Positions 1-64,000 of a stretch of DNA of 64,000 bases are shown here, in pieces. Origin of the DNA: Yuukianura sp. NJ FZ-2021 (lineage: Eukaryota); NCBI GenBank assembly GCA_046563655.1, contig CM102286.1, positions 6,882,001-6,946,000 of the forward strand. Direction: 5' to 3'. The position numbers and the translations under genes are program-made. Within the stretch, counting starts at the first letter, position 1; each line of letters opens with the position of its first letter. The notes beneath the pieces were generated by a model, which worked only from the letters and a program-made list of their open reading frames with translations, was not told the origin of the DNA and searched no databases.

Positions 1-312
1 CGTTGGCACACGGTTTTTGGTTCTTTTTACTCGAAGAATGAGGAGACCAAATAACATTTGTTTGCTTCCTGTTCAATTTCTGGAGCCTTTGACAATTTTT
101 CTAACCAGATTTAAATATAACTATTAAGTCCACTGCTGAGTTTATGGAATCAATTTATAGCAGTATTTGTGTAAGAGGTCGAGAGTGCTAACAACAAAAG
201 AAAGTCAGGAAAAGTGTTGACGTGTTCCCAAGGATTTGCAAATAACGCATGCCTCTTGTGGCCACTGCCATTCATGTCAATACTAATCCTTTGGATTGTT
301 CAGCGAATCACA

Positions 313-2008
313 TTATGCCCAAACCTAAGAAATAGCAAACATTGAGGTTAAAACTTGCAAGTTTTATATTAAAAATGAATTGTAGGTTTTGTTTTTAATG
401 GAAATTGAACTGATTGCACCCTTACTCGTATCGTAGAGTCCCAGCTCGCCGTGCAAAAGGCTGTACCGTCGGGAGATACTTTTAGGGATGAGACTCGGTT
501 GTCGTGTCCATAGAGTATTGAGACGCGGTTACACTTAAGACTGTCCCACACATTCACTGTGTAGTCACTATAACCAGCGAACAGAAGTCGCCCACTATGA
601 GAAAAATCTACGGAGTTGACTCCAAAAATTATGGATTCCTTTGAGTACTCTGCAATTTCACGGTCAGCTCTCAAGTCGTACAGACGACACTGGAAAATGA
701 AAGAAGAATTTCAAAAACAGGCAAAGATCGGCAGACAGACAGACAGACATGGAGAAACGCATGTTTGACCATCTTAAACTTACCGACGCGTCGTCAGATC
801 CTGTTGCAATTGCATCCCCACTAGGATGAAATTTTACAGTGTTAATGTCACTTTCATGACCGTCAAAGGTCTGAACGCACTGTCCGCTGCGCATGTCCCA
901 TATCAGTGCCTTTCTGTCGCAGCCCTACCAATTCCCAGCATAAAAATGAGATTCCGTAGTTTACATACGGTCAAATTCAAAACTTACGGCCGAAGCAAAC
1001 GTGTTTCCGTTTTCTTGCGGGGCAAGGTCGATGGCCATGACATCACCGCTATGCCCATGGAAGCTTTGCAAGCGGGATCCAGACTCTACATCCCAAAGAG
1101 CACAAGTACTATCACCGCTACCGCTGAGTATCTGTAGAATTGAGTTTTTATACAACAAATTATAACATCAAAATGTTAGATATGAATATGAAAGTTTGAT
1201 TTTGAATTCCGGAGGAAATGCTTACCTGATAGTCTGAATTAGGAAGGAATGTACAACAGGCAGTATAGGAAGTGTGGGTTCCAACCAGCTTCTTCCGCTG
1301 TTGCTGCGTCGAGTCGTCGTCTAGTGAGAGATGGTACACTGTCACTTTGTTGTCCAACCCACTGTTCAAAACCGTATCAAATCAAAATTTGGCATGTAAC
1401 TGTAAGTTTTAATATTTAGCTTCGTTTCAGCCAACTAACCCGCAAGCGATCACAGTTCCGGAAGGGCCATAGGAGCAAGCCATGACCCATGTTGTGGGCA
1501 TTGTCAGAGCATGTTCTTTATTTGTCGTGAACGCATCCCATATTATTACTTTTCCATCCTACAAATAAAGTAATTAAAATATTATCATCACATTAACAAA
1601 TCATAGTTGAGTCTTTAACGCTTGTTGTAATTTCTTTTTAAAAGTGCAAACCTGTGACGATGAGACCAAGTGACGCTTGTCGTGAGACCAGTCGACGGCA
1701 AGTACTTTTCCTTGATGTCCTTTGAGCACGCGTCGATGTTTGATACTCAGTTGACCCACATTATCCAGGCGTTGAGCTACGGTAGATACTGAAAAAAAAA
1801 GTTTTCACAATTTAGTTAAAAGCAGGTTAGTGAATAACTTCAAATAAATTCGAATTTAAAATTATACTATGCAGACCATACATGCAACATCGTTGAGTTT
1901 TTGTCTTTCTTCCTCAAGCCGAGATTTCAGCGTTTCCGCTTCCTTGGAAAGTGCTTCGATGCTTTCTGCTGGAGTGTCGATCTTGAGACTTAATTCTGCA
2001 GCACTCAT
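313..2008 (-). CDS. GNB5: Guanine nucleotide-binding protein beta-5 (WD40), multi-exon
   Basis: Exons encode [13 protein letters not shown]...[91 protein letters not shown] and [28 protein letters not shown]. The last micro-exon 313-324 encodes VWA*. The start codon is uncertain; 2008 is the first in-frame ATG. Confidence 0.93.
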
Positions 2009-3845
2009 GACAGCAGTCTCGGCCTTCAAAACCGAAGTCCCACCCGTCGTAGTGGTCGCGAATCTTTTCAAGCTGCTCTAAAGCACCAAATTCCCAATTT
2101 TCACTCTCCACACTTTCACATCAACACGTCAACTTAAGGTCATTCCGCCTCTACTGGGTTCACTGACGGTGGACATGGAATCATTGCTTGTTCGACGTCA
2201 CTCAAAACTAACCTCAGAATTGAACTCTGGAAAAACAAAAAGCAGAAGCCAATGGAGGGAGAATGCTTGACTTTGTTTTAAGTTGTTCCTAGCAGAGATT
2301 CATTTGAGTAGTTTAGCAGTGCACTTGGATTCTAAATATAACTTTCTCTCTTATTCCCATTTTAACATTTGGTGTTTAGAACAAGGAAGCTGCTATTTCG
2401 TAGACTGAAAGATTTTTTAGTACTTCAACCGTCAGCCACAACCACAACTAAGGGAAGGCTCAGTTTCCGTCTTGGTGGTTGGTTTCGAAGGAGTTGGAGG
2501 CTAATTACTATAGAATTTGCAAAGCTTAAAGTGTATCGTGGTGAGAAGAAAAGGCGCTGAATGCAGTTGATTCTTGAGAATTGATATGGATATGGAATAG
2601 GGGAATAATGGATCAACTGACATGTGTAGAAGTCGGGCGTGTCCATTCATTCCGATCGATTTCGGCTGGCATCTGGAAATAGCAGGGCACACTTTCCCCT
2701 CATCTCCCGCACATTCGCCGAACCTTAGCCTATCTAACTTGTTTTCTCCTTGCCAAAACCTTTCTCCGGTGAAATGTTCCACTGTAGTCGGATACTCTTG
2801 GACGGTAAATTACGAACGGCCATTGTAATTCACGGTACTCATACGTACGGTTCATGTTAAACGATCATAGGTACCTAACCTTGTTAGACTCTGTCGTCCG
2901 TAAATCGTTTACTTGAAACTACCTGCCCATGCTTACCCGTCCTTAAGAGTCCCACAACCAACGCTCACCTAAAAAGCAACTTTCTCTAGTAGCTCAAATC
3001 TTTTGCAAACCTTTGGTTCAATGAAATTCTTGGCAGCGTTAACATAAGTCAAATCTTCCCAAGCATCAAACTTTTTCATTTTTGTTTTTAGCAAGAAAAG
3101 ACAACGTCGTAGTTTCTGTCAATAAAAGCACGACACTGTCTAATGGCCAAAAAAATCGTGACTCATTAAAATCAAGTGAGTCACTGCATGTCAGAACTTG
3201 AGCGAACTTCGTTTAGAAGCTCTTAGCTATAATTCTAGAACCAGTAAAATGCTTTGGAGTTGTGCTGAATTGCAAAACACGAGCTTTGAGCCGATTCGTG
3301 ACATTTTTGTTTGTTTGAAATCTGCCTCTCACTTACTTAAGCTGTTCTCTTAACTGTCGAATTAAGGCGGGGTTAAATCCATTTGAAAAACGCTTCTCCG
3401 CTTGCTTCAGCGAAAATACGTCCGGAATCACTCGGCAATTTAGTGTTCTCATTCTGAATAAGAGTCTGGAATTTGTGGCACATGTGCAGTTGAATAAATC
3501 TATCGAAGCGTAACCTGCTTCAAAGCTTCTCACGCAAGAATCCTAAAGTATAATTTCAGCCTGTCAGTTTCTCAGAAGTTCTAGGACTGAACAGTCATCA
3601 TAATCTGCACGGGATCAATAGAACAAATCTTGTCCGATATCTTTCTATAACGAAAGTCTGAATCAGCCTGGCAACAGAATAAAGCAATAATTTCATTTAG
3701 CGTAACTTTTGAGCCCAACAAAATTTTTGGTAATCCAAAAAACTTTGTAAAATTCATATTTCGATAACTTTTTTTTAGTAATTTCTAAATTTTTCGAAAT
3801 CGTTTTTTCTTCTAGGAGAATAGGCTAAATGGGACAAAATTCGAG

Positions 3846-6505
3846 ATGACAAAAGGTTCTTCACTAGGGTCTGACGGTGATTTGCTGGAGAAAGTCGTCA
3901 CTCGCAGTCCAGACGAAGACGCGTGGAACGATGAAAATTTACTTTCTAACCAAAAATCCAAAGATATTGACCAAAATGCCACTCTAGATGACGACGCAAA
4001 TCCCATAACAGCGGCACTACCAGACGAGAAAAGTGGTTCAGGGGATCTTTTAGGACAGAAGGTTAGTGTCTAGTAGTCAAATCAACACTGCGTGGCAATA
4101 ATATTACCTTCGGAATGAATTTTTTCAATAGACGAGCGAGTCCATCCCACTGCAGCAAATTGATCCAGGTAAAGGTTGGAAACAAAACTCATCACTCCAA
4201 CATTTATTACTAAACTTTGAAATAATTTTTATTCACAAAAAAATTGTTGAAGGCCTCACAGATGAAGTTGAGTGGGTCGTACCTGACGGAGGATTTGCTT
4301 GGTGGGTGCTCTTTGGTTCCATTGTTGTTAACATTTTGATTCCTGGAACAGTCAAGTCTTTCGGAATTCTTTTCGTTGAATTTATTGAAGTTTTTCAAGC
4401 CACTGCCGCCGAAGCCGCTTGGATTCCCGCTATATCCTTCTTTCTTTATAGTTCGACAGGTTGGATTGACAGCAAATTGTTGAATTTTTTAAAAGCGTTT
4501 TCTCCAAAAAATTGAGATGAATTAATTTGTTTGCTTTTCAATTTAGGGCCATTTGCAAGTGCTTTGGCCATTCGGTTTTCTGATCGAGCAGTAACGGTGC
4601 TAGGTGGACTCCTCGCTGCTGCTGGACTTTGCTTGTCATATTTTGCAACATCAGTCACATATCTTTGTTTGACGTAAATTGGATTCTTTAATTGTTTGAA
4701 TCCATTACTAACCGTCGAGAGTAATTCAAAGTTTGCTTAGATATGGAGTCATCGCTGGACTTGGCTCCGGGCTATCTTATCCAATCGGAGTTTTCATCGT
4801 CGCACGATATTTTGACAGAAGGCGTGGGTTGGCAAATGGCTTGTGTACATCAGGGAGTGCCTTAGGATCCGTCCTAATGCCGCAAGTACTTCAATTTCTT
4901 TTGTCCAATTACGGATACAGGTAAGCTTCATATCATTAATATTGCAACTTTCGGAGTGTAAGCAGAAAATTATTGATTTCACTTTTCACTTTATCAAGAA
5001 AAGCAATAGTGATTGTGGGATGCCTGCTACTAAACGTTTGCGTGGTGGCCTTGCTGTGTTATGACCCTGTAGAGAAGCATTTGAAAAAGAGTCGACTAGC
5101 CAGTTACGTTCCCAAAGCAGACGAAGAGGTGTTAAAATTTGGAGCACAAAAATTTGCTCTTGAATTTTTGAAAGTCATGCTTTCGAAATTTTTCCATAGA
5201 CTGCCGTTTGTGTCCAGTCAGAGCCCATACCGATACCATACAAAAGACCAGTTTTCCAAATCGGGCAAGTGAGTTTAACACGTTAATTTGCAAATAATGG
5301 TCTACATTTGTTAAGCGTAGTTCAAATGAAATTCCATTGCGCAGGATACTCCCCCTGGCGAAGTTAGTTGGTCACCTCAGCTGAATGGTGGTCCAAGCCC
5401 TATGACCATCAAGCTGGCTCGGGAAGACAGTCACCATAGAAGTAATCGACCTCTAACAAGCAGTTCTATCACGCCAGATCCTTCTTCTGTTCAGTCAACG
5501 ACACACAGCAAGCTAAACTTAACAGCTATTCCAGAAGATGTGAACGACGCGGAAGTAGACTGGCACTTCTTCAGAGGATTGCCGCCAGCTAAGCAAAGGC
5601 TAATCAAGCTATCCACGCATGCGCCAACTCCTCCGTCCTCATCTGCACATCTCAACGGCCACACTTTACCGCTTCTTTCCCAAAGTCTGTCAGTAGGAGA
5701 AGGCGGTCTTTGTCCAACAATGAGCATCGTTTCCAATGAATCAACATCTTCGTTCCGCTACATGTCGACAATACATCATGGTTCTACTCTGGCAGCAATG
5801 CAGTGTGATGAGAACGTCAACAGGGTTCCCTCCACACTTCCGAATTCACCGCCATCGCGGAAATCTTCTGTAACACTTCAGAAGGTGCCATCTAAAGACA
5901 AAAGACGAAAGTTGTTTGACTTTTCTCTCCTGTCGTCTCCATTTTTCATAATTTTCCTGATTTCTTGTGGAACAACGGCTGTATCCTACACAAACTTTAT
6001 TATTCTGTTGCCTGCTTATGCCCATGAAAAAGGATTTCACAAGACGGAAGCTTCGTATCTGCTGTCATTGGTGGCAGCGTTGGATTTCGTTGGAAGAATC
6101 GGAGGAGCAGCATTGTCAGATCTCAAGCTAATTTCGCGGGAGTGGTTTTTCATTTTCGGATTGTTATGTTCTGGCATAACATTGACGTTTGTGCCTCTTA
6201 CGGGATCTCTACCTGGTGTCTCAGCGCTCTGCGCATGCTTCGGACTTTTCTCTGGAACATACATTGGCGTATCGGCAGTCATATTAGCCGATCGTCTCGG
6301 TCCGCAGAGACTTGGATCTTCGTATTCAATTTCATTGTTTGTGAACGGCATTCTTCAGCTTTGTGGCCCTCCAATTTGTGGAATACTGTTTCAGTACCTT
6401 CAAACCAACGAACCGATTCTCATCTCGCTCGGGATAATTCTGATTCTGGGATCTAGTTTATGGATTGCAGTACCATTTCTACCGCCTGAAAAAATGCATG
6501 TATGA
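3846..6505 (+). CDS. Monocarboxylate transporter family (SLC16/MFS), multi-exon
   Basis: VVPDGGFAWWVLFGS signature, YFDRRRGLANG motif and a long central loop. C-terminal TM half reads FDFSLLSSPFF...DFVGRIGG. The frame is open upstream to a splice acceptor near 3815, so an earlier start is possible. Confidence 0.88.
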
Positions 6506-7313
6506 TTTTCAAAACTAAATCTTTATAATTTTCTTTTCGAACAAAATTATTAAAAACAGTCGAGATTATAGTTGTCCATCAAAGGTTTTATTTTTTTTTG
6601 AGTGAATAAGAAGTAAGGTTTCACCCGTAAAACAATTACAGTGGAGTCGCACGTTGATTTTTTTTAATGAAGATGTTAAGGGCATGATTTTGAGCAACGT
6701 TAGAAAACTGGATAATCCACCAACACTAGTTTTGAGACACTAAGATTATCCAGCGTTAAAGACAATAGGTACGATGACGCAAGGACTTCAGTCAAGTGGT
6801 AAACAAGTTTGGTGAATGTACAGTTTGTGGAAATTCGTCGTCATTATGTTTTCATATTGGAATGATTTACTTATCACTGGGTGCCATATGATTGCACAAT
6901 TCATAGATACTGGTGGCTTTGTTAACCTAAAACTGTATCAAACTGTGTCTTGCCAAAACGCTTTGCAATGAAAGTGACACAACCAACTATGTCATGGTTT
7001 TCTGCGGCGCTTTTAAATAAGATTAGATTAACTGGACGGTGGTCGATGCTCTAAAATTATACCTTGTGTTAGTTCCACAGGGCGCCATAAATTAGGTTAG
7101 GAAAGTTTTACAAGTTACAGTTACTTCTGTTGCAAGGTTTAGAAATTATTGCGTCAAAGTGCGTCGATTAAACGTTTATTCAAGTGATTATCGTATGAGT
7201 GTTTGCGTTGGTATCGGTTTCGGGGCAAACGTTCCCTATAAGACCCTTACGAGTTTATAAATTGTTAGAAGTCTTCAAGCATTAAGTGATTAGTTAATTC
7301 CCAAATTTCAAAG

Positions 7314-13638
<6,325 letters not shown>

Positions 13639-13936
13639 AACGCATATAATTTTGTTCCGGATATCCATGAAGTCGTTCTAATTCATTGTGACGATTAGTT
13701 TAACTCATTTCTTCTAAAACTTTTATGCAATTTTTGCTCAAATATACATTTTTTTGAAAGTTACATTTAATACCAAGGAGACTGAAATAAATAAAATTTG
13801 GAATGTTGACAAACAATTTTTCGAAAAAAATTAGGCATTCTGAAAAAGTGTTTGAAGCTTTTGTCTTTTGCGGCGGTCACTTTTTACTTTAGTAGTAACT
13901 TTTAAACTTCATCGTGTGATTTTGTCGAAAAACAAA

Positions 13937-15058
13937 ATGGCGTTTTGCTTTTCCGGATGCGGAGGACGGAAGCCTGCGCTCTCCTACGCAGCGTGCTTCG
14001 AGTATTCACCAGATTGCAACATCTCTACTCCAAATTGGCGGCACGATGCTCACCGGCAACATTTTTGTAAGAAATTTGGCCAATATGCCCCTGACTCTTG
14101 TGCAAAACCGTGCAATCCATGCGAGTCGTTTCATCGCACGCTACGAAGTCTGGATGAGTTCAGCCTTCCATCATTGTATCGTCGGGGCGGTTTTGATGCC
14201 AAGTTTCGATGCAAAATGAAAGAGGTAATTGGCAAATATCTTCATAAAAATCGATTAAGAATCAACTAATCTGATGAACCAACTAACCTTTTGAATTTTT
14301 GTCAAGTGTGTGGATTGCCCTCCACCGCCTCGATGTGCCGATCGATGCGAAGGAATTCCACAATTGCCGCGATCGTGCCGAATGAATCCGAAACCTTTCG
14401 TAAGACATTTTTCCATTACACTAGATATTATAGTTGTCTGTTGCGTGAAATAAGTTTCTGTTTATCACTGTAGGGAAACGTTGTCTGCGGACTTTGCGTG
14501 AATTCCGATGAACTAAAGAACAGAAATAAAACATGCAAAGTTCAGGAGGCTTCTGATGACGCATGTGAGGAGCAGGAACCCCAAGAGCCACCATTTGTAG
14601 TTTACCCGTTATGGACAGAGGGCGATCGTGGAAAACAGGAACCGAAGATGAAGCGATCTGGTGTAGCTAAATGCATTCATCCCTCCAGTTTCCGCATGTT
14701 GGACACCGTTTCCAAGTTGGAATATCTCGACTTCTTTAAAACGTAATTTTTGGGATTTTAGAATTCTCGACATTATAATACTCTTTTCCACTGTAGTTGC
14801 TCCTAAAAATTGACTTCTTTGTTTTGCACTAGAAAATCTCCGCAGGATCTTGCGTTGTACCAATCAAAATTAGCTGTAGACAATCGCCGCCCTCGGCCAT
14901 GCCTTCCTGGGAAAGATGACGCCGAAGACTTGCCACTTGACCTTTCACGACCAATTTTCATTAATGCAAAAATGGTCAACTGGAAACAACGTGGAAAGCA
15001 ACAGCCTGGAGACTCAACCGTGTCTGTGTGTATTCCTGGACCAATTACAATTGGATGA
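13937..15058 (+). CDS. Uncharacterised Cys/Pro-rich protein, 4 exons
   Basis: Four GT-AG-bounded exons join in frame: MAFCFSGCGG...KMKE | CVDCPPPPRCADRC...KPF | GNVVCGLCVNSDE...FFKT | KSPQDLALYQSKLAVDNRRPRPCLPG...PITIG*. No family recognised. Confidence 0.65.
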
Positions 15059-15202
15059 TTCTTTTCTGGAGGCAATTACTAAGCAAATTCTATGGAATAT
15101 ATTTTACGATAATTCTCCGAATATCAATTTAAAAAAAAACAGAAGTTTTCAAAATTCGACGTAGATTGCTACCACTTGCTGGAAAAAAATGTATTAAAAT
15201 GA

Positions 15203-18192
15203 CAATTAAAATTATTAAAATTAAAATTAAAATATTATTAAAATGACGCGACAATTGGATTGAAACTATTAAAAGCTTTTCCAAACATTACCAAAACACG
15301 AGCCGGCGGACGCAAACATTCTCAACAATCTTACTTCGACATCACTTGGTCCGCTCCTTCCAATGAGGATATCTCTACAACTTCTCTTGGGCTAAAGCTT
15401 GCTGACTTAAGAAAATCTACGTCCACACTCAAACACATTCCAAAAGGAGCAAGAAGAACGACCGCCTCTGCCCTGTCCACCATCATCGACCAAGCAATCG
15501 AGCACAACTCTACAGATTCTTGGGCAAAGTTATTCTACTTCCCCTACCAAGTTTTTCCCATTCCGTCAAAAGACGATGCTGTCACAAATCTAACCAAATG
15601 GGTGAAGACAAACGCTAGCCGTATCACTTCTGAGGCGCCTGCAAACATCTCCCATCATCAATTCAAGCAATTCTCTCGTGGCGATCATCCGTCCTCACAC
15701 CACTGTAACTCCTCAAAGGTCATTCAATCTAAACTAGCCGACGGGGATATACGCGGTGCAGTTCGAATCCTGGTCTCCGAAGATTGCATAGCCTCCAAAG
15801 ACTCTGATACTTTGAACATTCTCCACCAATTGCATCCCGATCATCCACTACCAACCTCGTTTCCTGCCGCACCTCCGAGATCTGAGGTTATCTTTGAAAA
15901 CTGTCACGTCATCAAAGCCATCTCGTCATTCCCAAATGGATCCGCCGGAGGCCTGGACTCTTTTCGTCCACAGATTCTAAAGGAACTAACTTCAAAGTCC
16001 TCAGGCGATGAAGGAGCAGCTCTTCTAGCATCAGTTTCTGGATTGTGTAACTTCATTACAAATGGTTCTCTTCCCGATGAAGTGAGACGAATTTTTTTTG
16101 GCGCAATTCTATTAGCAATCCAAAAGAAGAAAGGAGGCATTCGTCCTATCGCAATCGGCCTTACTTGGAGACGCCTCGTGTCTAAACTTATCCTATCTCA
16201 CTCGTTGAATGTCATTACTTCAACCTTAAGCCCGATCCAAGTTGGCGTTGGAATCAAGAATGGTGCTGAAGCCGTCGCCCACGCTGCCAGAATCTTCTGT
16301 AATGCCAACCATGGTTCTGCCAAGGTTCTACTCAAGATGGACTTTCGCAATGCCTTCAACTTAATTAGAAGAGACCGTATGCTGGACATTGTGAAGACCA
16401 TACTTCCAGACTTCTACAAATTCGTCTCTGAAGCTTATTCGCACGACTCAGATCTCTACTACGACTCTGCTTGCATCAAATCGAAACTAGGAGTGCAGCA
16501 GGGGGATCCCCTTGGTCCTGCTCTTTTCGCTTTAACAATCCACCAACTGGCCTCTACTTTAACCACTGATTTCAACATCTGGTATTTGGACGACGCAACG
16601 ATTGCCGATACTCCGGATGTCGTTCTAGAAAATCTAAAGTACATCCAAAGAGAAGCCTCTTCGTTTGGACTAGAACTCAACCTAAGGAAATGTGAAGTCA
16701 TCATCCTAAACGCAGACGCAGATGAATCCCGATCAATCGTCCAATCATTCCAATCTGTTTCTCCAGACATCATCTTTCCTGAATCTGATCAAGCTGAACT
16801 TCTAGGAGCGCCTCTTTTCAAAGAATCGACTCGTCGGATTCTCAAATGCAAAACAGAGTACTTCAAGTCACTCTCATCCAAGTTGTCGGAATTACCAGCC
16901 CACATCGCGTTCTACCTGCTTCGAGCTTCAATTTCCACCCCAAGACTTCTATATTTCCTCCGATGTGCTCCTTCATTTTTGGAAACCGATCTTCTCGAAG
17001 CATACGACTGTGCGCTACGTGCAGTGATGGAATCAATTCTCAACTCTACTTTGTCTTCACACGCTTGGTCTCAGTCAAGTCTGCCGGTGAACTTAGGCGG
17101 ATTAGGAGTTCGCCACGCTAAGGACTGCGCTACATTTTCGTTTTTGGCATCAGTCCATAGTTGTGCGGAGCTAATTTCTACATTTCTGCCGTCTTCCCTG
17201 TCACCCTTCGACAATTCAATGGATTTGGCTTTGTTCAACTGGTCTCAATTGGGCTTCGTTATTCCACAGGACAAAAAATCTCAGAACCTCTGGGAAATTC
17301 AAGTCTTTAAGCAAATTTCTTCTTCCCTAGTTCAGAACTCTTCAACCCTTATCGACAAAGCAAGACTACTGGCTGCCGCTGCACCACATTCTGGAGATTG
17401 GTTACACGCAATTCCCTCCGGGCAACTTGGAACTCTACTTTCGGACGAATCTTTTAGGATTTCTTGTGCTCTTCGCCTAGGAACTGATATATGCCAACCT
17501 CATATCTGCTCGTGCGGTGCTCCGGTGTCAAGTAACGGTCTCCACGGTTTAAGCTGTAAGCGTAGCGCCGGAAGACACTCGCGTCACAACTCAGTCAACG
17601 ACATAATCTTCAGAGCATTACAAACCGCTGGATTTCCTTCAATTAAAGAACCTGTCGGCTGCAGCAGATCCGATGGCAAACGGCCAGATGGTGTTACTCT
17701 CATTCCTTGGAGCTCAGGACGCTGCCTCTGCTGGGACTTTACCTGCCGTGACACTTATGCAAATTCCTACCTTTCGACATCGTCTTCCCGCTATGGTCAT
17801 GCAGCCGAATTAGCAGAGACACACAAACATCATCTCTATCGTGACCTAGAATCTCGCTTCGTGGTATCCATCATTGCCGTCGAGACATCAGGTGTATTCG
17901 GATCCGAAGGTCTTCGTCTACTAAAACAAATCGGACATCGGCTGTCAGAAGCATCTGGAGATAAGCGAGCCACGACCTTCTTCCTACAACGAATAAGCCT
18001 AGCTGTTCAACGCGGAAACTCCTGCTCAATCTTGGGAACCTTACCCTCAGGAAAAGATCTTTACGAGTTATTCATATTATAATCTAATTTAAATCCTACT
18101 TCTTTTCTCAACCTGCCTTTGGCAGGTGACAGTGAAATAAAAATTCAGCTTAAAAAAAAAAAAAAAAAAAAATAAAAAAAAAAAATAAAAAA
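15203..18192 (+). mobile_element. Non-LTR retrotransposon, RLE type (CRE-clade-like), 5'-truncated, with poly(A) tail and TSD
   Basis: The direct repeat AAAAAAATGTATTAAAATGA lies at 15183-15202 and 18193-18212. Poly(A) starts at 18152, after AATAAA at 18136. The element holds one uninterrupted RT-RLE ORF. Confidence 0.93.
15260..18082 (+). CDS. Reverse transcriptase + CCHC zinc knuckle + restriction-like endonuclease polyprotein (no ATG at 5' end)
   Basis: RT motifs GIRPIAIG, KMDFRNAFN, GVQQGDPLGP and WYLDD. Zn knuckle CSCG...HGLSC, followed by RHNSV. RLE KRPDG...WDFT...K. Confidence 0.93.
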   Translation: MKLLKAFPNITKTRAGGRKHSQQSYFDITWSAPSNEDISTTSLGLKLADLRKSTSTLKHIPKGARRTTASALSTIIDQAIEHNSTDSWAKLFYFPYQVFPIPSKDDAVTNLTKWVKTNASRITSEAPANISHHQFKQFSRGDHPSSHHCNSSKVIQSKLADGDIRGAVRILVSEDCIASKDSDTLNILHQLHPDHPLPTSFPAAPPRSEVIFENCHVIKAISSFPNGSAGGLDSFRPQILKELTSKSSGDEGAALLASVSGLCNFITNGSLPDEVRRIFFGAILLAIQKKKGGIRPIAIGLTWRRLVSKLILSHSLNVITSTLSPIQVGVGIKNGAEAVAHAARIFCNANHGSAKVLLKMDFRNAFNLIRRDRMLDIVKTILPDFYKFVSEAYSHDSDLYYDSACIKSKLGVQQGDPLGPALFALTIHQLASTLTTDFNIWYLDDATIADTPDVVLENLKYIQREASSFGLELNLRKCEVIILNADADESRSIVQSFQSVSPDIIFPESDQAELLGAPLFKESTRRILKCKTEYFKSLSSKLSELPAHIAFYLLRASISTPRLLYFLRCAPSFLETDLLEAYDCALRAVMESILNSTLSSHAWSQSSLPVNLGGLGVRHAKDCATFSFLASVHSCAELISTFLPSSLSPFDNSMDLALFNWSQLGFVIPQDKKSQNLWEIQVFKQISSSLVQNSSTLIDKARLLAAAAPHSGDWLHAIPSGQLGTLLSDESFRISCALRLGTDICQPHICSCGAPVSSNGLHGLSCKRSAGRHSRHNSVNDIIFRALQTAGFPSIKEPVGCSRSDGKRPDGVTLIPWSSGRCLCWDFTCRDTYANSYLSTSSSRYGHAAELAETHKHHLYRDLESRFVVSIIAVETSGVFGSEGLRLLKQIGHRLSEASGDKRATTFFLQRISLAVQRGNSCSILGTLPSGKDLYELFIL

Positions 18193-19065
18193 AAAAAAAT
18201 GTATTAAAATGATGTGCTCAATCTTTTTTGGATATTTACCAAAAGGTCTCATGTTTTCCAACCCGAAACGTACTTGTATGTATTTGGGATACACAAATTA
18301 TCTTAAATGCCAGCCTAAATTCGTTCACCTTAACAGGACCAGGGTTTACCCAGCAACGGCAAATTATTTCGCTTTCTCCAGCACTAGTCATCATGAATTT
18401 GAATCAAATAAAATGAAGGTGGAATGAGGAATGAATGGTGGGAAAAGAAACTTCGTGCAACTGGAAGTGGGATTATGACGTGGTTTGAGACGTATTAAGT
18501 GTACCAGGGGAAGAGGGCTGGCGGCTGCTGGGAGCTACTTAATTCCTTTCCAGGACAGCGCTTATTTCCAATTTGTTCCACTAAATAAAAACAAAACAAA
18601 AACCGGCATACGAAAGTAGTGAAATGAGGTATGAAGCTTGGGATTATCATTATGTCAAAGACCAACATCACCTATTACACAAAATTTGATCAAGAAAAAT
18701 AAACGACTTCTACACGGGTCATATTCTAATGGCCATGCAAACAGCATTTGGAGGTTATCACTTCCCATCAAATTGAAACTCAATTAATCGAACCCAGATT
18801 AATCTGTAAAACAAATTAAGAAACTAGCTCAGCAGTATCATATACGGCAGTCATATACGGGAGAAAGTTGCGTGGGTTATACAAAGTACAACTCTGAGCG
18901 AGCACGTTAAGTTACGTTAGACAACGGGGTTAAAGGTGAACGTTTAGAATTTGAACATTGGTGCTAGATTTCCCATTGGCTTTAGCTAAGCTCCCACCCC
19001 GACGACGCAAGTGAAGATTGAAATTCAGAAGGCGCGCTCTGCTCCATCAGGAATTCTTTATTCAC

Positions 19066-19391
19066 ATTATGTCTCATCAATATTGACGAAGCTAAGTATA
19101 GGTCAAATAAATAGGGCCCGTAAGTACCCCCTCCCCTTCAGAGGGTCCCTTTGGATGGTATAATTGACTAAAGAGTCCAAAGACATTAGTACCAATTTCC
19201 AATTCCAAAGACAATGAGAACAAGTCCCCAGAGAGTCCACCCAATTCCAACGTGGGCCCAAACTTAGTTTTTATTACCCACTTGTTACAGGATACACTCC
19301 AGTGTACACACTCTTCTAACTTCTTCGGCAACCGGCAATGATTTGGCTAACACAGAGGTATGGTACACCATACTTTCTCCAGAAAACTTTG
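19066..19391. repeat. Copy 1 of a diverged direct duplication (copy 2 at 25536-25861)
   Basis: Both copies start ATTATGTCTCATCAATATTGA and share the near-identical core CATTAGTACCAATTTCCAATTCCAAAGACAATGAGAACAAGTCCCCAGAGAGTCC. Confidence 0.9.
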
Positions 19392-19938
19392 AAAAACTCC
19401 TTCGTATCTCGTGTTCTAGTCACTCAAAATTATGGGGAAAAAATTGTTTACGACTTTACGCCGTAATTTTGAAAATATTTGTGTAAGGTAGGGAATGCGG
19501 CTTGAAACTACTACATTTTAAAAAATTGTGGTCTATATCTTGAGTTAGTTATCGTTTTTATTTATCTGTGTGTTAGATTATTTTATGATCTTATTATTAT
19601 GTTGTGCGGGGATGTGTTACGTTGTGGTTTTGTTAATTTTGTAACTCTACCGAATGCTTACGAAAACCAGCGCTCGCCTTTTCCAATCTTAAAGAAAACA
19701 AGATTTGTTAAACAATTTGGATCATTAGATTCTTGGAAGCATGCGTCAGAAGTGTTAGTTCCTAGTACCTGTGGCCTACAAAAATTAATACAATTCGCTA
19801 TACGCTCTAATGTTAGATCTAAAATTCTAGAAAGATCTGTCTCAGAAACGAAAGAAGTTTGTGAAAGGTTTCGCTTGACAAGAGGGAAAAGAGGGGAATG
19901 ACTTCCATTTTGATTCCTTCCAGCATCCGTCTTGGGTA

Positions 19939-22139
19939 TCAATTAGAGATGAAAGGCTGCTTTTCAGTGACATCTAACTCATCACTGAGGTTGAGGCTAC
20001 TACAAGACGATGATGGCGAATGGAGTCCAGCGCGGGACAACCCATGACATATTCTCCTGTACTTCCGATTAGCGGTCTGTAATTTCCTAGGGAATGGATC
20101 ACCTGAATTAAATATGAGCATTTCAAACACTAAAAACAACAGGAAGCGTCTGAAGCAAAAGTTTCCTCATTTTTGCACACTCCAATCAAACGACGTTTCA
20201 AGCAGCGAAGGCTTCCAAAACTTTTGAACCCTATATCTTATTAATGCCTGCCGACTGCCTTCCAAACCCTCACTAGGCGTCATAGACAAAAACGGATGCC
20301 CGGTTTCCCATGTAGCCACCCCGGCTACTGGTCGGGGTCATTTTGACCCCGGTGAGGGGTGGAGGTCGTGGGGGAGTCGGGAACCCCAGTAAGGGGGGTG
20401 AAAAGTCGATTTTGGAACTAGGGCTGTTACGGATCCGGGTCCAAGATCCGAACCTGTAATCGGATCCGGTTTCGGTTCGGGTACGGTTCTGAATTGTGAA
20501 GATCCGTAACACCGGTTCCGGTTCCGGATCGGTTCCGGTTCTTATACTAGAACCGCCGGGTCCAAAAGTAGATCCGGACCGGATCCGGACCATAATTTCA
20601 AAAGCAGAAAATTCCCATCTCAATCGTGTGAATCGGGAATTTAGCAAAAAATCACTCGTGATTTTTTAGCAATTTCTGGAACCGGAGTGCCAGTAGAAAC
20701 ACTTTTCTATGTTGGGTCTAATCTTTTGTCATATAAACGTATGTCACTCAAACCGCAAAGTGCTATTGAATCCATATACGTATGAAACCCTGGCTGGAAT
20801 TTGGGCAGGAGAGAGAATTTGCAGCGAAGTAATTTATGGAGGGGGTAGTTGACAAGAGTAGTGGAATGGTATGTTAGATTAGAGACAATACGGTTGGGAT
20901 AAAAAAATAAATCTATCCTAAAATAGAATGGCGGCTAGGTTTTCGGATCCGGTTCCGGTTCGGATCGGATCCGGTTCGGGTCCGGATCGGATACGGTTCC
21001 CTTTATTTAAGTCCGGGACCAGCTACAAGACTAAGGTTCGGTTCCGGTTCTTTCAAGATCCGGACCGATCCGGATCCGTAACAGCCCTATTTGGAACACA
21101 TATTTTAAAAATTTTCGCCGATATCTTCATTGGGATGTTTCCTGACCGTCTTACCGGGGTCAAATTGACTTTCGTTCCCAAAAATTTCTTGCGCCTTCGG
21201 CGCAACAGTTTGTTTTTAGGGGTCCTTGGGTCCTCTGACCGGGGTCAAATTGACTTTCGTACTTCAAAATCTCAAAATTTCCTGCGCCTCCGGCGCAGCA
21301 AAATCGTTTCAGGGGTCTTTTGAGCCACTAACCGGGCTCAAATTGACTTTCCGGCCTCAACATCTCAAATTTTCTTGCGCCTTCGGCGCAAATTTAATTT
21401 TACGGAGGCTTCCATCTTGTCGGTTGAGTTTTCAAGCTTAAAAAAGCGAAGATTTCTTGCACCTTGCATATCTAGGGCCAATATAATTAACGATTTACGA
21501 AAACTAAAAAAAAAAGAAAAAAAAAGTTTTGACCCCGGTCAGACCCCCGTCCCCGGGACCCCGGGCAGCGCTGAGGCATCCGTTCATGTCTGTAACTGTT
21601 ATGTAACTGTTACATATACATTCGTCCAGCAGTTTCTACCAATAAAACTGAGTCCGCGCGTTATTTCGTAGTACGTAGCTTGACAAAGGGTACGTGGATT
21701 AGGTGTGTCAAGACACGGCTGAGGATTTGGGCTCATAAAGTGACAACTTTGACACTGCCAGCTTCTGCTGTCTCCCCAAAGTGTAAATAATGTGAGCGAG
21801 TTTGGAATTTGAAGATGACACGAGATGCTGCAAGGAAGATGAGAATTGAGAACAAACGCCAATTTATCCCAAACCTACTTCATTCCTATTCGAAATTTTA
21901 CGCGCAAAGGGGGTGACACCCACACAGTCATCCCCCCGTATTGCTTGATCCACCGTTTTTATTAGCCCCGCAAACATCAGCTTAAAAGACTCGGGTGTCG
22001 GCAGGGAAGCCTCTTTTCAAAAACTCGATTTCAAAGCATATTTAAAAAGTGACACTTGAAACGTCTCATCCTTCTCTAGCAGTGTCAATCTCTTTCACGC
22101 TTCAAACTTACACGTAAGTGCATAGAAGAACCAAGTCAT
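19939..22139 (-). CDS. Possible small two-exon gene (63 aa), tentative
   Basis: Exon 22139-22112 (MTWFFYALT, donor GTAAGT) joins in frame to exon 20102-19939 (acceptor TTCAG; CDPFPRKLQTANRKYRRICHG...QPFISN*). No homology support. Confidence 0.25.
20281..21594. mobile_element. Older non-autonomous DNA transposon (MITE-like) interrupted by a hAT MITE
   Basis: Imperfect TIRs CATAGACAAAAACGGATGCC / GGCATCCGTTCATGTCTGTA. Repeated GGGGTCAAATTGAC / TTTTGACCCCGG motifs and three GCGCCTTCGGCGCA-type hairpin units at 21181-21392. No clear TSD. Confidence 0.65.
20419..21089. mobile_element. hAT-type MITE (671 bp)
   Basis: Perfect 20-bp TIR TAGGGCTGTTACGGATCCGG. Exact 8-bp TSD TTTGGAAC at 20411-20418 and 21090-21097. 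Subterminal CGGATC/CGGTTC arrays. Confidence 0.92.
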
Positions 22140-23247
22140 ACCCGTTTTGTAAGGAAGCCTTACGAGGAAGTAAGTGACCGCCACTCTGCATGGCAGGTTG
22201 TGAAAGCATAGTTGTATGCTGAATTATTGGAAATTTGATATTCCTCCATTTCAACTTTTCAGTCAAATCTACAAAACCAAAAAGAAGAATAAAAATTCCG
22301 AAAAATCCATGCACTACATCAAAACTTCACCCGACACTTCACTGATTTTATAAATCTATGCACACAACACTCAAAATATATAAATCACACTTCCATTTCC
22401 AGACATAAATATATGTTAGTAAACACTTTACAAAAGTTTTCCACAAAAATAGCACCATTTTCCACTGAAATTCTTGGTTAGAAAACCATCACCTTCAAAA
22501 AAAAATTGCAAGCGACAGGAATAACTTTAGTTAAAGAAAAGTAGAAGTTCCACGCTCACCAAAATCCTTCGAATTTTGTAAAATCACGGTGAGTTATGAC
22601 CGCCTTGGTTTACCTCTTGACCTTGAAAGGTTTGGGAAATTTCAAATCAAATTCAAGTTTTCTGTTCCGAAGAACTGGAATTTGGCTCACTTTCCATTCC
22701 AACTACCAAGTTGTGGTAAAGAAAAGAAAAGCCAGGAGCTATTACCGATAGATAATATACAGCATCCTCAGTGTACGGATAAGATACAAGTTCGACCAAA
22801 GGACACAGAAAGTAGATACAACATTTCCATTACTCTGACCTCCACCTGCCACTTTTATACATTCCAAAATAAAAAGTAGTACATTTTTTGGCCCATGTTT
22901 GCAGTAGATTCCAAATTCGTAGAAAAAGTATCCAAATTTGGCGTTTTGAACGGTAAAATACTCTTGAAACGTTGTTTTCCACTCTCCCTTTGTAAAATCT
23001 TTGAACCAATCTCATACATTTCAAAAAAAATGTATCTTCTCCTTCTTCATCTTTCTCTTTTTTAAAATTTTCCACTTCTTGATAAAATTGAAATTTTGAA
23101 ATTCCAGTTGTGCTTTGAAGTGAGGAGCAACATGTGGCAAAGATAATAAGACAAAGAGAATGAAACTTCTGGAGTCCAGTACCATACCACAGTGGCCTCC
23201 CATCCAGAAAACCACGAGAGAAAGTTTTAAGGGGAAAGTGGAGCGGC

Positions 23248-23285
23248 TATAAAAGGCCTTTCGCCCAATACCCTCCACACAGTCC
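23248..23285 (+). promoter_or_regulatory. TATA box plus Inr-like element of the neuropeptide precursor gene
   Basis: TATAAAA at 23248-23254, with CAGTC about 30 nt downstream. It lies about 290 nt upstream of the ATG exon at 23538. Confidence 0.6.
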
Positions 23286-23537
23286 GCATTCGGAGTGAGT
23301 CCCCACCTCACTAACCTAACAAAAGACATACGTTCATCCCTTGGGCAAGACGCAAAGTACACCAAAGGACACCTTTTGTCGTTAACACTTTGTCTTTTCT
23401 TCATTAAACATAAGCTTTCTTCCGTTCAAGGGAACGTCACGCCTCAATCTCTTCATCTCGCACGAAACACAGAATTAAGGACTACGCACAAAACCTTACT
23501 CAAAATTACCCTTTCTTCAACTTTCTTCTTCACTACA

Positions 23538-26500
23538 ATGCTCTCCTATCAGTTGGTAAGCAAAAGACGCGTAACTAAATCTTTGTCAAAATCTTCAGTC
23601 TCTCATTCCATAATTTAATCCAGCAGAAATACATAACACAGCTTCCCTAAAATAGGACATGACGTATATTACATAAGTTTGCGACCAAATTCCTCATACG
23701 TTAATTAGTTTGCATAACATAACCCACCAATTTTTGCTATTGAAATGGGAAACATAGTCAAAAATTAAGTTGTCAAAACAACCTAAACAAACCTAGTAAT
23801 TAACTGAACCATATACTTTAAATCAAGAAATTTATCTTCAAATTATACCACATAAATTATTGATTTAATTACCCTAAACCGTTACCTTAAGTTATGTTTT
23901 AGAAATATGGCTTGTGTTTCTTTCAGGATTGGTTATGTAAAATATGCTTAGGGATGATAGGAGTACGTGTTGCTATGTAACGTTACTATGTTATGTAACG
24001 GGAAAGCTGGCCCCTGGAGGGGATGGAAAGCAGAAGCTCCCAATTAATTATTGCCTAAACGTTGCGTGTTTGGCGCCACGGTTTGAATGGCTTCTTTTAA
24101 TTCCAAATTGGAATGACTTTCAGCGCAGGAGGCAATTAAGAAAATTACAATGTCAAACAAGCCCTGTTTAGGCCTAGCTAAGGTAAATGCTTATACTTTA
24201 GGTTTCCGGCTTGGAACCTCTGCGGGTTAGAATTTGGTTGGGGTTAGTTAGTCGTAACATTCAATTCGGGTCGAGATTAAAGTCTAACTAGGTTAGTAGT
24301 TTTCAACCGATGAATAATAAGCTTCCGATGCAAAGAGCATCGGAACAACGCTTTATTTCAATTTTAAATCGAACAACAGATTAGGCTTAAATTGACTGAC
24401 AGATTGGTTGGCGTACCCGCTGCTAGGGGGTTGACAAGGTGTCAGCGATGGATTTTTTGTTTAGAAAATTCCAGAAATGCAGGAACTCATTTGAAATGTT
24501 CGTGACTTTCATTTGGGTTTTGGATTGATCTAGAATAGATAGTATGATTGAATTAATGCAATTTTATTTATGGCGTTGATATAATGGACAGGGGGTTGGT
24601 CTTTAATGGGAAAGTCAACCACAAGCATCGGCAGTCATCACGATTCTTAAATGAGCCTTCAAACAACCGCGTGCTTAAACAAACACCTCGTTTAACTACT
24701 TCCGCCTTCTCACCCGCCATTCGAAATGACCAAGTTTCAAGAATTTCTGTGACGCAAACTTTGAAATTAAAAAAGTTGCGCCATAAAGTAGAAGCCCTTA
24801 AGGTGTGACAGCCTACAATATCTGAATTGATTCGTTTTACTACTTTTCTTTTGCTCACGCCAAGAATTGATTTGATTTTCTGGAGAACTGGGTATAAATT
24901 GGAATCCATCAAAAATAAAATGGGAAGCAATTGGTTATGTGAAGGTGGTAAAACAATGATTTGAGGCGACTGGTGACGTGATTTGAGTGGTTGTATGGCG
25001 GGGGCATGGTGGTTGGGGGATCGGGTGCTGGCTGGAGGCTTCGTTTCCACTTCAAAGCACAACCCCCATTTCCAATTTGTTTCAACAAATAAAAACACAA
25101 ATAAAGAATCCATGACATCCAATTCCCAACACTACCTTACGTTTGTTACGCTCCACTCCTTGCAACCTAGTTAAGTTTTGTAATAGTTACACAGAGTTAA
25201 AGTAGTGCTAAGGCTCACAAAGTTCGCCAAAGTCCAAAACTTTACGGTTAGGCCACATTAGGTTACGGTACATATCACTCTGAGAAAGTTCGGCAGTGCT
25301 ACGCACGGCTAGTGAAAATTTCCGTCAGGCTAGTACTAGAAGAAAGCTGGATTGTGCTACTACAACACAATGCTTACTATGTTAGGTTATTGTCTAAAGA
25401 CTCTTGAGTTGAACATTGGAGCGTATTATAGCTTACATCCCCCACCCTAATTTAACCTAACCGCCCCCACATTGACTCAAATGAACATTTGAATTCATAA
25501 GGCGGACACTGTTCCAGAAGGAATCCTTAATACTGATTATGTCTCATCAATATTGATGAAGCTACAGATAGGCCAAGGGACTGTTCTAAGTCTCCGCTTC
25601 GATTGAGGGTTTTTTGAATGGCGTAATTGACTTAAAGAGTCCAAAAACATTAGTACCAATTTCCAATTCCAAAGACAATGAGAACAAGTCCCCAGAGAGT
25701 CCGCCCAATTCCAACACGGGTTCAAACTTATCTACTTTTTATTACCCGCTTGTTGCAGATACCCTCAAGTGTACACCCACTTTACTCTACTCACCTAACA
25801 TTAGGTTAACATTAGGCTAACACGGAGCTCTTGTACACGACACTTTCTCTCAAAAACTTTGCACCCCTCTTTCAAAGGTCTTCCGTAATTAGGCAAGCTA
25901 TCACACCATTAACAATGCCAAACACACCGAATAAACAGATCTGATGCCAACAGTCCTTAAAAGTTGACCGTCAAGTAAAAATGTCCAAAACTCTTTCTGC
26001 TTCTACAGTCTAAATACCAATCTACTCTACAACAGTATTGGTATTTAATTATCTCATTAAAACTGTATTGAAAAAGCATGATTATGGGTTGCCTAATCTA
26101 ACCAAAACTGGGGTTGTGGCGAAACCTGTGTGATTAAAAGTAACCTATTTATTTGAGAAATCAATTTTTTTTTTGGTAAAGCAGCACTCACTATTCTCAT
26201 TCTACTGGAAATTGATCAAAGGGGATATTTTTGAAATCTAAAAATGAAATGAGCTGTTTTCGAAAAGGAGGCCAACTTTTCAAAATATTTGTGTAAAAAG
26301 AGACAACGTGGTTAAGAACATTGCAAAGTTGGTGTGTGTTATTTTTATCAAAACAAATTTGTATAGATTATGTTAATTTACTATTCGGTATTAGGTATGA
26401 CAGGTATTACTTAACTCTATTCTCATTTTGTTCGCATAGGGTATTTTCATTTATTGCCTTATATGGTGCTTGGTTGAGCTAAAACCTACCGTAGTAAAGC

Positions 26501-29500
26501 CACAAACTTAACTGGCCTGGAGGTAACGTTATGCAACCTAACTATCGAAGAATTCAGCTTCCTCATTAGTGATGTAGGAGTTTAACTTTCTGTTGTTTTT
26601 TGAAGGAGTTTTATTTTATACATTCAAAAGGCAACTTTGGCTTTCTTCTATTCTACTCTGCATGCCCTTTCTCCTTTTTTTCTTTTTTTTTTCTTTCTGT
26701 TTTTAATATATTTCTTGTTGAAAATGTTGATATTTTCGCTGCAATCGGTTTTGTTCCTTGGAAGAAATGATGCTCAACATTATGTTATTATTTTTGAAGT
26801 GGATATACTCTCACATTCACTTATTTGTTTGAGTAAGTTCGTCCTACAAGTAAAAAATTTTCTTTTCAAAAGAATTATCTGTTTATCTTGGCGAACAAAT
26901 TTTGCTGGCCTTTATACCCACGATTTCATTTACATTTCACAAGAAAAAAGTCGTCTTACACTTAAACAAGGACGGAAACGTTGCTTGTGGTGTTATGGTT
27001 ATGTTATGCTAGCATTATGTTGTATTATGCAATATTATGTTAGGTCCCCTGTAAATGAAAGCGATTGGTGAAAGTGCAACGCGACATGACTTCTGTTAGA
27101 TTTTCAGTTTTCATGGTGGAAGTTGTGTTAAATTGGAGGAAGTGAATAGTTGTTTGGATTAGTTTAAGTCCGTGCGAGGGAGGAAGTGAAAACAAATGAA
27201 GTTTGGATTTGGCGTGGTTTTGTGGGTATTGAGCGCCCAGGATTCAAACTTTCCCCAATTAAACTCAACACACAGCAACAACTCCATACAGGGACTCCAC
27301 ATAACAAAAAATTGAAAGCAGCTACGAAGATTCTGCCAATTAAAACATTTCCCAACACACCAACTCATTAATAAAAGGTCAAACCAAAAAAGAGTAGGCA
27401 CTCAAATCTCAAAATTAGGTTAGGTTATGGTTAGTTTACCGCCCTCTACCTCTACAATTTTTTTTCAACTCTGAACTTTGACCTATCACCTCTGACTAAA
27501 ACCTAATACCCAATGTGGCGGAATTCATACATTTGTAAAGTGGCGGTATCGTACGTAATTTAGCAAAATTTTTGTGACGTAAAATGTAAAAGTACGTAAC
27601 ATTTGTCATTTTGTAAAATTTACGTGACGTACTGTACTTCGACGATTTAAGGAATCGAGAATAACGCTTCTGTTTCGATGGTATATATGTTTCAAGTGTG
27701 GGACAAGGAGAACGCCTTGAGCAAATTTGAGCGAATTTCGGCAAGGAAAATAAAAATGTACTATTTCAAAATTGACTCATTTCGGATAATTTCAGCGGAA
27801 AAATTGTAAAGCAAAAGAATATTATATGCAAGTTAAAAATTTGGATTTTTTTTTTAAATTGAACTTCTCTTCTTGCTTTAAGACATTTCACATTTAAATA
27901 GGCACTTAAACCGAAAAACAGAACACGAATTTTCTTAAAAGAGGGGGCGGGAATTTTGAAAATTGGTACATATCACTGTTGGAGGCTCCGAAATTGGAGC
28001 TCCCGCTTAAATTTTATTTCATTTTAAAAAACTGGAGGAAAATTGACGGTGTTTGGAGAAAGTTGGGTTTGATGGGGCTCTTTCCTGTCACGCGGCTGAG
28101 TGAGGTGTAATAACATTCAAAATTGTGCAAATATTGATTCGAATTCTTAACTTTTTCCGCTTCAGAAGGTTTGGCTCCCCCTGCAGCACTTTTAAACGGG
28201 AGCACGCCATTGTTTCAAATGAATTGTTTCAAAAAAAATTGTTTCAAAACAGCAGTTGTTTAGGGTTTAAGGCTTAGATTAGGTTAATTTGGATTAGAAT
28301 AATTAAGTTTAGGTTAGTTATGTAATTTTAGGTTAGGTTAGGTTATGTTTAGGTATGAAAATTAGGTTTTTGAAATAATTTTTTTTTGAAACAATTCGTA
28401 TTTGAAACAATTCATTTGAAACAATGGCATGGAACCCTTTTAAACAGCAGGGCCAAAATCATGTTACATTTGATTACACAATTTCTGCATCAGTTTGTAA
28501 CTTACCTACATGTTAAATTAAAGCTAGAAATGTTCCACAAATACTATCTCATTTAGGATCCCGAGTTCCCAGTTCATCAAATTTCTTTCATGTGAGGAAT
28601 GAACATCCGAAAGTTAAAAAATTTAGAAAGGACACTCCGACGCAAACATTTGAAAATTCAAAGTATAATAACGGCAGGGGTTTGGGAGTCTTCCAACAAC
28701 TGTAAACGTTTAACATGTACATTTGACCCTAAATAAAAATAAGCGCCCAAATAGTCTTTCTCCAATAAGTATTTCAATTTCTAAAATTCTGACTTTGACC
28801 TCTGACTTGACTTAGTTCACTGTTTCATTTATGTCATTATCTCAAAAGATCATCGTAAAAAAATTCAAAACTCGCAAATTCATAAAAATTATTTGAACCG
28901 AAACTTTGTACGTATACTCCGAAGTCTTAAATAAAATGAAGCGAACTTCCTCATATTTTCCAATGTCAAGAGAAAGTTCTAGTTACTTTCCCTTTCAGTC
29001 TAAAATTCGTCACTCTCCAACTCAATTGCAGGATACAGACAAGGAAATGCAAAAATGCAAATGTTGTTCACTACAAATAACGTATTTTTTATCATTCACT
29101 TTTCATTAATTTCGGAAATGTCGACAACAAAATTTAAAAGAAATTGATAATTGATGTCTAAAATTTTTTTTTAAATGCGAAATTGTAGAAACACGGCATT
29201 GTTGTAAGTATTTTTGCGTACACATTCATTTCGAACTTATGACGCATGTTGTTCTTGACAGTGGCACAGTTTGAGTTGGAATGCTAGGTTAAGGTTAGGG
29301 TAGTCTGACTTTGTAGCTAGTCCTAATGGAACAAAAACGCATTTGGAAAGTTAAGTTGTGGCCATAGTAAATAATAACTTGTTCACTTTTAGATTCTAAT
29401 TGAAGCCAACCTTTAAATGTTTGATTAGTTAATCAAGGGAGCGTCCGAAGAGCCTCGAACTTGAATCATGGGAAAGTGCACAAGATGAGTCCACTGGGAG

Positions 29501-31926
29501 ACAAGGGAAAGTGACGTGGGTAGAAAGTCCACTTTGGCCACCCCTCCCCACCCACTCCACCCACTCCCATGCATAACCACCAGTGTCTCCCACATTAAAA
29601 AATCATACTACTCCACTCAAAATGGCGACTCAGAGATTGTTCTGTGGTCCTTAAAAGCTCCCTCTGTCTAATCCACAAACTCTCCTAAGTACCAAACCAT
29701 CAAATCCCACAATGTTTATCTCTGAATGTACCGTATGAATAAAAAGGCGGAAGAAATTTGTCATAACTTTTGGATTAGAACTTAACAAGAAGTGGCATCA
29801 CTTGAATTAAACAAACTCAATTTACATAGTTGACAACCGCGAGTATCTTTGGATAAACAAGTTGTTTAGGCAAGAAACTGGAGAACCCTAAGATCTACGA
29901 TCTACCAGATACTTGTCTAAACACTTCTTACAACACGGAAAATAAAATTCCCACAAAACAAAGTAAAGGAATAATCACAATTTGCGGCTGGATTGTAAAA
30001 TAACAAAATAATGAAATTATGCAACACTTTGTACATCAAAGACCTCAATTAGCACCAAAGTCAACTTCGGCAACACGGTGTACACAGTAAAGGCTAATCA
30101 TTTCCCAACAAATTTATTCCAAGAATGCAAATTCTTTTCAAATTATAAGCGCGTGTTCGAAAACTTATACAGTTGCCGTTTTTTTTTCTAAATGTTTAAA
30201 ATTGAGTTATGCATTGTGAACAAAAAACTTTGGAGTTTTTTCCTGTGCATAAATTAGGATGTGTTTAATTTTCAAAGGGAAAATTGAACAGAAACAACTG
30301 TTGAATCCATACTTTGGAGTTCTCACTTTTGACTATTTCGAAAGCTGTTGAGGTGAATGGAGAAAAGTAAACAAGAGAAAAAAATTCACGTGCGAGTGAA
30401 AGATGAAAGTGAAGAGATTTTCCCCAGGGAAAACAATTGTTTTTCTTGAGCACAGACTTCCTAATAACCACAGGAACTCCCGCTATTTTGATAGCAGTAC
30501 AGTTCTTATTAGTCTTGACTTTTCCACTGCCTCCGGCCATTCCAGGGATAAATGTCCACTAGACTCCAAATTAATTTGAAATTGAGCCACTTTCGGCGTG
30601 AAACTGCCTTTGACCTTGTGCCCTCCACATGACTTCAAAGTTTGAGTTCCACACTCCTTAATCCAATGCCTCCGTTAGCACCAGAGAGCAGTCTTTGACT
30701 TTGTCACGAACAAAATCCTCACCAGTCCTTTAAAATCTATGAAATTTAAAACAAACTCTTTCAGAAAAAAACTAATTTAGAATAAAGTGGTGGAGAGACC
30801 TTAAAAGAACGTGCTAACTCTTTTGAAAACGCGAATCTCTTGTTTGATGTCCTTTGTGTATTGTATTCTCTTATAGACCTCGTTGCTGTGGGTGTGTTTG
30901 TCGGGCATCTGGCTGGTCCATGGAAAGCCCAATTCGGCCATCCCTGGAATACTCAGCCTTCCAGAATCTGGAAACGACCTCCGACATGGACCGAGATCAC
31001 TGGTCCACGCAACGGGTTGGGACAAGTCCTTCACAGCGCCGGGCCAACACGACATATTCCTGACTCCTCCATTCTCCCACAGCCACGCTTCAAGTCAAAG
31101 TAAGAAATGAATACCTATGTCACATCTTTAGTGCACAATTCATAAATGATTATCTATTAATTCAAAATTATAAGTATAATTGATTTATAAGTGTAACTAA
31201 CTGCGTATTGTCTATTGTGTAACAGATCTGGGCAAATCCGACGCCGTCAGGCAGAAAAGGACTCCGTCTGGATTCACAGCCCGCGGATTCCACGAGGGCG
31301 TCTTTGACCGAGACTTTGGCCACTTCTCCCCCGTCAAACGAACCTCCAAGCGTCGTCCAGAAGCCGGTACTTCTGAATTTTTAAATTTCAGCGCCAAAAT
31401 CTTAGCCTCTATAACCATACCGATTTATTGGTGTGATTCTCTGTTAGACGCCTCTGGATTCTACGGAGACACTTTCAGTAACGGATTTGGAGAATTTGAA
31501 ACCATGAAGCGAGATGACAGCTACCTGGTAAAAAAATAATACTACACATTCTATACACTTAATATTGTAACAAAAAAATAACAAATCTTATTTCCAACCG
31601 TCGCAGACTGAAGACGACATTCGACGACTGCTGAAGAGAACGGAGATGAGGGCCAATGGATTTGACAGCGATACTTTCAATCAGGTACGTAAATCCTATG
31701 TTGTCAAAATTTTCAAAAGCTTCAGGATTTTTAACTCAAGTTTTGGCTTATCGAAAACTCCGTTTTCTATTTCCAGGGGTTTGGAAAATTTGAGACAATG
31801 AAGAGGCGACTGGTGAATTTGGCAGAGGCGGGAGTGGTAAAACGAGGTCCAGAAATGACGAAAAGTGGATTTCACGGAGACGTTTTCACGAGCGGCTTCG
31901 GAGAGTTCCACCCAATGAAAAAATAA
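23538..31926 (+). CDS. Neuropeptide precursor (229 aa) with four GF-x4-F-x3-FG-x-F paracopies; resembles Carausius neuropeptide-like precursor (CNP)
   Basis: Exons 23538-23555, 30877-31099, 31226-31366, 31448-31527, 31607-31684 and 31777-31926 are all GT-AG with compatible phases (690 nt). Signal peptide MLSYQLTSLLWVCLSGIWLVHG. The repeats are flanked by KR/KK. Exon 1 is inferred. Confidence 0.88.
25536..25861. repeat. Copy 2 of the diverged direct duplication
   Basis: Aligns by eye with 19066-19391. Confidence 0.9.
28198..28437. mobile_element. Small MITE with GGG...CCC termini and a TTAGG-rich centre
   Basis: TIR core GCCATTGTTTCAAATGAATTGTTTCAAA and its inverse. Direct repeat TTTTAAAC at 28190-28197 and 28438-28445. 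Confidence 0.8.
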
Positions 31927-32365
31927 GAAGGGAGTACCCGTATTCGTTACCAAAAGAAGAGTGAACTATAGAATCAAACGTAGATACTCATTTCTTCACC
32001 GCAACTCATCAAAGTAATTCATCACAACTTAACACAACTATAATTAATAACCTTACCTTAATAACTTAGCATCAACTTAGATTTCTCTCCCATTGCTATT
32101 TGGCGTGAATTTGTTTTCATAAACTACAAATCACTCTTTCGAAGGAAGAAACTTTATGCGGGTTGACCTGTCATTGTAGTTGTAGTACAATCTCATATCT
32201 ACCTAAATTAGATACCATTCAAATAAAATCTTCAAAATTTTAAACAGGGTTCTCGGAGTTTTTCCTATTATAATTCAATTTACAGTAATAATAATTATTA
32301 TTAGGTTAATAGTTATATACTTCTTTGCCGCGTTTCAGGTGGACATCAAAAGTAGTACTAACAAG

Positions 32366-32798
32366 GAGTAGGCACGACCTGGTTAGTTTCGATTTTGATG
32401 AAATTTGGCATGTGGCCTTAGAATGACCCCAAATGACCTTCGAAATTTTCTTTCCATGCGATGGTATCATTGGACGGAAATCTTCAAAAACTTCAAAGTT
32501 TCGAAATCCTTACGATGGATATAACCTGCTTTTTTTTGCAAGTTTTACCGGTGCCATCCTCTGGCGATTTTTGATCGATTATACCGCTCATAATTAATTG
32601 TAATTTCTTAAAATTTGGTTCCCGAAAAATCGCGAAAAAGGGGATTCAGGGTTCATAAAGGATTTCAAAATTTTGAACTTTTTCAACATTTGGCAGAATG
32701 ACACCATTGCATCGAACGAAAATTTCGTAGGTCATTTGGGGTATTTCGAGGTCAAATGCCTCATCAAAATCTAAAATATAACAAGGTCGGGCCTACTC
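32366..32798. mobile_element. MITE-like element with long (>100 bp) imperfect TIRs
   Basis: GAGTAGGCACGACCTGGTTA...GATTTTGATGA...CCCCAAATGACC on the left is mirrored by GGTCATTTGGGG...TCATCAAAATC...AACAAGGTCGGGCCTACTC on the right. Confidence 0.75.
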
Positions 32799-32937
32799 TT
32801 TGTAAAAACCCTCGGCATCTTGATCTCTCTCGGGACGGTGACCATCAGAGGACGGCGGATTTATTTTTCCAGTTTTTACGCTTTCACGTTTATTATTTTA
32901 AAACGGATCAAATTTTTCAAATACTAACTACGACTAC

Positions 32938-34423
32938 TATGGGGCTTTAACAACGACACTATTCAAAATATTTTTATTTTTAAAAACTTCGTAAATTACG
33001 AGGTTGAAAATTTCCAACCCCGTAAATTACGAGGTGGAAAAGTTTCAACCTCGAAAATTGCGAAGTTGAAAATTTTCAACCTTGTAAATTACGGAGTGGG
33101 AAATTTCCAACCTTGTAAGTTGCGGAGTTGGAAAAGTTCCGGAGTCGAAAAGCGATGGCCCTTTTACGGAGTTGAAAAAGTTTACGAGGTTGGAAAATGC
33201 ACTTTACTTGCCTCCTAATTCCGTGGGGGGAGAGAGCTCAGAAGAAGGCAAGCCACCGTCCAGTGTTGCCACTACATGTTATGACACAGGGAATAATGGA
33301 CAAAAGGCTCAGTTTTGTCAAATCTGCTTGCACCGATACTACACTGTGAAAACGTTTGGTTGCATTGAACTGGAATTCCATCCGATGTAGCCACAAAGTC
33401 CAATTCCACCGTGGCCGTGCTTTTGCTACTACAGTTTGTGGTTTTTGTGTAGATTACACAATAACCAACAAAAAATTCCGTTGAAGTAAGCTTGGGCGAT
33501 CAGACTGTACCCACCCGTTCAAATTTTTGCGCGCTGCCATTGTAGCCACCCGTCGCATGGGTATCTTTGTACCCACCATAACCCAAAGTAATACGTCCAC
33601 CAAGCGGTAAACTCTAAATTCAAACTGGCAACCTTGTAAATCAATTTTCATTTTTCCGCGCCCAAGGCGCGGTGTGAGATTATCTAAATTGATTATTGCT
33701 TTCAATAACAATTTCATCGCCAAATGTTGCCAACTTGAATTTAGAGGTTAATTTATCGCCGCTAGGTGGACGTATTGCTTACGATGTTGGTGGGTACAAA
33801 TGTTCTCATCCGAAGAGGGGAAGCGACGGTAGCGCACAAAATTTTGAACGGGTATGTACAGTCTGGTCACCCAAGCTTACTTCAACTGAATTTCTTGTTG
33901 GTTACCGCGTAGTTTACACAGCTAAACACACTGTAGCCATGAAAGCATGGCAGCGGTTTCACTTTGTGGTTACATCCTATGGAATTCCAGTTCACTGCAA
34001 CCATACGTTTTCACAGTGTAGTATCAGTGCAATCAGATTTGACAAAACTCAGCCCTTTGCCCAGTATTCCCTGTATCATAACACGTAGTGGCAACACTGC
34101 ACAGTGGCTTGCCTTCTTGTGAGCTCTTTCCCCCCACGGAATTAGGAGGCAAAAAAAGTGCATTTTCCAACCCCGTAAACTTTTTCGACTCCGTAAAAGG
34201 GCCATCACTTTCCCACTCCGCAACTTTTTCAACTCCGCAATTTACAAAGTTGGAAATTTTGAACTTCGTAATTTACGGGGTGGGAAATTTTCAACTTCGT
34301 AATTTACGGGGTTGGAAATTTTCGACCTCGTAATTTACGAGGTTGGAAATTTTTGACCTCGTAATTTGCGAAGTTTATAAAAAATAAAAATATTTTATAC
34401 AGTGTCGTTGATAAAGCCCCATA
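32938..34423. mobile_element. Foldback-type palindromic element (~700-bp arms, ~28-bp internal tandem units)
   Basis: TATGGGGCTTTAACAACGACACT ... AGTGTCGTTGATAAAGCCCCATA. The arms stay complementary inward to about 33630/33725. Tandem CGTAAATTACGAGGTTGAAAATTTCCAACC units. TAACTACGACT is repeated on both flanks. Confidence 0.88.
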
Positions 34424-34934
34424 ACTACGACTGTGCGTCTCACACAATTCGACATGCGATGTACGACTGGAAATCTCCGCTGAATCCTGACTCCGCTTTT
34501 TAGGCACACCCTTTGTAATCAGCTGGATATGAATTTTTTTTGGTATCAAAATCCACGTCATGACTCATCGCTAATTTCGTCGTCTTTTTTTTAATAGCTG
34601 CTTAATTATTTACCATACTAAAACGCTCCTGTATACTTAAACGCATAGCTCCCAAATTTTAAATCTTCAAAATTCATAATCGTGTCGTTGCGTTCTGAAA
34701 ACGAAAACGTTTCATCCTCATCGTCGTCCGCCCGAGGCTTCGTAGACGGAAGACATCCAGACAGGAAACAAGGAAGGCAATTGTCACTCACTGTAGTAGT
34801 AACACTGGATACTACTATCGTCAGCAAGTGGTTAATTGGAAAAGTATCGTCAGCTCTCGGTGATTCATAAACCAAAATCACGGGCAAGAATATCATAATT
34901 GGAGTAGGACCAGAATATTTGTTTACTTAGAAGA

Positions 34935-35741
34935 ATGGCAGAATGTTCTGGCAGTACTGGCAATGCCAGCGACGTTTTAACTACACTTAAGATTTTAATA
35001 ATTGGCAACTCTGGTGTTGGAAAATCCAGGTAAATTATATAACCTGAAGTATAGTATCCACGAGATGCAATGATTGACTTATACTGATTTTAATTCGGAC
35101 AAAACTTTTTAGCCTTCTCCTCAGATTTGTTCATGACACATTCGATGAAGACCAAGCTTGTACAATTGGAGTGGACTTCAAAGTCAAGACAATCTCTGTA
35201 GATGGAAATCTAGTGAAACTCGCCATTTGGGATACTGCTGGAAGTGAGAGGTTTCGAACTCTGTCACCAGCTTACTATCGCGGCGGACAAGGCGTCATTT
35301 TGGTTTATGACGTAAGCAACAGACCTTCCTTCGAACGTCTCACTCCATGGTTACAAGAACTTAGCACTCACTGTACGAAAACGAACATTGTCAAAATGCT
35401 GGTTGGCAACAAAATAGATAAGGTACGGCTCCTAATTCCTGAATCTGAAGACAGAATTTTGCTAATTATTTGGGAAATATTTAAACTGATGTCCGATGTT
35501 TACTGTGTAGGAACGGGTTGTAACAAGAGAGGAAGGCTTGCAGTTTGCTCGACGCCATGGCATGCTATTTATCGAAGCAAGTGCAAAGTCAAGTATCGGA
35601 GTCCGCTGTGCTTTTGAAGAACTTGTCCAAAAAATCATTCAAACTCCTGGGCTTTGGGAATCGGACAGGCAATTATCGGGATTCGCACTCCGAGATTCTA
35701 ATGCTACCGAGGATGAACAATCATCGTATTGCTCTTGTTGA
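34935..35741 (+). CDS. Rab18: Ras-related protein Rab18, 3 exons
   Basis: Exons 34935-35029, 35113-35422 and 35511-35741. [60 protein letters not shown] and a C-terminal CSC prenylation motif. Confidence 0.95.
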
Positions 35742-36288
35742 TGCATTTTCTACACAAGCCTGGTCACTCACTACTCGTTACTTTACTAACGTAACGTTAA
35801 CGTAAGCCAACAACATTCGATTCAAATCCCAATTACATATTCCACTCACCTCACCTCGAACCTCGCATTTACCCCAGTAATAACATTAACCTAGTTTTTA
35901 AGAGCCAAAATAAAGGCAACGCTGAATCCCTTGCAGCTCCAAAGTGTCATAATTATAGTTTCAGTCATCGACGGTTCCAACTTCCAACCCAAATAACATT
36001 ACTAAGCTGTCGTGAATAAGAATAATATTTTTGAAATTAACATCGTAATATCGTAAATAAATTTCACATTTTATTTGATTGCTGCTTATTGTAAAGATAA
36101 TAATCCTTTCTAATATTTATAATTTAAAACTAATTGGTTACTCTAAACTCATTCTCCAAACTAGGTTTTGTAATCTAAGCTGATAGTAGTCTGAACACTG
36201 CTCTTCCAATTTGGTAAATTAAATCCGGATTTTGTATTTTATGTGCATATTGGTTACATTCGTTTTAACGTATCGTTTGGATTGGAAA

Positions 36289-40158
<3,870 letters not shown>

Positions 40159-41374
40159 CTATTACACTCGATTTTCTGTACCAAAAAAGCAGGAATCGCT
40201 GGAATAGAGAGGACTCGGAACCAGCAACACCGATCTCTCTCAAGTCCCGTTTCCGTGAATTGAATAACCTTCCGTTCCAACAAACTGTAACGTTACAAAT
40301 ACAAAGAAATGTTGTGTCAAATTGACGTGACGTGTCAATTATGAGTATCTTGTGCACTTACCGACAGAGTATGGTAGACCGCTACTTATGTTTTAGTATT
40401 ACATCAAGGTGAAATTGGAAAGCAGTAAAGTTATACTTGAAGTCGTAGTGAATTGATTCGATTGGAAATACAATGAATGAATGAGGTGAAGGTTTTTTCT
40501 TTTTTTGACACGATTGAATATTTGACACGTAAACCGAAATTCAAATTTGCCGCCGCCGATGTGTTGGAGGTTTACTACATAATTTGGAATAGGACGATAA
40601 CTAAAGACGCAATGTAATGTGTTGTGTACGAACTAAAAATCAACGTCGAACAACGGGAAAGCAAAGCAAATTATGAACAAATTCTTATTATTTGATTATT
40701 TACTAGATATTAAATTCTAAATAATAACATTATTATTATGTGTTACTGCAAAATTTAATCAATAAAATTTAAAAGCCAAGAGTGGGAAATCTTGTTTCAA
40801 GCCAAAGCCGACACACACCTGTGCATTGCTTGGATCGCCGAGCCAAGCGATCCGAGCCAACAGAAGCTGCAGCGATCCGCGATCCGATCCGAGCCAGCAA
40901 ATTGTTGTCGCGATCCGAACCGAGCCGAGCCAAAAAGCAAAGTCAGCGATCCACGATCCGATCCGAGCCAGAAAATTTTTGTCGCGATCCGAACCGAGCC
41001 GAGCCAATAAGAAAAGTCAGCGATCCACGATCCGAACCGAGCCAGCAAAAGTTGTTAGCGAGCCGAACCGAGCCGAACCAGCCAAAAAACAGCTGCTTGG
41101 ATCGCTGGTTCGCTAAAATCCGCTGTTGGTTCGGCGATCCAATGGAGAAAAAGCATGAGGGGAGACCAATTGCTTTAAAATTCAAGTTTACAACCAATAA
41201 AATAAAACAAAATAACAGAAGTCGTGAGTTGTATATTAAAATAGGCAATGAATTACATATAGAAATATTTGTTACTAATAATGTACACTACTAATTATAA
41301 TAAATATACAAAAATTAGGCTAATAGTCCATTGCTTGCATTACACGTATCTAATGTAAACTAGTGTACTAATCC

Positions 41375-41773
41375 CAGTGTTGCTGGACGCTTAAACATCC
41401 AGTGGCTTAATTGTCACTTCCACGGGATACCCACTGGAAGAAATTCACCCGAAATGGATGAAACTTTTAATGGATGGAAGAAATGAAGAATTTAACGCAA
41501 AATTCAAAAAAATTCAAATTACAAAATAATATCACAGAAGTTTCTTTCGTCGTTAAAATTAATTATTTAATTAAAACTGATAGAAAAAAGATATTTCCTT
41601 CGTTTTTATACGGTATTTTGAATTGTTTAAGCTTTTCGTATTTTGAATTGTTTAAGCTTTTAAATCCCGCGGGTGACGTTCTGCCCCGTTGGGTTCATCT
41701 ATTTCGTCCATTTCTTCCACTGTATATCCAGCCATGGACGAAATATCGAAAAAGTGGATATCCAGCAACACTG
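41375..41773. mobile_element. hAT-type MITE nested in the 40814-43106 element
   Basis: TIR CAGTGTTGCTGGA / TCCAGCAACACTG. Flanks ACTAATCC and AATAATCC give a 7/8 TSD match. Confidence 0.85.
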
Positions 41774-42008
41774 AATAATCCATCGAATTTCTAATTATAT
41801 GCGATATACTAGTTTGATCAAAGACGTCTTATTATCAAAGTACATAATTAACAATGCAATCGTGATATTTAAAAATTAGTTGCCTTAAATTGAAGTGGAA
41901 ATTAATAAATTTCATTATTAATTAATTTTTACCCTGTTTTTGGACACAGTGTTTCAGGTGACGCTGACAGTAGATTTGATTATTGCAGTATTCGATTATA
42001 TTAAAGTA

Positions 42009-42456
42009 CAGGGTGTGGCACGTAAAACTAGGCGCTAGAAAAATAATTTCTTTGTTTATTTGGGGAATTATGGGGGAAAACTATGGCAAATAAACTCTTC
42101 AGGGAATATTTTAGCCTAACCGTGATTTTTTCCAAAACTATTCTGTGGAAACTCAGAAGGTGTCATGATGTTTTTAATAAACAATATCTTGGAATTTTTT
42201 AGACTTCTATAAATAAGGAAATTGCACTTTAGTGAGTTTGTTGGCCTAATCCTGACTTTTTCCAAAAGTCCTTCTTTGGAAAATTAGAACGTGTGATGGA
42301 GTTTTCAAAAATCAATATTTTAGAACTTTTTAAATTTCCATAAATGAGGAAGATACAGTTTAGGGAGCATTATTTCCCCCCACATGATAAACAGTTCTGG
42401 GTCAAGTTGGCCTTAGCAATGAATTTCAGCCGTTTACTTCTACACGCCACACCCTG
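42009..42456. mobile_element. Tc1/mariner-type MITE nested in the 40814-43106 element
   Basis: TA|CAGGGTGTGGC ... GCCACACCCTG|TG. Contains an internal ~130-bp direct repeat (GCCTAACCGTGATTTTTTCCAAAA / GCCTAATCCTGACTTTTTCCAAAA). Confidence 0.75.
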
Positions 42457-42474
42457 TGATGCTAACAACAACGT

Positions 42475-42705
42475 TATTTAAATTAAACTGTTCAATTATT
42501 ATACTATAATAATAATAATTATTATTATTATGATTATTATTATTATAATTATACTATAATTACTAATTAATCTTAATAACATGAATATTATAATAATATT
42601 TGTTATTTAATAATTAATATAATCATTAATAATAATTATTAATATTAATTTTATTTATTATAATTATTATTGTTATTAATTATTAACAATATTAATATAA
42701 TAATG
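42475..42705. repeat. AT-rich low-complexity tract, (ATT/TAA)n-like
   Basis: Nearly pure A/T with ATT/AAT triplet runs. Confidence 0.85.
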
Positions 42706-43777
42706 TGAATTGGTATGATACAGTTATTCATAATTTGATGCTAAGTGTAACCTATCTCCCCTCACACTTCTGATTTTCCTGTTGGATCGCTAAAACAGCG
42801 ATCCAAAATGTGGAAATTGCTGGCTCGGCGAGCCAGGCGAGCCGATCCAACAAAATTTGTCGCGATCCGCGATCCGATCCGAGCCACAAAATTAAGTAAG
42901 CGATCCGAGCCGAGCCGAACCAACAAACTTTTGGCTCGATCCGCGATCCGAACCGAGCCACAAATTTAAGCCCGCGATCCGAGCCGAGCCGAACCAGTCA
43001 AACGCAGCGATCCGATCCGAACCTGGCTCGCTGGCTCGGATCGGTTCGGCTCGGCTCGCTGTTGCGATCCAGCCTGGATCGCTATTTTGGCTCGTGCACA
43101 GGTGTGAGCCGACAACATTATTGACAGTTTTAAGATTGACACAATTTAAGATAACTCAGAAAACTACAGCGCAGGAGGGTACATATGAAAATGAGTTTTC
43201 AGTGGACAAAATTGAAAAAACAAATTATATTTTTTGATGGAGGGTCAAGGGTCAACCTTCCCCTTCACTTCCTTCAGTCCCCTTCCATTTTCCTCAAGCG
43301 CGGATGAATGGGTGAGGGGTTTGTTGAAAAGAACATGGATCCGAGGGGCGAAGTAAAAGTGCCGACCTCCGGTAGTCTGTCAAATTTCTCACCCTCTCCC
43401 ACTAATCAGCTGTTCATTTGCAAATTAACTGGATCATATTCTCCAGCAGAACGAATAATATTTCGCATCTCCAGAATGAGTGGGTGTTTATTTATAATTT
43501 AACAACGTGAACTTGGAGCCCGGATGATCGTCATTTGTGCCCCTCCTCCAATTTAACCTCTGCGTTTAAATTACTCTAAGGAAACGCTGCTGAGTGCTGA
43601 ACAATTTCGTTAAGATAAAAGCGAGATGTACCACTCCGAGTTCAAGTACTAATACCTACAAACAGCTACAAGTATTCTACTAATCTCCATTCACGAATCG
43701 CTTCTTCCGCTTCCTTGTCATTTCGCTTGAGCCTATTGGGTTTCGTATTCGTTTAGGTGTTATCGAAGGCGACTAAC

Positions 43778-45752
43778 ATGGAAAAGGAAGAGAGTAATTG
43801 TAATTCCGCATCGCTAGGGAACAATGGTGACTTATCCGTAAAATATCAGAAGTTGGCCACTGAGTATGCAAAGGTAACATAATTTTATGGAAATGATCAA
43901 ACTTTAGCGTAGAACTTTACGAGAGTGTGCTATACTAAAACGTTTTATTGTTTCAGATCCGGTCGCAACTGAATGTACTGAAGAAGGCTGTTTTGGACGA
44001 GCAAAATAAAACCGGCGTGTTAAAGGTACCGAACGCTGCTCGGAGGAATTGCTAAAAAAATTTTTGATTTTGCCAAAATTGGTCACATGAATTCAATGAA
44101 ATTTTCAGTTGCTCACTTCTGGTAACGAGTGAGTTATGAATCAAAAATTGTTGTGAAGAAAATTGACCTGGTTTCTTCTGTGTTATAGGATGAACTGAAT
44201 GAAAGGGACAAGACAATACGGAAATATGAACAAGAAATTGATAGCTACTCGTTTCGAAATCAACAATTAGAAAAGCGAGTAGGAATTCTTCAAGGAGATT
44301 TGTCCGAGAAATCAAAGAAGGGGAACAAGAAAGCGGATTCTAAGAAACCGGGAGCCGGTACACAAGATTCTCACGGTAGCAGCAGTGTTCCACTCAATGA
44401 GTTGCTCTCAAAAATTGATGAAAATGTACAGCTCACCCGACAGGTAAAAACCAAAACTACGGAATACCAATTTGTTTCATACCTTTAGTTCAGAATGTTA
44501 CCATTCCTTACATGTTTTAGATTACGCAACAAGAGGAAACATTCAAAAGACAATTGCTGGATCTAACAAATACTAGTGAAGAGAAGCTGACAATATCGAC
44601 TAACCATTTCCGAAGTGTTATTCTTGAACTCGAAAAGCAGAATGCCAGTTTAAACCGATCATTGGAGAGTTCAAACGCAGAAGTAAATGCCTTGCGGAGT
44701 CAGATTTGTGAATTTGAAGCCAGAACTAAAAGTTTGATTGGAGGAGTAACAACTCTGAGAAGTCCGGAAACTCCAGATACAGAAGAGTTTCCCCGAGATC
44801 TCTCAACTGCAGTTTCCTGCGATCTGATAAATAAACTGGTCAAATCACAGCAACAGACAGAGCATTGGAAGTTGGAGTTTGAGCTGAACAAAATCAAGCA
44901 TAACAAAACTTTGTCCGTAAGTTATCGTTTCAAGTAACTAAACTATGAATTTAACCTCGTATCAACAAAGTCCTCTCTTTAAAATATTATATTAACTGTT
45001 GTATACAGAGGTACGAGGATTGCAAAAAGCATTTGAAGAACTTGGGCCGGGAGGATTTAATCGCTAACAACAATGACGTTACATCTCCAGATGCCGCAGT
45101 TCATACGATGGTAAACACGACCTAATATATTCTTGAATTTGGGAATGAATCGTTGCCTTTTTCGCACAACTGACTTTTAATTTTAATATAAATAGTTCGG
45201 CAAAATGACCGTTACTACAATTGCGCATGAAGATTCCGATTGGACCGATAACCAGGAGAAGGAATTGATCAGTTACTTTTCTAAACGAGTGAACGAACTG
45301 ATACATTTGTTACAGCTTTGTGATAGCAAAGCTTTAACGTTTCATGATGAAGTAAGAGTAATTCGTTTGCTTTTCACCTTGTTCTAACTCTTCATAATTC
45401 AATTGTTATTTTCTTTTGCTTCTTGCAGTGTAAGGCTCTGCAAGCCCATCTTGTGCTGGCGGTGGAGGAGAAAGCTCGGATCCAAAAGACGTTTGATGAC
45501 TTACAAACAAAACACGTCGCCCTCGCCGAAGAATTGTTACTGATTACTAGCACCTATGAAGCTCAACTGCAAACTTTGACAGAGCACATTGCTAACATGA
45601 ATGACAAATTGGCATCACAAACTGATACAATTGACCATTTGGAATCTCAACTGAAGGTTCGTTTACAATATTTGATCCGACCAATTCATATTAAGGCATT
45701 TGTTGTGTAAAACTTAACTTTGTTTTAATTTCAGCACGGAAGGAAGAAGTGA
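43778..45752 (+). CDS. PPP1R21: Protein phosphatase 1 regulatory subunit 21 (FERRY subunit Fy-2)-like, 8 exons, ~439 aa
   Basis: N-terminal KYQKLATEYAKIRSQLNVLKKAVLDEQ...EQEIDSYSFRNQQLEKRV (KLRAQ-type domain). C-terminal DSKALTFHDECKAL...TSTYEAQLQTLTEHIANMNDKL (TTKRSYEDQ-type domain). Confidence 0.85.
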
Positions 45753-47501
45753 ACGCCTAACTCGCTTTTGGAATGCAATCAGAACATCCGAAGCTAATAA
45801 TTTTAAATTATTGTGATCACGCGGCAATTTCCTGTCTATAATTTTAAGTTAAGCTTAATTAATAAATGACTGAAAAGCTTTAAGTTAATTATTCTACAAC
45901 AATTTTTTTTCTCTCGGAAATGCATGTCAAATCCTCTAAGAATCCAAAACACATGGGAGGGGACACAGCTACAGTACAGTGTGAGGTGCACGGCATACTG
46001 CGTGCAGATTTGGCAGATGCGACCTGTGGCGTCTCATTTCACCCTAGGTGCTCATGTCTTCTGCACTATTTCTATCCGGGATTCATACAGAACAAGGAGA
46101 CTCCTCAGCTTCAGATCTGTTCTTCGTACAGTTCCACTTTCAGCAGAAAGTGGTTGCATTCGGAATGCAGAAGAAGAGTCTTCTCGTTGTGTATGACTCC
46201 CGTGTACGAAGGATGCAAAAGAATGGAGCGTATTCTGGTTTTAGGTGGAGAAGCCCGGACTTGGTTGCTGGGAGTCCAATGACAATGTTCTTGGGCCGGG
46301 TTAAGGCACCCTCTCGCTTCAAAGGAACCAAGGATAGTGGGAATGGTGGCGTCAGAAGGCGGCAGCCTCCACTGTGGGCCGATACGCTCCCACCACTTCC
46401 ATTCCACTTCAATCCACCCTCCACGGTACTTATGTCGACCTCCATCCACTTTACACACACAATCCAGCCTCCGTCCAAACTCCGGCCTTACTAAAAGATC
46501 CAAATAAAGCTTTCGCTGTCCACAAGAACCGGGTATATCTGTATAATATTCTTATTCCAAATTGGAATTTTCAATGTCCACATCATCCTCCGGTTAGTTG
46601 ATTTTATTCCGCCCATTTAAAATAGCTGCTTCCACAATTTAGTTACGATTTTAAAACGTTTTTGAAACTGGAGCAAATTTTAAAAATGTAAAAAGTCAAA
46701 AATGAAAGCATGTATGCAGAATGCCCTAAGCTAACAAGCATCTATCAAAAAGACGCCTCCTTTCACTTTGACAGACAGCTTTTACTTTCGATTTTTTTTC
46801 CAAATTCATGATCACATTTTACACAAAATCACACATAGTATTTTTTGGATCAAATAATTGAAAAGTATTTGCAGTACATAATTCTGAATTCGCCAAGCTA
46901 TACTATACAGAGGCTGGTCGTTGTACTGATTTCCAAAGAAACTAAAGTTGCAAATGTTGCCGACAAGGTAACTACTTCCCGATGCTGGTCTTATGTAATT
47001 CTAATTACTATGGAAATCTGCAACTCGACTGTCTGTCTAGATGTAGGTGTGTCACGTAAGGTTGGTGTAAGGAATGTGAAGTTGAAGGTCACTGGAGTTC
47101 ATTGGAGTCAATCTGTTCGGTTATCCGAGAAACCAAGATGCATGGAGGCAAATGGAGGGTGGAAAATAAGGTTTGTTCCAAGTGACTTGTTTGTTGTTCG
47201 TCAGCACTGCAGGCCATATTTTCCATAATTCGAAACATATTTTGAAATACAAGGTCAATTTTTTGTCTGGAATCAGTTGAGTCATGTTTCATGGTTGGGG
47301 AGTTTTTAGTCCATGATTAACCAGGAATCCAGAGAAGGGGAGTTATACAATTCGAACCCCCAAGCTATCCTTACTCCTCAGTTGAAAGTATAGAAAAATC
47401 GCAGAGGAAGCGTCACTTCAATTTCAGCTTCCATCGAGTATACATTTCCACTGGAAAAAGTTCTACACCGGCTTCTTCAGCGTCAATTTCTTTGAAAAAA
47501 G

Positions 47502-48458
47502 ATGTCACAGTACAAGCTCTCATACTTCAACGTAAGAACACCGCCATTTGTATTTAACGCACCTGAATGAGTAAAGTACATGAGCTAAGGATTTTTTACG
47601 TTTTGTTTTAGGCCCGGGCGCTCGCAGAGCCAATTCGTCTTGTATTTGCGTTCAAACGGATAGAATTTGAGGACGTTCGGATCGAGCGTGAAGATTGGCC
47701 AAAGCTTAAACCTGAACCACGTAAATAGAATAAAATCGCAAGAGCGAAAGCCCCCGCGGCAAACAAACGGTTTGAACTAACTACGCGCCTTTTTTTTGAA
47801 AAACAGAATTTCCATGGGGTAATGTTCCTGTGCTTCAAGATGGCGACCTGTTGGTTGCTCAATCGGGGACGATTCTGCGCTATCTGGGAAGAAAGTTCCA
47901 GCTGAACGGTGCCAATGAAGCTGAAAATGTGAAATGCGATGAGATTGTAAGCAGTAGTTTCTAAGTTGGCAGCAATTGTTACACTTCTGGTGTAATTTTC
48001 AAATTTTAATGGATTTCAGGTTGAGGTAGTGGCTGATATCCGGCAGGCCTTCTTCAAAGCCCACTTTGAACCGGAAGAAGCCAGGAAGGAACCATTGGTC
48101 AAGACTCTGAAGGAAGAGACGCTCCCAAAATACTTGAAGAAGTTTGAAGAGATACTGGCTGCAAATGGCGGTTTCATTGTAAGTTTCCCTTCAGTTCAGT
48201 TGCATGTTATTATGTTTGTTAACCCTTGTTGCAGTTTCCTGCATTTAAATTCAGATGCTAATTGATTTTGGTTAATTGTAGGTGGGAAGTCAAGTAACCT
48301 ATGCTGATCTCACGCTTGCTTCGTACATTCAAATCTTCAATGATATTTTTCCTGGAACGTTGGACGATTACCCCAATGTCAAGGCTCATCAAGACAAGAT
48401 TTTTGGATTGGATGGAGTTAAGGAATGGGTTGCAAAACGTCCAGTCACTTCAGTGTAA
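47502..48458 (+). CDS. Glutathione S-transferase, sigma class
   Basis: [62 protein letters not shown] and the terminal [12 protein letters not shown]. Confidence 0.92.
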
Positions 48459-49089
48459 ACTCAGAAGGTATAGCTGTAGTTTAGGCAAGATGTAGTTGAA
48501 TCAAGGGGTCAAGGACTTTTCAACTTGCGAATTCAAAAATTACTCAAAAATTCATTAGGCTGTTTAGCTTATATCCAAATTAATTCAAACCAATAAATAT
48601 TTTGCCGATTGCAGTAAATCCTTGGACAAATCAACTCATGAAATTTTACAACTTACATAATTTGCAAATTGTAAAATGTTGTGAATTGACTTACTAATTT
48701 AATTTACATTCGCATTCTTACGGTTCATTATGAGAAACTGCAGTAACCAAATGAAATGGATGTAAGTTTAGAAGTTAAATCTGCATGCTTATTCCACACA
48801 TCACTCGAATTTCAAGTCGCAGCTAACGATAGTCCCATCCCAACCACATCATTCTTTTTAACATACGTTCTGCTTAGATAACATTAACTATGTAGAATGA
48901 ACAGTTGTTATTTTCCGCAACATTTATTACAAGTACAGAAAAGCCCAATTGATACCGATTCCATCGTACTTCCGTACGTTTCCTAACCATCGTACTATAA
49001 ATGGGAACTGTATCATTTGTAAATGAAGATTTGAAAATTGGAGAGAAGAGGAATAGCAGAAGTTGTAAAGAATAGAAGGAAATGTAATT

Positions 49090-52000
49090 TTAGGCATAGA
49101 AGGAATTCCAAGCTGTTGGCTGGTTGACATAAGATTGACCATAGACATTTGGGTCTCCAGAAGGAAGAGGTGCCTGAGGATGAGAGTTCCATGGAGGACC
49201 GCCGTACTGCCCTTGGTTGTATTGTCCGTACTGCGAGGAGTACCGAGGATTTGGACCGTCTCCGTAATTGTATCCGGATGGTGGTTGACTATCGACAGAA
49301 GGCCCCAGCTTAGGAAGGTCGGAATTCCTGGAAACATGACAACATTAGGCATCTACAATATCACAAGCACAAAGGTTTGACAATTTCGGGACTTACGGAG
49401 CTTTGATTGAACTTGGAGCAGCAGACTCGGACTTCTCTTCCATTTGTACGGATTTCAAGATTGTGCTTAGTTCCTCTTCAGCATCTTGCAGCCTAAAAAT
49501 GGGGAGATAAATATAAGAGAGAATAACATAATTCCCCAAACCCTCCAGAATTTTTCCATACGTTTTGATATCATCAGTGTAATCCTCTAGGAACTGCAAC
49601 TTCCTTGTGGCAAAGACGATCTTGTCGTCCTTCTCGAAATGTTTAATTCCATAATCGAAAGCATAAAGGATTAGGTCCATGTCCATCGGGGAAGCTTGCA
49701 ATCCCATGTCAATGAGAGCCAATGCAACTTTAGGCGAAAACTCCTATAAAATAAAACAATTTTTAAAGTAATGCAACCGCTTTCCAGGTAAGTACTTTTT
49801 ATCGAAAGGAAAGAACTTACATTTTGCAAATCCAACTTCGTTTTCAGTATCTCCACAGCTTTAGCGTAAGAACCACAAACCTAGGTAAGAAAAAAAAATT
49901 ATTTGTGTGTAATTTAGATTTAAGGATTCGTTTCTTTTGTTTCTGTTCGTTTCTTTTCATAGGAAAATACTTAAGCTAAGAATTCGCTAGCCTTGTCATC
50001 CTTAAAAACGATTTAAGAAATATCGGACTTTACCGTATTCACAAAACGTGCATATTTTATGGTCACTTGGTTGGAAAGTGATTTATCCTGACACTTCTGC
50101 AAGTAGGTCTCGAAAAGTTCCAAGCATTTGTCCAGGTTCATTCTCCTTCGTTCAAAATGAATATGTCGATAATAGATAGGTAGCACAGGGACATCCAATG
50201 TGGAAATAAGTTCATCGTAGATCATGCTCGCCTTCTCAAGATTCCCTAAAACAAATTGAAAAAAAAATTTAAAAAAAGAAGTAAAAAAAACAAGGTAAAA
50301 ACAAGAGTTGAACTCAATTTTTCGATTTTTAAGGAACCTCCCGGTAGTGGGTAGTATGAACAAACAGAATATATAAAACAATGCTTACCTTGTGTTTCTT
50401 CGAATGCTGCAAAGTCCAAACTGAATTTGTACATCTTTGGGTGATGAACTTTCGTGACTCTTGTGAAGACTTCTTCAATGTGTCCAACATCCTTCGGATC
50501 CTGTGACTTCAGGAATTTTAAGTACTGAAACAAGTTAATTTTAGTCAGTATAACAGAGAAATCCATGAACCTGGTAAAACTATTATTACGTCTACGTGGA
50601 AAAAGACTTACCTTATCCCAGTACTCGGCGTACATTGCGCAGGCAATGAGACAACGTTCAAACAAGGTGATGATCCGTCTCAAGTCTCCTTTTCAATCTC
50701 AAACTCCAAATATTCTGTCCAGTTTTTTAGTTGATTCTTCTCAACAGGCTTGACATGGAAGTATGGACGTTTGATCTATATTGAAAGTGTAAATTAATTT
50801 TCTATTTCGGGCGGAAATGCATGTATTTAATGTTAACCCCAAATCACAATCATAACAAGCGCTTAAAAACTTACACCTTCCTCAAAGGCGGAGCGTATTT
50901 TAACTTCTTCCATCGTGTTTTCAAAAACGGATGCACGGAGTGCTATAACTTTCTCTCGTAGCTTGGCTGCAACGTCATCTTGAATTGACTCAGGCGTGGT
51001 GTCCGTGTCTGTGTTACCAGTGACTTCATTGAACAGTAGCGCATATTCTTCGGTTGAAAGTATTTGAGAGGGGTCATTCTCGTTCACAAATTCCGTGAGT
51101 CTACAGTAACAACAAAAATCAGTTTTCACATCCATAAAATATGTTAGCATTTGTATTAAATGCTGTAAATATTACTTTTCAAAGTGTTTCTTCAGGGATT
51201 GAGTTGGAGTGCTGATCATTTGGTCCCACACACGCATGGCGTTGCGCAGGTTGTTTGTTTCTGTTTCCCATTGGACGAACTGCTCCCACAACTTATCGGA
51301 TCTATAGAATTATAACAGTGAACCGTTTAGTTAGTTATCAAGGATTACGTATAATACGATGAATTAATGAAGTAAAAATACAATCGGGAAGTTACTAACC
51401 GAAATTCCAGCCCACACGTTGCTATTCCTTGTTTGAACTTTGAGCGAATGAGGTCTGGATCATCTTCATATGTGGATTTGATATAAGTAACAAAATGAAT
51501 CCATAAATCAACACTTAGTGGAATTGCCCGAAGACCGCGATTGAATATCTGGAAATACACAAATGGAATAAATAACAATGAACAATTCAGAGGCCGCGCT
51601 TGCAATCCATCCGGCAAGCTAGGGCTCTTTCAAATAAGTAACTAAATCGCTTCTTAAAATGCACTCAAGAAAAGTACAACAAAAAAGAACAAAAGAGACT
51701 ACTGAAGGGAACAAGATAGAATAAAATTTTGATTTTGTCGAATTATTCTTGTTTGTGTAATAAGGTCATACCTGTGCCTTCCCTCTTTTCATTCTTATGA
51801 CATCCTCAACACACCGCTAAATCAACCATTTGATCTCAGATTTCGAGTTGTGCCGTGTGGTGGGAACAACTCACACAAACGTTTAGAGCAGAGATAATTG
51901 ATTTTGAATGGCTTAAGTACGATAACATTACAGTTACATGTATACTAAAATTAAGTTGAAAGTAGAAGTACACAGAGTTTTATGTGGTACTAAAATACAT

Positions 52001-53024
52001 GTAAATGGTAGCTGCTCAAGCGGACTGATTCCTCATTCCAATGTCGAGTGGGCCTCGATGCATAAAGGCTGAACACTTTAAGAGCAACGTGATTCATTAG
52101 TTAGCCATGGAAGAAATCAAAGTCAAATATTTGTAATTGAGTAAAATTGTGAATATGGTATTATACCCATTTGCAGTCGTAGAAAAATTCTACGCCAAAT
52201 AATTAAATCACGGTTTAAAATACCTACAATAGGAGTTACGGAATTACGAAAATTCCAGGAAACAGAAGCGCTGCTTGAATTGTAATTGTTAAAGTTTCTC
52301 ACCTCCTGCACTTCATCTGAAGAACCACGTCTTTTAGTGTAGTCTGCATACTTCTTCCAGTATCCGTAGCAGTATGGGTACTTCTGAAGGAAAGCGTCGT
52401 ATGCTTCACTGGCCACCGATTTGTGAGACTAGCATAAATAGGTTTAACCGGTAAGTAAAGTCAAGGTTTCAATACCACAGTATTGCGATTTTGCTATACG
52501 ATTGTGTGACAAGACAACTTACAACTTGATCCACAAATTGAAGCAAATGAGTCCATGCTGTGAAGTCGTTTGGATCTTGTTCTACAGTGGACCAGAACTT
52601 TTCTAAATCCGGGAAAAGGTCTCGAATTTCTTTATCGAGGTGTGGCTTTTTAGATGGTGACGTGCTTCCGCTAACTTCATCGTGTTCTAGGTCATCTAAC
52701 TTTCTCTTCAGAGTATCGTCAGCACGATTGCTGTCATCATCGTCACGATTCGAATTTATCGCTCTCTCATCCTCATTCTTGCCGCTGCCTTTATTGCAAA
52801 GAAAGAAGATATAAAATACGACAATGAATATGAATAACATTCTCACAAAACGTAGATTTCAGTTTACCGCCAAAATGTTCTGAATTCTCCTCGGATCCAT
52901 AGGTTCCTGTGGTAGTAACGAAAGCGTTTGTGTCAACAGTAGTGTCTCCTGTGTCCATTTTACCGTTAGTAGAATTGTTATCCATGCTGTTTTCAGTTGA
53001 ATTTTCCGGTGTGGCAAAAGCCAT
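49090..53024 (-). CDS. PRPF39: Pre-mRNA-processing factor 39 (HAT repeats), multi-exon
   Basis: [68 protein letters not shown] and [16 protein letters not shown], followed by a Tyr/Gly/Gln-rich tail. Confidence 0.95.
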
Positions 53025-54134
53025 ACTTAGCTAAGAAAAAACAAACAACGGTCATGTTATGGTTTGTCTGCCGGACCCTGAAATAAACTCGCCACCGAAC
53101 AACTCCCGGTACTAATTAAGTTACTATTACTATTAACGGTGCTAATCAACTAAATAAGTTCTACTTCTACCTAATCTGTAACTTCTGCGCATGATACCTT
53201 CAGAAATGAATCCGTTGTAGTGGTTTATGAGTTGCCGTTGTCTTGATTAAAGGGTGGTTAGTAGACTTACTGGCAATCCTGTAACTGATGAACGTTTCCT
53301 ACCAATGACCAGCTGGTTGATCTTAATGCAGTTAATTGCGGCTGTAATTGTGAACTAAAAAGAAAATTAACAGCTTGCTGGCTGGATGATAGTTTTGATG
53401 GAAAGATGGAATCAAAATTTGATACAACACGACAGAATTGAGATGGTATAGTCTATACCTAGTGCAATGTTTAGTAAGGGCATAGGGGGGAAGAGACAGT
53501 CTAAACTCTGTACGGAGTGGTTGACATGGCCAATATTAGGGGGTATAGGAGTAGGAAAACGAGGTGTTTGTTGGTGGAATGGGATTCGATTGCAATATTC
53601 CTCTTGCACATGCGTCGATTATCGCTCTGCGTCTCTGCTGATCGTTTCCCTCATCGTTTAATTTACAGAAACCTTAATTATTATATGTTATACAAAGTAA
53701 GTTATATAATATTCATACATATATAAGCAATAATACTAAAATTCACTGAAATTCTTGCACGCGGTATACTTTATTGCTGATCTTTGTTTTCAATTCAACA
53801 TTAGCAAAAGTAAAATGTGTTGCAAAATTATAAACGTTACTACAACTTTGTATTGTTCGTAACTTTTAGACTGGGGTGTGTGGTTTCCGCTTTATTATTT
53901 TCCTCTTAAAAACTCAACTCATAAGGCAAGAGTAATGTTCTATAGGATACCGCTTGGTTTGACTAAATTGTTACAATATTTGTAGATTGTAACCTAAAAC
54001 TGAAGGTAAAGTTGCAGTGCAAGATAGGAATGAAAACGTCTAATTTGGTATTTAAACGTGGTTGAACACGCTAGTCCGTACTATTAGAAGTAAAGAAAGG
54101 GATGATCCTAGTAGGCTAGGCACTCGATTACAAT

Positions 54135-54618
54135 TTACAAGTTGAACCAAGAGTCCCAACCCCCTCTACCACCAGTGTTGCGGGAAAATGGTGACACCGT
54201 GGGCACAGTAGTCCGACCGCGGTACTCCCGAAGCGATGTCCCAGCACATGAACCGGCCTTTACAATCCTCAGTCCTAAATACAGGAAATCATAAATTTAA
54301 ACTTTTAGCTTTAGTTTAGGAAACCTTGTAGAACGTGATCTTACGGTTATTTCCAGCTCTTGCGCAGTTGAATCGGCATAAGTTCTTGTAGGTAATTCCA
54401 TTGTTTGCGCATTGCGGAGAGCTGACATCTTCGCAAGCATTGTTACATTGAGCCCTCGTTGCTGATCTAGACGTCTGGATTTTTCAATTAAGTTTTAGTT
54501 CCCCTTCCCATTCAATTATATTTGTAGTAGAAAAGTTGCTTACATCCGCAGAGGTATCGGAGGAAAACGCCACGAGCAGAAGTGCTACGGCTCCGAATAC
54601 AATAAGCTTGGAATTCAT
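54135..54618 (-). CDS. Secreted single-domain Kazal-type protease inhibitor, 3 exons
   Basis: MNSKLIVFGAVALLLVAFSSDTSAD | TSRSATRAQCNNACEDVSSPQCANNGITYKNLCRFNCARAGNN | RLRIVKAGSC...GGWDSWFNL*. Six Cys in Kazal spacing with GxTYxNxC. Confidence 0.88.
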
Positions 54619-57256
54619 TTTGTTTGTGTCTATTTTAAAAAAATTGTACTAAAAACAGGAATTTGGTTTGTAATATTGGAATTGGTTTAGAATCCTTGAT
54701 TTGGACTTGTTTCAGGTTTCGATGGTTAGTTTTGACTCCTTAGAAGTTCATATGCCATAGGATAAGACGCATTTCTAATGCAATATGTAGTATATTTAAC
54801 GTCTTCAACTATATGGTAAAATGAGTTACAAACTTCTTTCCAGTTTGTCTTAAATTTGTATAGCTTATATTGCCAGTTTTTTACCAAAACCAGTAGAAAT
54901 AATAGCCCCCTTGTGTCCAATTAAGTTTCATCATGCCATGGACACTTTAGCGCAAAAGCCACCGAAGACGCTTATTAAATGCTCTAATTTTAGCACAAAA
55001 AACCCAAAGACAAGAGGTGCGACGTGAACTAGTGGTTGTAACTTTTACGACCGACGTCCATCATCATAACTTTTTTCTTTGGCATGTGAGGACTTATTAG
55101 TAGACAGATTCAATTTCTGGTTTTTCATTTGTTGAGTCCTGATAAAACTAAATTTATACAGTTGGATCCACATATATCGTGCAGAAAAAATCTATTATTG
55201 TTTAATCACAATCGTAAGTCAATTATTGATGTCAATTCTTGTAGAACCTTATGATATATCCTGTTGACATACTTACAAGCGGAAAGTCGACGGAAAAAGG
55301 AATCTAATTGTGGTTTTGCCAGAAAACACAACATCGTAAACTGATAAAACAGATCCTTCGTTTCAAAAAAGAATTGTGATACGAACTGCGTAACTGACCT
55401 TGATCTTAAAATTCGCATGAAATGTATTTGCGGAAATATAAAGGAAAAATTGACACTTACAATATTGCAACAACCATGGTCATTTGGGGGTAGCAGTGGA
55501 TGGAGGACGTGTCAATTTAAATCCAAATTGCAGATGCACAAAGTTTACAAATTACAAGTCTAAATGCAACCCAAAAGAACATTTTGGTTGAAAAAATTCT
55601 GTTAAAACATGAAGGGCGCGGAAAGTTAAAATATCAAACTGAGGAACATGATCCAACGCTTCGGTGCATCTTTCTTAAAAGATACATATATGTATCTTTA
55701 TACAAATGCGATACATACGATATATTATAATAAAGCGTACATGTACATTTGTGAAATAAAATTGTATGCATTTAATAAGCCTTTTTTTTTGGTTCAACAG
55801 ACATTTTTTTTTGGAAATCCTATCAATAAACCAGTAATTGGCTGCGTCTGAGGATAATTGCTTCTCTTCTACAGAATAGAGACGCGTCTAACAATTGATG
55901 CAAAAAAAAAGAACCGCCATGTGTGTATTTTGCGTCTCGGAAAACAATGGTTAGACCAATCGATAAGTCATTGCGGTTTCTTTTGGTTTACAAACGCTTT
56001 ACTTCGGCTCCTTGGAAATAATATGTTAAGAGGTTACAGTATTGGACCACTCCACAATATTAACTCTTTGATAACATTTAAAAAAGCAGAATAATTTGAA
56101 ACAGTGATATGGAATTGGCAAACGATTTCCCAACTGTCTCCTCAGAGTGTCAGGACTGTGCCAATTCCTTTAAACAACAAACACTTAAGAACAGATAAAG
56201 ACATGTTCCTTGGATATGAACTATGATCTCAATGAATTACTTGCAAACTAACCTTGAATTTCTGGAAAACTTCTTCAATAAGCATGTCAGAGGTTATCCG
56301 TCACAAGACGCGTTCAATTTTTTCCTGGAGCAAAGGTCTCTCATTGGCTGAAAGTTGGACAGGAAGTTAAATTAAAATTTACTGGAGCAAACTAACTGAA
56401 TTAGCGGTTTAGTAACTAAATTGGAGACTAGATCATAAATTACTGTCAATTCTGTTTCTAATGACCGCAAACGACTAACGCATAGACTTAATTTTAAAAG
56501 AAAAAAATAGACCGAGGAAACGTTTTCTTAGCCTCCACGATGCGACATTGTAGAAGATTCAAGCCGAAACCCGCCATGTTTTACAACTAGCGTTAAAATA
56601 AATTTGTGAGCGTCTGCTTCTGTCTCTGACATAATTCTTTTGCCTATGAAAATTTGACACCATTCAATATAATTGGAACGTAGGCATTAATTTGAGTATC
56701 CAATTGTGCATAAACTCAAAGCAGCACAGAATTATAAATACAGCACAGTGCTGGTCCGCGTTACGTGTGGATGGTGTCCTCGTAAACTTGTGCTGGATGA
56801 ACATTTTGGAAGCAAAATGGCTTTGAGCTGGTCTCCATTTAAAATAGAATTGAAACCAATTGACACCCTAAGAGGCCAGGAGACATGAGTGTTCCACACT
56901 CCGACCACTGGATCACCACGACCAATGAACGAACTGTAGTGACAGAAATGACTCTGTATATGATCATACTTATGCTTCCGATGATTAACATATTGTCTTC
57001 GTGTAGGATGAACGAATAGGATTCGGGTAAGACTAGATTGAGAAGGGAGCTTCTCAAAATTCCAGGATTGGGATGCACAGAGACTCCTGGAATAGGAGAC
57101 AATTAATATAGCGGACGCTAAATCTAAAATCTAGTCATAAATCACGCCTCGTCCCTCCAACATCTCTTTAGTCAAAGGCCACTTTAGAAGACGCTTCGTT
57201 CAGACTTACGGCTAAGCACTAGCGACAGCTCAGGTTAAGCCTAAGTTGAAGGCATC

Positions 57257-59838
57257 ATGGGGAATTTTGACAAGCTGAGAGGATGCGTCAGGGGAAGCGC
57301 TCTGACGCTATCCATTGTTGCTGGAGTCGTTACTGGAATTTCCGTGGGAATTATTCTAAGAAATACCAGAAGTGAAAAATTCACGCAGCGTGAAGTGGTC
57401 TACGTTAAATTTGTGGGAGACTTGTTCTTAAGGACCCTCAGAGCCCTTATTCTTCCCCTGATTGTGTCCTCCCTCGTCACCGCAATTGGTTCTTTGGATC
57501 TTTCTCTGTCTGGAAAAATCGGAAGTCGGGCACTTCTATACTACATGGTCACCACGGTCTGTGCCGTAACACAGGGAATCATTTTGGTGCTTTTGATTGG
57601 ACCAGGGAGGGGAGCCGACCTTGGGGTTGACTCAGAATGTGATGCGAAACCCGGTTTGACCATAGATACCCTTATGGATTTGATTCGGTAAGCATTTTGA
57701 AATACTCGCATCGATAACCGTCTACTGGAAGTATCAAAAAGTTTAGATGCAGCAGCAATTCATTCAAGTGCCCTAAAAAAGCAGAGGGTGAATGATTAGT
57801 CTATCAATTAAATACTTCCGGAGTTGAGCTTGTCTCATACGGTACATGCGTGCATGTTTGAATTCACGAAATTTGTTCTGATGCTGAAATTTAAATAATC
57901 ATGGGTCCAGTGCCCTAAAAATGTCACCCAACTCACGAAATTTTTGTTATTTCTTTTCAGAAATGTGTTCCCACCAAATTTGGTGCAAGCAACAATGCAA
58001 GGGGTAATGTAAAAATTGGCAAATTGCTTTTCAAGCATTACCGCAATAATTTTTAAGAAGTGTTCATTTGGTAGTACATTATAAAGCTTGACCGATTAAA
58101 CACAATTAGTATGTGTTTGCTATAATTTGAAGACTAAAATTTGAACCTTAACACCATTCAGAGACAGTACACGTATCTTAAGGCAGGGTGAAGCTTTTTC
58201 ACGTAACTGCAGGGTTAAGAGTTTAAAGATGCTAACTGCTTGCTTCTATTGCAGACTCAAACACGACTCATCAACCCCAATAACGATACGACAGGTATCA
58301 ACCCCAATAATGATACAACAGGTATCAAGCCTCATAACGATACCAATCCTCATAACGCTACAATAGGTAAAAAAAAATTATGAAACCATTGTCACAGAAA
58401 AAAAATTTGAGATGAAATTTAAAAAATTCTGCCTGTTTTTTTAGCCATTGAACTATGGCCTATGAAGTTTGAGTTTGTGGACGGAATGAACTTAATGGGG
58501 TTGGTGGCTTTCGCTACTGTTTTGGGAATTACTCTGGGAAAGTTAGGTCCAAAAGGAAAGCCTCTTCTTGATTTCTTTGCGTCTCTTTCCGAAGCCATGA
58601 TGATCCTCACGAGCAAAGTCGTGCTGTGAGCAAAATTCTATACTTTCACTTCTAGTTCTCGTTAACTTGAGAATTGATTTGCAAATAATTTAAATCTGGG
58701 TTTCAGTTTTTCGCCAATAGCAATCTGCTCTCTCGTCACTGCTCAGCTACTTGAAATTAATGAAGTGGGGCGTGTGTTCCAGAATCTCGGCTGGTATTTC
58801 GGAACTGTACTCACTGGACTTCTTATCCATGGCTTTATTGTCGTTCCTGGAATCTATGCCGTCATTACCCGAAAGCTTCCTTTTACGTTTATTGCCAACA
58901 TGACACAGGCCATTGCCACTGCATTTGGAACAGCATCAAGGTAATTTCCAACTATTGTCAAACTCTTAGAAACCTAATTTCGTAACAAGTTTTCAAATAT
59001 TCTTAGTTCTGCTACACTGCCAGTGACGATTAATTGCTTGGAGGAAAAGAATCATGTGGATCCTCATGTTTCCAGATTTGTGCTACCTATTGGTAAGTGC
59101 GTGTTCTAAATCAGCGATCGCATTTCATTGGGCTTGTAAAGCACAAGCGCGGTTATGTACGGAAATACTCGAGGAAACAGTTACTGCTAGTCACCTAGAT
59201 TTGGAGAACGATAGAAACAATTTTGACTGTTTTGTTTTTGCAAAGAATTGTATTGAATTGTACCTGTAATAGGTGCAACAATTAACATGGACGGCACGGC
59301 ACTTTACCTACCCGTAGGCGCCATTTACATCGCGCAACTTTGCGGTATGCAACTCACCTTGGGGAACATAATTGCCATTAGGTAAATAACCGACTTGAAA
59401 TTTTCGCGCCCAGTATTTTGGTGTTTTTTCTAACTGATTTTGCTCCTTCTAAGCCTTATTTCTACCACTACTTCGATTGGAGCTGCTGGGATCCCGCAAA
59501 TCGGAATGGTCATTATGATTACTGTCCTGAACTCAGTTGGGCTTCCTACGGCCTACATTGCTTACATCATGCCGGTTGATTGGCTACTGTAAGATCATTT
59601 CCGGTGTAACTTTTAAAAATGCATTAGTTACTCAATAAAAATTTGATTTTGATCAAGGGAACGCTTCCGTACGGCTGTCAACATTATGGGAGACTCGTTC
59701 GGTGCTGGAGTGGTCCATCACTTGAGCAGGGACGAACTAGCACATCTCCCGAAGAGAAGTAATCCGCTCCAGGCCTTCGCTGAGAATGCAGAAAAAGAAG
59801 AGGAAAATGCAGTCAATTTTGCTGAATCCAAAATCTAA
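57257..59838 (+). CDS. SLC1 / excitatory amino acid transporter-like protein (divergent), multi-exon
   Basis: [73 protein letters not shown] and [16 protein letters not shown]. Confidence 0.93.
58269..58345 (+). repeat. 27-bp coding tandem repeat (INPNNDTTG) in the EAAT extracellular loop
   Basis: ATCAACCCCAATAA(C/T)GATAC(G/A)ACAGGT occurs twice, followed by degenerate copies. Confidence 0.85.
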
Positions 59839-60634
59839 GTTCAGTTTTCCTAAAATCAGTGGCAATTTTGGAAGTTCACTTAAAATACTCATTGAATACA
59901 ACAAAATTAGCACTTTTCGAGTTTTACCAAAATTCTTTTAATTCTTAGAGTGTAGTTTCTTTTTACAGTTGAACGAACGCACGAATGTTACGATTGTTTG
60001 GATCATTTATAAAAATATTGTTCCATTGGGGTATTAGCGAACCTCAAACTCACCAGTGTATATGTTAATATATTAAGAGCACTTACGATTAGCCAACGTA
60101 TTTCTTTCAATACTTCTGTTTGAATTGCATGCATTTTTCAGTCTCAACATCTACGGGAAGACGACACCCAGCCTTTAAAACTATTCTGATTTTTCCAGGG
60201 GTTCATTTTGCTTTAAATGAGAACGATATCTAATGTAAAATAGAATAAGTTTTCAAAAATAAAATGTCAATCTTTATACACACATACTGGTTAAGTTAAA
60301 GTCAGGATTTTTGTGTACGGCGCGTATGTTTAGTAGAAACGATTTTTTTCATTATACCTTGACATAAGGAAATGATTTATTCTAGGCATTTCTTCCGCCG
60401 TTTCCACACAATTCGTCAGAATCCGAAAAATCTCAGGATTAGTATGGCTCAAAAAATTTCACCACCACATTGTAAAATAAACATTTATTTGTAGTTTTCT
60501 TGCCTGTATTTTAACTTGAACCGGTTGGTTTTTAATATTGCAAGAAACTTGTTTACCAAGAGCGACACAAGCCATTAAATTATTAAATGCTTAATTCATG
60601 AAGCTTGTTCTTATTAATAGCGAAAGTGGAGGTT

Positions 60635-63537
60635 ATGGAAATGGTAACGGAAAAGAGAAACCGATATTTTATGGAAATAGGGTTATTTGTGTTGGGGGTG
60701 ACTTCTGTCTTTCCAACCCTCTTTGGACAGTTTATTTTTGATGATGGTGAAGCCATTCTTAACAACGAAGATGTTACTGGAAGATCCAGCAGAACTGGTA
60801 CAGAAAACAGCTTAACGCAAATATTTTGGCATGATTTTTGGGGGTCAAGTATCGATCACAACAATTCGCACAAATCATATCGACCTTTGACCACTCTAAC
60901 TTACAGGTAAACGTGAGTTTTGGCATTGCATGCACAACTCGCTGGAAACTAAACCATTATATGCGATTTTTTTAATCAACTTATTTTTTTTTTAATTTTT
61001 AGGTTAGATTTCTGCCTTTGGGGAAAGAATCCATTTCCGTTTCACTTTATTAATTGGATTCTTCATGGAATTAATTGTATTCTGGTCTTCCACTTTCTTC
61101 GTTCGTGCTTGGCGTATGCAGGGAATACTGCAGCGTCTACTGGCAGTACTTTGTCCAAAGTAGAAGAAAATGTAATTAGTTGGGCTTCCGTTCTGTTCTC
61201 AGTGCACCCCATCCATGTAGAACCATTAGGTGGAATCGTAGGCAGAGCTGACCTGTTGTCATCATTTGTCTTCTTAACTGGATTTATTTTAGTATCGCCG
61301 CTGGAACCGTCGCAAGTAAAGCCTTACATCATGATCTCAGTTATTGGTATTTTCGGATCTTTATTCAAAGAAAACTGTGTTGTACTAGTGGTAAGACATT
61401 TTACTCATAAACGTAATCCACCGATCAAGACGTGCATAAAACAAAATTTTAACCTTTGACCTAGAAGGAATTACATTTTACAGAATCACCTTTGAACTTG
61501 CTGATGTGTCAAACAAATGACTTTAGCAAGTTTAACTTTTTTGTTAGGTATTCTATCTTGCCTGGCTTCAGTTTTGCGGAAAGTATCACGCGTCCAATAC
61601 TAGTCGTCACCTTAAAAACTATTTTCTTGCAATTTTGGTAACGTCCATATTTATTGCCTGGAGACTATGGTTTCAAAATGGACCTCCCGTTTTTCAAAAT
61701 TTTGACAACCCACCGGCATTTGCGGAATCATGGTTTTCAAAGGTAATTGCAAAATACGGCTTTTTTGATGAATGAATTTTCATTAATTTAAACAAAATTA
61801 AAGTTTCACTTTTCATTGACAGGTTTTCAGTATTGCCTACATTTGGATTTTGAATGTGTGGATCCTACTAAATCCTACTTGGCTGTGTTTCGACTGGTCA
61901 ATGGGGTGCATCAGCTTAGTAGAGTCCAAATCCGATCCGAGATTTTTTCTTGTGATTGGTTTTACAATTGCTGCGATTCATATAACGATCATTGGATTCA
62001 AGTCGAGGTGAGCCTGTAGTGCGTCACAAACAGTTTCCATAATTTTTGATATGATATGCATGAGTAGATGAGTTTTGTGCCTTCATATTAATTAATACAA
62101 ACATTCTTTACCCGGCAATTCACGACGCTTTGTGTTTTCTTTTTAGCTGGAATCGAATCCTACGTGTTGGTCTTCTGATTGGAGTTGTAACGTTTCTGCC
62201 ATCTTCCAATCTGGTATTCGCCGTCGGGTTTGTCATTGCCGAGCGAAATCTTTATCTTCCGTCCGTTGGATTTTGCCTTGTGAGCAGCTATGCTGTCTTA
62301 AAATTTTCAAAGGGGAAAGCCCTTCTGACCTTCATCGCTGTCATGTTTTACGCAAGGTCAATTCATCGATCAATCGATTGGGTTAACGCAGAAAAACTGT
62401 TCCAATCCGCCCAGAATGTGAGTATGAAAACTGTCATAGGCAGTTTGAGAAAACTTTAACAAATGTGACAATTATCAATTTTAACTTTCTAATCACACAG
62501 GTTTGTCCAAATAATGCAAAAGTGCATTACAACATTGGTGCTGTACACGCGGAAACTGGAAATTTTGAGTCTGCAATGACGTCATATCGGCACGCCATTC
62601 AACTGAAACCGGACTACTATCAAGCCATGAACAACTTGGGAAATATTTTGCGTTCCCGAGATGAACTGACAGAGTCAGAATTCTGGCTTCGGAAGGCGGT
62701 GCTTATCAAGTAACTACATTCCGAAAAATTTACTTTTGCACTTAAGTTTTAAAACTTAATAGAATTTTTGAGTAACACTCATGTTATACAGAGATGACTT
62801 CGCAGCGGCCTGGATGAACTTGGGCATCGTAATGAGTAAAAAGAACGCTTCCGAAGCCATGGAGTGCTACAAAACGGCAGTAAAACATCGCCACTTCTAT
62901 CCAGACTGCTATTACAACATTGGCAACTTGGTAAACTCCTTTTTCTCCAATCTTTATAAAAACTATTTTCTAATTCTTCATTTTTATGTTTTGCAATAGT
63001 ACAGTATTTGGAAAGAAAGGACTATTCTAAAGCATTACAGTCCTGGATTCAGGTTACAATTATGCAGCCTTCGCATGTTCAGTCGTGGCTGAATATCATT
63101 ATTCTTCTTGAGCAACAAAGACGCTTTCACGAAGCAAAGCAGTACGGTGAAAAAGCACTAAAGGCAATTGGATTCGAAGAAGACACACTCCAGTTTTTAC
63201 TGGGAAATATTCATGGGCAACTGGAAGAGTACCAGGTAGCTGAGGAATTTTTCCTGAAAGCCATCAAACGATCTGAAAAGTCGACTCCAGCCAAGTATTG
63301 GTCCAATTTGGGTAAGTCATTACCTTTTAGTTTTCGCTGTGTAATTCTTTATGAATGTGAAATTGTGAAATGTGTGATTTTAAGTCATTTTACGTTTTAG
63401 GTGTACTTTACCATCGCTGGGGAAAACTGGGCGATGCTCGTAAATGCTACGAAAAAGCATTAGAGATTCAACCGAATCTGGAATCTGCACGTAGCAATTT
63501 ATTGCGTCTAAAAAATTTAGAATCAAGGCAAAGCTGA
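60635..63537 (+). CDS. TMTC4: Protein O-mannosyltransferase TMTC4-like (TM + TPR), multi-exon
   Basis: FIFDDGEAILNNEDV, HDFWG...SHKSYRPLTTLTYR, HPIHVEPLGGIVGRADL, LCFDWSMG and GFVIAERNLYLPS. TPRs NNAKVHYNIG, AAAWMNLGIV and NLGVLYHRWGK. Confidence 0.92.
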
Positions 63538-64000
63538 CGAAAAGAAAATGATGTTGTATTTTAGAAAACTACGGCGTGTGATCCATCTCCGGCGGTTTTC
63601 TGACAAACACTGTCAAGAAAATCCTTTACAAGTCTGCACCACCGCTGAAGATATTTATGTTAAAAGCTTTTTTTTTACTGCTTCAGCTTTGCACCAATCC
63701 ATTTTAAAATTTTGTTGTATGGACAAATTTTACACTAACTATAAAATAGAGAATTAATTTATAAAAGTAGCTACCATTTAAAACCCTCATGCAGCAAACT
63801 CCTATGGAACATTTTCTATACATTGAATGGAAAGGTCAAGTTGCAAACACTGAGGCACTATTAATTCAGTTAAGGAAGGTGTAGTTTAGTAAAGGAATGT
63901 GAGTATATGTTAGATTGAGCTCCACAGCATTAACAACAACTAAAAGAGTACTTTCAAAAGGAAGATCGGTTTTAGTTCGGACTCTGGAAAAAATTTAAAG

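Follow-up and report, generated by a model that had tools for sequence, protein, structure and literature searches.

A probable CNP1-type neuropeptide precursor gene of springtail-like character encoding four predicted non-amidated peptides

Introduction

CNP1, which stands for Carausius neuropeptide-like precursor 1, was reportedly first described by Liessem et al. in 2018. Products of this precursor have been identified by mass spectrometry in the brain and accessory medulla of the cockroach and in the brain of the pea aphid, and the published papers, as far as their text was available, still term the action of the family undetermined, in agreement with the preliminary description of the locus analyzed here, which knew of no established CNP receptor or function. 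A second insect precursor, PaOGS36577, is the same as Pea-NPLP (Periplaneta neuropeptide-like precursor) and fliktin. It is a recently described and functionally orphan 'neuropeptide-like' precursor that often stands beside CNP in lists, and in the tables available to us the two are entered separately. Fliktin is scored as a single-peptide precursor in a stink bug table and has a length of about 690 aa in Tenebrio, according to the excerpts consulted. Here we describe a gene, located in a 64-kb stretch of DNA (the window, i.e. the whole stretch that was analyzed), whose predicted protein shares the CNP1 layout.

Gene structure

The elements of the proposed gene, all on the forward strand, and one alternative first exon are:

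23248..23253, + strand: TATAAA, possible core promoter element; the sole TATAAA in 22801-23540
23538..23555, + strand: coding part of the proposed exon 1, which reads MLSYQL in 6 codons; donor GTAAGC
23556..30876, + strand: proposed intron 1, 7.3 kb, as implied by exon 1 together with the acceptor at 30876
29412..29436, + strand: short element within intron 1, conserved by blastn in the relative L005
30877..31099, + strand: exon 2, remainder of the predicted signal peptide (to 30924) and N-terminal spacer; acceptor ttatag
31226..31366, + strand: exon 3, peptide 1 (31261-31335, 'ARGFH' type) and start of peptide 2
31448..31527, + strand: exon 4, remainder of peptide 2 (to 31506) and spacer
31607..31684, + strand: exon 5, spacer and beginning of peptide 3 (from 31640)
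31777..31926, + strand: exon 6, remainder of peptide 3 (to 31800), spacer, peptide 4 (31846-31917) and KK
31924-31926, + strand: stop TAA, end of exon 6
32222..32227, + strand: AATAAA, possible polyadenylation signal; the sole AATAAA/ATTAAA in 31927-33000
24150-24182: alternative exon 1; 11 codons, two Lys; donor AG/GTAAAT, tied for the best donor score

Exons 2-6 (30877-31926) are joined in frame, and a script check showed that every internal boundary is GT..AG. Together with the proposed 18-nt exon 1 the six segments form a CDS of 690 nt that translates in frame into 229 aa plus stop. The predicted splicing of exons 2-6 at this locus is based on sequence rules and on the relatives: an in-frame TAG is located directly 5' of the start of exon 2, an acceptor is present at the equivalent position in three genomic relatives (L002, L004 and L005), and the sequences of the relatives continue across the exon 4 junction without a break. 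Intron 3 interrupts a codon of peptide 2, and intron 5 falls between two codons of peptide 3; therefore no single ORF holds either peptide. Thus, the six proposed short exons encoding 229 aa, the TATA box ahead of a candidate 18-nt ATG exon (the TATAAA at 23248) and the introns that split two peptide copies so that ORF finders miss them, all put forward in the preliminary description, were recovered in our analysis. This illustrates how easily annotation can overlook peptide genes that are short, are divided by introns and have a very small first exon lying far away.

No further copy of the peptide motif was found in a six-frame translation of the 64-kb window, and two ORFs inside intron 1 had no match in Pfam. 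In the relatives, too, no first exon was present close by. When compared with L005 by blastn, the only match beyond the exons was the intron 1 element at 29412-29436, which aligns with L005 1579-1604 (25/26 nt, E 5e-4). A neighbouring MFS exon has its best named matches in insects, at 40-52% identity.

Predicted peptides and processing

Basic sites at residues 91, 118, 122, 148, 164, 189, 202 and 228 bound four peptides of 23-25 aa, none of which has a C-terminal Gly, so that the earlier reading of four dibasic-flanked, non-amidated peptides holds. The N-terminus, whose Met depends on the proposed exon 1, has a hydrophobic core with a 9-residue Kyte-Doolittle mean of up to 2.3 at residues 6-14, and full-length relatives have N-termini that are hydrophobic at the start. 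The n-region of the predicted signal peptide, as given by the proposed exon 1, carries no positive charge, and at the N-terminus of the window protein a K is preceded by V-H-G, where the counterpart in the relatives is V-x-A. Peptide 3 deviates at mostly conserved positions, with D-S-D instead of H/Y-G-D and a K inside GFG.F, and it contains an internal Arg, by which a shorter product could result.

In general prohormone biology, processing involves a signal peptide, a convertase and a carboxypeptidase. By this scheme, the 229-aa protein would enter the secretory pathway by means of a predicted signal peptide of ~22 residues. Cleavage by prohormone convertases would occur at KR, KRR and KK, after which the basic residues would be trimmed by a carboxypeptidase. 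The products would be four linear and acidic peptides, rich in Phe and Gly, whose C-termini are free: one of the N-terminal 'ARGFH..F..DFG.F.PV' type and three of the 'SGF.GD.F..GFG.F..M' type. Once released, the peptides might act as neuronal or endocrine messengers via a putative receptor, a role that is assigned by analogy to this functionally orphan family. For the source species, we infer cleavage into these products, expression and signalling.

Relatives and family assignment

A phmmer search against 1.84 billion representatives, with a query that included an intron-coded part, gave 89 matches with E<=1e-3, of which 43 reached <=1e-10 and 12 reached <=1e-30. The best E was 4.8e-62, and homology at this level excludes a chance arrangement. 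The core peptide motif was present in 84 of the 89 matches, and among the dibasic-delimited peptides of the matches 0/261 end in Gly. Five matches were without the motif; the four of these that were inspected belong to other kinds of protein, long and repetitive, which match in part the intron-coded stretch of the query, and they were set aside as false positives. All 20 named clusters come from hexapods and crustaceans, the closest from a springtail, and the peptide cores can be made out over a range that extends from copepods and barnacles to insects. A collection of 5.8 billion sequences yielded no protein that contains exon 2.

The best named relative is P0092, an 'unnamed protein product' of Allacma fusca (Collembola), which likewise shows the four-peptide layout and whose last peptide is, by eye, nearly identical to that of the window. 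P0092 differs by a 28-residue stretch before the junction within the signal peptide. A second Allacma model, P0027, lacks peptide 1.

The link to CNP1 was given by one cluster, that of the match P0023, which holds the Schistocerca gregaria protein P0227, named 'carausius neuropeptide-like precursor 1 -1'. When window ORFs were compared with this protein by BLASTP, the E values were 4e-16 (ORF 31201-31536) and 1e-12 (ORF 31735-31923), and the ORFs and P0227 are collinear, with the ARGFH-type peptide first. This was further supported by the Carausius CNP1 sequence (supplement of PMC10764246), which has the same two peptide types as the window protein. Compared with Carausius, P0227 and the other matches, the window protein has the same architecture, an N-terminal 'ARGFH..F..[DE]FG.F.P[VM]' peptide followed by 'GF.GD.F..GFG.F..M' copies, and like CNP1 it combines one 'ARGFH' peptide and subsequent 'SGF.GD.F..GFG.F..M' repeats with dibasic flanks around all four copies, no Gly before the sites and predicted free C-termini. 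CNP1 precursors begin with a signal peptide, and the N-terminus of the window protein may be one as well. Hence, the gene is by sequence a further member of the already known CNP1 family, and the locus very probably encodes a CNP1 neuropeptide precursor of the springtail-like kind. With 229 aa and four peptides, the precursor is short compared with 404 aa for locust CNP1 and with the damselfly member, which reaches up to 814 aa and about 10 copies. The window protein contains a Glu-rich 'GFGEF' variant and its peptide 2 starts with 'RPEAD', as is common to the springtail-like relatives. Aphid CNP1 is said, in the text available to us, to contain two amidated peptides as well, whereas none is present in the window protein.

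The preliminary description saw a peptidergic gene resembling 'CNP/PaOGS36577', or else an undescribed family. Homology to CNP (phmmer, BLASTP and the Carausius sequence) supports a secretory multi-copy peptide precursor and shows that the resemblance to CNP is real, whereas PaOGS36577, i.e. fliktin, is a separate family in the papers as far as consulted. The aphid fliktin peptide, as quoted there, is an unrelated 11-mer, and when compared by reading it had no counterpart in the window protein; an identity with fliktin is not supported on this reading. An undescribed peptide family would fit with the result that neither the three peptide exons of the window nor six relatives belong to any Pfam family (sub-threshold chance matches only), and with the labels of the public entries: among 23 named or labelled clusters that were looked up, one has the CNP1-named entry, another bears no label but 'status=active', and the remaining ones are uncharacterized, hypothetical or unnamed. 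However, the direct similarity to the CNP1-named S. gregaria protein and to the published Carausius sequence refutes an undescribed family and leaves it next to no chance. A string search of the literature gave no match for twelve 8-9-residue strings of the peptides. Pedal peptide/orcokinin-type peptides are multi-copy, non-amidated and acidic, with an S-G-F core and dibasic flanks, and the window peptides would resemble them at the level of this general description; a precursor of this type from a non-arthropod invertebrate was considered and dropped once the CNP1 match appeared. A protein-atlas comparison of the relative P0093 returned only arthropod neuropeptide precursor clusters of a generic kind (0.87-0.91, low recognition), with none of the pedal peptide/orcokinin family among them, and is no more than a lead.

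The first coding exon

Between 18101 and 30876 there are 183 open ATG..GT candidates in phase 0, and the exon at 23538 has the joint best donor score among them. Five candidates in this region have the form ATG, 15 nt and GT, and that at 23538 alone fits M..[WY][QH][LF], a pattern taken from the six-residue N-termini of the related ORFs P0093 and P0090. In both ORFs the conserved junction is preceded by six residues exactly, of which positions 4-6 are an aromatic residue, Q/H and L/F, just like those of the exon at 23538. The start of P0093 is fixed by upstream in-frame stops. In addition, the ATG at 23538 is the first after a 378-nt ATG-free run, and the TATAAA lies 290 nt upstream of it. These features suggest that 23538-23555 is probably the true first coding exon. 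An exon consisting of the ATG only was also considered, as exon 2 supplies five residues before a V-C-L triplet shared with the relatives; it was rejected because the acceptors in L002 and L004 directly precede the triplet, and therefore the six residues of P0093 and P0090 are their exon 1.

It is unlikely, yet still worth serious consideration, that the same CNP1 gene uses another first coding exon, e.g. 24150-24182, or one outside the stretch examined. The candidate at 24150 shares the top donor score among the 183 and its two Lys would provide a charged n-region of the classical kind. In the Allacma gene model 28 residues rather than 6 stand ahead of the equivalent junction, and therefore exon 1 can differ in length within the group; a counterpart of exon 1 in the genomic relatives was located neither by blastn nor by pattern. 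On the other hand, many ATGs precede 24150 within 250 nt, whereas 23538 follows an ATG-free run behind the TATAAA, and the N-termini of P0093 and P0090 also speak for the exon at 23538.

Selection and possible role of the peptides

The relative L005, a genomic sequence from a metagenome, has the same intron positions as the window gene and identical exon lengths of 141/80/78 nt (exons 3/4/5). Over 99 gap-free codons 74/99 residues are identical, differences at codon positions 1/2/3 number 18/10/50, and pN is 0.133 vs. a pS of 0.705. The low pN relative to pS together with the identical exon lengths shows, at the sequence level, that the gene is under purifying selection. This contrast, the equal exon lengths, the five exon-coded segments that are all open and the splice sites that are all intact leave only a very remote chance of a pseudogene in decay or of ORFs that lie in this arrangement by accident. 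A slim chance, somewhat larger than that, is that the products are secreted but are not receptor ligands, being inert and spacer-like or having some other extracellular role, and thus 'neuropeptide-like' in form only. Several authors, in the texts available to us, do file the CNP1 family under 'neuropeptide-like'. However, the peptide cores are far better conserved than the spacers (peptide 1 is 24/25 identical to L005) and can be recognised across copepods, barnacles and insects, which is the pattern expected of ligands rather than of spacers. The very strong conservation of the cores against variable spacers thus argues for a ligand.

As a member of the CNP1 family, the gene would add a non-insect hexapod to a family that, in the published text consulted, was detected by mass spectrometry in insect brains, and its four peptides are a small candidate set for receptor screening. 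A more speculative idea, which we regard as doubtful, is that CNP1-type precursors form an ancient pancrustacean signalling system with two conserved ligand types (ARGFH and SGF.GD), maybe distant kin to orcokinin/pedal peptide and maybe lost in at least some Holometabola. If this were true, the springtail-like gene, compact and with four peptides, would represent a minimal version suitable for receptor finding.

CNP1-type sequences were observed in copepods, barnacles, malacostracans, springtails and hemimetabolous insects, and almost everywhere they are annotated as 'uncharacterized'.

The peptide precursor gene and its predicted products

Inspection of the stop-to-stop ORF list and of positions 23400-23800 and 30700-32100 showed a repeated peptide motif on short open segments of the + strand, and six-frame translation of the window placed this motif at the peptide locus only. 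With exon borders set by script, a six-segment model was obtained in which every intron has a GT donor and an AG acceptor.

Features of the peptide locus
23248, +, TATAAA upstream of 23538
23538-23555, +, exon 1 (proposed)
30877-31099, +, exon 2
31226-31366, +, exon 3
31448-31527, +, exon 4
31607-31684, +, exon 5
31777-31926, +, exon 6
32222, +, AATAAA, 296 nt downstream of the stop

The joined coding sequence of 690 nt encodes 229 residues followed by TAA, in agreement with the in-frame protein of this length proposed in the preliminary description. The four peptides listed there are delimited exactly by basic pairs or triplets (residues 91, 118, 122, 148, 164, 189, 202 and 228), and none of the four is followed by Gly, in agreement with the claim that they are not amidated. 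Two copies are indeed split: intron 3 interrupts a codon of peptide 2, and intron 5 separates adjacent codons of peptide 3. Intron 3 (31367-31447), 81 nt long, keeps the frame and has no stop, so that ORF 31201-31539 continues through it; its retention would yield a peptide 2 extended at the N-terminus.

Assignment to the CNP1 family

Pfam gave no match for the peptide exons of the window. A phmmer search of 1.84 billion representatives with ORF 31201-31536, which covers exon 3, the read-through intron and exon 4, returned 89 matches at E≤1e-3, of which 43 reach ≤1e-10 and 12 reach ≤1e-30; many of them contain 5-12 matched stretches each. By regular expression, 84 of the 89 carry at least one copy of the core motif, and Gly is never the last residue of the 261 copies delimited by dibasic sites (M 173, A 30, V 27, L 16, others 15). 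Five matches lack the motif, and the four examined belong to other kinds of long repeat protein.

The cluster of one matched protein, P0023, includes an entry from Schistocerca gregaria with the deposited name 'carausius neuropeptide-like precursor 1 -1' (CNP1), and this named entry settles the family assignment. When the window ORFs 31201-31536 and 31735-31923 were compared with it by BLASTP, as the preliminary description had proposed for CNP sequences, E values of 4e-16 and 1e-12 were obtained, in a collinear alignment that has the ARGFH type peptide ahead of the SGF.GD.F..GFG.F..M type. Compared by eye, the CNP1 sequence of Carausius morosus given in Table S2 of the supplement to PMC10764246 contains both window peptide types, the second three times.

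The label 'CNP/PaOGS36577' given earlier therefore stands for its CNP half only, and the suggestion of an undescribed family falls, since the locust match was deposited under the CNP1 name. PaOGS36577 is equated with the Periplaneta neuropeptide-like precursor and with fliktin (PMC9552230; PMC12604039), a stink bug paper tabulates PaOGS36577 and CNP separately (PMC10570428), and the aphid peptide of PaOGS36577/fliktin is an unrelated 11-mer (PMC13302288); the label merges two families.

CNP1 was reported from a stick insect and later from cockroaches, termites, aphids and others (including PMC12604039 and PMC13302288), and was reported as not found in tenebrionid beetles. Mass spectrometry is reported to have revealed its products in the brain and accessory medulla of cockroaches and in the brain of aphids (including PMC12604039 and PMC13302288), and the action of CNP1 and similar new peptides 'has yet to be determined' (PMC13302288). 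The gene described here is a previously unreported member of this known, functionally orphan family.

Comparison with genomic relatives

The nine closest proteins were aligned, and six loci were obtained when metagenome contigs were scanned with this alignment. One of these, L005, lies on a 12.7-kb genomic contig and has introns at the same four places as the window gene, with GT..AG borders throughout and exons 3, 4 and 5 of the same lengths (141, 80 and 78 nt). Over these exons 99 codons align without a gap, with 74/99 residues and 219/297 bases identical, pN of 0.133 against pS of 0.705, and 18, 10 and 50 differences at codon positions 1, 2 and 3. Peptide 1 differs by one residue, whereas the spacers vary freely. 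Intron 3 of L005 contains a stop, and other relatives are continuous across the exon 3/4 junction, which argues for splicing rather than retention of this intron. The window gene is an intact, selected multi-copy CNP1 precursor, probably of secretory type.

Copy number varies among close relatives, as the last exon of L005 (3536-3616) has no fourth peptide and P0093, an ORF from a short contig, has an unrelated spacer instead of a third peptide. In two further loci (L002 3001-3498 and L003 476-720) the peptide-coding part is unbroken, without introns between or inside copies, and the copy-splitting introns of the window and L005 are thus lineage-specific.

In blastn of window positions 20001-33000 against the six loci, only exons 3-6 and one 26-nt element were matched. 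This element (29412-29436 in intron 1; 1579-1604 in L005) is identical at 25/26 nt, the remaining intron being unalignable, and has an inverted TGATTA..TAATCA pair that looks like a homeodomain-type site. A conserved regulatory role for this element is possible.

The first exon

Exon 2 lacks a Met and is immediately preceded by an in-frame TAG, and an upstream exon is therefore required. At three loci (L002, L004 and L005) an acceptor is found at the equivalent point, 15-16 codons ahead of the predicted signal-peptidase site. Two related ORFs from short contigs have just six residues ahead of this junction, MSCWQF in P0093 and MFVWHL in P0090; the contig of P0093, L001, has upstream in-frame stops and no other ATG, and its bases agree with the start of the L002 exon only downstream of the junction.

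Between 18101 and 30876 there are five candidates of the form ATG, 15 nt and GT without a stop. The one at 23538 (MLSYQL) is alone in having an aromatic residue, Q/H and L/F at positions 4-6, a pattern set after viewing all three sequences and hence indicative rather than a test. Its donor has the joint best score among 183 candidates of any length, its ATG has an A at -3, and it is the first ATG after 378 ATG-free nt (17 of the 961 gaps between successive ATGs in the window reach at least 300 nt and 6 at least 400 nt), with the TATAAA at 23248 as a further point in its favor. A rival first exon at 24150-24182 would match this donor score and bring a charged n-region, although many ATGs precede it. 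On balance we favor 23538-23555, the 18-nt exon behind a TATA box of the preliminary description, as the reasonably likely first exon. Against this choice, besides the rival at 24150-24182, no exon 1 was located in relatives, where 1845, 1080, 2657 and 2900 nt held 0, 1, 1 and 1 unconvincing candidates, and the Allacma model has 28 residues at this position as compared to six in the proposed window exon.

Proposed processing

By analogy with general prohormone processing, the signal peptide would be removed after residue 22, a convertase would cut at the basic sites and a carboxypeptidase would trim the ends, giving one ARGFH-type and three SGF.GD-type free-acid peptides that would act on a putative receptor. 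Near-invariant cores set against variable spacers are the pattern shown by ligands. Of the four copies, peptide 3 diverges most, and an internal Arg may allow a second cut. On resemblance, CNP1-type peptides may be linked to the orcokinin/pedal peptides.

Taxonomic spread

The closest relatives of the peptide gene are from environmental contigs (82-86% over the matched part), and the best named one is from the springtail Allacma fusca, with an identical four-peptide layout. The window itself is likely to derive from a springtail or from some other basal hexapod. Names were sought for 30 of the 89 phmmer matches, which together with one further search gave 20 species-named clusters. Eleven are hexapod: Odonata (Hetaerina, Ladona), Ephemeroptera (Cloeon), Orthoptera (Schistocerca), Phasmatodea (Timema, Bacillus), Hemiptera (Nilaparvata, Cimex, Bemisia, Adelges) and Collembola (Allacma). 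Nine are crustacean, comprising decapods, a stomatopod, an isopod, two amphipods, barnacles (3 clusters) and a copepod. Of the entries looked up that had a name or label, the locust one alone is called CNP1, the rest being uncharacterized, hypothetical, unnamed or, in one case, 'status=active'. No holometabolan, chelicerate or myriapod was present among the 20 named clusters (30/89 matches looked up), a gap that lineage loss may explain.

In the literature searched, the CNP1 name was found for insects and in one computational cleavage-site study using Carausius precursors. Neither a paper tying it to Collembola or crustaceans nor, in main texts, the family peptide strings were found, and supplements may list orthologs. 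The reach of the family across crustaceans and hexapods is a lead that extends beyond this window.

Genomic surroundings

The window is animal DNA, with short introns, a reverse-transcriptase ORF and exons of known protein families, and the neighboring exons are those of a gene-dense animal genome.

Other features of the window (strand where assigned)
5330-6505, MFS/monocarboxylate-type transporter exon
12314-12721, ABC transporter exon
15242-18082, +, reverse-transcriptase ORF
35078-35617, Ras/Rab-type GTPase exon
39256-39891, -, Sec23 exon
50246-50692, -, PRP39-like HAT repeat exon
57245-57691, SDF (sodium:dicarboxylate symporter family) exon
62960-63400, TPR protein exon

The best named relatives of the MFS exon are insects (40-52% identity). 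The reverse-transcriptase ORF is unbroken over 946 aa (RVT_1, E 1.2e-17). It lies 5.5 kb upstream of the proposed promoter and probably represents a young non-LTR retroelement. Both strands of 20273-21323 carry long ORFs whose translations are repetitive and rich in Pro/Arg/Gly/Ser, and G+C is raised there (0.46); Pfam gave no match for one of these ORFs, and the stretch may be a repeat element.
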